NCBI GenBank assembly: GCA_015680685.1
Contig: MNCI01001119.1
Coordinates: 1 to 58,897 of the forward strand
Source of the DNA: Gnetum montanum
Taxonomy: Eukaryota > Plantae > Gnetophyta
DNA: 58,897 bases
Reading direction: 5' to 3'
The notes beneath the pieces were generated by a model that searched no databases, had not been told where the DNA came from, and was given only the letters and a program-made list of their open reading frames with translations. A program made the translations under genes and the position numbers. This document shows, piece after piece, positions 1 to 58,897 of this stretch. Positions within the stretch are counted from its first letter, which is position 1. Every line of letters begins with the position of its first letter.

Positions 1-392
1 AATACGACCGCTTCGAGCATGTGCATTACGTGTGGTGATTCCAATAATGATTAGCGTTTAGTAGCCACAGTTGCATAGTTCAGGGTGTGTACGGCAAGTG
101 GGAATGGATGCTGATGCTAGGACTTAGTGCTGTAGTTAGAATTAGTTTTAGTTTCTCAACCCTTCACCTTTTAGCATAGGAGATAAACCATAAAATACCA
201 AAAAAAATCATATACCTCAGACTTGCTTAACCATACACCGTGACACATACAAGCAAGCTTGGGAAGACAACGAACGATTAACCCCAAGTGTTCCTTGTGG
301 CATTTAGGCATTTAGTCTACGGAGTTCGATCGGATCGCGCGTGCTATGCTCGTTTCATATGGTTGAGTGTAGGGGTACCTCGCCACTCATCA
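1..392 (+). repeat. 3' part of an Athila-type LTR (solo or 3' LTR), ends ...CTCATCA
   Basis: Aligns by eye with 550-998 and 2975-3387 (GTGTACGGCAAGTGGGAATGGATGCT...GTATGGTTGAG...CTCATCA); not followed by a PBS. Confidence 0.75.
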
Positions 393-999
393 TACCTGAA
401 CACAATTGCATGAAGGACAATAAAATTAAGATTTCTTTTCTCCATTGCAACATTTAGATTAGTTTAACTTTATTTTCTAGCATTTTACTTTAAATGTAAT
501 ATATTTTCTTATTATGAACATTTAATATTCTAATTTGTAATTAACGTGAGTATGAACACTTCGAGCATAAGATATTAATGCTTGGTAATCCTAGTAGTGG
601 ATACTTAGTACACCTAGAAGTAAACACTTAGTAACCCAGTAGCATTAGTATATGTTCAGGATGTGTACGGAAAGTGCGAACGAATGCTACACATTTAGGA
701 TAGTTTAGTTAAGTAATTAGTTAAATTGAACACTTAAACTTTCATTCATTTAATTATTTTACAAGATAAAAGAAAATCATAAAAAATATAAAAATATATA
801 TTTTATGCCTCAAGTACACTTAACCATATGAATAGATTAACACAAGTGTAATTGGAAAGACAATGACTAGTGACCATGTTTTTCACCCTCTAAGGATATA
901 GGCTACTTAGGTAAGCAGATTTCATGGAATTTAACTGAATCATGTGTTTACACTAGTGATTTGTATGGTTAGGCATAGGGAATACCCACTACTCATCAT

Positions 1000-1017
1000 T
1001 GATGTCATTGCTAGGAA
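1000..1017 (+). promoter_or_regulatory. Degenerate primer-binding site (tRNA-Asp)
   Basis: TGATGTCATTGCTAGGAA differs from TGGCGCCGTTGCCGGGGA only by transitions; lies just after the LTR end. Confidence 0.65.
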
Positions 1018-1144
1018 CTCATTTTAGCTAAGTGTACTAAGTGTTTTTTAGATAGTGAAATCATATAAAGTCATTGTGAATGTATATAATGCATCATCGT
1101 TTAGAAAAAAATAATATTATTTTATTAAGGCAGACTATACTAAG

Positions 1145-2545
1145 ATGTCTTCCTCTTGTAGGACTGATTCACTACCTGTTGATGACTCTAACTAACATGA
1201 TGGACCTAGAAATGATGCTAAAGATATTCCTCAATAACTAAAGGTGGTCTATGCATATTGGGATCCCTATTATCCAAACTTCACTTTCATCCACCATTAG
1301 GATGAACAATTATGCTAGAGAGGTTTGGAAGGCAACATTGTGTTGCCTTTTGATTGTTCTATCCCTTTCATGTTCATGATAGCTCTCATGAAGTTGGGGA
1401 TTGAAATAGCAGCCCAAAATTACCAAATAAAGGAGCAAATCTCTAGAAATTATCAGCTAATAAAGGCCTAACTCAAAAAAGATCACTGCATGGGGGCATG
1501 TCATGAAGCCTCCAAGGGCAATAAGGTTCCAACTTCACTATTTTCATAATCGTAGGAGGGCCAAAAATTTTCATTAGGATAATTTCAACACCAAGGTCCT
1601 CCTCTCTTTGGTGAGGGAAGCACAACTTACCAACAGTTACAATCAACCTTGGTGAATCACCAGGATGAGGGAAAAACCAGTTCCAGAACCAATAGAACCT
1701 TAAGGCTAAGATTTCCAAGTCATTCACCAAGAGAATAACCAAGGGAACAAAGGAGAAGGATGAGTTGGCATCACTCTCCTCCACCTTCACCATCCTTCTC
1801 ATCATCAAATTTGATAGGATGGACTATGACTGAGACCTAAGGAGAAATGATCCAGGCTGAGATGGAGATGATAGAAGGTCCCATTGTAGAGATGGGAGGG
1901 GAGAGCATAGACAACAACAAGAAGAGAAAGAGCATCATCATGAAAGATGACATAATAGGCTAGATCATAGGAGACATGTTTATGACAAGGATCACCATGA
2001 ATATAATGACTATGATGAATCATTACTTGGGATAAGAAGCATGATAAATACCTTAGAAGTAGTTCATATTCCTACCAAGCATCAAAGGGATAGCCAAATA
2101 AAATGGCTTGATATGAACAACATTCCTAAATTTGAAGGAGGGTATGTTGATTCACAACATCATATGCAAGACTTTCATGATGCATGTACCTTAAAGAACA
2201 TTAAGAACAAGTAGTAGAAACTTAAACTATTTCCCAGGATACTCATCAAAGAAGCTAAAAGTTGGGATTGGTCATTGGAGCCAGAATTTATTTACAAATG
2301 GAGTACAAGGATAGAGCTATTTAATGATAAATATCAAATGTACTGTAAGGTATCCAACTTAAGGAAATAAATCCAAGGATAGAAATAATGCAATCATGAA
2401 TCTCTTGATGTAGCCATAGGTAAGTATTACTCTCTTATGCACTAATGCCTAGGCCATGGTTTCTCTTAAATGAAACATTTTCACCACATGGTAGATGGGC
2501 TTAGAAATAAAACCAGAGAGACTCTTGAGGTTTATGCCTGAGGAG
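1145..2545 (+). pseudogene. gag: Decayed Athila gag (N-terminal half)
   Basis: Homologous to the gag at 3526 onward (His/Ser-rich region, IPKFEGG..., FHDACTLKNI, LKLFP.ILIKEAK.W); many stops. Confidence 0.7.
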
Positions 2546-3387
2546 CCACGATATCGAGGCCACAATCTCACATTCATGATATCAGGTACACAATATCAGA
2601 GCCTTCCAAGTGATTTCAGACATCCAATATTGGGTCTTGTCTTATCGCCTATAAATAAGAAGCGGGCACACTTGGTTTGGTAATAGTTAGTTAATTAGTC
2701 TTAGTCCCTTACCCAAACTCTTGCCTTTTTCCCTTCTTAGAGTTAGAATTATTTCTAAGTGCCCACAGTAGGAGTCATAAAGCAAACAGATCCTTATTCA
2801 AGTATTGTGTACTTGAGCACACCTTATGGCCAAAAATAAAGAAAAACTCTGTGATAAACCTTGAAGCATTCAGAATAGATTATTTAATGTTATTTACAGT
2901 TATTTAGTACTTTCCTTTGCTAATTAATGTTCTCTCTCTCACCTTATTAACTCTCCTAATTAAGCACACTTAGTACAACCACTTCAAGCATGCGTGGAAC
3001 ACTTGGGTAACCTAGTAACAATTAGCATTTGATAATCTTAGTAGTGTTGCACTAGTTCAAGATGTGTACGACAAGTGGGAATGGATGCTGGTGTTAGGAC
3101 TAGTTAGGGTGAGTTGATTAGTTAAATTAAATTAGTTACTTAATTAGTTCACTTCTTCCTTTGTAGCACCAGGACATAAAACATCAGAAAATATATAAAA
3201 ATCATATACCTCAAGATTACTTAACCATACAATTGCGTTATACAAGTAAGCTTGGGAAGAAAATGATTAACTAACCCGCTTAGGTTCTATAAAGGCACAT
3301 AAGCACCTAGTCCTTGGAATTTGACTGGGTCATGCATGTACGTTCATATTCGTATGGTTGAGCGTAGGGATACCTTGCCGCTCATCA
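2546..3387 (+). repeat. 5' LTR (partial) of the Athila-type element
   Basis: TATA box at 2650, homology to 1-392 and 550-998, ends in CA before the PBS. Confidence 0.75.
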
Positions 3388-3388
3388 T

Positions 3389-3406
3389 GGGTGCCATTGC
3401 CAGGGA
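3389..3406 (+). promoter_or_regulatory. Primer-binding site complementary to tRNA-Asp
   Basis: GGGTGCCATTGCCAGGGA vs TGGCGCCGTTGCCGGGGA, the Athila-typical PBS. Confidence 0.8.
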
Positions 3407-3525
3407 CTTTGTTGTTTGTGTGCTAGCTAGAACTTAGGAAATCTTCACATTGTTGGAATGAACCCTTAGGGTTGGTTATCTTACAATTAGTGAAACAAAA
3501 ATTATTGCACACTAAATAGACAATT

Positions 3526-6500
3526 ATGTCTCCTTCTTCTTACAAGACTGTTTCACCACCCAGGTCCAATACAAGGAAAAATCAAAGGCGTAGTACACAT
3601 GATAATCCGCTAGTCCCTCAACAATTCTATGTGGTATATGTTCATCCTGATAAGTATATACTAAACTTTACCTTTATCCTCCACTAGGATGAACTATTGT
3701 GTTGGCATGATTTAAAAGGTAACATAGTGTTACCTCCCAATTGCTCAATCCTAGGCATGCTCCTTTGTGCTCTCACAAAAATTGGTATGCAACACTTATA
3801 GGTAGAGTACGTTGTGCATGATCACAACTCGAGAGAGTATTGACCCACAGAGGCACAACATCAAAGGGATTTACAATAGGAGAGATGTTATGAATCCATG
3901 AAGGGGAAGTTGTCTTAGAATTTCTTGTATGTCATAGGTGAAAATGAGGGTGGTGAACCTGCCTCAGGAAGTCTCCCACACAATGATGTTCCTTTTGTTA
4001 ACTTCGGCCAAGGGGTGGTGTATCAGAATCTTCACTCAATTATCCATAACCCAGATTCTGGTACCGATGGACACAAAGGGTCTAAAAAAGGAACACAAAC
4101 ACATGACAAAGATGGACATCCTGATCGTAATTGCGATCAAGGCCGTGACCACCAAAGAGAAGGAAGTAGGCACCATCATCATGATGATTCTCCTTCTTCT
4201 TTACCTTCATCATCTCCTTCACCCTCTCCTTTAGGATCTAGACATAGTTGCAAAGAAAAAGACCATGAGGATAATGGTAAGTGAAATGAGAATCATAGAC
4301 AAAGTAGTTGAGAAAGGTAATGAGGGCATTCTAGAGAAACTCATCATGAAAGGAGGGAGAGTAGGGAACAACATAGGCATCATAGATGCCATAGACAGTA
4401 CAATCACGATGAACCCCTACTTGCTACTTGAAGTATGCTAGATATAATTGAGGCTGTTAGAATCCCAAAAAGGCACCAAAAAGACAGTAGGATTAAAAGA
4501 TTGGACATGAAAAATATCCCATGATTTGAAGGGGGATACAACGCTGATTCTCAAAATCATTTGCAAGCATTTCATGATGCATGTGCCTTGCAAAACATAG
4601 AAAATGAGTGGCAAAAACTTAAGCTGTTTTCACAGACACTGATCAAGGAAGTGGAAAGCTGGTATCAGTCCTTAGAACTGCAATCCATTCACTGATGGAG
4701 TATCATGTTAGAACTGTTCAACAATAAGTATTAGATGTACTCACGAGTGTCCAACCTGCGAAAGTAAATCCAAGGATGGAAACAAGGAGTACATGAACCC
4801 TTGGATGCTGTCATGGGCTGATATTATGCACTATTACATCGTTGCCCAGGCCATGGTTACTTGCAAAGGGAACAACTACACCATCTCATAGATGGGCTTA
4901 GGCACAAAACGTGAAGAACCCTTGGGACTTATGCCCAAGGAAGGCTATCTAAGGGTAGGGTCCATCAAGTACAAAGATTTTTGGAGCAAGTTGCTAAAGA
5001 GGAAGGTGAGTTAAGGAAAAGATAAAGTGTAGAAGAATATAACAAAAATCCTTCCCTATGAAAGAAGGAAGTTAGATTTTGTGAGGATGAAGGAGAGTCA
5101 CAACTTGAAGAGATGGTGAATAGGAAAACCTTGCCCATTCAAAAACTTGCATCAGAAGTATCGGAAAAGGTGGATCAAATGTGAGACTCTCTAGATAATA
5201 GATTTCAAACAGTTCTCAAACTAGTAGAGGAGTTTAGAGAGGAAGGTAGCGATTGAGAAAGGAGAAAAAAGAGAGAAGCTAAATATGCATGTAACAAAGG
5301 CAAGGGAAAAGTTGCTATCATCAAAGAGGTTGTGGATTCAGATATAAACAATGATGATGGATGTGAGATATGCCAGTATGACCATCCTCAGGGATGTTGC
5401 TTTGTAATCTCACATCTGCAGGAGTTTGGGGTGTATGCACTTAACCCACGATTAAACAGAAGGAAAACACCCTGAAGGTTACCTTATCCCCAAGGTAACC
5501 TATGGCAGTTTCACCAACCCTTGATGTATTATCCAAGTGGAACTCCACCACAACCAAATGAGTAGTATCAATAGTGGTAGCACCCACAATCATGGGGAAT
5601 GCCACCACCATGTTAACAATACCCTTACCGTCAACTTGACCTATATGGATACTACGTGCAGCAACCAATCTCTCCATGTGACTCTACTAGTCATGTTTCT
5701 CCCCAACCTCACTACCAAACCCACAAGTATTATAGAACTCCTTCTCCTAGGGGTGATGTTCCACAAACATACTATCCTTCTCATCTAGCTACATCTCTTC
5801 CACTCTTAACTCCATTACCACTTGCTCCAGCCATGCAGGGTGAGCTCCCTACCCAGTTGCAACAATGTAATGCTACAAGGGCTATTAATTCTCATCCTAT
5901 TGTTGGTTCAAAAAATTGCATAAAGAATAGAACTTTCTTTAGGACCGACATTCCAACCAAGTTTTTGCAGTCACAAGCAGCTAACTCTCCAAAGGCCTCA
6001 CCATCATCCAAAACTTCAGAACTCNTAGTCAAAAGCAGCTAACTCTCCAAAGGCCTCACCATCATCCAAAACTTCAGAACTCCCTTCAAACCAAAGGCCA
6101 CATTCAACACACATGGTCATGTTGGCACATGCCATTACCGATTGGATTAAGGTTGGTCATCTTCCTAGGAAATTCTCTAATCCTAGGAGTCCTCTTATAT
6201 ATTTACAAATCACTAGAAATGAACCTTGCAAGGCTCTTTTGGATTCAAGTTTTGGTGTCAACTTAATCTCTCAAGAAATGTACAAAGCCTAGAACCTACC
6301 TCCACTAAAAAAAAGTAACATTCGTTTAGAGTTGGCCGACCATTCCATCACTATCCCATTAGGACTAGTGGAGGACATTGTTACCACTATTTATGGATGG
6401 TAATATCCAACCAACTTCCTATTGATTTAAGTCAACAACTGTAAGGTGGACTTGCCTATCATAATGGGAAGAGCATGGCTAAGCACAATTGAAGCACGCC

Positions 6501-8830
6501 TAGGAATATGTGATCTTTCCCTAGAGATATCAAAGGAAAATATGTTTGGAAAGATCGAGAAGAAGAAAGTTCTATACATTGCATACAATGACACAAGGTG
6601 TAGTTGAGTGCAGAAATCTTGGTTTGTACAATGTTTAACATTGCCTACATGCAACCAGTGTGCACAAGTAACTAACATAGGAAGGCACCCAGTGGTTGAC
6701 AACTGACCAAGAGAGCAACTCAACTATATGCATGGAACCAATTGAAGGTTTTACTTGTGCTTACATTGATAGCATAGACACATTAGAGCAAGTCCATCGC
6801 CAACTTCCAAGTCTCAACATTGAAAACATCAACTAGGGGAAGTTGGAAATCCTTAACAACTTTAAGCAAGAGCCCCTGGAGATAAAATTTTTGCCCATCG
6901 GTATGGAGTACACATTTCTCAAAAATGGAAAATCAGTAATTATTAATGCTAAGCTCACTCCTCAACAAAAAGAGAGGCTACTAAAAATGGTGAAAAAATG
7001 GTCGAAGCTTTTGCTTGGTCATATCCTGAATTAATTGGAATAGATCCTAGGATATGCCAACATAGAATTTACACTGACCCCTTCGTGAAGCCTCAATGAC
7101 AACTACAGAGGTGATTGAACCCAAAGTTGAAGTAAGTGGTTAAAGAAGAAATTGAACAACTTCTAAAAGTTGGATTCATCTACCCCATTGTTGATAGCGA
7201 ATGGGTTAGTCCATTAGTTATTATGCCCAAAAAGGGAGGGAAATGAAGGGTGTGCATAGACTTTAGGCTACTAAACATGGCAACATTCAAAGATAACTTT
7301 CCATTGCCATTCGTTGACCAAGTCTTAGACACCATTGTAGGGCATTGCTACTATATTTTTCTGGATGGATACAATGGATACAACCAAATCCAAATAACAC
7401 CAGAAGACCAAGCCAAGACCACGTTCACAAGTCCTTGGAAGACATCTTTATACAAATAAATGTCGTTTGGCTTATGCAATGCTCCTACAATGTTTCAAAA
7501 TTTGATTCTAGGTATCTTTCGGTAGCAAATAGGGAATTATGTATAAGTCTTCATGGATGATTTCTCCACCTACAGAGTGAAATTCGATCAAGCATTAGAT
7601 CAATTAGACAAAGTACTAAAATGATGTGTTGAAACCAATTTAAGGCTCAACTAGCAAAAAAGCCATTTAATGGTCCAAGAAGGCGTAGTATTAGGGCTTA
7701 AGATTTCACAAACAAGGATAGAGGTAGACCTTAAAAATATTAAAGTGATCCAAGGAATCACGCACCAACCTAAAATTGTAAAAGACATTTGATCATTCCT
7801 TGGACACACTGGCTATTATAGAAGATTCATAGAGAACTTTTCAAGGGTTGCAAAACCATTAGTTGAACTAATGAGAAAGGACGTACCTTTTGAATAGACC
7901 AGAGAATGTGAGTTAGCTTTTCAAACTTTAAAATAGAAGCTTGTAGAAACACCTATTCTACAAGCTCCTGACTAGTCTAGACCATTCCATATAATGACTG
8001 ATGCATCCAACTTTGCTTTAGGAGCCGTACTTACACAATTAGATGACTAGAAACAACCCTATTACATTCACTATGCAAGTCAACTACACCACAATGAAAA
8101 AGGAATTAATGGCTGTGGTGTTTGCACTAGATAAGTTTAGGTACTATGTATTGGGCTATAAGGTATTTGTACACACAGACCATAGTGTAATTTGGTTCCT
8201 ACTAAATAAACCAATGATGAGCCCTCGCATCATACGATGGCTTGTAATCTTACAAGAGTTCGATCTTACGATGATAGATCGTAAAGGCATTGAGAACATT
8301 GTTGTTGATCATTTATCTTAATTAAGATGGGAAAACAAAGAGGATGAATATTCACTTTCTAATTACTTTCCTGATGAATTCCTCTTTGTAGGTGTAGTAA
8401 ATAATCAATTAACCATGGAAATAAATTGGTAATGTAGCATTCTTACCTGTCTCCTTACACAAGAAACACCACAAGAGTTAGATGCTAAAAAGAAACAAAA
8501 ATTTCTTCACTAAGCCAAATATTTCATGAATATGAATGGATACCTTTATAAGGTATGTCCTAATGGATTGGTTTGATGGTGTGTTCCCAATGTAGATCAA
8601 TTATGAGTTCTCCAAGATGCTCATGAGGGTCCTTGTGGGGGTCATTATGCTAGGAGATGAACAACCATTAAAATCTTGCTTGCAGGATATTATTGGCCTA
8701 CATTGTTCTAGGATGCTGATTATTTCATCCAATCTTGTGAGTGCTGCCAATGGATTCAACCTTTAGAACCCTTCGACATATGGAGAATTGATTTTATGGG
8801 ACCTATTACACCAATGTCTAATGGGATTTC
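3526..8830 (+). pseudogene. gag-pol: Decayed gag-pol: gag (~3526-5450), protease (~6190-6500, KALLDSSFGVNLI), RT (~6990-7900; CIDFRLLN, FLDGYNGYNQI, FMDDF), RNase H (~7980-8330; TDASNFALGAVL, KELMAVVFALDKFR), integrase N-term (~8550-8830; HEGPCGGH..CECCQ, PFDIWRIDFMGP)
   Basis: Conserved retroelement motifs in ORF-track fragments and manual translation; frameshifts and stops. Confidence 0.9.
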
Positions 8831-8958
8831 CATAATGAGAATCAACCCTCAATCCAACAACTATCGACTATCGAAGATCATGGAGGGACACTAGGGTTTT
8901 CAAAGTGAAATTTATGGTAATTTTAGTTCTAGAATATGGTTTTATGTAATACTCCCAA

Positions 8959-10928
8959 TGTGACGTTTGAAAACATTAGTGGCTAGAACACCAAGAGGTC
9001 ACAGGCGTACAACCTAACCCCAAATTTGTGCAAAGGCCAAGATGGAAAAATGAAAAACAAGGTGCCCTAAATGGTCTAGTCAATTAGACAAGGACTTACA
9101 TGGTGTTAAAATGACCATTTGTAGGAAGAATTTATTGAACATTATGTGTGCACACTAGGACAACAAGTAAGAGCATAGCAAAGAGTCCTGGCCTGAAAAT
9201 AGTGACGTGAATGTGCAAATGTGTATTGATAGTAAANGTGAAAATAGTGACGTGAATGTGCAAATGTGTATTGATAGTAAAGAAATGTAAGAGTTATGCT
9301 TAAAATTAGAAACAAATTCTTAGAAAAGAAATGAAAAAAAGGCTTGATAGTAGAGAAATGCACCACCTCAAAACTGGGGAGCGTAACTTTTGCTTGAGCA
9401 GGAGGTAAGAGTGGTATGTGATGTTAGGCAGGCACAGTGGCAGTGTAGTTGTGTAATTAGAGTCTCTAGGACATCAAGGTCATAGAGGTAGTAGCTACAA
9501 GGGAGCCTAAACTTGTTGGGTTAGCTATTGCCACATTCTACTAGTGCAAAAGTGGACTACGTTGCAGTACTCGCCAAGGTGTAAAGCTTGAATGCTCAAG
9601 TGTGGGAATGACAAGGATGCTCAGGAGGCTTGAATGTTCAATGCTCTTCTAATTTTCCAAATTCTAAAGTGCTAAATGTTAGGGTGTTTATAGAGTTAGG
9701 TTTAGCATGAAATTCGGATTGAGTGCTATTTGACATGGATGCCACATGGCATGAGCATAGATAGGATTACGCTGACATGTTATGCTCTCATGAGAGTAGC
9801 AAAGTGTTATGCTCTCATGAGAGTAGCAAAGTGTTATGCTCTGAAGGACAATAATGGGTACCCAGAGACTACCAAATTGTTACCACACTACCTAGACTAC
9901 ATGTGCCAGAGTGTGAGAGACTGCAATGTACCTACAAACAATGTCAAGACAATGCAACTTGGAGTCTATGCTTCGGGACTACATCTTCCCCTTGTTCTAA
10001 GTAAGGCCAAGCATAGGAATAATTTCAAGGATTAATGGGAGGTTCAAAAGAAGTGCAAACTACTGATCTTGGCTACTGGAGGGATGTCAGAGTTGAGATG
10101 AAGTTCAATGCCAAGTTCTAGAGGCTTTTGGAGGCTATCAAAGGCATTTTCCTAGTGTCAAGCTAGCTACGCTCTAAAGTGTAGCACAAAACTTGGTGAA
10201 ATTTTGCAAAATTTTGGTTTGCCATACTGGTTACAATGGCTACACTATAGAGCATAGTAGAGTGTAGTAAGGATACTTTGAAAAATTTTGATAAAATCTG
10301 CAGTCTTCATCCATGGCACGCTGGCTATGCTCTGGGGCATAGCAAGGTAGGCAGCCTCGAAAGCCAAGAAACATGCCAAATGCATCTTCCATGTTAAGAT
10401 AACTTGATAGATCCTTGTCCAAAATTTAGGCAAAATTGGACACTAAAACTTATGTCATTCTCGCTATGCTATGAAGTGTAGTAGCCCAAAAGATAGAAAA
10501 CTTGCCAAACTATTTTGTTCATCCTAAGTACTTTTTGACAAACTTTAGCCTAGTGCTTAGACGAACTAGTAATTGGGACATGTGTCAAGCTAGGTATGCT
10601 AGGGAGTGTAGCAATCTTGATAACTTGGGAGATAGAAAATTTGCCAAACTATTTGGTCCATCCCAAGAAACCCTTGATCACTTCTGGCTTGACACTTATG
10701 CAAACTGGCAATGGAAGTGTGTGCTACACTAACTATGCTGGGGAGCATAGTAGGCAAACTAGGAGCATAACATGACACTTAAAAAAATTTTGCAAAAAAT
10801 AGGACTCAATGTGTGCTACGTTTTCTACACGGAAAAGTGTAGCACCAAACTTAGAAAAAATTTTCCAAAATTTTGACATAGACAAATTTGCCATTGAACT
10901 GCAAAAGCTCGAAATTGATGATGCTTCA
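8959..10928 (-). repeat. 3' LTR of element A
   Basis: Homologous to 36896-38503; starts TGAAGCATC (minus) next to the PPT; its U5 end resembles the element C LTR end at 43228. Confidence 0.85.
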
Positions 10929-10980
10929 TTGGCCCATCTTTGTTGACATCTAGAGGATTGACCTGAGAGACATCGACAAA
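10929..10980 (-). promoter_or_regulatory. Polypurine tract with upstream hairpin (element A)
   Basis: Minus strand CAAAGATGGGCCAA directly before the LTR; same arrangement at 33406-33459 and 47075-47127. Confidence 0.7.
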
Positions 10981-12499
10981 GAATATGAAACACCATGATG
11001 AACATGACACCAACACCACTCGTTAGTGCCTGATTAGATAATGCTTCAGTATGCTTGAGAGTGCCAAGAAAATAAAGTATGGTAGGGAATAGATTGGGGA
11101 GATGGGTCAAGGAATAATGGATGGAGGGGATGTTCACTGGTACGTGTAATTGTAGGATGCAACATTAAAATGGCTTGTCGCAAAAGCATGATCCCTCATT
11201 AGAGTGCTTGTGAGAGAGTTAGCATGTGAAGGTAGCCTACCCTTGGGATTTCAACCTCTCGTCGGAGTGCTTGTGAGATGGTCAATCTAGGGCTAGACTG
11301 GTTATGAGATGAAAATTGTGTTATTTTACTTGGGTACTTGGCTTGTCACATTTTTCTTTTGTTTTTATCTTTTCTTCTTTTTGCTTTACTTTTGTTCTTC
11401 TTTTTTCTTTTCTATATGCTTTCTCTCTTTTTTTTACTTTTTCTTTCGTATGTGTTGCTAGGTGAACTACACACCAATCAAAAGTTTCTTGGAGGTAATT
11501 GCATTGCATTTGTAGAACAAGTGTTTCCTCCATAAGATGAGTTTTTTACATCTATTTGGGGCTTTTACTAGCCCACAAAGGCTCCCCATGGGATGAGTTG
11601 CATTACGCCCATCATGGGTTCAACAATTAATTGTAGGAAAGGTTCCATGTGCATTAGCAAAGCTTGCAGGGAGTGTGGGAGATTACAAGATTAAGAGTTA
11701 GAGGTCAACTAGCTAGAGGGGTGGTAGGGAAGTGCACTCTTAAGTAGCTTAGCTAGCCAAAGCAGACACATTGAAGTAGTGCAATGTCTTTCCATTGCAA
11801 TGAAACACATCATTGAATGGCTTCACTAAGGCTTCATCCTGCAAATGCAACATAAAGAAAAGAAGAAAAACAACCACCATGTGAGATGAAGGTGAATTCA
11901 TATTTGCAAGGGCATTGTAAGGGCCATGAATGCTGTTTCAATTGCAAGTGCATACAATGTCCAAAGCAAGAAGGCTAGTGTAAGTGTGATCGCGATTGGC
12001 TCAAAAAGCTCTAGTAGCCACACCAACACCCAAGTGGCTAGAGGTAATGGCGACATAGGTTCTCAGGATTTCTCACTAAGGATAGGAGCTAGGAAACCCA
12101 ATAGCATGATAGAGAGTCATACTACTAGATGCTCTTTCAAGCCTAGGCAATGGTGAGGATTGGAGGATGGTAGCATTGTGGCTGGGCCGCAATATTGCTG
12201 GTTCTCTAGCAAGTGATGCTGATGGTGAGAGCTCTAACTAGGATGATTGGAAATGGTGGTGGTAGCTCTAGAAGGTCAGCAAGTTGCCAAAAGGAATCTC
12301 TGGAAGATCAACAATATGTTGAGGATGATGACGTTGCATATGCTCCAAAGGGTTTTTTCTTGATGAAATAAATCTCATTATGGAACTGCAATACCCCACC
12401 CCATCTTGTTTAGGAGGTGTGGGTAGGTGATAGAGAATTGGAAGGATTCTCACTTATTTATCCATAGAACTAGGTGTGTTGAACTATGGATGCTATACT

Positions 12500-12760
12500 G
12501 CAAACCTAGTTTTAGATCTTGGTAGACTGCATAATGTGCTAGTTTAAGGTTCTAGCAAACGACTGTGATGGTTTAACATCGTAGTGGATGGTGGATGGCT
12601 AGTTTAGGATCATAGTATACCATGCTATGGGTGCTAGTTTAGTGTCATAGCCCAAGGACATTCTGTGCCAATTTAACATCGTAGTGAATGCCTATGCTAT
12701 TTTAATGTTGTAGTAGACATCTATGCCAATTTAAAATTGTAGTGAATGTGCACTTACCTT
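12500..12760 (-). repeat. Diverged tandem repeats in the 3' UTR downstream of integrase (A)
   Basis: Recurrent (A)GTTTAACATCGTAGTG-like units. Confidence 0.6.
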
Positions 12761-12788
12761 GCTTTTATTGCTAGTGTGATACTGCATA

Positions 12789-15700
12789 CTAGGTGTAGTA
12801 TGGCTTCAGGTACAAGTGGTTTACAAGGTTGGTAAGCTCATTACCTTCTAGATCAGCAAGCTTGAAGGCTCTATTATCATATTTATTTATGACCAAGAAA
12901 GGCCCTTCTTGGTTGGCTAAGAACTTGTCCAAGGGCTCACGAATGATCTTGAGGACTATGTCCCCCTTCTTGATTAGGTGTTGATGTTTATTGTGATGGT
13001 GTTTTTGCCATTGCTTTTCTTGGTACCACTCGATGCGATCAAGTGTTTGCATGTGCTCCTCCTCTATAGACTCAAGGTCGATGGTTCTCAACTCATTATT
13101 TTGAACCACATCAATGAAGCTTGAAAGGATCATGTGAAGCGATGGGACCTACACTTCAAGAGGCAACATTGCTTTTGATTCATACATAAGACTATACGAC
13201 ATCTTACCTATTATTGTTCTACATGTTGTATGGTAGGCCCATAGCATGTAGACTAGTTTTTCATGCCATCATCACTTACTATTGCTAAGCATCCTCTTCA
13301 AATGTTTGATGATGACCTTGTTCGTAGCCTTTGCTTGACCATTTGCCTATGGGTAGTGCAATGATGAGAAGGAATGTTTAATGCTAAGGTTTTGACAAAA
13401 GGCTTTAGTTTCTGCACTACTAAATTGTGTCCCATTATCTATGACTATCGTTATGGAAAGACCAAATTGGGTCACTATGTTATCTAGGATGAATTTGCAA
13501 ACTTGCTATGATGTTATCTTCCTAAGGGAAATGGCTTCAACATACTTTGTAAAACATTTAGTTGTGGTAATGATGAAGCTATGTCCTATAGAAGACTTAG
13601 GTGTTATAGGCCCTATGATATCCAACCCCCAATGTTGGAATTGCCACGTGATTTGTGTATGATGTAGTTTAGTGGGTGGCACATGCAGTAGGTTATCATG
13701 TCACTGACACATGTCAAATTTCTTGACCTTGGAGACACAATCATGCTCCATGAAAGGCCAATACTAGTCTAGATGTCTAATTTTTGCTACCATTTCCTTG
13801 GGGGCTATATGACCTCCACATAGTCCCTCATGGACTTGGTCAATGATCCTTTATGCTTCACTACCACTAATGCAAGTTAACAGTATTCCATCATAGGATC
13901 TATGACATAAGGTGCTATCACCTACAAGGACATACTACTATGATCACTTTCATATTGCATCTTTTTTGGTGGAGGCTAGATTCTACAGAGGCTCTCCCTA
14001 TTAGAGGTATGCCTTAATATCATCATACCACTCTTGGGTGTGAGCTATGCTTATGGATGTGATGCTTATTGCTTGAGTTATAGGTTTGATGCAATCCACT
14101 ATTGAAGTGGACAAAGCAAAAAACATGTTTGGTGCTATGCTTAAGGTTAAAGTAGCTAATGCATCAGCTATGGCATTTTCGTTACTGGGGATATGTTGAA
14201 CATATACAATTACAAATTGTTTGAGCAAGTATTTTGTCAAATCACAGTAAGGTTGTAGATGTTGTCCCTTGCAAGCATAAACCTCTGTGACTTGGTTAAT
14301 GACTAGGTATGAATCTCCTTAGACTACTATGTTATGGATTCCTAACTCTTGAGTTGCTAAGATATCTCTAAGGAGACCTTCGTACTTTGCCACATTATTT
14401 GTACAAGGAAATGTGAAGGGTCAGATCTCCCTAGAGAGGAACTTGATAATGGTAGTGGCACTACCACCTTGTGTGATTGAAACATCATCAAATTGTAAAA
14501 ATACTTCAATGTTTGTGGGTACTTGGCTTATACTATTGACATGCTCATCCAGAAATTCTAGATCTATTATTGCTTGATTGTCTATGGGTGAAGCCATGAG
14601 TTGTGTGGCTATTGCTTGACCTTTTGTGGATTTTTGTGCTATGTATTGTAGGTTAAACTTCATGGTTATTACCTTCCATCATGCTATTTGACTACTTTCA
14701 TATATGTTCATTGTAATTTCCTGAAGTACATTACTTTTGTAGATGACATTAACTTGACTACAAAATAGGTACTGTCTTCACTTTTTAAATGCAAAGACTA
14801 AGGTGAGATAGTTATTCCTCACACCATTGTATTTTTCCTCATGGACCACTAGTGCATAGCTTAAGTAATAAATAGGCACCTCTAAGCCATTGTCTCACTT
14901 TTGGCAAAGTAGAGAAGCAATGGATGTGTCTAAGGTTGTAAGGTAAATATTGAATGGCTTATCTCCTTGTAGAGGGTAGACTATTAGAAGTCAAGCTAGC
15001 TCCTGTTTTAGGTTTTCAAATGCCTCTTGGCATTAAGCTATCCACTTAAACTAGACCTCCTTTTTGAGCAAATGTTGCATTGGCTGCAACTTGTTAGTCA
15101 ACCTTACGATAACCCTATGTATGTATTGTAATCTACCTTGTAACACATGTAATTCCTTAATGTTTGCTAGTTGTGCTAATTTGGTGATAACCTTATCCTT
15201 GTTGGGGTCTACGCATATACCTACTTCTGATACTACAAAGTCTAACATGTGACTAGTTTTGATGCCAAAGACACACTTTTTTGGATTTAGCCAAAGGTCA
15301 TGTCTAAGGAAACATTTGAGGATGTGATTCAAGTCACCTACGTGGTCATGAGCTAATTTGGACTTAACTACTATATCGTCAACATATTCATTAAGCGCGT
15401 CTAGTAGATAGTGACTAAAGATATACATCATTGTGCATTGGTAGGTTCCTCCTACTTTCTTTAGTCCAAAGGGCATCATTGTATAGCAAAACATCCCCCA
15501 GGGGGTCATGAAAGTAGTGCTAAGTTGGTGCTGTAGGTTGATTTGGATTTGGTTGTACCCTAAGAACTTGTTCATAAAGGACAACAAGGCATGAATAGCC
15601 ATAGTATTGATGAGTTGGTTAATACTAGGCAATAGGAAATCATATTTAATGATTGCCTCGTTTAGGTCCTAGAAGTCTATGCAAATGCATATACTTTTGT

Positions 15701-16272
15701 TTTTCTTAGGAAAAATTACAATGTTTGAGACCTAATTGACGTAGTCAACTATGTAGATAAAACCATCTTTGTAAAGCTTAGTGATTTCATCATAGATAGC
15801 CAACACCACCTCAAGCTTGACTTTATGAGCTTTTTGTTTAACTAACTTTATGCAAGGATCAAGAATAATGTTATGCTATATTATGCGAGGCTCTAAGCCT
15901 GGCATGTCTTTGTAGGACCATGAAAATGCCTTGACATTATCGATAATGACTTTAGAGATACTTTGTTTGATTTAAGGCTCTAACAAGGAACAAATTTTTA
16001 ATGTTTTCACCTCACCTTCACATGTTACTATAGGGACTTCTATGAGGTGATCCTCAGTTATGTCACTTGCTTCTAAGTTTAAAGCTTTGACTAGATGGTC
16101 TGGCTAGTCTAGCAATGTCTCTAGGGATGCTACATTGTTTTCATAAGTGAATGGCTTGAAATCTAGAAGCTCAGTGTTTATGCATCTCGTGGAACCACCA
16201 TAAGGTCGAACAAGACTAAGGGTGAATGAAGACTCTCGTATGCATTTATTTTGCAATCCTACTTAAGAGATC
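12789..16272 (-). pseudogene. pol: Decayed pol of A: RT (TPWGMFCYTMMPFGLK, YVDDIVVKS), RNase H, archaeal-type RNase H (LQFDDVS..QGGSA; QHIPSNENAIADALA), integrase (..EGPFLV..HLYLKPYYT)
   Basis: ORF-track fragments 15051-15632, 14421-14663, 14001-14240, 12789-13133. Confidence 0.9.
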
Positions 16273-16810
16273 CTACAAAACAACTAGAAAAATGTCAAAT
16301 GGCACTTGTCTTAATAAAGAAAAATGCATAAAATAAGGAAGATAATGTCATGAAAATTTAACTAACTATGCAGTATGTAAAGTAATTTTTTGGAGTCTTA
16401 ATTGACCATAAAATTGCCAGTTTAAGGTCATAGCGAACCATAATTTATGTAAGAGACATAGGTTTAAGCAAGTATTAAGAGGTTTGAAATGTGGGGCTAA
16501 GCTATAATGTCCTAGTTTAATTATCATATGCGCATTCCCAAATGATGGGGTTACCTAATGAAGATGGTATCTTTTCATAACAAGTGTTATTGCCATCTTA
16601 ACAAGACCCAAAATGGTAGTTGTGATTAATGCTCGAAAGGGCATGTTGTAGTAATGAACATGTATTTTAAGGTAACCTTTGGGGATTTGATCTAAGGCAT
16701 TTATACCCAGGGTTAGAGGTCATACCAACATGGGAATGGTAGAGTTGGTAAAGGCAAGTCATGGGGTGGCAAAGCTAGTATAGGCAAGCCATAGGAAGCC
16801 AACTGAAGGG

Positions 16811-16818
16811 TATAAATA
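16811..16818 (+). promoter_or_regulatory. Candidate TATA box of the antisense accessory gene in A
   Basis: GGGTATAAATAGGG upstream of a purine-rich leader and a donor-like AG|GTAAGG at ~17088. Confidence 0.45.
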
Positions 16819-17299
16819 GGGGTTTTACCATAGTAAACCTATCATTTTCAATGTTAGAGCCAACTTTCATCCAAGCATATCATGGTCAAGGCAAGGGAGA
16901 CAAACCATAGCAGTGATAGAGGGAAGCTAGAGTGCAACAGGGAGAAAGCCAGAGCATAGCAACCAACCATGATGCACCAAAGCAAACGCAAACATCCCAA
17001 CCTCACCAACATCGATGAAGGAGAGCGTACCCTAAGGTGCCTTCCTAGGATGCATATAGAGGACCATGAAGAGATGCCATTAGCTAGGTAAGGTATTATG
17101 CTCTATCCTTGTGATTTTTTCTCCTTGCTTTTTCTTGTATGTTTCAAGGTTTTTTGGGCTTTAAGGATAGCTTTCTGTGGGTAGGGAACATTGTCGCTGC
17201 CATGTCCAACATGGGCCATGACCAGGGATGGGAGTGCACATAATGCAGTTTTTCTATTTTCTTTGTTTTCACCCTTTTTGAGCATTTGGGTTGAGGGTT

Positions 17300-17880
17300 T
17301 CTGGATGTCTTACACCATGATGCAAGACAGGGTTTTCTGCGCATCTTGTGCCACAGCATGGAATAGGGTTATGCCATCTCACAACATGATGTAGGAAAAG
17401 GGTTTTTGGCATCCCACATCACAATGCAAAACAAGGGTTTTTAGCATCCTGCACTATAGCGCGAAACTAGGTTTGTGACATCCTACATTATGACGCAAAA
17501 TAGGACTAGGCCAAGGCATCTTATGGGTGATGATAGAGTGTAACAATTAGGGTAAGGTGACTATGAGGGTCACATCCATCACACCTAGGTGTCCCTCAAA
17601 GTGTAACAAAATGTTAGAAAAATTATAGTTTCCTAGTACTACACTTCATAGGTGACGTAGTGGACAATTAGAAAAATTTTGAAGTTGTTACGCTCTGTAG
17701 TGAGTGTAATTAACACTTTGAAAACTTTTTGCTAGTTGTTATGCTCTATGGAGTACATAACCAATAGTTAAAAAATTTGAAAAGTTTGGTAGTTGTTACG
17801 CTCTACATGGAGCATAATGAACACATACAAAAATTTTAGAGTTGAGGAGGTTACGCTTTGCAGGGAGCATAATCGGTAGT
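17300..17880 (+). repeat. Diverged short tandem repeats, including a GTTACGCTCT motif array
   Basis: GTTACGCTCT/GTTATGCTCT at 17687, 17738, 17795, 17850; GGTTTT..GCATCC units at 17320-17500. Confidence 0.55.
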
Positions 17881-18279
17881 TTGAAATTTTTTTGATATTT
17901 TTATAATTGTAATTCTTGTAGAAATGTAAGTGTTAGTGTTGTGCCTGATTGGGAACTAGGCACATTAGATGGGTATGCTAATATCCCTTTCTTGTGAGGC
18001 CTGGTGGAAGGCTAATCATGTTAAATATAATTTTTTATGAATTTTTTCATTTCTAACATTTTCCTTTTATTGCTATTGTGGCATTGTAGCGTGTTGCTGA
18101 AACCTATCCTCATCATAGTTGAATTGGTGGGCATTTTTTGTTATATGAGCAATCTTGTATAAAATGTGCTTGCACCAAACACACATGTCGAACAGCAGGT
18201 GGTTTGGTTTAGGTTAGACATACAAGAATTCTTAGAATTTTTACTCTACCACTTCAGTGTGATGATTTGGTTACACTTG

Positions 18280-21200
18280 TTGGCCGAAGTAGTGGACGTC
18301 ATAATAGAGACACTATTACTTGAGGTAAACTGAGCCATTCTAAGGTTCATGTCTAATGAGCCTATTGATGATGAAGGAGTAGGGAGCTTAGGCTACTACC
18401 AGAAAGGCCTTAGGCTTTTATCCAGGATCTAGGGAATGCCTAAGTTTCAATGCTACAACAAAAATAACACTATGTTTATCACTCAACGCACACACACTAT
18501 TTTCCAAAATCCACCTTGGATTGTATATTGTGCTAGAGGGTGAGCTCTGTTGTGATTTCTTATATTACCTATTATTTCATGACCTAGAATGCTAACTACT
18601 CATGTCTATTATTAGGTTTTCTATTGACACAAATGGCCTCCATGATGAAGAGGAAGCATCAAATTTGACCAAAACTAGCCTACAAGAATTCTCATCTACT
18701 AAAAATGTTCATGCTAGAATGATTGGGAAAATTTGGGTAGATTTGGTAGCATACCCTCATAGGTATTCCAAATGTTACGAGAGGTGTCAAGCTCTCGACT
18801 GATTGGACATTGAGTGGGAAACTAGTATACCAAGTGTGAAGGAAGTTTCAATCCCACTACCATCCTCCTATACACCATTTGTGCCACATAAGTCATATCA
18901 CTTGTTTTCATGCAGTTTTTATTTTTTTTGTCATCATGTTACTAATTTTTCCTTTGCTTATTATAGTTGTAGCTAAGTCAAGAGAGTTCATGGTGATTTC
19001 TTTGGGGCATACTGAGGCCACTCTCCTCTTTAAATACGGTGATGTTGAGAGCTCATAACACTAGTTGTGCTATGAGGCCTCAGTGGAAGTAGCAAAGAAT
19101 CTTTAGCAGGATAGCCTCATGGATCTCTTCTTAGCCATCAACCCAAACATCCCAGTGCCCAATATGATTGCCCTAATTAACTCCTTCATCGAGAGTATCG
19201 ATCACTTTTGCACATGGGTCTGTAATGTTTAGGTGATCTTTAAGATCATAGATGAACTCTTTATGAATATTTTCAGCATCCCCTCTAAACATTTACTAGT
19301 GGTAGAAAATATCAACAAGGACCTAGACCATAGAGGAGATGTTGAGAAATGGTTGGGTACTCAAAAGAGGCATAAAGGTATATCCATGAAGGTGGTGCAA
19401 GTACCCATGATCCACCAGCTCTACCTAGTCTTTCGAGCTTGTGCATTCTCCAAGCTACTTTTCCAAGGAAAGATCCTTGGGGTTGAGCAAGCTTGGGTCA
19501 TGAAAGACATGATAGAGGAGGAGACACAGTACAACGGGGCAAACTACCTCATCAATGGCCTATAGGCTGAAATCATTAATCTATGTACCAACCTCCAAGC
19601 ATGATCACACCTACATTTTTCTTTCTTCATAGCATGCTTATGAAGGTTTGTGGAACTTTTGATGATCCATGAGAATGATCAATGAATGGTGCAAGATTGC
19701 ACTGAGATCTCCAAGCCATGGATCTACCACCTATTCTACACCACGTAGTCATAGGACCCCCCGAAGGCAATTGGCAAGTCATTCTCAATGATGACTAAAG
19801 GACATGTGGGGCAATCCTACCACACATGTGATAGTGTTAGGGAGGCTACACCAACCAATAGTGGCAATACAACAAGATGGGCATGACTCATTGCTGAGAT
19901 GATGAGGTTGTTGAGAATAAAGATTAAGTAGACTTACCCCACGAAGGAGCCCATGCATGTAGTGGAGGAGGGGGACAAGAAGCTACAATTCAAGCTCCAC
20001 AACATGTGCTCAAAAATAGTTAGTAAGTATGCATTATTTAATGTTTCTATAAAGTGTCATACTATCTTATATTCATTATTAGACATTCTAAATAGAACGT
20101 GTGTAACATAGGCAAGAGGGCCCCTATAGTGGTAGAGGAGCTTGTAGAGGATGACGTTCATCAACCCAAGGGACACATGGTAGATGAAGACAAACAAGAA
20201 GCCGTCAAAGTGTTAAGGAAACTTGAGGAAGAAGGGTTGTAGTTTGAAGATGGTAAGCTTAAGAATTTCTTTGATGGAGTGTAGATGGGAAATCCCCCTA
20301 CTCTCACACCTAAGGGCTTGTTGGGTAGGAGATCTACACCACCATCTTCATTTTTTTTTATGTTTTTGGTGGTTTTGTTCTATTATTGGTTGTTGATTAC
20401 TTGATGATCATAAAGTGTATTATGTTGCAATGGCTGATGCTTCTACTAATAATTTGACATCAACCTCCACCTTTCGTACATAACTGTACATGAAAACTCT
20501 ACATAAGTTTTCCTTCATGCAAAGTGTGGTAGATGGTATGATAGACTGCCTCAAACAGATAGACCTTGAGATTGGTATATTTATTTTACTATTATTATAT
20601 TTTTCTTGTTTTATTACTAATTTTTTGTTTGTTTTGTAACTAATGTTATTTCGCCTATTATGGAATAATAGGCTTGTAGCTCAAAGGGACCCGAATAGAG
20701 TAGTCCAAGTCAATGTCCTACTTGAGTTCCCCTCGAAGTGGAGCAAGTGCCTCATCACATATATAATGAGGCAAGCAGGTGTGTACTATATTCTACATGA
20801 GCATTGTGGGAGTGTAGGCAAGTAAAAAATCACTTGTAGAGATAGGTACAAGAGCTTCAAGAAAAGGGGCTGAACTAGGAGATAAGACTAGAAGACCTAC
20901 AATCCTACTAGGACTTCCTAATGGCACACGATAAGCCAAATGGTAGTTAATGCACAACTAAAATCAATTATGCCATGTACTAGTTAGCTATTCATGGAAA
21001 AAATGAGGTCATCCATGAGGTTATTGAACAATGGCTATAGATGGATCTCTTGGTGAGAAAAAATCAAGATTGAAAGGACTACTATAGTACAAAGGTGTAT
21101 CAATGGGGAAAAACACAAAAGAATCACAAACATCACTACAACCTAGAGCACGAAGTGTACCACATGAAGTATAGAGATGATTTTGTGCAGCAAAAATGCT

Positions 21201-21690
21201 AAGAGATATTCCTTGATGCAATCAGTGCAAAATAGGCTTACAAACTATTCACAAGCAATGTAGTGTTGAGTGAGTCCCCAGAAAGATAGATCACTATACC
21301 TTTTGAGGAGGTAACTTCTACAATGTTTTCACCAAGGTCATCAACATGGATGACCATAGGAAAAGGAAAGACCCACATGGTCATTGACCTGGGTAAGGAA
21401 GACTGGACATGTATGTTGCAGCATGAAATCCTCTGATGCTTAGAGGTTGGCCTTGACAACATGCCCCTAGACATGGATGTGGGTCCTTCTTAGGTTGGTT
21501 TAGCTTACTTTATTATTTCTTTACTTTATTATAATTTTTCATGTCGCCTTGTTTATTGACTAATTTATTATTTTATTTCCATTTGACATAGGTTCTAGGT
21601 GAGGGTATGAGACCAAGTGGAGTAGCATATGAAGAGAAAGAGGAAGATCCCTAGTCCCTATTGCACACTACAGGCTGAGATGCTTAAAAT
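18280..21690 (+). pseudogene. Decayed multi-exon antisense accessory gene inside A (PMD/DUF1985-like central domain, tentative)
   Basis: Exons homologous to 54765-58239 (FRACAFSK..LGVEQA..YNGA), separated by AT-rich introns ~18540-18615, ~18887-18966, 20023-20111, ~20330-20430, 20575-20671, 21494-21591. Confidence 0.75.
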
Positions 21691-22164
21691 GTAGCCCTAA
21701 TATTAGGTAATTTTGTACTTTTTTTTGATGTTTCATGTTGTGGATGTAATCTTGAACTATGTATCTTATTGATGATTTAATAAAAATATGATAATTATTT
21801 AATTTTCATTTTGTTATGTTTTATGTAATATTGTGATAATTTAAGTTATGATTTGGTTGATGCAATAAGGCCCCTTGTGGGCCCCATGCTAGTTTAAGGC
21901 CATTTTGGGCCATCTCTTAAAAGGAAGGTGGTTGCCAGTTTTAGGCCTTGGCGGGCCATGTGATAGTTTAAGGCTTTTTCAAGTTACATGGTAGTTTAAG
22001 GTCTTTTTGGGCCTTATTTTTTTATTTTTGTTCTTTTATTTTTATTTTTATTTTTGAACAAAGAAAGCTAAATGAAATCATAACTAATGCAAGATGTAAA
22101 CAATAACACAAATCGTAACTATATAGACAAAGGGAAAAAAGGCAAGTTAAACATGGAAGTGAAC

Positions 22165-24988
22165 TAAGGGCATGCCCTAGTCATGTAGGTGCTTTCTAAC
22201 ACAATGTGGGTTAAGTGGTGCATAAGGCCTAGGAGGCATAAGATGGTATTCCCCTAGACCTTCATCTACCGCAAAGAAGGGTAATTCTACCCATAGAGCT
22301 TCCTCATGGAGGTCACTTTCCTTACTTGGTTATTTAACATCGGTCAAATAACATTGACCGTCATTACAAATGGGTGGTGTATCTTTAGAGAACTCTACAT
22401 CTAACCCTTGTTTAGTATCTACATTGTTAATGGTCAAAGGGACTACATTGTCACCATAGATCACAACCTCCCCACCCTCATAGGGTAAGTGGATCTCTTG
22501 GTGGATAGGTGAAGAAATGGCCCATAGTTAGGCTAACCAGGACCTCCTAAGATTAGGTTGAATTTAGGCATTTCTTCAAGCACAATGAAATTAGCATTTG
22601 TATGGAATTGCTTCCCTGCGACAAAATTTATCATGACTATCCCTTTTACAATAACACATGCTCCATTGAAGGACTTCAAACATTTCATTATTGTTGGAAT
22701 ACTCTAATCAACCAAGCCAGGCTTATCAATGATGGGGAATGGGATAACATTGGTTGCTACCCTATCGTCAATGTGCACCCTGCAAATTTTGTATTAACCT
22801 ACATGAATCATTATGAACATGGGTGTAGTGATTACCTGATCCTTTTTAGGGTCAACTTTGACTGCCTCATCACAAAATGTCAAGGGTTTTGACCTTGACT
22901 CTCTAGTTGTGGGTGGGAACATTATGGCATGGATGGAATTTTAATTTGCTAGCATCTCTTCTTTAATAGGAATAGATTCCAACATGCGAACCAAGGCCTT
23001 GTGGTAAGCAAGAGAGGTCATGAGCAAGTCATATAGGCTTAAAGTTGTATTTTTCTATTTTAGAAACTACTTAGCTTATGCTAGCACATCTAAAAATTCT
23101 TTTCCACCATCTATTATTTTGGTGATTTTTACTTCCTCCATGTGTCCTAGGAGGAAAATTTCCCAAGGAGGAGATTTGGCTTTTGGTTATGCCATGGGCC
23201 TTCGAGCCTTGGTGCTTGTCTATTGATTGCTCATGTTTGCATTGGTGGTTTGGGACAATGAGGCCATGGCGACAGCTGATAAGGAAGTGGGCTTAGGAGG
23301 ACCTAGCTCTATGCACTCCTTAGTCATCTTGTTGGCAAGACACTCATCATGTCTCTTTGGGTAGGTAGGTCGTGATGCAATTTCCATCACTGACCTCTAG
23401 GTAGATTGGGGGTCAACATCTTTTGGCAACCTCATGACAAAAGGTGTTTGGGTTGCCATTGTTGTAATGTGCTATGTGGCCCTAACCACAAAGGGCATCA
23501 TTGGTGCCTAAGGTGGCACTTTGATGAAAAATGGTGTCTATGGTCTAGTTGATGTTAAGGCTCCAGTGTCATCAAAGGGAACACAAAGCACAAATGGTTC
23601 ATGGGTTGGTTCTACATCGTCATCAATGCTAATAGCATTGATAATGTAACCTACATCATTGGCATTGAGTGGGTCCTTATAGACCTTCATGGATTGGTTC
23701 TCTGGTCAGATAGGATTGCTTTCATTAAGGACCAATTTTTCATAATTAGTCATGTGTTGAATGTCATCTTTCAACACTAGGAAATAGTATGTGTCATGGC
23801 CATGCAACTAATGATGGTTGCAGAACTAATCCAATCTAAAATTCTTAGGGACTGGGGGCTCATTTGGCATAGTCATTTAAGGATTTCTTAGGACCTCATA
23901 GTACCTCTCATGGTGTATCCATGCATCCTCTGACATTTGTTTGTGTTGAATGTGCCCAGTACTAAGTAGCTAATCTAAGAGCTCTAATAGCTTGATTGAC
24001 AAGGGGCTATACTTTGAGCAATCCTTGTGCTCAAAGTTTGGCCTTTGGAAAGCTCACCCTATGGCTGCCAATGATGTGGATTGGCTAGTTCATGTAGTGC
24101 TAGAGCCCAATGCCTTGTTGTTGGTTGGGAATTTAAGCATCTTAGCTACTGGCTTGTTATTGTAGGGTTTAGCTTCATTAGCCATAGCTGCAATGGTTGT
24201 TGTGGCCTTTCCCTTTTCTTTATCTTTTTTCACATGCACATTTTTGTAGGCCACAAAGGCTGGGTCCCTATTGGCTTCCACTGCATCTTGTATGCTCTTT
24301 GTCTAAGCAAAAACTTGGCTAAGAGAGCATAGGACTAAGTAGTATAGCTTCAATTTGATAAAATCATTTACTGTGCCCTTGAAGATAGCCAGCAGGTGGG
24401 TTTTAGATATCGGCTCATGGATTTTGTTGAGGGAGGCACTCCAACGTTGTATAAACTTTTGCACTAACTTTAACATCCCTTGTTTAACATTCATCAGTTG
24501 ATCTAGCATGGCCTCAAGCTTCAAGTTATACTTGAAGTGAGTCACAAACTAGCTTAGCAGCTCCTCTAAAGTTGAAAGGAAAGCTCTAGGAAGTACACGA
24601 TACCAATTGAGAGCTTTGCGAGTCAAGGACATGGAAAAGATGCAAATGATTGCATGTGGCCATGCGTGCAAAAGTAAGCACTTAAAATGGAATGTTACTA
24701 AGTGAGTGTTGGAATCCCCTTCACCATTGTATTTTATGAATTGGGGCAATTAAACCCCAAGAAGCAGTGTTAGCTTCTAGACTGTAAGGCTGATGGAATC
24801 ATCATGATAGAAGTCCATCATGTGGACTATTTCTAATTTGGCCACTTTAAACCATCTAACTTCCTCCGTGAGAGTTTGGATGAGTTGGAATGCTTGATCC
24901 AAACTCAAAGATGCTACAGAGGGTTGCATTGGGTATGTTGCTGGTGGTTCCATCAAATATTCCACAACCCTGTTGTGGGCTATGCCAC
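22165..24988 (-). pseudogene. gag: Decayed gag-protease of A (C-terminal part)
   Basis: PQFIKYNGEGDSNTHL, SLTRKALNWY, VKQGMLKLVQKFIQRW, CxxHxxxGH motif ~23790-23825, protease region ~22440-22760. Confidence 0.85.
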
Positions 24989-26648
24989 TAAAACACCACC
25001 AATTTTGGCCTAATACTATGAAACAAGAACTACTTAGTCTCTTTTTAGCTTTTGAGAGGCAAAAATTTGACTAAGGCATGGAAGTCACGCTGGGCTTGTC
25101 AAGCTGAGCTTGCCCCCAGCGTGAGCAACTACAACGACTTTAAGATCAAGTGAAAAATGATCCAATATGAGGGTGCAAGTCATCTTCATAGGGCCATTGT
25201 TATCCACTTCAAGTTTTAGGATTTGAGAGTTCAAATTTTGGGCTAGATTGTACAAATTTTCTTGGTCACACTAAGGTCACGCTGGTAGCGTGAGTCCAGC
25301 ATGAGCAACTACAAGGACCTCGAAATCGAGTCAAAATGATTTGAATTCAAAGGTGCAACTCATCCTCAAGGTTCGTTGATGACTAGTTGAAGTCCCAGCC
25401 TCCATAATTCTAGACTTTAGGTCCAAAATTACTAATCTTTTATAGGACACATTGTGGTCACACTGAGCTCATGTTGGCAGCGTGAGTCCAATGTGAGCTA
25501 CCAAAAGTAGTTCAAAACAAGGCATATCCAAACTCAGTTTTCGACTTGCAGATCACTCGTAGGGTCAAACATAGTTAGGAAATTTTTGTACTCAAGAAAT
25601 AGGCTTCAAAAATTAAAAATTGGTATGAAATGTATCATTTTCAGCTCACTCACATTGAGGTCATGCTAGCAGCATGAGTACAGTGTGAGTATTGATCATG
25701 TCCAGTCAAAAGCACACCAAAAACATGTTGAGGACATGCCACGATAAAATAAACTCATGCTGGAAGCTTTGGTGAAATAGAGATGACTCAAACTGCCACA
25801 AAACCACTTGCATCGACACCCTACAGTAGTCAATTCAGGGATCGAGAAGTTCCAAGTGAGCTGGAGTCAATTTCTCTTGTTGTACACTATCATTTCATTG
25901 TAAATTTTCATCATTTGTGAGCTTGTCAAGCTCTTACGCTTAAAATTGTATCTGCTTCTATGCATGTAAGCTAGCTTGTGTAAGCCAATACATGATGTAA
26001 GATACAGTGCATCAGGTCAAGAACGTAGCTTGCCTACGCATGCCCATCAAACACTTGTCACATAATCCGTCTTCCTCTCATCTCTCAGCCATCAATCTCA
26101 TCCATGAATTCCGCACCTGAATCTAGAAAAACCTTATAAATACCCTATCCATTCACATAAATAGGGTTGGCAATTTTAAAGGTTGATAGCTTTGGGAACA
26201 TTGACTAGCAACTTTGGGCACTTGGGCACATGTGACTCATAGCATCTTAGCACCTGAAACACATCACTCTGGGGCTTAGCTCTTGACTTGCCATCTACAC
26301 CCATAACTACACTTTGACTGGTGCACATCCTTGTTAAGTAATATAATATAGTTCATTATTTCCTTCCATTACATTATTTTCTTTGTTCTAATTCATTTTA
26401 TGCTTCTTCATATGCTTCGTTTACATTTCGTACGTTACTAGTTACGACAACCCCAACGCAAGCCATAGCTTATGCTCGAGGAAGTCCTTGGTTGATTTGC
26501 ATGCAAACCATCCAAGCTACTCTTCCTTCATTTCTTTCTTTTCCAACTTGCCCTCACACAAAGGTAGGATCGGCTGTGTCTCGCCAACAATCTTTCGGCA
26601 TTTGGTTTTTTCCCTTCCAACCTTACGTCGATGATTTCGGTCAGCACA
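24989..26648 (+). repeat. 5' LTR of B
   Basis: Colinear with 33460-35151; TATAAATA at 26135; ends ...CAGCACA. Confidence 0.9.
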
Positions 26649-26654
26649 GTAAAG

Positions 26655-26672
26655 TGGCACTAGAAGGAGGGC
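26655..26672 (+). promoter_or_regulatory. Primer-binding site complementary to tRNA-Asn
   Basis: TGGCACTAGAAGGAGGGC vs TGGCGCTAGAAGGAGGGC (reverse complement of the plant tRNA-Asn 3' end). Confidence 0.8.
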
Positions 26673-26996
26673 CTATATTATTTACCATCTCATCAAAATG
26701 TTGATTTCTCTACCCTTTAAAAGTTGTGTAGACTAAGTGTTGAACTCACGCTGAGCTTGCTCAAGCCCACCCTAGTCTGCACATACTAAATTAATCAAGC
26801 GTACAACCCTGGAAAACTCTTACGTTACGGCCAGCACTTTAAACTCTACAATTGCATCATTAGAACCCAAACAACGTACACATGCTACTCAAACAAGATA
26901 CTTCATAGGTAGCCAGCTAAGTAATGTTTCCATCACCACCATTTAGCAATCATAGTGAGCTCCTCTGAATACTTGCAACCTACATCTTTCCTAGTA

Positions 26997-27190
26997 CACG
27001 CCAGCTTGTCAAGCCAGCTTATGCATGCCAGCTTGTTAAGCTAGTTGATGCACGCCAGCTTGTCAAGCCAGCTTACGCACACCAGCTTGTCAAGCCAGCT
27101 TACACACGTCAGCTTGTCAAGCCAACTTACGCATGCCAACTTTTCAAGCTAGCTTATGCACACTCAGCTTGTCTAGCCCAGTTTACTCAC
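26997..27190 (+). repeat. 27-bp tandem repeat (~7 copies) in the B leader
   Basis: Unit CACGCCAGCTTGTCAAGCCAGCTTACG. Confidence 0.85.
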
Positions 27191-27197
27191 ACTTGCT

Positions 27198-30100
27198 ATG
27201 GAATCTTCCTAGATCAACACAGCGACACTGCCCATCTCTAACTTTGGGGTCGAGACCTCAAACCCTGTGACTGCGATGGAACCCATAACTATCATTGAAT
27301 AGATAAATCCTCAAGGTCCAACTTGCCAGTCACTTAGGCTACAGGGCAAAGAACCTACTTATGCAATCCTCACACCAGAACAATATAACTTCATTTGTGT
27401 GAAGATTCAAGCCAACCTGCCTATCAATCACGTATAAAGAGAAGCAAAGAGAAACTATGAGCTCATTTACAAGGGAGTTCATGAGTTCACTTCCTCAGCA
27501 TTTGATATAATCCCCCTTTATGAGCCCCATCATCAACTCATATCTTAGCTTCTCATGGCAAGGAGTCAAGCCTTATAGCCATCTCCGATAGAGCCTCAAA
27601 GTGGATAGGAGGAAGATGACTTTATAGCCCAATCTGAGCATGGGGCTTTATACCATACCGTCAGTCCTCATGCCCATACAAACCCATCATTCCAACCTTT
27701 CCTAGAAGAAGCCATACTTCTTCCTTTATCTATAAACACTCGAGCACTAGCTTCTCTATAGGAAGTAGCCACTTCCATTCCCACCTTCTCCATGCCCAAC
27801 ACTCAATTTGATATGTCCATCTCCATCATACCTCTAGTCACTGCGTTACCTTTTCCTCCGCAAGTACAGTCCCAACAACTGCAACCTCCAACTAATGCAA
27901 GATCAATCTTCTAACCTCAAGTAATTAGGATACCATTAGTTATACTAGCTTCCACATCCACCCACTACATACCACAAGTACAAACCCATGGATCACCTCT
28001 GATTACTTCATCCCAACACATTCAGGATGTCACCTCACAACCTATGGCTGGGTAGTGGGTTTCACCAGCTGTTCAGGAACCCCAACCTACTGACTACAAT
28101 GTACTGCACCCTGCAATCCCATCCTTGAATGTTTCTTCACCACAACAACTGACAATCCAACAGTCTCCATTTCCAAAAATAATGCAAAAATCAAACTATT
28201 ACCAATTGCAATCTACTCAACCAGCTGGCTTGCCTACCGCCCAAGAGTGGGTAGACACAAAGAACATGATGCACTCATTAACTGAGGAAATAAAGTACCT
28301 TAAAACTACAAACACTGAGGAAGTCAAGGTGCTAGATTTCTACAAAGATGACCCAATCCACCCTTCAGTTCCACCCTTAACCTTACCAAATTGAATCTCA
28401 TTACCTCAACTAGCCAAATATAATGGAGAAGAAGATCCAAATACCCATCTAGTAACATTTCGCCTAGAATGTCTATTGCTTCAGGCCTGGCCTCATGCAA
28501 TTCTATATGTATTTGCTATGTCCTTGATAGGAAAATATTTAGACTAGTACCGAGCATTACCTTGTAACTCCATATCCTCTCTAGAGGATTTGTTACATTA
28601 GTTCATTACCCATTTCAAATATAATTTAAAACCTGAGGTCACACTAGATGGTTTGATTTAATTAAACAGGCGTTGTTAGAGCTAGTACAAAAATTTATCC
28701 AAAGGTGGAGTGCAGCCCTGAACAAAATTCATGAGCCCATCCCTAAAACATATTTGCTTACCATCCTTAAGGAAGCCATGAATGACATCATTAAATCAAA
28801 AATTTATTACTTGAGTGCTCGTACTTTGAGTCAAGGATTCGCACAAATTAAGAACATAGAAGAGGCAGCGCAAGTAAGTAAAGACCTAGCTTACATAGCC
28901 TTTAAGAGCTAACATATGAGGAAAGATAAGGATAAATCCAAAACAATGGTGGCAACAGTGGCAGAGACATTCCAACCTAATCATTCATGACAGAAAGGAA
29001 ATAACTCGCTGCTCCAAATAGCCATGAAAGAACCACATCTATGCCTACACCCGAATCTTCCTCAAATAAAAACACCAACATGGGTCACACTCGTACATTC
29101 GAACGAAAATATCCCACTCAATATAAACCCTTGCCTATGAAGCCTTCACAATTGTTAGATCAACTTCTAAGGGCCAGGTTAATCAAACAAAAACAAATGT
29201 CCCCCACGGTGTTCCAAGAACATGATCGATTATGTGAGTTGGCTAAAAACCTAACTTTAGCAACAGCTAATGAGTCTCCCATTCTAAGAGGCTTTAGGTT
29301 GGACAGATTTTGTGAATATCACCAATGGTGTGGGCATGGAATTAACTACTGCTTTACTTTAAAATAAGATATACAACACATGATTGACAAGGGTGAAATA
29401 GTATTTGACGAGGCAAACCCAATAAAGCTCCAAAACCAACCCATGGGAGTCTACAAGGACCCTCTCAATACTAAAGACTCATCATACGTGATTAACACTA
29501 TTCATGTGAAAAATGGGCAAGACACCTCTTGAAAACATTTTGTAATCTGCAAACCTTCTGGGACTATGCCTACCTCAACACCTCCCCGATCCCCTTTCAT
29601 CATACGCACATTCCCTGCACCACAAAAACCATGCATCATTTGCATACCTCCTTCTGTCACAATGGTAACCATACCATTAGAAACTTGATCCACTTCCTTT
29701 GTGATTCAGGTGCCAAAACACCTTGACATGCAACCCCCTACAGTTCCCCTGAGACCCTTGTGAGAGTGCCTTGTTGACAGGCTCACAAGAGAGTGCCTAG
29801 AAAAGGAACATCATGAGCATGAATTGGGGTCACTAAAGCCCATACCACTAAATGTTGTTCCTATGGTTCCACCCACCAATGAGCCTAGCACAAGCCATCG
29901 AGATAAGCATACCAAGACTCCCAGTGTCCCAAACTCAACATCCTTAGTTCGCAACACAAGAATCCCTCCATGAGAGATACGAATGCTGGGTCAAATGGAC
30001 CAAGTATTCACAGACAAGAGCATCCCAAGTGGTAAGGATCCAGCGAGTGCACTAACCCAAGTCACACAATCTTTGAAACAAAAGAACACGTCCTTAAGCC

Positions 30101-30958
30101 TATACGATCTAGTAATGACGTCACTGATACATCAGGAAGCTCTTGTGTGTATGTTGACTTCAGTTTTGTTAGCAAGGACCTTCCCACAGATGAGCCATCC
30201 ATTTATGTAGTACTATCCTCACAACCTCAAGAATCGAGGCCCACAGCCCTAGAGTTTCATGATAATGATATTAAGTGAGATGAGAAAATTGGAGAGGTCA
30301 CTACAGCCGCTATGTTCATAAAAATACAAGTCAATCACTTCATGATACGTAGGGTGCATGTCAATGACGGTGTAGCAAAAAATGTAATACCCTTTCTTGT
30401 TATCAAAAAACTGGGTCTTACAAAGTAAATACGGCCCACAAAAATTTCCTTTTTAAAAGCCTTCAATGGTTCCCGTGTCATGGTAAAGGCATGCTTACCT
30501 TGGATTTCATAGTAGGGGACCAGTTCCCCACATCGGCTGAATTCATAGGGGTTGATGAAATGCTAGGGTTTAATCTGATTCTAGGACAACCTTGGTTAGC
30601 TCAACCTAGAGTCGTATCCTCACCAATCCATCAAGAAATCCACCTACCCTTTGAGAGTGGTAAGATCATCATACATGGGAACACGGTGACATCAGTTACT
30701 TCCTTGCATTCAGGAATGGATCAAGGATCAGAGGTTGAGTTCTTTGAACCAAAATAAGAAACCATGAGCCCACTTCAAGGCATGAACCAATTGTTAACCC
30801 ATGACCCTACTAGAACTGAGGAAGCACTAGATGTCATAGACATAGGAGCCATTCTTGTTGACGTCTCTTGATCAGAGCTACATTTTGACATCTCCAGTGA
30901 AGGGGAAGGTGAGTATAAGATCGTACCTACATGCCCCACGCCTCACATCAAACTATGA
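27198..30958 (+). pseudogene. gag: Decayed gag-protease of B
   Basis: AKYNGEEDPNTHL, DRFCEYHQWCGHGINYCFTLK, protease RVHVNDG...FNLILGQPWL. Confidence 0.85.
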
Positions 30959-31449
30959 AGAAAAAGGAACAACTAAATAACTAGAGCAAACTATCAAGAA
31001 TCCAGAAAGATGTTAAACTAGTAACCATTTGGTATGATGTTAGACTACCAATGAATGTCTGTAATGATGTTAAACTAGCCATGGTCAGAAATGACCGATT
31101 CCTTTTAAGTTTCTTAAAGCTATTATCGCTTTCATCCCACTATGGCCTAAAACTAGTAATTCCTCTTTCTTTGTTCAACACAGAAACAATACCATGACTC
31201 TAAACTAATGTGCATGGCCTGAAATGGCCTTAAACTAGAGCTCAATATGTTTCAAGTTTACAAACTCTCATTACGTTATGTCAAATTTTCATTTACATGT
31301 CACAAGTTGCAATTTCAATTCATGCATTCTCGTTCCTTTTCTTTTTACAAATATTTTCCTTACATTTTGTTCTACATTTTGGAATCTCATTTTACATTCA
31401 GCTACACACATATGTTCACAATATGTCTGAGAAAATAAGAAAAAGAACA

Positions 31450-31472
31450 ATATATATATATATATATATATA
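31450..31472. repeat. (AT)n microsatellite
   Basis: Direct read. Confidence 0.9.
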
Positions 31473-31615
31473 AAATATTTAACGTCAACATGGCAATAGA
31501 ATGCCAACACATTATGCCACGATTAAATCCATATAATTACATCTATCCTCATACATTTCCATTAAACATAAAAAATTCAAAACATTTGGTAGCTAAAGCT
31601 AGACTAATAGGTAGT

Positions 31616-31850
31616 TCACACATCAGTACTAGGAGGGGGCTAGCCCCCAAAATCTTAGACATCATCTGCTCCTACTCCACTGGTGCCAACCTCATCATTA
31701 CTATGTCCCTAGAATGAAATGAAAAACAAACAAATAGGTAAGCATAACAAAAAAAATCATGAATACAAACCTAGAAGAACATTAACACTAACACTAAAAA
31801 TTATAAAACCATACAAAAGTAAGCACCATAATAAAACACTCACAGGTGAA
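31616..31850 (-). pseudogene. Remnant last exon and last intron of the antisense accessory gene in B
   Basis: Exon 31616-31708 reads GHSNDEVGTSGVGADDV*DFGG*PPPSTDV*, matching the last exon of D; intron 31709-31843 has GTGAGT...TTCATTCTAG on the minus strand. Confidence 0.8.
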
Positions 31851-31970
31851 GAGGGCCTTACTTAGTCACCAAGGTGTACAATAACAGAGCATTCAAAACT
31901 TACTAACATGGATGGGAATGAGTTTGTTAATCCCACAAATCACCTATACCTGAAACCATTCTATGTCTAA
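31851..31970 (+). pseudogene. Integrase C-terminal tail of B
   Basis: GPYLVTKVYNNRAFKLTNMDGNEFVNPTNHLYLKPFYV*, matching the A and D integrase ends. Confidence 0.85.
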
Positions 31971-31989
31971 TGAACTTGAGGTATGTAAC

Positions 31990-32315
31990 TGTCCTGGAAT
32001 CATGACCTAAAACTGATACCATAGAATGGTCCTGGGGCTATGACTTGAAACTAGCACCATAGAGTGTCCTAGCATCATGATAGTAAACTAACACCATAGA
32101 GCTCCATCCGGTATGACACTAAACTGCCACATTTGTCTACCATGACATAAAACTAGCATGTAGAGTCTGCTAAGACTATAAACTAGTTTTCCTCTTTACA
32201 GTCTGCTATGACTATAAACTAGCACTACATCGTTTGTTATGACTCTAAACTAGTGCCATCCAAAGGGTTATGACATGAAACTAACCCACAATAGTCCGCT
32301 AAGACTATAAATTGT
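31990..32315 (+). repeat. Diverged 3' UTR tandem repeats (B)
   Basis: Recurrent ATGAC..TAAACTAG units. Confidence 0.65.
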
Positions 32316-33405
32316 TGACATCATTGACAACTAGGAAATACTTGAAAAGATATGTTGCTATAATTAGTTATATGTGTTGCACAAAGACTTGCTACATAAC
32401 CTGTTTCATGGACCCTGATGAAGATGATGCTGTTCATGATTCTATCTACTTTGAAATCACACATGGTGGCTCGATCTCCTTGGTTATATTCAAGTTTAAA
32501 GTGCTTATTTAACTGAATCATTTGTGGTTTTCTTGTCTTCTTGGAGTTATGTTTGTAGGAGAACATGCTCGAGGCGTTCGTGCATAGATGTAGTTCTTCA
32601 TGACAACAAGGTATCATATTCCTCCTAATGCATGCAACTGGGTTAATCAATCCATTCATAAGTACATTCCTGAATCTTGATACATTCTATTTTCCCCATC
32701 ATGTTCCCCTTATCCTATTCAATTACACCCCCTTGATACATTCTACTCATCCCAAAGTTCTTGATACACTGTTGCACACTATGTTTCTCTAAGCAGTTGC
32801 AACGCAAAACACAGTACATGGTACATGATACAAATGCAAGCGCATGACCATGAGTACAGCACTGAAAGCAATCTCTTTCAAAAAGAAAAAAAAAGATTAA
32901 AGAGAAAAATGCATGGAAAAGGTCTTCATGACACCATTGACGTCATAGACCAAAAGACCATTGGCTCTTCTCATACAAGCCCCAGGCAGGAAGGTAATTT
33001 TTTTGAAAAAATAGTTACACTTGTGTCTGAAATGATCATGTNTTTTTGAAAAAATAGTTACACTTGTGTCTGAAATGATCATGTTGCACATCATTGCATG
33101 AATTTGGCTATTTACAACGGGCCCCCATAAAAACTCTAAATAGAGTCCTGTTTCTCCAAAGAACGCACCTCCTATGTCTTGGTTCTGAGTCTGCTAAACA
33201 CTGGCTATTGACAAGGACTAAAAATAGGGCTTGTTCATGTGAGAGCATTCCTCTCCCACAATTACAAAAGCAATTATAACTAAACCCCTCACATCTTAAC
33301 CTACATTGCCCCAATCTCATGTACTTTTGAACATAGTGCGATGACGTCCAGGCAAGGGCCAATGGATAATGCTTGGTACTTGGTTACTCGTGGTGTTTTG
33401 TACTT

Positions 33406-33459
33406 CTTTGTCAATGCCTCTCGGGTGGATTCCCCTAAACATCAACAAAGAGGGGCCAA
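33406..33459 (+). promoter_or_regulatory. Hairpin and polypurine tract of B
   Basis: CTTTGTCAATG...CATCAACAAAG then AGGGGCCAA before the LTR. Confidence 0.75.
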
Positions 33460-35151
33460 TAAAACACCACAAATTTTACCCTAACACTATGAAATGAGAA
33501 CAACTTAGAGTCTTTTGAGCTCTTGAGAGGCAAAATTTTGGCTAATGCATGGAATTCACATTGGGCTTGTCAAGCTGAGCGTGCCCCCAGCGTGAGCAAC
33601 TATAAAGACTTCAAGATCAAGTTAAAAATGGTCCAATCTGAGTGTGCAAGTCATCTTCATAGGGCCATTATTGTCCACTTCAAGTTTCAGCATTCAGGAG
33701 TTTAGATTTTGGGCCAGATTATACAAATTTTCTTGGTCACATTGAGGTCACGTTGAGGTCATGTTGGCAGCATGAGTCTAGCATGAGCAACTCCAAGGAC
33801 CTTAAAATTGAGTCAAAATGATTTGACTTCAAAGGTGTAAGTCATCCTTAGGGTTCGTTGATGACTATTTCAAGTCCTAGCCTCCATAATTCCATACTTC
33901 AGGTCCAAAATTACTAAGTTTTTGTAGGACACGCTATGGTCACACTGAGCTCACAATGGTAACATGAGTCCAGCGTGAGCAATCAAAAGTAGTTCAAAAC
34001 AAGGCACATCCAAGCTTAATTTTTGACTTGCAGATCACTCTCAGGGTCAGAAATAGTTATGCTGTACTCAAGAAACAGGCTTCAAAGATCAAAAATTGAT
34101 GTGAAATGTATCATTTTTAGCTCACTCATGCCTAGGTCACGCTGAGGTCACACTGGTAGCGTGAGTATAGCGTGAGTACTGATCACACCCAATCAAAAGC
34201 ACACCAAACACATGCTGACACACCAAGATAAAATAAAATCACACTAAAATCTTTGGTGAAATAAAGATTCCTCAAACAGCCACAAAACCACTCGCATCGA
34301 CACCCTGCAGTAGTCAATTTAGGGATCGAGAAGTTCCAATTGAGTTGGAGTCAATTTCTCTTGTTGTACACTATCATTTCATTGTAAATTTTCATCATTT
34401 GTGAGCTTGTCAAGCTCTTATGCTTCAAATTGTATCTACTTCTATGGGTGTAAGCTAGCTTGCATAAGCCAATACACAATGTAAGATATAGTGCATTTGA
34501 TCAAGAATGTAGCTTTCCTATGCACATCCAGTTCTCATGCAATTGCCCATCAAACACCCATCACATGATTCATCCTCTTCTCATCTCTCATCGATTGATC
34601 TCATCCATGAATTTCACATTTGAGTCTAGCCAAACCTTATAAATACCCCGTCCATTCACATAAATGGGGTTGGCAATTTTGAAGGTTGACGACTTTGGGA
34701 ACATTGACTGGTAACTTTGGGCACTCGGGCACACATGACTCCTAGCATCCAAGCACCTGAAACACATCACTCCGAGGCTTAGCACTTGACTTGCCATCTA
34801 CACCCGCAACTACACTTTGACTAGTGTAGATCCTTGGTAGGTAATATAATACAATTCATCATTACTTTCCATTACATTGTTTACTTTTTTCTAATTCATT
34901 TTACACTTTTGTATATGCTTCGTTTACATTTTGTATTTTACCAGTTACGATAACCCCAGTGCAAGCCATAGCTTACGCTTAGGGAAGTCCTTGGTTGATT
35001 TGTGTGTAGACCATCTAATGCACTCTACGTTCATTTCTTGCTTTTATAGCTTACTCTCACATGAAGGTAGGGTCAGCTATGTCTCTTTAGAAATCTTTTG
35101 ACATTTGGTTTTTTCCTTTCCAGCCTTACGTCGATGATTTTGGTCAACACA
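33460..35151 (+). repeat. 3' LTR of B
   Basis: Colinear with the 5' LTR; TATAAATA at 34638. Confidence 0.9.
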
Positions 35152-35156
35152 ACTAC

Positions 35157-35830
35157 CACGTGTGATTCTTGGTGAGTTTGTTGTTGTGTATACTATGGCA
35201 GATGTGATAGCTGTACCATGGGTACAGAAGTCATGGCCCACCATGTGATTAAGGTTTGGGCCATTGTTGGTAGTGGGACTGAGATGACTAGGACAAAGGA
35301 CATGTGACTCATCTGTGGCTGCAATATGGACATGGTATGCACATATGGTAGCATTGGCATCATGAATGCAAGCTAGAAAGGCTGAATAGACTGTGAAGAA
35401 ATGACAAAGAGGAAAGAAGAAAAAGGTCCTACATTGTGTTACGTAGGCAAGAATTTGTGGCTAGCTACACTGGTAGGGACTTAAGCTATGGAAATGTCAT
35501 AGCTACCTTAAAGAAGGTAGAGGTCTATGACTGATGTAGCATGAAAATGGAGGTAGGCTATTGGACCGAGATGTAGAATGAGATGCCACTGTTAAAATGG
35601 GATTCAAACTCCTCATACCCATCCTATAGGGGCTCATCATTGTTTGAGACTACATCTTGTTCTTTTGGCCCACTGACCCTAATGAGTTGATCTAAGATCC
35701 ACTTGAAGTTGTCAGTGTGGTATGACCACATGAGTGGTGGGAAAGAAGTCCCTCCCATTTCAATGAATGATTTTTTTGAGAGAATGTTCGAGATTGTATT
35801 ATTGAAAGTATGGTACACGAGTATACAAGT
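35157..35830 (-). pseudogene. gag: N-terminal gag of A, continuing beyond the B insertion
   Basis: Resumes after the B TSD; Pro/Gln/Thr-rich minus-strand frame similar in position to the gag N-termini of B and C. Confidence 0.55.
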
Positions 35831-35835
35831 ACAAG

Positions 35836-36201
35836 CGGGGGGGGGGGGGGGGTGGGGGGGCCTGTGGGTGGCCCACCCCGAAAAGAAGGGGGGATGGGCC
35901 CCGACCACCCACAAAAGATCAAACTCGGAGGACCGAGCGGCGCCATTGTGCCACCAAAATGTACAGACCTCAAAACCTCAAAACCCCCAACAAGAGAAAA
36001 AAGGGGGGGTGGCGCACCCCTGACAGGGGGGACGCTAACAAAAGAAAAAAAAAGGGGGGGGGGAGAAAAAAGGGGGGGGAGAAGGAGGGAGAAGGGGGAA
36101 GGGAGAAGGGAGAGGGGGGGGGACGCAACCCCAATAGACAGACAAGACAACATCGCCAGCCACCGGGGGGGGGGGGGGGGAGGGGGGGGGGGGGGGGGGG
36201 G
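35836..36201. other. Poly-G/purine low-complexity segment, probable sequencing or assembly noise
   Basis: Long G and A homopolymers, abrupt compositional change. Confidence 0.6.
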
Positions 36202-36205
36202 TTAG

Positions 36206-36830
36206 CTAGGGGCGAGTCAGCAGCTGGCGACAGGGGCACCGAGGCCGCTCCAGCTCATGAAGCAGGTCCAGGGTGGCATGATGCTCCTTGGTGTCCACGA
36301 AGTTAGCGGCCTGATAGAAGCCCTGCATAAGAGCCTCACACCTGCTCCGGTCCATCGGGGAATCCCCCACATCAGGGTGGAATCTAGCGGACGTGCGCCT
36401 GATATGTCAGCTGAGCTCCCCCCAGGAGAGCATTCACAGCTAATGCCTAAAATACTGTACGGGCAGCGCCCCCCCTAAGCCACTAGCGGGTGCTGTGTTG
36501 ATGTGCCCGGTCGAGTTGCCGTTGCTGTTGCTCTTCTTCCTCCTGTAGGCACTCCTATTCTTCCCAGGCCACCGCCTCCTAAGCCTGATGGACCACCTCC
36601 TCCTGATGCAACTCCTCCCTGATTCGGGCCCGGAGCTCATCCATGAGCTGGGCCCGCAGGGTCTCCATCGTGAGCGTATGCTGCTTGTTCAACTGTTGTG
36701 CTTGTTCCTGAAGCTGGGCTTCGTGGTCAGCACGGCACTGGGCCAGGGTCTCGGTCCACCGAAGCTCCGAAGTCTGTCGCTTGGCTTCCCGAGCCGCATC
36801 GACCGCCTATTGAAGCTGCTTGTTCAATGA
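36206..36830 (-). pseudogene. GC-rich decayed ORF: Glu/Gln coiled-coil followed by an HPD J-domain-like segment
   Basis: Manual translation ...EAQLQEQAQQLNKQ...ELS*HIRRTSARFHPDVGDSPMDRSRCEALMQGFYQAANFV...; one frameshift in a G run; stops explainable by C>T. Confidence 0.5.
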
Positions 36831-36895
36831 ATGATTTTAAAAATATGATTCACTTCTATTTCTTTGCAGTCTAATGATAGGCTCACCTAAGGCTT

Positions 36896-38503
36896 TGTAT
36901 TGATAGTAAAGAAATGTAAGAGTTATGCTTAAAATTATAAACAAATGCTTAGAAAAGAAATGAAAAAAAAAATCTTTAGAGTAGAGAAATGCATTGCCCC
37001 AAAATTGGAAAGTGTAACTTTTTCTTGAATAGGAGGTGAGAGTAGTATGCAGTGTCAGGCAAGCACAGTGGCTATGTAGTAGTGTAGTCATAGTCTCTAG
37101 GACATCAAGGTCATAAAGCTAGTAGCTAGAAGGGAGGCTAAACCTACTGGGTCAACTGTCACCATGTTCTACTAGTGCAAAAGTGGACCACGTTGCGGTA
37201 CTCACTAAGGGGTAAAGCTCGGATGCTTAAGTGCAGGACTGACAAGGATGCTCAGGAGGCTTGAATGCTTAATGCTCTTCTAATTTTCCAACCTCTAAAG
37301 TGCTGAAAATTGAGGTATTTATAGAGCTAGGTTTAGCATGAAATGCGGATTAGGCATCATGTGGCATGCATGCCATGTGGCATGAGGGTAGATAGGGTTA
37401 CGCTAACATGTTATGCTCTCATGAGAGTTGCAAACTATTACACTTTGAAGGATAACAACGGGTATCTAGAGATTGCCAAACTATGACCACACTACCTGGA
37501 CTACATGTGCTAGAGTCTGAGAGACTACAATGTACCTACAAATAGTGTCAAAACAATGCAACTTGGAGACTACGCTCCAAGACTATGTCTTCCCCCTCTT
37601 CCGAGTAGGGCCAAGCATAGGAACAATTTCAAGGATTAATGGGGGATGCAAAAGAAATGCAAACTATTGATCTTCAGTACCGAAGGAATGTTAGAGATAA
37701 GATGAAGGTCAATGTCAAGTTCTAGAGGCTTTTGGAGGCATTTTCCTAGTGTTAAGCTAGCTACGCTCTAGAGCGTAGCACAACACTTAGCAAAATATTG
37801 CAAAATTTTGGTTTGCCATATTGGTTATGCTGGCTATGCTACAAAGAATAGTAGAGTGTAGCAAGGATACTATGACAAATTTTGATGAAATTTGCAGTCT
37901 TCCTCCATGGCACACTATCTACACTTTGTGGCATAGCAGGGTAGGCAACTTTGGAAGCCAAGAAACATGCCAAATGCATCTTCCATGTCAAGCTAGCTTG
38001 AAAGATCCTTGTCTAACACTTAGGTAAATTAGGCATTGAAACTTGTGTCATGCTCACTACACTATGGAGCATAGCAGAGCATAGCAACCAAAAATATAGA
38101 AAAATTGCCAAACTATTTCGTCCATCTTGAGCACTTTTGACAAACTCTAGCCTAGTACTTGGGAAAACTAGCAATCGGGACATGTGTCAAGCTAGGTATG
38201 CTAGGGAGCATAGCAAGCTTGACAGCCTAGGAGATAGAAAAATTTCCAAACTATTTGGTCCATCCGAAGCAACCCTTGATCACTTTTGGCTTGAAACTTA
38301 TGCAAACTAGCCATGGAAGTGTGTGCTATGCTGGGGAGTGTAGCAAGACACTTAGGAAAATTTTGCGAAAAATAGGACCCAATGTGTGTTACGTTGTCTA
38401 CACTACAGAGCATAGCACCAGACTTAGAAAAACTTTGTCCAAATTTTAACACTTAGACAAATCTACCATTGAATCGCAGAAGCCTGAAATTGATGGTGTT
38501 TCA
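36896..38503 (-). repeat. 5' LTR of A (U5 end and PBS missing)
   Basis: Colinear with 9267-10928; starts TGAAACACC on the minus strand. Confidence 0.85.
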
Positions 38504-39143
38504 CCTTAATCCTCCACATTGGCTCGACGCTAGGTAGCATGGAGGAGGGATTCACCAGTGTGAAAAAGGTTGTTTGTATGAAAACTACTTATTTTAATGT
38601 GAAATTGAGCTACTAGAGGTTTTCATTCTAGGTTAAGTGGGCCCACCCCAAGGATAAGACCTAGGCTTGATGAGAATTGGGGGGTAAGTATGGGTGTTAA
38701 CCCCCTTACTCCATGCTGGGTAGGATTACCCTAGTATGGATGCCCAAAATGTCAAGTTTTAACAAGACCTAACACCCTTTCAGTGCCTAGGGTTGGACGA
38801 GGTAGGTCACAACTATTAAAAATAACAATGGAGTCAGTATGAGAGTGTTGTGAGATAAGAAAGGCTGGTATCCATGTTGGCTACATGCTAGGCTCCATGC
38901 AGGCCATGAGGTCATACCCATCTAGCAAGTATGGGTTAGTGTTGAAAGGATGTATAAGGATAACATAAACCATGAAACATGGTATAAGGTTGCAAAGGTA
39001 AATAAGCTTTTGTTAGCAAAAGAAGGGATAATATATTTACAGTGCATTTATTATTTTACCTTTGATAAGTCAAAGGGCTTACTCTACACTATTGCACTAT
39101 CATCATACTACTTTTTTGACATGGAAATTAATAGGTGTTCTTG

Positions 39144-42100
39144 TTAATCACTTTTGGTGATTTTAGATTCATTGTTATTATCGTTGGTCTTGCTGGTTCT
39201 AGCCCAAGCTTGATTTTTGGGAGTCTCCTCTTGAAAATCCACCTCAAAACCTTGATAAATTTTGACATAGATAATTGAGGGTAGTGACACATTATCTCCA
39301 TGGATCATAGTTTCTCCACCCTCATATTGCAAGTGAGTCTCCTAATGTATAGGAGATGAAACTACATGACGCTTAGCCAACCATGGCCTCCCTATGATTA
39401 AGTTGAACTCGATTCTCTCTTCAACTACTAGGAAGTTGGTGGATGTGGGAAACTATCCACTAAACACAAAATCCAAAGTGATGGAACCTTGCACTACTAC
39501 TCGTGAGCCATTAAAGGAATTAAGTTCTAAGGTGGTGGTCTCTTGGATGTTCTTGGTTAGGCCTAGTTTTTCAACAATGGAATATGGTATCATGTTTTTG
39601 GCTACCCCTTCATCTACATGAATATGATCGACCTTGTATCTACCAACATGTATGGTGATAAGGAGAGGGGCATATAGAACTTCTCTATTTCAAGAGTCAA
39701 TATTCATTTCACTGTCACAAAAGTCAAGCATGGGTTGATGCCTATTTTCCCTAACTGAAGTTTTCTCAATGATAGAGTGAATGGACTCTCTATTGGCGAG
39801 CATGTCTTTATTCATAGGGATAATAGGTGCATCCCTATGTGTAGGAGAGATCATGATCAAGTCTTACAATTTTGATGACATGTTCTTTTGGTTAAGGGAT
39901 AATTTGTCTTATCTTATGGTTGCATGAAAATTCTTTCCCTTATCTTGTAATTTTTTTCCCTTAGTAGTTCTAACCTCCTCATTCTCCCTTAGGTTTGTAA
40001 CTTAGGTTGTGATGTATGTGCCTTGTGCCCCTTGTCCATGGATGTAGTTGGTCTTGGTGTAGCCTATTTTAAAGTCTTTTTTTATTGGCCTCCTTCAATG
40101 GTCTTTGTTGTTAGTTTAGTGATAGGTTTTTTTCATCACCATTGTGAAGATGACTTCTTACTAACCTTTGAGTTATTGGCCATAATAGGTGGGTTGTGGT
40201 TATGGCTCATTGTGGTCTTACATTTTGAAGGTGTAGGGACTCGAATAAGAAATGGTTCCCTAGGCTTTGGAGGATTAGCAACTCATTGGTTATGTTGTGA
40301 GGTTGATACCAGTGAAGAGGGAGCACATATGATAAAAGGCTCCTTAGGGGTTGATGAAGATGGTTGTATGATGAAGGGCTCTCTAGGCTTTGTGTTTTAG
40401 GATTGTGATGATACTTTGATAACAAATGGTTCCCTAGGAGGATTAAACTATTTGGTTTCTCTAAATGAGGCTATGGTATAGGAGTTATTGTTGGCTCTTG
40501 GAGAGCTAGGCTCATTTAACACCAACTCTTCATGATTTATCATCTTCTAGAGGTCATCCTATAATGCTAGGCAAAAATCAATGTCATGACTAGCCATCTG
40601 ATGATAATGACAATACCTATTCAACTTCAAGTATCTTGTGTTAGGATCATCTTTGGTAGCTATTGTTGGATCCCTAGCTATGTCACAAAGATGATCATAC
40701 CTCTTAAGAGCCTCTTCAGACAATTGCTTATGATGTATATGGTTCTCTCTAAGTAACTATTCTAAGAGCTTAGAGGGTTTTAAAGGTAACTTTTCATACT
40801 TAGACCTATCCTTCTATCCAAAATTTGATCTTGGTTAATTTGGGGCATAGAAAGTGGATGATTGCAATGAGTTAAGGGATGCGTGGTATGGTGGTGATTT
40901 CCCCCTCTCTCCTTATTTTTTCTCTTTTGTTATTGCAACCAAAGTTGTATGTTCTTGCCTATTTTTACTACTATTTGTCCTCACATGTTGGTTTTTATAG
41001 GCCACGTAGGCTGGATGGTTACTTGCCTTAGCTACCTTGTCAATGTTTTTATTTGTGAGAACGCTTGGCTTAGTGACCAGGGCTCTAGGTGGTATAACTT
41101 TAACTTAATAAAGTTATTTACTACTCCCTTGTAAATGGCCAAGAGGTGGGTTTAAGCAATAGGCTTTGGGATCTCATTAAGTGTCAATTTTTATCTTTGA
41201 ATGAATCTTTTGATTGGTTCAAGTGCTCCCTACCTCACCTTGATTAATTGATCCAATGTGACATCCAACTTCAAGTTGTATCTAAAGTGATTGACAAATT
41301 GGCTAATCAAGTTCTCAAGGGAAGAGATAGAACCTCTAGGTAAGGTTCAATACCAATCTAGAGTCTTAACTTTCAGGGACATGGGAAAAATCCTCAATAT
41401 CGTATGAGGCCAAGCTTGCAAAAAGAGGCACTTATATTGGAAGGTTACTAGATGTGCATTGGGATACCCTTTACCATTGTATTTGGTGAAGTTTGGAATG
41501 GGAAAGCCTATGAGTAAAGTTATTTGAGGCACTGTAGAGCTTATAAGATCATCTTGGTAGAAATATAGAACCTTGATTATCTAAGTTGTATTGGCTTTAG
41601 GTATTCATAGCTCTTCATTAAGGTCTTAGATCATTTAGAAAGCTTGATCCAAGCCTCGGGGCATCCTTGTGGACTGCAGTGCTTGTATCGATGGTTGAGG
41701 AAAAAGTTGTATGGATTGGGATCTAGTAATAGGTAGTAGTATTGAAGGGAGAGGGTAGGTTATGATGGTCATAGGTTAGCTAAATAATGAGAAAGATGCT
41801 TATGTTGAAACTTAAGGCAAAAATGGGGAAAATGGGGTATGAGATGCTTGTGTAGCTTGGGGTCCTAATGAGGGCCCTGCTAGTATGTCAAACGGAGATG
41901 GTGAGGTAGATCTCACCATGGTTGGTGAACAAAGTTAGGTTGTATGGAAAAGGAAATTGATGAGAACAAGGAGGTGGATTGGGACATTGGTTGCATCTAA
42001 TGTGTGGTGATGATGGGTGTGGACCCGAACATGGTAGAATGAATAGGAGGAGAGTTGGACCAAAAGATTTATTCCATTTATGAGGCAAGAAATGTGGAGT

Positions 42101-42538
42101 TGGATGTGGTTGTCTAGGGAGCTAAAGATTGGAAAAGACTTTCAATGAAGGTCTTTGGCTCTTGTTCAACCTCAAACTCATCTTCCTCTCCTTGACAATC
42201 CTTTCAACTAATTCCCTCACTAAAATCATCAACTTTTGTGAGTTGTATGAGCATTTGAAGTTGGTGAGGGGGATTTTGTCATTGGGGGATGGAATGTATT
42301 CTTTCCCATCCCAAAGTATATTTTTGAATTGATTCTTGGCATCATATTTGGGGCATGGTATCAATAGATTGGCTTGCATCTTAGCATAGAGGAAGTTGTA
42401 AAAATCCTCATTGATAACTATGAAATCTAGGTTCTTGTCCCTTTGCCTAAGCAATTTCCTTCATTCTATGATTGTAGGGTCTTTTGGGTCTTAGACATGA
42501 ACTACATCTTGGTTAGATACCATGTTTGTTAAGTTCAT
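39144..42538 (-). pseudogene. gag: Decayed gag-protease of C
   Basis: IPNFTKYNGKGYPNAHL, CHYHQMASHDIDFC, protease region ~39350-39660. Confidence 0.8.
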
Positions 42539-43200
42539 GGGTAAAACAATTGATTGAATAAAAGACATTGTAAAAAAATTGCTAAAAATGGCTAAACAAA
42601 GTCGTAAAAGGTAGTAAAATTTTAAAATATATTAAAGAAGCAAAAAAAAAAAAACTAAAAATGGTTGCTTACTATAAGTAGTAAGTGGTTGCCAAAGGAG
42701 GTATACCTTTTTACTAAAAATGAAAAATAGGTGGTAACACACTCCACCCACTCTTAGCTTCCTAGTTATACCCATGCTAGGAGAAAAACAGGGGAAGAAA
42801 GGCGATAATACTTAAAATCCTAAATTTTTCTACTCAATGTTTAAGAAGGGGGATTTACTTTTGGTAAGTAAGCCAAAGTGGAAATCAAATTGGAAACTTT
42901 GATTTTCCAAAATTATGTTTTTTTGGTAGGCTACTAATGCTAATTTTGTTGAAAAAATTTTTATAGTAAGAGGGTAAGGTTTAAGGTGGAACACCCACAC
43001 TCATTTTGAAGTTTCCAATAGCTACTATGAATTTTTTGTCAAAACCCAAACATTCATGTTGGGTTTTGAAGGTAGGGGGTGGGTGATAACATTGGATTTT
43101 GGTGCATATTCAAAAGTATCAACTAAAAATCAAAGATCTGAAACTTGTACATCAGTGTAGCAGATGTGCACATAGGATTGGATGTAGGAATTGGGTGGAG

Positions 43201-43218
43201 GCTCTCCTTCTAGTGCCA
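43201..43218 (-). promoter_or_regulatory. Primer-binding site (tRNA-Asn) of C
   Basis: Minus strand TGGCACTAGAAGGAGAGC. Confidence 0.75.
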
Positions 43219-43227
43219 GAAAACTAT

Positions 43228-44480
43228 TGTGACTAAAAAATTTGATTGCTAAAAAATCAAAAGTTTTGGCATAGAAAATTTAACCCCGAATCCCCAAGAA
43301 CTCTAAAAAATGGAATCCAAGGTGCCTTGGATGGTCTAACAACTCATTCAAGGACTTAGAGAATGTAAAATGAATGATGCAACAAGAAGAATGCAAATCT
43401 AAAAACTAGAAAGAAAATACAAATTATACATGAAAATAAAACTTTAAAAATTTATTAAAAAAATAAAGAATAAGTTCAAGGGATGTGTACATAAAAATTG
43501 CCTATGAATTAGCAAAAGGGATTCACTTTGACAAGAGTTCAAGGTCCATTGAAGTTGATGTAGCCAACTCCAAGATTCGGATGTCCTGCCACTTCCAATG
43601 TTATCAAACCTCCTCTGTTGCTACTTTGAATCTAAAACATTGGCTATATTTGGCTATCAAAGTGATCTACATTGGGATTTGAAGATCTAAGGAGTGAAGC
43701 ATGGAGACCAAAAACTCACAAATCTTAGGGGGAGTAATGGGTATTACAATGTCACAAGGGTTCCATGTTGAGGAGGGTATGAAGAGTTGCATTTCCACAA
43801 GTATGCAAGAGCTCTTAGATGCTACAAATGGCAAAGCGTATGAATCTCAAAGGTTGTGGAACCTAAAAATGGTGTTGGAGTTTAGATTTTATAGGTTTTG
43901 GGCCATCGAATGGGCTAAAAATGGCTATAATTTGGCTATAATCTAGTTGCAAATTGGCTATAATTTGGCTACAAATTGTTGCAAATTTCTACCACATATA
44001 GGTAAGATGGGTGTCCAAATTTTTGGGTTACCATATATAGTAAGTGTCATATCCCCATGGACATTTTATTTACTATAAATAGTAACAAGGGCATACCATC
44101 TATGCTAGCTTTGTTTTTCTATGCTAGGCCTTCAACTTTCCTTGCTAGAATGCATGGTCAATGTTGAAGTCAATGGAGTGTTAAAATCTAGTTCCTAGTA
44201 CTTCAACACTAGGGGGGAAGTTGTGTCAACACTAAGAGGAATGAAGGAATCAACATTGTGGGGGATGAAGGAATCAACACTAGGGGGGAAGGTTAGACCC
44301 CTCCATGTTGGGCATTGTGAGTCCCTCACCCTTCCATGTTAAGATCTACCCCTCCATATTTGGAATTATGACCCACATCCCTCCATGCTAGGGGTTGGTT
44401 AGATCTACCCTCTTGTAGGTGTTTCCAACATAGAAAAGTGTATACCCCCATAAATCCCATCAAAAAGAAATTTTTTTATC
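43228..44480 (-). repeat. 5' LTR of C (distal end uncertain; short tandem repeats at 44200-44410)
   Basis: U5 end homologous to 8959-9120; minus-strand TATAAAT ~43890. Confidence 0.6.
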
Positions 44481-44496
44481 CTCCACCCCTACCCAT

Positions 44497-44498
<2 letters not shown>

Positions 44499-44530
<32 letters not shown>
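44499..44530. repeat. (CT)16 microsatellite
   Basis: Direct read. Confidence 0.9.
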
Positions 44531-44534
<4 letters not shown>

Positions 44535-45035
44535 CCCCCCCTTCAAAGCCCAAATATAGATAGTACATGACCTTTTCCTCTTAGTGGATGAGGCTTTGAC
44601 CAATTTTGAGGCATTTTGTAGCTTCAAAAGTATGAAATATGTGATATTTCCCCTTATGGATTACAACCTTCACATTTACAATGAAATTTTTCCTTGGGTT
44701 TCATGGGGCAAAGGCTACATAATGAAAAATGATTACAACATGAAATTTTTGGTGATGTTTCAATATGGGAAACTCTACATAGTATGCATAAGGATTTGGT
44801 TGTTGGTATGGATACTATTGCCTTGGCAGTGACATTCATCATGATTGTGGTTGTTGCCATTGTTGCTAGTATTTCTCTTATAGTTGAGGATGAGCCCCTC
44901 TTGGATAATAGGGTTATTAATAGGGCTTTTTGTAATTACCTTGTGATTAAGATAATTGTCTAAGCATCTATTTTTTGATAAACTTCAAGTTCAATACATG
45001 TTCCATGGACTCTTGTAAGTGATCCATGACATGAT

Positions 45036-47074
45036 TGTACTGTCTAAAATCATCAACGTGAAGCTGGAATGAAACGGACACCGAGAGATCTACAGAAGAC
45101 ACAATAAGATCCCACCTTTCCATGAGGGTAAGCTGGAAATAAATGAAGGCAGAGTGCCTTGAATGGTCTACGGGCAGATCAAACAAGGACTTCCCCTAGC
45201 GTATGCTGCTGCGATGTGCTGGCTTATACATAAACAAATACAAATGAAAACATAAATGAATGTACGAAATGTAAGATGAAAACAAAATGTAAACAAAGAT
45301 AATGGAAATTGTAACAAATGTAAATGGCATAAACCGAGAACAATGGATGGAAAAATTGTAACTATATGTATTGATTGACGATTACAAAAAAAGGGTGCAC
45401 CAGTTAGAATGCAGTTGCGGATTGATTGCAAGACGAACGTTTAGCCCAGATGTGAAGGGTGTACAAATGCTGGGAGATTGTAGGTTTCTGGTTGCAGGCA
45501 TGTAGCATGACCAAAATTGCCCTGAGTGCTCAGCGTGACCAAGTTTGGATAATGCGTAATCATACGAGATAATGATGATCAGATTCACCAACTCTCTAGA
45601 TCTTGATGCCTCAAAATTGCCAACCTTGGTTTAGTGTGAGATTAGGGTATTTATGTAGGTTTGAGCATGGGACTCAGATCTGTGTGGAAGATCCATGGTT
45701 ACCGGATGTGGGAAATGCTAATCGGGTGACAGGTTTGAACATTTTGACCAGATGCACATAATTTTACAATGTACAGGGTGCAGCATGACCAAGATCTCTT
45801 ATGGTGGCATGTGTGATCCACAGCGTAAGAGCTTGATACACTAAAAAATGCAAGATGTACAAATAGTGTTAAAGTACAAGAGTGGATCTGGATGTTTGGC
45901 CTCTGGATCTACAGATCTTTGTTTTTTTTCTCTACCAAGGCCTCTAGCATGCATGGATCTAGTTCTAGCATGTTTGTAGCATGTCCTGGTGTTAGCGTCT
46001 AGGGTCCAGCGTTTATGCTGTGCATATGCTAGTGTTAGCATGCCCGCATGACCAATGTTTACACTAGGGATACGCTGGTCAACATGACCTCTAGTGTGTC
46101 CATAAAAAATGATGTATTTTGAGCCCAAAATTAACTTTTGAGACCTATTTTTGGAGTGGGTCTGCATGCCTGATGTTGAGAGGATTCTGCACATCAAATT
46201 TGAGCTGATCTGGCCTTGGATTTGTGTCTCTTTTGGTTGGTCATGCTGTGGTCACACTGTGCAGCGTGACCTCAGCATGACATCAACGTGACTAAGTGGA
46301 AATGACACATTTTGAACCAAATTTTGATGTCTGATGCCTGTTTCTTGATGTCCAACTGCTGCTTTCTCTCCAGGGTGGTCTGGAGGCTGAATCTAAGCCC
46401 AATTTGATGTTGTTTTGGTCGTCTTTTATTTGGTCATGCTGTGGTCATGCTATGTAGCGTGAAGTTAGTGTGACCAAGTTAAAATGACACATTTGAAGCT
46501 TGAGAGTTAGTACAGTTGTTGCCTGTCCCTTGAGGATTGAGTTCATGTCGAAATTGGACCTAAAACTGCTTGATGTGCCCTTTTTTTTCTTGGTCACACT
46601 GTGGTCACATTGTGCAGTGTGACCTCAGCATGACCAATTGAAAGTGGCTCAAAACATGTGATTATGAACTTAAATTTCGAGGTTATGAAGGCTGGAAGTT
46701 GTAGGGGCCATTGACGAAGCTCATGAAGGGTCTGTGTGCTTGAATCTAGACTATTTGGACTTGATTTTGGGGCTCCAAAAGTTGGTCACGCTGTACACAT
46801 GCTGGTCTTACGTTGGGCAGTGTGACCATAGCGTGACCAAAGTGTATATAGTGAAAATGATGCATTTTGTGATTGAAACCCTAGATTCCAGATGCTGGGA
46901 GTTGGTGTAATTGCCTATGGACCCCAGGGGAACTTTGCTTGTTTAATTGTGTCTCATTTTAAACTGTTTTGGAGGCTCTCAAGTTTGGTCATGTTTTACT
47001 CATGTTGGGGTAGTGGCATGACTTATCTTGAGTCCTATCTAAAAGTGCTAGGCCAAAATTTTATGGTGTTTTTC
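45036..47074 (-). repeat. 3' LTR of D
   Basis: Both ends homologous to the B LTR ends; rich in CAGCGTGACC motifs. Confidence 0.8.
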
Positions 47075-48409
47075 TTGGCCCCTCTTTGTTGACGCCTGAA
47101 GGAATCCACCCAAGAGGCATTGACAAAGAAGTATAAAACACCACGAGCAACTTGGCATCAAGCACTGTCTGTCGGGCACCTAGTTAGATGTCATCGCACC
47201 GTGTTCAGAAGTACATTGGATCAGGAAATGAAGTTCTGAGATGCATGGGAAGTAGGTTGTAACTATGGGATTAGGGATTAATCAAGGGATTATTTTGTTT
47301 AACTGTGGGATAGGAATGCTCTTGTGAATAAGTCATGTTTGTCCTTGTCGATGGCTAGTATCTAGCAAACCTGGAACCAAGGCATGGGAGGTGTGTCCTT
47401 AGAAGGAATGAAACTCTTGTATCATGTTTAAGGGAACCCGTTGTCAATAGCCAAAGCCTCGCGATGAGGTGATGCATTCTTTGGAGAAATAGAATCCTTG
47501 GGAGTGTTAGAGGGAAGCCATTGTTAACAGCCAAAGCCACACGATGATGTGGTGCGATATGATTGCTTGAGACACAAGTGTTTTCTTTCAAGACAACTAC
47601 CTTCCTGCCTGGGGATTGTATGGGAAAGAGCCAATGGCCTTATGATGTATTTTGCTCTTTGATATTTTTTTATTTCTTTTTTTTTAATGTTGTACTCATG
47701 CTCGTGTGCTTGTAGTTGTATCATGTGCTATGTTGTGTTGTGGGTTGCAACTTCTTGGAGAGTCACAGTATGCAACAGTGTGATTCCAATGTTTGGGGTG
47801 AATGGGATGTATCTAGGAGGTGTAACTGAGTAGGATAGGGAGAACATGTTGGGGAATAAGGTATGCATCGGGAACTAGGAATGTACTCATGAGTGGATTG
47901 ATTAACCTGGTTGCATGCATCGGAAACAATGTGGTACCTTGTCACTTTGATGAAGTGCATCCATGCGTGAACACCTCAGAGCATCATCCTACAAACACAA
48001 CTCTAAGAGGACAAGAAAACCACAAGTGAGTTAGTCCAAAACACTATAAACATGAATATAGCTAATGGGATGGAGGCACCATGTTAAACTTTAGGCAAGC
48101 AAAATGAGCAGGATTAGTGTCATCAAAGTTCATGTGGTGAATTATGCAGTAGGTTTTATATGAAGATAATTCATTGATTGCAGTAATAGATCAATGGGCC
48201 AGTGATGATGTTGCTATTTTATAGTCTTAGCGGACTGTCATGGATTAGTTTTACGTCATAACCCTTTGGATATTACCAGTTTAGTGTCGTAGCGGATGGT
48301 GCAGTGCTAGTTTATAGTCATGGCAGACTGTGAAGAGGCAAGCTAGTTTATAGTCTTAGTGGACCCTAGAAGACAATAATGTGGTAATTTAACGTCATAC
48401 TGGATGGAG

Positions 48410-48752
48410 CTCTATGGTGTTAGTTTATCATCATAATGCCAGGACGAATCTGTGGTATCAGTTTACCATCCTGATGCTAGGACGAGTCTATGGTATTAGT
48501 TTACCGTCATGATGCTAGGATGAATCTATGGTATCAATTTACCATCATGATGCGAGGATGAATTTGTGATATCAGTTTACCATCATGATGCCAGGATGAA
48601 TCTGTGGTATTAGTTTATTGTCATGATGCCAGGATGAATCTGTGGTATTAGTTTACTGTCATGATGCCAGGACAAATTTGTGGTATCAGTTTATCATCAT
48701 GATGCCAGGATGATTCTATGGTATCATTTTACCATCATCATTCCAGGACGAG
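48410..48752 (-). repeat. 38-bp tandem array (~9 copies) in the 3' UTR of D
   Basis: Unit AGTTTACCATCATGATGCCAGGATGAATCTGTGGTATC with a 38-bp period. Confidence 0.9.
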
Positions 48753-48770
48753 TGCATACCTTAACTTTTT

Positions 48771-51700
48771 TCAGACATAATATAGTTTGAGGTACATGTG
48801 GTTTGTTGGATTAGCAAACTCATTGCCATTCATATCAGCCAAGTTGAACGTCCCATTTTTTTATGCCTTAGTGACTAAGTAAGGCCCTTCCCAGTTGGCT
48901 GTGAATTTGTTTGAGTGGTCACAAACTACCTTGAGGACTAGGTCACCTTCCTTGATCTGCCACTTATGTGGATTGTGCTGATGACATCGCCGTTGTTGTC
49001 TCTGGTACTATTTGATTTGATTGAGCGCTTGTATCCTTTCTTCTTCCACCAAGTCAAGGTCAAAAATGCATAGCTCATTGTTCTTACCTTCATCGAGGAG
49101 GCTAGAGAGTGTTATCCACAATGAGGAAACCTATAACTCCAAAGGTAAGACAGCTTCAAATCCGTATACAAGGCTATATCGTGTCTTACCTATGGATGTA
49201 CAATGCATCGCTCGATATGCCCATAGCACGTAAACTAGCTATTCATGCCATCTTCTTTTGCTCTGATGAAGTATTTTCTTGAGCACCATGATGATATTTT
49301 TATTCATGGAATCTTCTTGACCATTGCTTTGTGGGTAGTATGGTGATGAGAACGAGTGTTTGATGCCTACGCTCTCATAGAAGTTTTTGGTTTCGGCATT
49401 GCTGAAATGTGGTTCATTATTGGTGATTATGGTCATTGGGATGCCAAAATGGGTTACAATGTTCTCAAGTATGAAATTTCACACTTGCTTGGATGTGGTC
49501 TTCCTAAGGGGAATAGCTTCTACCCATTCTGTGAAGTATTCAATCGTGGTGATGATAAAGCTATGTCCTGCTAAAGATGGGGGAGTTATCGGTCCAATGA
49601 TGTCTAACCCCCATTTCTGGAAAGACCATGTGATTTGTGTTGTATGTAACTCATTATGTGGCACATGTATTAAATTACCATGCTTCTGACAAACGTTGCA
49701 CATTTTGACCTTGAAGAAATAATCGTATTCCATGTGTGGCCAATAATAGCCTAAATGTCTGATTTTCATTGCCATTGCCTTAGGCGCTATGTGCCCTCCG
49801 CAAAGTCCTTCATGAACTTGCTCCAGGATCGTGTGACCATCAATGCTACTAACGCACACTAACAAAATTCCTTCATAGGATCTATGACATAACATTTCTC
49901 CTATTAGCGCATATTGTCAAGAATGGTTTTGCACTGCGTCTCTTTGAGCATTTGTTAGATGTAGTGGCGGTTCACCATGTAGAAGGTACTCTTTTATGTC
50001 ATCATAACATTCCACTACATGTGTGGTACTAACGGATGCTATAAGTATGTCATCAGGAGTGTCGGTTGCGGGTTTGGCATAGTTCGTTATGGAACTAGGC
50101 AACACATAAAACATGTCAGGTGTCACGTTTAAGGCTAGTGTTGTGAGTGCATCTACGATGGTATTTTTGTTTCTGGAAACATGTTGCACGTCTATTTTTG
50201 TTAACTATTTCATCAAGTGCTTATTTAAGTCACAGTACAGTTGTAAATGTGAAGCTTTGCATGCAAAAACATCCGTGACCTGATTGATTATCAGCTGTGA
50301 GTCACCTTGAACTACGAGCCATGTGATTCCTAAAGCTAGTCCTACCATAAGACCTCTAAGAATACCTTCATACTCTACCATATTTTTGATACAAGGGAAG
50401 TTTAATTGATAGGTAGAGGATCAAATTTCTTTAGAGGGATATGTTATGATGGTTGTAGCACTTCCTCCTCGGAAGGTTGATGGTCCATCAAAGTATAAGA
50501 TTGCATCATAGTTGTCAGGTACGGTGTCTATGGCATTCACGTTCTCATCAGGGAACTCAGGGTTGATTGTTGCATGGTCTTGCATCTGTGAGGCAGTCAT
50601 TTGATTGACTATTGCTTGACCCTTTGTGGAAGATTGACCTATGTAGCGCAGGTCAAACTCAACAATCATCACCTTCCATCTAGCTATCTTGCTTGATTCG
50701 TAAATGTTATTGGTGATAGCTCTAAGCACATTATCTTTGCAAATAATGTTGACTTGGTTATGGAAGAGATAATGTCACCACTTCTTCAAGGAAAAGATAT
50801 GGGCTAGACATGACCTCTCCATGTTGTTGTATCTCCATTTGTGGGCCACTAAGGCATGGCTTAGGTAGTAGACAGGGATTTCGGTTCCATCTTCTCGTTT
50901 CTGACAAAGCATAGACGCGATAGATGAATCCGATGTTGCAAGGTAGATGTAGAAGGGTTTGTTATTCTGTGGGGGATAAACTGTTGGTAGTTGAGCTAGT
51001 GTCGTTTTGATGTTCTCAAAGGCTTCCTGGCACTGTTGAGTCCATTGAAAATGGGCATTTTTGTGCCATAAATGCTGCATGGGTTTCAACTTGTCCATCA
51101 GTTTTTTGATGAAGCACCTAATAAACTGTAATCTACCTTGTAGACTGTGTATTTTAGTAAGGTTGCTAGGTGGCTTCAAATTTTTTATTACCTTAACTTT
51201 ATTGGGATCTACTCTTATCCTTGTTTTAGATACTATGAGTCCAAGCATTTTTCCTATTTTGACCCCAAAGACACATGTCTTTGGGTTAAGTCTAAGCTCA
51301 TACTTGAGACAATGTTTAAGCACCACGATGTCATCTATGTAATCATGGAGCAAATCAAGCATATAATCACTAAAGATGTAATTCATCGCTCGCTGATATG
51401 TAGCACCGACATTTTTTAGACCAAATGGCATCATTGTATAACAAAATGTGCCCCATGGTGTCATGAAGGTTGTCCTGAGTTGATGTTCTGGGTTGATCCT
51501 AATCTAGTTGTATCCTGAGAATCCATCCATATAAAGGACAACAATGCATGCCTGGCAGTTGAATCAACAAGTTGATCAATACCAGGTAGGGGGAAGTCAT
51601 CTTTTATGGTTGCTATGTTGAGGTCATGGAAGTCAATGCATAGGCGAATGCTCCCGTTCTTCTTTGGGACTACATCCATGTTGGATACCCAATCCGTGTA

Positions 51701-52240
51701 GTCAATAGATCGGATGAAACCAGCTTGGTAAAGTTTCATGATTTCATTACGAACTGCTAATGCTACCTCAGGTTTAACCTTTCATGGTTTTTGTTTCATC
51801 GGTCTAAGTTTTGGATCAAGGATGATGTTATGCTAGACTATTTGAGGGTCTAGTCCTGGCATATTAGTATAGGACCAAGCGAATGCGTTCATGTTGTCTT
51901 TCAGCACTTGAGCTATGTCACTGGCTAGTTGTGGATTTAATAGAGTACTCATTTTTAGTATTTTAACTTTTCCATCGGACATAGTAATGGGGACTTCAGT
52001 GAGGGGATCTTCAGTGATTTTGTCAGCTTCTAAGTCTAGAGTTTTCATCATTCCCCTAAAGTAATCAAGTATCTCTTGTGTTGATACCACGAAATTGTTA
52101 TAAGTTGATGATGAGTCTAAATCAATGGATTCTAGATTGACTTCTTGTTGAATGGCCCTGTGTGGTTCATTGATAGACAACGGTGAGAAAAGGTGCTTGC
52201 TATCCATGTGTTTTCCCCTACTAATTAAATAGGGAGCCAT
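48771..52240 (-). pseudogene. pol: Decayed pol of D: RT (YIDDIVV), RNase H (YLATSDSSIASML), archaeal-type RNase H (LYFDGPS..GGSA, QGDSQLIINQV), integrase (HEGLCGGH..CNVCQ, WGLDIIGP)
   Basis: ORF-track fragments 51833-52240, 51461-51739, 50775-51464, 50421-50729, 49917-50189, 49479-49895, 49239-49436. Confidence 0.92.
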
Positions 52241-52619
52241 GTGAGCAAGGGTGAGTTGCTATTTTCTTGTAAAGTTAATTTTTATGTCTTAATGTAACTA
52301 AGGCATGTGATGAATAGTTTATCATCATACATGGACGCTTGGCAATTTTAGGCCTTACTAGGGCCAGGTGTGGTAGTTTAAGGCCATATCGGGCTAGCTA
52401 CCAGTCATGTTTGAAGTATATACAAGTATTATGATTTTTGTGATTGTTGGATTTTTTTTGTCCAAATGCATGGGTTACTTTGCAAAACTTAATAAATATG
52501 CACGAGAGAAATGAAAAGAAGTAGCTACTTTGGGAGCACAAGTATAAAGTAAAAATAAATAAGAGGAGAGAGGACATGGCACCACGTAATTACAAAATGG
52601 GATAAAATGGCCCCAAATG

Positions 52620-54280
52620 TAGCGTAAGCGTGAGTAAATGGACATAGTGTAAGTTTAGAGGACCAGTGCATATCATGAGCTATTGGATAGCAATGCAACA
52701 TGAGCGACTAGGAGTGTGCAGCGTGAGTAAGATGAAGGGTAAGGGGAACTAGGAATGGGGAAAGGGAAGCAGGAATGGGGAAAGGGGAAGAAGCAGAAAA
52801 TCTTGGGGTTTGTGAAGGAGAGCAAGGAATTACTCCAACAACTTCCACAACCTAGGGTTACTTTGTGGGTTGGAACCCTGCGCAGGTTTATTCCTTCCCT
52901 CCTTTCCTATTATTTTTCTTGCAGCGTAACATCAATGAGTGGCAGCATGAGTTATGAGAGCCACAGATTTTTGGTGTTTGTGGGCGATTTCTGGTTGTGT
53001 TGAGAGTGACTTCATTTCCTCCCTACATTTCAGGGTTTTTGTGTTCCATTTTAATTCATAATTGCAGTGTGATTTCCCCTAAGATTGCAACGTGAGTGGC
53101 CCTAAAACAATCACGTATTAGTGCATTTTTGTTGCATTTTTATGCATTTTTTGTGCATTTTTTGTTATGTTTTGAGCATCTATTATTTTGATTTGGACTT
53201 GGGGCTACTATTTTTATTCCTGTTGCTGGTTTTGAGCTATCATGAGCAACATAGGGCATGCCCACAAGGAGCATGAGTCGTAAGGATTGCCACCCTTTGG
53301 GTATTTTTGGTTGCATTTTGGCTGGGAGAACCAGTGTTTTGAATTGCTATTTATTATGGCATAAATTGCAGGGCTACATCTCTAGCATTAGTTGCAAGGA
53401 TGTTTGAAATATAGCATGTTTTAGGGCCTTTTAGAACATGGTGTGATTTACTAGCCTCCAAACCAGGACGTGAGTGATTGGTTCCTACTACAACATGAGC
53501 TCATGCATTACTAATTTGCAGTGTGATTGCTCCTTAATGTTTCCCCTCTTTTTCATCGTGAGTTATCGTATTTAATTATTAGTGTAAGTGAATTGATTGT
53601 GGTGTGGGGAATTGGACAAGGGCAACGTGAGTAACTGTCCTTGTTACAACGTGAATACCCGTCAGGCTTGCTCAGCGTGAGTAATGACTTTTGCTTGGTA
53701 GCATGAGGGGTTTGCTTCGGCATGGTGAACTACTATTGGCAGTGTTAGTGACTACCTTGTAGCATGAGTCAATGTTGGTAGGGTGATCAACTACCTTGGT
53801 ATTGCATCGTGAGCCAACCTTGAAGTTTGTGCTACAAGAAAATTACAGTGTGAGGTAACCACCTTATAGTGTTAGCTACTTCCTTGGCAACATAAGGCAT
53901 TCTGTTGGCTATGTGAGATAATGTTTTCACCTAGCAGTTGCTTTGGTAGCGTGAGTTTACTATTCACCATGGTGTGAGCAACCTTACACACAACGTGAGC
54001 AACCTCATGTGCAGCGTGAGTTTCTTCCCACATACAGCGTGAGTGACTGCCAAGTATAGTGTAAATTGTTGTCTTTAGTTGCAGTTGTAGCATTACCAGT
54101 TCCTACTACACCATGGGTAACCCTCATTGTCACATGAGTTGGCTATCCTGGCAATGTGAGTTAAATTTATCATGAGCTACTGCCATCTCCAGTTGTAACA
54201 CAATTGATTTACCATGTGTAGCATGAGTTTCTCCTATGTGTGGTGTGAGTTGTAGTATTTAAAATAGCGTGAACTATGTG
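52620..54280 (+). repeat. Dispersed (G/A)CGTGAG motif cluster upstream of the antisense gene in D
   Basis: GCGTGAGT/ACGTGAGT/GCATGAGT at ~52628, 52721, 53090, 53468, 53626, 53675, 53762, 53949, 54014, 54037, 54221. Confidence 0.7.
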
Positions 54281-54568
54281 ATACTTTTCACTTATGAGTG
54301 TGATGATTTTTGGTAACTTAAACCATTAATGTGATTTTTGCAAACGTTATCCTTTTAATGTTGGTGTTACCTAGTGGATTCTAATGTTCCCCATTGAGTG
54401 TTAGATACACCAAACAAATATCGGAGTTCTTGTCCCAAGGGGTAATCTTGCATGTGCGTTGAATGTTATTTACTCGTTAGGTTTATTTACTTATTTTTTT
54501 ATTTTTTTTGTTTAGTTTATATGTTTTATATGTTTTAAGTTACTTACTTAAGGTTCTGCTCTATGCAG

Positions 54569-57500
54569 GGGACTTAAGCCTTTTCTTTTGGTGGTGGAAC
54601 TCATGGGTGTGTTTTCATGATTTGGTCCCTTGGAGCCTAATGCACCTTGTCATGACATGGAGATAAGATCACAAGGGTTATGGTTTCATTTGGGCTCTAG
54701 TGAATTTTTATCATTTATCCTGTAGGGTTTTAGCATGGTCATCTGGTCTCATTTAAGTGAATAATTGGCTCGTAGTATTTTTGAGACCATACTACTTGGC
54801 TCATCTCATGACATATTGGCCTTCATCGTTGATGTGGATGAGGGATTATTAAAAGTTAACGGAGGTCCTACCAAAGGTCCTCGATCTACCTGTCCTCTAA
54901 CTTGTGTTTGGGAGTTACCATCTTGTAGCCACTACAATAGTAGTAACACCTTTTTCCTAGCTTTCCATGTACATACATTATTCCAAAAGCCGCCTGGAAC
55001 AGTGTACAGGGTGGAGAGGTAAGCTTTCTTTTTTTTATCTTTATTTTGTTTGCTTTGGTGTTATACTGTTGTTTATGTTTGACTATCTTTTCCTTGGTAG
55101 GCCCCATTTTGATGAGCGTGGGATGCGCAGGAATGATGATGGACTCGACTTAACGTGTACAGCCTTGGAGACTTTCATGGTGGGCCCCACTCTTCATGGT
55201 ACTATGTTGGCTCAAACGAAGGGTGCTATTATCCATTATCATAAGTAGTTTTCTAGGGTTTTTGAACATTGTGAAGCTCATTGGTGGCTACATGAAGATT
55301 GGTCTCGCAATGGACTCACTTTCCCTCAAGCATTTGATCTAATGCCAAGTGTGCCTGATCCATTTGCTAATGGTAAGTGATTGTGGTCTAAGCTTCGTTT
55401 TTATCTTTGCTACCCCATTGTTTATCATGATGTTGATTTTTTTTTGTTTAACATGTTTTTACAATGGATATTACCCCTGGTGGGGTTACCATCGTGTCTG
55501 GGAGTACTGAGGGTATCTTGTTCATGAATTACAGGGAGACGAAAGATTCGCAATGGTGGTTGCATACAAAGGCACCTCAACATGTCATCACTTGCCTTAC
55601 CGATGCTGGTCTGATGGATCTATTCAGTGCCTTGACTCCTAACGTTCCCGTGACTGAAATGGTTTCCATCATTGATTCTTTCAATGATGATATTACTTAT
55701 TTTAGCACGCGATTTTGGGGGGTTAAGGTGGTATTTCATCGTACTACCAAATTCTTTTCAGATCTCTTTGGTGTACCAGCATATGGTGTCAAAGTAGCAG
55801 TGGACAAGGCCAACAGAGAAGGTCATGTGATTAAGGACCTTGAGGAATGGTTGGGTCTGTCACGGGGTTCCAAGGGCTTCCCTATGCAAGTGGACTCTAA
55901 AGTGATGGAAGTGAATTTGTTGTACCCATTGTTTAGAGCATGCACATTTTCAAAGTCTCTATCTCAAGTGAGAACTCTTGGGGTAGAGCCCGCATGTATC
56001 ATGCGCTCGATCCTAGAGACTAGTATGCATTATAATTGGGCATAGTTCTTGGTTTTAGGCTTCCATGGGGAGATTATCAGATTACATTCTAACGTGAATG
56101 TGCAGTCCCACTTCACTTTTGCGTTGAGTTCCTAGTGGTCCATGGAGGTAGTCAGTATGTGTTGAGGGACCATGCCCAAATATCTTGCCCTTGGATTCAT
56201 CACCTGTTCATCCTTACCAGATCACAAGATGCCCCTGAAGGTATTGAGGAATTAGTCTCCGTTACAATAGGGGGTGTTGCTAGTCATTCCCACCATACAC
56301 AGGATAGCATAGGGTTGGAACCACCAAGGTTGCATAGCACTGCCAGGAGAGCTGATCGTGTGATCAAGGAGACAATCGAGAAGGCTAAGTCTAAGGTGCA
56401 GAGACCTAAGCATCTTAGGGAATCTAGTCCGAAGACTAGATCACAAAGAGAAAAACACATTAGATTCATATTTCCAAAAAAAGGTAAGTATATTTTTATT
56501 TATTGTTAGTGTTTTTATCTTGCTTTTTTGATTTTATTCATTCATTTAAATTGGTATGGTTACTATGTCATGTTAACTTTGAATTTATGAATGTCATTAG
56601 AGGAAACCCCTGGAAGAGAAAGGGAGGAATCAGCTCTAGTGGTTAAACTAGAAGTGATTCCCACTAAGATGGATGGGAAAGAAGAAGAAGAAGCTCATGA
56701 ATAAGTGATCAGGGAGATTCTCATTTCCCTAGAAAGAGGTGAGGAAGAAGCCATGGAAACGAATCTTGCAGATGGTTCAAATGTCTCCAGACATTCAAGT
56801 GAAGAGAGAGAGATATTTGATGGCTACTTTGAGGGGTCATTACATCTTGATGACCCACCTGAGTTGACCGACCAAGGAATTTTCGATATGTTTTAATTCT
56901 TGCTCTATGTTTTCCTCTATATTTTTTTTGGTTTTGACTGGTTACGAAAATTTTTGTTGATACAAGACTTAAGTGCTGAGACATCGGAGGCTCATAATCA
57001 TCGAATAGAAGTACTGAGATTATGGACAATAGTTGAAACGAAAACTCAAGTTCGTCCAAAATCCACAAATGAATCTAAACTATGGCTTAAAATGCCAAAC
57101 AAAGTGGACTTTGTTACAGGCATTATCAATGATGTGGTAGCTTGTTTACAAGAAGCTAACCTTGAATTAGGTATGCACATGTGATGTGTAACATCAAATG
57201 ACCTGAGTTAATTCGTTGTGTTTATTTGATTTTTCATTGGCTAAGTTGTGTGGTTCTTGTATTGGTAGGTGCCAAGCTTTAATGGGACCCTTGTAAGGCA
57301 ACCCATATCAATGCTCTACCTGAACTTCTTGAAGACATTGGACAAGTTTCTAGAAAGATTTATGATGCAGTTGTAGGTTGTGTGGTTCAAAATGCTAAAT
57401 CTCTCTGGACTTGCAGGCGTTCCATTGAACATTTTTGGCAAAAAGTTCAATCGGCAGAAAAGAATGTTGCCAAGCAAGCAAAAGAGAGAAATGACTACAA

Positions 57501-58239
57501 AGCCCATTATGATTTCACATTTTCTAGGTTGGTGGGTGATAGTACTTGGCATACTTCCAAGATCACCTATGCTCATTATTGGAATATCCTAAACAGTAAG
57601 GTACATGTGACTTGGGAGCTAGCTAAACAAAGGGTCCAAATTGATTTGTTGAATCGAAAATGTCAAGAGTGGAAATCCTTTGTCACCAAAGTATGTAAAT
57701 GGGTCCAAGACCAAAAAGATCACAAGTACCAGTACAAGAAGTCGCTAAAAGAAGAGTCCATTGAATGCCATCAGTTGGATATTTTTGTTGAGGTATTGGG
57801 CTTACGCACTTCCTATGATAGGTTTGTTGAATGTACGGTAGTGGAGGGGTCTCCTAAGCGATCCATCACTACTACCTCTGGGGAAGTTTTGGTAGGCCAA
57901 TTTCCTCTTGAACATCCTTCCTAGACATCGGTGGACAAGGGTAAAGCTGTAGTCGATGATGATTTAGGTCTTGAAGAAGATTGGTCATGCATGCCAGAAG
58001 AAGAGATTCTTCATCGTATAGAATTTGGTGTTAGACCTTCTTCTCTTGTAAGCATTTCAGTCTTGTAACCTTTCATTATTTTTGGTTAGTTTTTTAATTC
58101 ATTTTTTGTTTACTAATTAGTTGTTTTTGTACTTTTGTTGTTGTAGGGTCAAAATGGTGATGAGGGCGGCCCTAGTGGAGTCGGACCTAATGATGTAGAG
58201 GAGTTTGGGGATCAGCCCCTTCCTAGCACCGATGCCTAG
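54569..58239 (+). pseudogene. Multi-exon antisense accessory gene in D (mildly decayed; PMD/DUF1985-like central exon, tentative)
   Basis: Exons ~54569-55018, 55101-55372, 55465-56483, 56601-56876, 56967-57170, 57269-58047, 58147-58239; mostly canonical GT(AAG)...AG introns, two splice sites mutated. Confidence 0.8.
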
Positions 58240-58622
58240 TTTAGCTTGTTATTCTTGTTAATCTTGTCATTTTTTTGTTGTAATTTGTTATTTTTGATAA
58301 TCAATGGGGACATGTAACCTGATCATGATATAATACAATACATTCACACATTTTTTTAGCTCTTTTCTTTTAAAAGATGTAAGAGGAATGATAGTGATGT
58401 AGATAACATGTAAAGGGAAATTGTAATGTGTAAAACATAAAATATGGCTAAGAATGTAAATAAGGAATCTGATTTTGATGAAACTTAAATGCACTGTGTT
58501 CTAGTTTAAGGCCATCTTGGGCCACATGTGTCAGTTTAAAGTCATGACGGACTGTTTTACTTATGTTACGAAAGAGGGGGAAATTTTAACTATTTTTGGG
58601 TAGTTTAACATCATTTCGGATG

Positions 58623-58897
58623 TGTTGGCGACCGTTTGGGACGCGATCGCCAACGAGTGTCCTCGAACAGGATTTAGGTGCCTGCTGGTCTCTGGCTACA
58701 CCAAGGCCCAGATACCTCCAAATAACTCAGTAGTTAATGTGAGTATGTGTGTGTGCTGTTGCGGCGTGCGGTTGTGTGCAATGTAACGATTGCGTGTGTG
58801 TGAAATACAAATGACTTACTTTATGAGATTCAGCCAACTTTGCCAAGTACTGTGAGTTGTTGAAAGTTTCCTATTTTGTTCAAACTACCTAGTCTAC
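58623..58897. repeat. Terminus of a younger, CpG-richer LTR inserted into D
   Basis: Starts TGTTGGCGA, with inverted TCGCCAAC nearby; abrupt rise in CpG content. Confidence 0.5.

Follow-up and report, generated by a model that had tools for sequence, protein, structure and literature searches.

An antisense gene with conserved intron positions lies between protease and reverse transcriptase in Tat-type retrotransposons of Gnetum montanum

Two retrotransposons of divergent families, found in a 58,897-nucleotide stretch of Gnetum montanum DNA (assembly GCA_015680685.1, contig MNCI01001119.1, positions 1 to 58,897; hereafter the window), carry the same antisense gene, with eight exons, seven introns and a protein of about 1,050 residues. 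The gene bears the codon-level signature of purifying selection on its protein, its last intron is spliced in RNA of related copies, and a motif in each family's LTRs matches that in intron 1 of the same family's gene, differing between the families. We read it as an old accessory gene, protein-coding and spliced and here preserved in decayed form, whose product may have been a family-specific nuclear trans-activator or anti-silencer binding the motifs in LTR and intron 1; we hold this reading as a whole with slightly less than even confidence.

Elements in the window and position of the gene

Insertions are nested within one another in the window. Two of the elements, A and D, are Ty3/gypsy retrotransposons of the dual-RNase-H Tat type, 58% identical in pol. 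In both, the Pfam domains follow the order RVT_1, RT_RNaseH, RVT_3, Integrase_H2C2 and rve, with an additional RNase H (RH) between RH and integrase (INT), matching the dual-RH structure in PMC10508981. On the minus strand, A comprises a 3′ LTR (8945..10928; alignable part 9267-10928, the outer end placed provisionally at 8945, beyond an assembly N at 9237), a pol encoding reverse transcriptase (RT), RH, additional RH (RVT_3) and INT (12789..16250, its frame broken by stops), a gag-protease (22176..24983, ending in its own stop) and a 5′ LTR (36896..38503) that has lost its inner end and PBS; each LTR holds five palindromic A-type motif sites. Element B (24989..35151, plus strand), a non-autonomous relative of D, sits in the gag of A and interrupts it upstream. 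The 3′ LTR of D (45030..47075, minus strand, outer end approximate) carries the D-type motif, its pol (RT, RH, additional RH and INT) occupies 48771..52200 on the same strand, and the element is truncated at about 58623 by a very high-copy element. Gag and protease were assigned by homology among A, B and C and by a protease motif; Pfam gave no match to the gag-protease of A.

The antisense gene lies between gag-protease (gag-PR) and RT rather than in the interval from pol to the 3′ LTR. A, B and D all have it at this site and in this orientation, and the deleted element B corroborates its gag-PR side. The PR-RT spacer in this lineage, of about 6 kb, contains the whole gene. An array of a short motif lies 3′ of the gene in A (21887..22005, plus strand), B and D and occurs once 5′ of it in A and D, in one orientation on both sides. 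Element C is truncated about 700 bases past its protease and has no flanking motif array.

Exons and introns

The gene of A lies on the plus strand. Exon 1 (16969..17087; predicted, not RNA-confirmed) would encode a basic N-terminus and is followed by intron 1 (17088..18089), which holds 11 A-type half-sites including three palindromes at 17688, 17796 and 17851. Then come exon 2 (18090..18539), the phosphatase-like part discussed below, intron 2 (18540-18615), exon 3 (18616..18887; non-canonical donor), intron 3 (18888-18966), exon 4 (18967..20022), a conserved orphan domain with 12 stops, and intron 4 (20023-20111). The remainder consists of an acidic exon 5 (20112..20315; 3′ boundary tentative), a tentative intron 5 (20316-20415), exon 6 (20416..20574), intron 6 (20575-20671), exon 7 (20672..21493; a frameshift near its start and 13 stops), intron 7 (21494-21591) and exon 8 up to the stop (21592..21654). 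The eight exons of D span 52755..58239, also on the plus strand, with introns at 52886-54568, 55019-55100, 55373-55464, 56484-56600, 56877-56966 (tentative), 57171-57268 and 58048-58146; intron 1 of D contains 14 D-type half-sites. Element B retains a remnant on the minus strand (31616..31855), made up of 12 nt of exon 7, a GT-AG intron 7 of 135 nt and exon 8, which a deletion has fused to the integrase tail.

That the introns occupy equivalent positions in A and D, as the original prediction claimed, was confirmed by aligning the two proteins and comparing intron phases: all seven introns match in place and phase, the phases, derived by hand from the reading frames, being 2,2,1,1,1,1,0 in both copies. 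The intron 1 acceptor, both ends of intron 2 and the donors of introns 3 and 6 agree in position exactly or to about one codon; agreement is looser for intron 4 and for the donor of intron 7, which have poorly aligned flanks. Five of the seven introns are GT-AG in both copies, in regions where GT and AG have frequencies of 0.06-0.075 per base; intron 3 has one non-canonical site per copy (the donor in A, the acceptor in D), and intron 5 has AG acceptors and non-GT donors in both. The short introns are 51-53% T, compared with 27-29% for the exons, and cannot be aligned between A and D. Exon 1, itself only predicted, appears by eye to be unrelated between the two copies.

RNA evidence

A joint spanning the last intron of D was present in all three RNA runs (19, 2 and 6 reads) and absent from the one DNA run. 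In X11, all 19 joint reads had one orientation, and depth at 57980-58209 was 61.2 versus 0.21; under the usual library convention, the read orientation indicates RNA antisense to gag-pol. RNA reads at D are few and mostly 80-95% like D, and thus come from other copies; no RNA run is listed for the D stretch itself. The joint carries letters other than D's between its sides, so that the splice site and intron 7 phase of the expressed copies are not readable from it. Among the joints listed, this is the one of D's seven introns seen as an RNA joint. For A there was no RNA joint among the 15 listed (of 268), and none of 437 RNA reads was at least 95% alike.

Purifying selection and descent

Colinear tblastx matches link 18100-21454 with 54576-58032 and contain all three peptides on which homology between the exons of A and D had been proposed, bearing that homology out. 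Over 840 codons the two proteins are 34% identical, with identities of 0.49, 0.62 and 0.34 at codon positions 1, 2 and 3 and a second-over-third position excess of 0.24-0.32. We obtained pN of 0.44 versus pS of 0.78, with synonymous sites saturated, and a bootstrap upper bound for omega of 0.22. Stop codons are about as dense in the gene as in pol, both in A (32/981 versus 22/1033, p=0.13) and in D (8/1024 versus 12/1033, p=0.50), so the gene decayed along with pol after insertion; in D the 8 stops of the read frame compare with 44-112 in the other five frames. The codon-position identities, omega bound and stop density, together with the third copy of the last intron and exon in B, support the earlier view of an ancient and selected gene rather than a one-off capture.

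The LTRs of A and D had been described as largely unalignable, and by blastn the A LTR indeed has only a terminal patch of about 85 bp in common with the D or B LTR; B and D LTRs match in several blocks at 72-76%. B groups with D by its LTRs, by the integrase tail (0.79 between B and D versus 0.68 for A) and by the length of the last exon, which is 30 codons in both and 20 in A; the last-exon nucleotide identities of A, B and D (0.73, 0.67 and 0.75) do not separate the three copies. This three-way comparison, covering two whole copies and one fragment, is consistent with descent of the gene along with the element and amounts to a weak test of vertical inheritance.

A weakly phosphatase-like, otherwise orphan protein

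Exon 2 appears weakly FCP1/NIF-like, lacking the catalytic aspartates, and the rest of the protein appears to be an orphan. Exon 2 of A matched Pfam NIF (PF03031), of the HAD group, with an E-value of 0.0076 and 16.4 bits, below the curated cut-off of 21.8; that of D had no NIF match in Pfam, and its sole PDB match was UBLCP1 (E 0.24). With a two-sequence exon 2 profile, UBLCP1 was the best of two matches (E 0.032), the weak alignment extending over about 90 residues, and neither NCBIfam nor PDB with exon 2 of A returned a match. FCP1/NIF phosphatases have the catalytic motif DxDx(T/V) and a later acidic pair; both copies have E-L-x-G at the presumed first catalytic motif and no acidic pair where that of UBLCP1 follows.

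Pfam gave no match to PMD (PF10536) or Transposase_28 (PF04195) in the exons or in the 3′ region of A, no DNA-binding domain in the protein and nothing linking it to VANC or MAIN. The exon 4 profile found no homologue among 1.84 billion representative proteins. Word-based searches yielded 0/746 candidates for exon 4 of D (longer proteins), 0/777 for the exon 4 profile (near lengths) and 0/1962 for the exon 2 profile (longer proteins), viral contigs gave 0/89 matches, and PDB sequence searches with exons 4 and 7 returned chance-level matches only. Some candidates were rejected: metagenome locus L001 (one of 162 pattern matches) is a bacterial prophage-like contig matched in a non-coding frame, which we attribute to chance; AlphaFold models of exons 2 and 4, built from two-row alignments, had pLDDT of 35 and 34 and were unusable, also for fold comparison with VANC or MAIN; and a PMD-like pattern noticed in exon 4 by eye found no tool support and is not claimed.

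A family-specific motif in LTRs and intron 1

The motif is built on a CpG-decayed half-site, AGCGT, with AG or AA next in the A-type and GA next in the D-type. With patterns picked after seeing the data, A-type/D-type counts were 46/4 in A LTRs, 11/0 in A intron 1, 13/40 in B and D LTRs and 3/14 in D intron 1, compared with 0.2-4.3 in shuffled sequence (p=3e-5 for intron versus intron). The bases beside the motif core thus change together in LTR and intron 1 between families. An 8-mer test that was not tuned to the motif agreed: A intron 1 resembled the A LTRs (z 7.0 and 5.9) versus 1.3-2.2 for the B and D LTRs, and D intron 1 resembled the B and D LTRs (z 6.9-8.7) versus 0.2-0.9 for those of A. 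A intron 1 was also similar to the A 3′ UTR (z 6.0). Palindromes with a 4-bp spacer number five per A LTR, where 0.25 are expected; in A intron 1 the spacer is 8, in the LTRs of B it is mostly 3, and no palindromes occur in intron 1 of D.

Proposed function and relation to known systems

Under the accessory-gene reading, antisense orientation would let the introns survive copying through genomic RNA, and the gene would be driven by its own promoter near the start of pol. The protein might bind the motif as a dimer, as the palindromes suggest, motif and protein changing together between families as with VANC, and the N-terminal FCP1/NIF-like part could be a dead phosphatase that serves for binding, with the RNA polymerase II tail as one conceivable partner. 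Against an activator or anti-silencer stand the failure to identify a DNA-binding domain or a homologue, the sub-threshold NIF scores, the likeness of A intron 1 to the A 3′ UTR, the differing spacers and the few RNA reads.

The closest parallel is VANC of the VANDAL (Mutator-like) elements. According to PMC5735166, VANC is encoded by an element-borne, intron-containing accessory gene and binds short motifs clustered in introns and elsewhere in the non-coding DNA of its own family, termini included, the motifs differing between families. VANDAL is a DNA transposon, whereas the system here is an LTR retrotransposon with CpG-bearing palindromes, a candidate binding target, and we found no sequence or fold link to VANC. 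VANC is structurally akin to MAIN (PMC13547354), and in Arabidopsis the MAIN/MAIL1-PP7L module couples a chromatin domain with a phosphatase domain in acting on transposons (PMC7156037); PP7 belongs to a phosphatase family other than FCP1/SCP/UBLCP1 (NIF, HAD). It is possible, though we think it rather doubtful, that an LTR retrotransposon is seen here for the first time with a VANC-like, sequence-specific anti-silencing system, whose protein combines a dead RNA-polymerase-tail phosphatase fold with an orphan DNA-binding part and co-evolves with CpG palindromes of the element's LTRs and intron 1.

Additional antisense genes were recognized in plant retrotransposons decades ago and still have no assigned function (PMC7264820). 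According to PMC7264820, PMC11963269 and PMC4408406, those of Tat elements are antisense and family-wide, as here, and that of Grande has its own promoter and a nuclear product. The antisense orientation, conservation across copies and transcription of the aORF-3R class also recur here; the gene differs from known antisense Tat genes in its PR-RT position, seven introns, length of about 1,050 residues and lack of a PMD/TRP28 match. Extra ORFs of Tat elements in these papers lie only upstream of gag or downstream of pol, and the extra ORF with PMD or TRP28 known from Ogre/Retand (Tat IV-VI), which sits in front of gag or in the interval from pol to the 3′ LTR, is not matched by the gene here. 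Ogre (Tat IV) shares the layout of PR fused to Gag and a non-coding stretch before RT-RH-aRH-INT (PMC4408406), but here the stretch is some 6 kb long and holds a whole antisense gene. In a search confined largely to open-access literature, we found neither an FCP1-like domain in a retrotransposon nor an antisense spliced gene between PR and RT, and five REXdb supplement files had no NIF/FCP1/HAD entry. A motif changing in step in the LTR and the gene's own intron offers a candidate target, turning the question of function into a direct binding test; should the gene act against silencing, this would help to account for how such families came to fill very large plant genomes.

Alternative explanations

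The motif could be a host factor site. The accessory gene would then be real, a host transcription factor would switch on LTR and antisense promoter together, and the protein would act later, for example by helping the very long unspliced RNA to be exported or packaged, or Pol to be made from a frame 6 kb past the gag-PR stop; we regard this as plausible but less likely than not. The CGTR core of the motif is also a NAC factor core, and the lack of a recognizable DNA-binding domain fits as well. In A and B, gag-PR closes with a stop and PR is fused to Gag, apart from pol; Pol must therefore be made by splicing or some other route, and Ogre splices an intron at the equivalent place (PMC4408406). 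By eye, AG acceptors precede pol in A and D, candidates for a sense splice, but their phases differ between the copies, no conserved in-frame sense splice across the spacer is evident, and no such PR-RT RNA joint is among those listed for A and D. Nor does a fixed host factor predict the joint switch of core-flanking bases in LTR and intron.

We find it unlikely that the cassette is a tamed DNA-transposon or host gene that landed in the PR-RT spacer and was kept for a chromatin role unrelated to the motif, perhaps with exchange between families. Its many introns suggest entry as DNA, the short motif flanks it on both sides in one orientation, and Tat PMD genes are related to MULE PMDs (PMC4408406), but our searches gave no transposase or host homologue and the comparison of A, B and D is in line with joint descent of gene and element. 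The DNA joints passing over the gene are anchored by just 21-24 letters on one side, which is not enough to demonstrate elements without the gene.

A role of the antisense RNA alone, damping the element through double-stranded RNA with the protein incidental, is discussed in PMC7264820 and agrees with the antisense RNA observed, but it is very improbable and largely refuted by the codon-position difference and the few stops in the read frame, which point to selection on the protein. Chance presence of the gene in A and D as a neutral nested insertion, in a window full of insertions, is refuted by the shared place and orientation in A, B and D, synonymous saturation and decay equal to that of pol.

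The candidate TATA at 16811

A candidate TATA had been placed at 16811. A TATA-like word is present there, but it sits within a high-copy insert (16527..16877, strand unassigned). A targeted look showed the insert to be flanked by a 5-bp direct repeat and to have a CA end, and it is most likely a solo LTR. X1 contig depth over the insert is 27,000-36,000 versus 359 in the adjacent bin, and the TATA-like word is probably not the ancestral promoter of the antisense gene.

The antisense gene and its element families

Elements A and D, two retrotransposons of the window, share an old, selected and spliced gene that runs opposite to gag-pol in the spacer between PR and RT. The two copies are colinear by tblastx and exon-by-exon alignment, and their seven introns correspond in place and in phase (2, 2, 1, 1, 1, 1 and 0); five of the seven are GT-AG in both elements, one splice site of intron 3 is broken in A and one in D, and the call of intron 5 is tentative. 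The predicted proteins (~1,050-1,080 residues) share 34% identity over 840 aligned codons, with codon positions 1, 2 and 3 identical at 49, 62 and 34% (pN 0.44, pS 0.78); the corresponding values for pol, over 1033 codons, are 58% and 71, 79 and 46% (pN 0.25, pS 0.69). Compared with shuffled sequences, exon pieces scored z 2.2-10.1 and intron 1 slightly above shuffles (z 3.0), and the five short introns compared aligned no better than shuffles (z 0.3-1.4). Stops in the reading frame number 32 in 981 codons of A and 8 in 1024 of D, and in the other five frames 49-83 and 44-112. Stop rates of the antisense gene and pol do not differ; the gene was therefore functional at the insertion of each copy. 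Colinear exons, matched intron places and phases, the codon-position pattern and pol-like stop rates thus bear out the original prediction of a shared gene under selection; for its claim of vertical inheritance, we say only that it is consistent with the three-way comparison of A, B and D.

The gag-PR side of the gene is independently confirmed by B, a relative of D that has undergone internal deletion. In B the gag-PR stop is followed by the short motif array that A and D also have, by the last exon, by intron 7 with GT-AG ends and by 12 bases of exon 7, before a deletion joint leads into the integrase tail. The relevant passages of four papers (PMC7264820, PMC11963269, PMC4408406, PMC6317226) place the extra ORFs of plant elements either ahead of gag or in the interval from pol to the 3' LTR; one of the four describes how Ogre splices out an intron that separates gag-PR from pol (PMC4408406). 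No sense splice over the PR-RT spacer was found among the RNA joints listed for the A and D stretches. The gene is a variant of known antisense accessory genes, from which it differs in its position, its seven introns, its size, its orphan protein and its testable target motif.

The window consists of old plant-type Ty3/gypsy elements nested in one another. On the minus strand, the LTRs at 36896-38503 and 9267-10928 (85% identity over aligned columns, K2P 0.17) enclose element A, whose parts follow in the order 5' LTR, gag-PR (from 24983 to 22176, B having entered gag upstream of this part), ~6 kb holding the antisense gene, pol (16250 down to 12789), 3' UTR and 3' LTR; 9237 to 33042 is free of assembly gaps. 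Element D lies on the same strand and comprises the antisense gene (52755-58239), pol (52200-48771), 3' UTR and 3' LTR, its upstream part being lost at ~58623, where a very high-copy element cuts in. At the beginning of that element (58623-58897), summed contig depth exceeds 800,000 in sequencing run X1, and the element is well transcribed in RNA run X11. A, B and D have a purine tract and the first LTR bases in common (10929-10950, 33440-33470, 47060-47095); the rest of the A LTR is unalignable. Judged by Pfam domain order (RT, RH, additional RH, integrase), both pol regions have the dual-RH Tat structure, which two sources describe from ferns, flowering plants and several groups of gymnosperms (PMC10508981; PMC13468544). 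Element C (38504-44300, minus strand), with a gag-PR 54% and 44% like A, ends ~700 bases past PR, lacks the flanking motif array, and may represent a family without the antisense gene. The gypsy element at 1-8940 runs on the plus strand, belongs to another lineage and is nested behind a second LTR-like repeat (70-1019 against 3046-3408); its gag, PR and RT are close together, with no antisense gene between PR and RT.

Family-matched motifs in the LTRs and intron 1

A CpG-decayed half-site is common to the LTRs and intron 1, and the bases after it vary by family: AGCGT is followed by AG or AA (A-type) or by GA (D-type). The A LTRs contain 46 A-type and 4 D-type sites, and A intron 1 contains 11 and 0; for the LTRs of B and D the counts are 13 and 40, and for D intron 1 they are 3 and 14, so the motifs are family-matched. 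Comparing 8-mers, without tuning to the motif, gave the same crossed pattern. Palindromes number five per A LTR and two in the D LTR, with a 4-bp spacer, and three in A intron 1, where the spacer is 8 bp; in D intron 1, 25 half-sites point the same way. With blastn, LTR and intron 1 gave no long alignment, which indicates a dispersed motif and excludes a duplicated block.

The arrangement resembles the targets of VANC, which is described in the source's relevant part as binding family-specific motifs in the introns and ends of its own DNA transposons (PMC5735166). Excerpts of further sources liken VANC to MAIN in structure (PMC13547354) and name the phosphatase-family protein PP7L as partner of MAIN/MAIL1 (PMC7156037); in the available part, a preprint from 2026 widens the range of such activators within DNA transposons and makes no mention of retrotransposons (10.64898/2026.08.24.746577). 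We tentatively propose that the introns would survive because genomic RNA reads the opposite strand, and that the protein would enter the nucleus, bind the motifs in the LTRs and its own intron, and so maintain or trigger the family's activity while feeding back on the gene that encodes it; this chain as a whole is possible, if short of probable. The main rival, which we consider rather unlikely, has a host factor acting on the same motifs and the protein working later, for example in export of long RNA or in making Pol.

The antisense protein

Sequence and profile searches with exons 2 and 4 found no homologues, and structure models of both exons were unusable. Predicted exon 1 is basic in A and in D. 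The only recurring homology signal is in exon 2: that of A matched NIF in Pfam (E 0.0076, in a scan of 10 pieces), that of D had UBLCP1 as its sole PDB match (E 0.24), and a joint A and D profile again matched UBLCP1 (E 0.032); NCBIfam gave nothing for exon 2, nor did PDB for that of A. Catalytic motifs of the FCP1/NIF family contain aspartates, and these are not seen in exon 2 of either element. On balance, exon 2 is somewhat more likely than not a dead FCP1/NIF-like domain.

Expression, spread and promoter

RNA reads of the organism labelled A were aligned at 80% likeness. The joint removing the last intron of D occurred in all three RNA runs (19, 2 and 6 reads) and was absent from the DNA run; it is the only one of the seven introns to appear among the RNA joints listed. 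In X11, depth on the last exons of D was 61.2 versus 0.21 in the opposite orientation, and both this pile and the joint reads are oriented as expected of RNA antisense to gag-pol, assuming the usual library strand convention. Most RNA reads are 80-95% like D and so derive from other copies. For A, 109-185 reads aligned per run, none at least 95% alike, and the joints listed for this element include none from RNA.

Part of the D stretch is present in nine DNA runs among the 21 runs listed, under five organism labels and from three studies, its share being at least 0.31 in eight of the nine. Summed DNA contig depth, which is no measure of copy number, was 1,900-2,960 on D exons 2-4a versus 280-670 on intron 1, with lower values of 340-940 on the middle exons; in A it was 670-2,690 on the exon bins of 18170-19905 versus 40-540 on intron 1.

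A candidate TATA at 16811, named in the original prediction, falls within a high-copy insert (16527-16877) and is no sign of conservation. The insert has a 5-bp direct repeat at both bounds, a CA end and a contig depth of 27,000-36,000 versus 359 alongside; most probably this is a solo LTR from a different family, and it may lend A a promoter.

Other observations

A bacterial contig from a metagenome pattern scan (L001, 1-6844) proved a chance match unrelated to the antisense gene; judged by eye, it looks like an integrated filamentous phage, with a replication initiator, a Zot-like ATPase and small coat genes. A GC-rich stretch with poly-G runs (35830-36895), between the gag region and 5' LTR of A, stands in place of the inner LTR end and primer site. 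A 45-base duplication (9194-9282) flanking the N at 9237 is probably an assembly join within the 3' LTR of A; further Ns lie at 6025 and 33042. Tandem arrays occupy 48373-48789 (38-bp unit, 3' UTR of D), 26970-27185 (27-bp unit, 5' leader of B) and 12666-12748 (29-bp unit, behind the integrase of A), and a motif akin to that of the gene-flanking array reappears in the 3' UTRs.

Follow-up and report, generated by a model that had tools for sequence, protein, structure and literature searches.

The retrotransposons of the window and their antisense gene

The window, that is, the whole stretch of 58,897 nucleotides that was analysed, is a nest of old plant Ty3/Tat LTR retrotransposons with the pol order RT-RH-aRH-INT. 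The elements are referred to as A, B, C and D. Element B, on the plus strand, is inserted into gag of A with a decayed target duplication (GCCAC/ACTAC), and element D, on the minus strand, extends past the window edge, its gag lying outside the window. The main features are listed below, and the sites counted in the LTRs are the short words described in the following section.

8960..10928, minus strand: left LTR of A (left end approximate), with 22 AGCGTARC-type sites and five head-to-head pairs at a gap of 4
12791..16250, minus strand: pol of A, RT-RH-aRH-INT in a single frame with stops
18097..21660, plus strand: antisense gene of A, broken, between gag-PR and pol of A
24989..26648, plus strand: 5' LTR of B, with 15 sites in four clusters ~192 bp apart and a head-to-head gap of 3
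31160..31830, minus strand: remnant of the antisense gene in B, last exon and 3' end only
33460..35151, plus strand: 3' LTR of B, with 13 sites; 85.5% identical to the 5' LTR of B (K2P 0.166, mostly transitions)
36896..38503, minus strand: right LTR of A, truncated on the left, with 19 sites and five head-to-head pairs at a gap of 4
45036..47074, minus strand: 3' LTR of D, with the PPT at 47075 and 21 CAGCGTGAC-type sites
48778..52258, minus strand: pol of D (RT, RNase H, archaeal-type RNase H, integrase), with stops and frameshifts
54569..58240, plus strand: multi-exon antisense gene of D, broken, collinear with the A gene (tblastx)

The Pfam order in the pol of both A and D is RVT_1, RT_RNaseH, RVT_3, Integrase_H2C2 and rve, and the RT/RH parts of the two are 61% identical. 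In both, aRH sits between RH and INT, as in the Ogre/Retand type of the Tat clade; if the host is a gymnosperm, this order would extend a layout described for flowering plants. A PBS-like sequence, TGGCACTAGAAGG, occurs at 26655 (B) and 43210 (C), and we take it to resemble that of conifer elements. The LTR pair of A has diverged by a K2P distance of 0.180, mostly through transitions. In place of the 5'UTR and LTR edge of A, positions 35800-36895 hold G-runs and a GC-rich stretch that resemble an assembly junction, and the two LTRs of A may therefore stem from separate insertions. Near-perfect two-copy duplications around a single N (5969-6082, 9194-9282 and 32999-33085) are probably gap-filling artefacts. 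Element A also interrupts an older plus-strand Ty3 element at 3900-8830, which is unrelated to it, comprises gag, protease, RT, RH and the start of integrase, and contains neither of the words described below.

Element B retains gag-protease, the last exon of the antisense gene and the integrase end. The rest of the antisense gene and most of pol are missing, so B is non-autonomous, and its remaining content marks it as a D-related deletion derivative.

In A, gag-PR (22.3-25.0 kb) and pol (12.8-16.2 kb) are separated by ~6 kb, and the antisense gene, which contains introns, is located there, between gag-protease and RT. Its homologue in D occupies the same place relative to pol, and the C-terminal exons of the two genes are homologous (tblastx). 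The module of ~6 kb that carries the gene between protease and RT spans 16.2-22.3 kb in A and 52.3-58.6 kb in D and probably lies inside an Ogre-type intron. A box, AGTTTAAGG[C/T]C, is found at 16419, 21891, 21993, 31226 (reverse), 52375 and 58503 and borders the antisense module, at both ends in A and D and at one end in B. The DNA around this box is unalignable between A and D, and the box may be a signal for splicing or for the boundary of the module.

RNA reads from four runs of two studies with the same species label were placed on D at 80% likeness. Those at least 99% identical to D numbered 14 of 2516, 2 of 851, 0 of 887 and 1 of 609, nearly all reads coming from other copies. Joints in the RNA of related copies were seen at 58044-58154 in all four runs (19, 19, 2 and 6 reads), where 18 other letters intervene, and one of the four runs also had a joint at 55369-55466 (3 reads). 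They bracket the introns predicted at ~55373-55464 and 58048-58146 of the plus-strand D gene, which suggests that some family members are transcribed and spliced, the D copy itself being broken. In the two apparently stranded runs, pol reads at 48712-51495 are mostly antisense to pol and oriented like the spliced plus-strand reads.

Two parts of the antisense protein are considered here:

54573..55018, plus strand: first coding exon of the D gene, with a weak NIF/FCP1/UBLCP1-like HAD domain and ELxG at the expected place of the catalytic DxDxT/DLNG
55467..56123, plus strand: conserved core of the antisense protein, 36% identical to the A core

The first coding exon of A (18097-18540) scored 16.4 bits against Pfam NIF, below the gathering threshold of 21.8 (E=0.0073), and that of D gave no Pfam NIF match. 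A two-sequence profile of the exon had as its top PDB match UBLCP1, a NIF-type phosphatase (E=0.032). The catalytic aspartates are absent, ELxG standing at the expected place in both A and D; we take DxDx(T/V) to be the catalytic motif of the FCP/SCP (NIF) HAD phosphatases. The resemblance of the exon is thus a weak one, to an FCP1/UBLCP1-type phosphatase without its catalytic aspartates. Its structural model (pLDDT 33.6, best Z 3.8) was too poor for the fold search to be informative. The central core has stretches reminiscent of motifs of the plant mobile domain (PMD). The antisense protein gave no match to Pfam PMD, DUF1985, Transposase_28 or Transposase_32, no PDB sequence match to VANC and, for four pieces, no NCBIfam match, and no homologue was returned by large database searches that included a profile search of 1.84 billion representatives. 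The AF2 model of the core, built from two sequences, had a pLDDT of 34, and fold searches with it were uninformative. In searches for further families, viral_contigs gave no relative; metagenome_contigs yielded 23 loci, all distant (best segment 27-56%; best full-length 35-42%), none of which encodes the antisense core.

Short words in the LTRs and beside the antisense gene

An earlier note on this DNA had claimed that D repeats words with a GCGTGA core in both its spacer and its LTR, that the B LTRs share them, and that A carries a one-base variant in its own LTRs and spacer. The D words are present as described (CAGCGTGACC at 45531 and 46262, in reverse at 46784), and GTCACGCTG/CAGCGTGAG were found in both B LTRs. 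The A variant also occurs in both compartments (TACGCT at 10168, 37399, 17689, 17797 and 17852; AGCGTA at 37772; the positions reported earlier were accurate to 1-2 bases), but it differs from the D word by 2-3 bases rather than one. The core shared by D and B is the 8-mer CAGCGTGA, the full word being CAGCGTGA[C/G], and the A word is AGCGTAGC/AGCGTAAC, i.e. AGCGTA[G/A]C. At the ninth position, C prevails in the D LTR (19 of 23 sites) and G in the D spacer (16 of 20 sites), and both bases occur in the B LTRs.

Exact matches within 52601-54300 number 12 for CGTGAG (mean 0.22 and maximum 2 among 300 shuffles) and 7 for GCGTGA (shuffle mean 0.27). Because the copies are methylation-decayed, CG, TG and CA were pooled in one class for a decay-aware count, in which CG>TG/CA and CAG>TAG/CAA were taken as equivalent. 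By this count there are 16 D words in the D spacer, 21 in the D LTR and 15 and 13 in the B LTRs (shuffle maxima 3-4), against 0-1 in any A compartment or any of the pol, antisense-ORF and 3'UTR regions tested. The enrichment in LTR and spacer relative to coding DNA, which the earlier note named as a check, is borne out by an unbiased scan in which 1,024 decay-aware classes were ranked in each of 17 regions. AGCGTGA is the top class in the D LTR (18 vs 1.33 expected) and in both B LTRs. In the D spacer it comes second (15 vs 0.89 expected), behind an overlapping shift of the same word. The A LTRs are led by AGCGTAG and TACGCTC and the A spacer by TACGCTC and AGCGTAA. No class in the coding regions (pol and antisense ORF) fell below a corrected p of 0.03, and other strong classes came only from plain tandem arrays in the B 5'UTR and the D 3'UTR. 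The counts of D words and A words are reciprocal between D and A in the LTRs (21/0 vs 1/22, p=2e-11) and in the spacers (16/1 vs 0/13, p=1e-7), these p values being descriptive because the patterns were derived from the same data. In 1-kb bins across the window, DNA outside the motif compartments never holds more than one D word or two A words. Taken together, the counts confirm that the words are real, non-random, family-specific and confined to non-coding DNA.

The LTR of element C gave no significant class in the same scan; its region 43641-43975 holds five copies of TGGCTA[TA/CA] at a step of 10-11 bp, possibly a more decayed third variant. A second, GCTTGTCAAGC-like word is common to a 27-bp tandem array in the B 5'UTR (26997-27190; 5 copies) and the B LTRs (2+2).

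Within the LTRs the words are arranged in pairs and clusters, which in D are located as follows:

46240-46292, 46433-46474, 46593-46634 and 46785-46837, no strand assigned: inverted motif clusters in U3 of the D LTR, with an 11-bp step and a head-to-head gap of 4

The D and B LTRs have four clusters ~160-193 bp apart, each consisting of 2-3 sites at an 11-bp step that face 2-3 sites in the opposite direction. The clusters fall in decayed tandem units of ~190 bp upstream of the TATA box (in the 5' LTR of B, the sites lie 400-1050 bp upstream of the TATA at 26135) and are, by eye, the best preserved part of these units. Between homologous units of B and D, the ninth base differs in a concerted way. 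The pair YACGCT-Nn-AGCGTR is found with n=4 five times each in the left A, right A and D LTRs, with n=3 in the B LTRs (3 and 2) and with n=8 three times in the A spacer; none occurs in the pol of A or D. The A and D LTRs thus have the same pair geometry although they are not alignable (no blastn similarity at word 7, E<0.05).

The words beside the antisense gene lie in the following spacer features:

52626..54273, plus strand: D spacer motif field, with 28 copies of (CG/TG/CA)TGAG on the plus strand, 16 of which fit the strict decay-aware CAGCGTGAG
17537..17873, no strand assigned: A spacer motif cluster, with AGCGTAAC-type sites and three head-to-head pairs at a gap of 8, partly in local duplications of 55-108 bp
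16811..16817, plus strand: TATA box, the probable driver of the A antisense gene

The D field occupies the non-coding DNA that separates the start of the minus-strand pol from the antisense gene's first coding exon. Of its 30 copies, 28 are on the plus strand, whereas the LTR copies form inverted clusters; the copies are often separated by 21-26 bp, and G takes the place of C as the ninth base. The D spacer has no blastn similarity to the D LTR (word 7, E<0.05). The flanks of the 28 copies are at background identity (0.266 vs 0.263; 0.258 vs 0.262) and are unrelated beyond ~11 bp, which indicates that the word alone has been kept. Two unrelated stretches of D share one 8-mer, and the sister family A shares another. 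Among related genomic copies, intact GCGTGAG with different flanks was seen in 4 of the 24 loose-end matches shown. The D spacer family is high-copy under four organism labels (278-543 contigs per run for 53600-54300), with motif units gained and lost.

In A, the spacer copies are on both strands (6+7), and a few matches of 15-24 bp (E 0.01-0.04) connect the spacer to the LTR. The words had been placed in the region upstream of the antisense gene. They do lie beside it, but the A cluster, which is downstream of the TATA box at 16811 and of a donor-like sequence at 17088, is probably within the first (5'UTR) intron rather than upstream. On the opposite strand, the acceptor-like sequences of pol come after the stretch with the A cluster, and an acceptor-like sequence precedes pol in both A and D. 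A second decayed CG-rich repeat of ~42 bp lies at 17300-17520 of the A spacer, to the left of the motif cluster.

Decay of the sites and candidate binders of the words

The copies directly justify the pooling of CG, TG and CA. Aligned LTR sites are often TG in one copy and CA in the other, and 11 of 14 B sites have CG in one copy or a TG/CA pair. When 53600-54300 was compared with related genomic contigs, 11 of the 40 differences shown (of 295 in all) fell in motif sites, 10 of these 11 toward CAGCGTGAG. An enrichment of such differences in the sites was considered and rejected, 11 of the 40 shown on 26% of the stretch being none; the differences show only that decayed forms descend from the CG form. 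CG was kept more often at the sites of the A LTR pair (4/7 vs 1/19, p=0.01, one of three tests), no more often at B LTR sites (1/8 vs 7/37 kept in both copies, p=1) and not significantly more often at D sites than in the 3'UTR array (12/28 vs 3/16, p=0.19). Transversions between LTR copies were not significantly fewer in the sites (B, 3/135 vs 58/1516; A, 3/142 vs 60/1452). Retention of CG, a test that is weak in both directions because the copies have been dead for a long time, is therefore mixed and gives no clear sign of anti-silencing.

The earlier note proposed that the antisense protein recognises the words. The family-specific words, their presence in two compartments, the dimer-like geometry and the spliced-looking reads speak for this proposal; the mixed CG retention and the negative searches for a PMD or VANC match, which leave the DNA-binding fold putative, speak against it. 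With moderate confidence, we read the words as sites for the accessory protein that the element itself encodes and with which they would co-evolve; this protein would activate its own family specifically or counter its silencing. Where a word changes together in two non-homologous compartments and the pair geometry is kept, the simplest account is a binder that travels with the element, for which the antisense protein is the one candidate lacking a known job. It should be noted that the D LTR and the D spacer do not agree in their ninth base or their geometry (paired vs one strand), which we count against a self-encoded binder, and that the co-variation of protein and word was compared in two protein-bearing families only.

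The words could instead be enhancer arrays for host transcription factors, each family having converged on a preferred site in both of its promoters. The TATA box is 400-1200 bp downstream of the LTR clusters, which thereby occupy the usual place of U3 enhancers, and both words include the CGT[GA] core of NAC sites, which the available text of PMC10203392 gives as TTNCGT[GA] half-sites in an inward palindrome with a linker of 5-6 bp. However, NAC/bZIP sites, raised earlier as a possible explanation, do not account for the words as far as the host types tested (NAC and G-box/ACGT) are concerned. Half-sites of the NAC type, TTNCGTR, show no enrichment (D spacer 1.8/kb, D LTR 3.9/kb, B LTRs 7-8/kb vs pol 5.9-6.0/kb). 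The same holds for the NAC palindrome, whose orientation is opposite to that of the pairs seen here, and no motif region contains a G-box. For a conserved host factor, one would also not expect the word to switch by 2-3 bases in both of two non-homologous compartments while the pair geometry stays the same, and we consider host enhancers rather unlikely. The strand bias of the D spacer (28 of 30 copies on one strand), the position of the D field just upstream of acceptor-like sequences before pol, and the inverted-repeat form of the LTR clusters would suit words that act in RNA or as hairpins, the U3 clusters giving rise to hairpins or small RNAs and the spacer copies serving as splicing or packaging signals of the protease-RT intron. 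The minus-strand D word also contains CUCAC, which we take to be branch-point-like. This account is nonetheless unlikely in our view, as the A spacer copies, on both strands, are without CUCAC, the facing half-sites of B are mostly mismatched at the ninth base (G at 7/7 on the plus strand; C at 5/8 on the minus strand), and the constant 11-bp step fits double-helix phasing.

A neutral origin, in which tandem amplification and template switching spread a chance word through non-coding DNA, would agree with the ~190-bp decayed tandem units that hold the LTR clusters, with the partly local duplication and the presence of a few LTR matches among the A spacer copies, with the gain and loss of spacer units among related copies, and with the lack of significant excess conservation in the sites of LTR pairs. 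We nevertheless judge it improbable, since the flanks in the D spacer are at background, without LTR homology and with the other ninth base, the motif clusters are by eye the best kept part of the 190-bp units, the same pair geometry is found in unalignable A and D LTRs, and the 3'UTR tandem arrays of the same elements are without the words.

If the antisense protein is the binder, it would bind DNA as a dimer or multimer via its central domain, which may be PMD/VANC-like, going by short motifs. Its occupancy of U3 would drive genomic RNA, and its occupancy of the sites next to the antisense gene would complete a positive feedback loop. With the word and the protein diverging in parallel, activation would stay within each family, and B, in which the gene is lost and D-type words are kept, would borrow a D-type protein. 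The degenerate CTD-phosphatase-like N-terminal domain might, speculatively, be a docking or decoy module and not an enzyme. The complete proposal, namely that a fusion of a pseudo-CTD-phosphatase and a PMD, encoded antisense in the gag-protease/pol intron, binds family-specific head-to-head arrays in the LTR and its own gene and lifts silencing, is tentative, and we would sooner doubt it than accept it.

Relation to known systems and significance

A retrotransposon-encoded circuit like that of VANC had also been suggested in the earlier note. The target pattern agrees with this suggestion; the antisense protein has no homologue in the databases searched. In the part of PMC5735166 available, VANC binds words of 8-9 bp in non-coding TE regions, which differ by at least 2 bases between families. 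The likeness to VANC/VANDAL in that text extends to the 8-9 bp words in non-coding regions, two variants per family, a multi-exon accessory gene, a difference of at least 2 bases between the words of related families (here two families only) and, in part, links to tandem repeats, which here involve the 190-bp LTR units and the A spacer, the D-spacer flanks being at background. VANC/VANDAL, however, are Mutator-like DNA transposons, whereas the carrier here is a Ty3/Tat LTR retrotransposon with LTRs, a PBS-like site, a PPT and RT-RH-aRH-INT. The words here also contain CG and CHG, the LTR sites are phased head-to-head, and there is no DUF1985 match. Because its carrier is a retrotransposon, the system is not a member of VANC/VANDAL; it is VANC-like in target pattern. 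A resemblance of the C-type D word to VANC21 YAGTATTAY (6/9) was dismissed as chance, being reached by 5% of random 9-mers.

Among the Tat elements, the Ogre/Retand type shares the RT-RH-aRH-INT order (PMC6317226, in part), a protease fused to gag and apart from pol, and an extra ORF. In the portions of PMC4408406 and PMC6317226 at hand, Tat extra ORFs are described 5' of gag or 3' of pol; the gene here is antisense, has introns, lies between protease and RT and has a weakly FCP1/UBLCP1-like start, and its position is outside the four extra-ORF classes of PMC6317226. The Ogre sense ORF 5' of gag is not matched (B has no ORF of 100 codons before gag, and the A 5'UTR is missing), nor is the Retand/TatIII antisense ORF between pol and the 3' LTR, these regions being 1.7-1.9 kb with no 100-codon ORF outside pol. 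According to the text available, TatIII and Ogre extra ORFs carry a PMD, at other positions (PMC4408406), and a regulatory DNA-binding role has been suggested for Retand ORFs (TRP28; PMC11963269); a target word is not reported for Tat extra ORFs in those parts of PMC4408406, PMC6317226 and PMC11963269. In its predicted fold, the PMD is structurally similar to the VANC domain, and PMD-A is encoded by retrotransposons (10.1101/2024.09.27.615353 and PMC13547354, both in part). MAIN, MAIL1 and MAIL2 (PMD-C) oppose silencing, have specific, partly palindromic M1M/M2M motifs and work with a phosphatase-type partner, PP7L, in the accessible text of 10.1101/2024.09.27.615353 and PMC7156037. These are host genes, however, PP7L is PPP-type and not HAD-type, and the motifs are compared here by their description.

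The closest arrangement is that of the Sirevirus U3 palindromes, which lowers the novelty of the arrays themselves. As far as the text of PMC4728375 was available, Sireviruses have about four U3 palindrome loci that differ among families, and Giepum has extra palindrome copies near an accessory env-like gene. They are Ty1/copia SIRE elements with a 17-bp palindrome common to Ji and Opie, whereas the domain order here is that of Ty3, and in the same text the palindromes are read as cis-regulators and hairpin small RNA/siRNA hotspots, a self-encoded binder not being proposed. In the literature covered, much of it seen in part and with most subscription papers outside its scope, we found no sequence-specific anti-silencer encoded by a retrotransposon, no antisense gene placed between PR and RT, no NIF-domain extra ORF or such a fusion, and no matched LTR-spacer word in a Tat element. 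The small text supplements of PMC6317226 contain no NIF match, and its larger files may bear on novelty.

In the papers found, as far as their text was available, sequence-specific anti-silencing is described only for VANDAL DNA transposons. If the proposed circuit is true, it would be the first retrotransposon counterpart of VANC and would provide the long-sought function of the Tat extra ORFs, in a group whose Tat, Ogre and Retand elements fill many large plant genomes. Predicted target words and a defined geometry are available from the two sister families, and the D protein on the D vs the A word would serve as an in-built control of specificity, so that the question is testable in one binding assay. 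If true, the circuit would help explain how these elements amplify in heavily methylated genomes and how gene-less derivatives such as B ride along.
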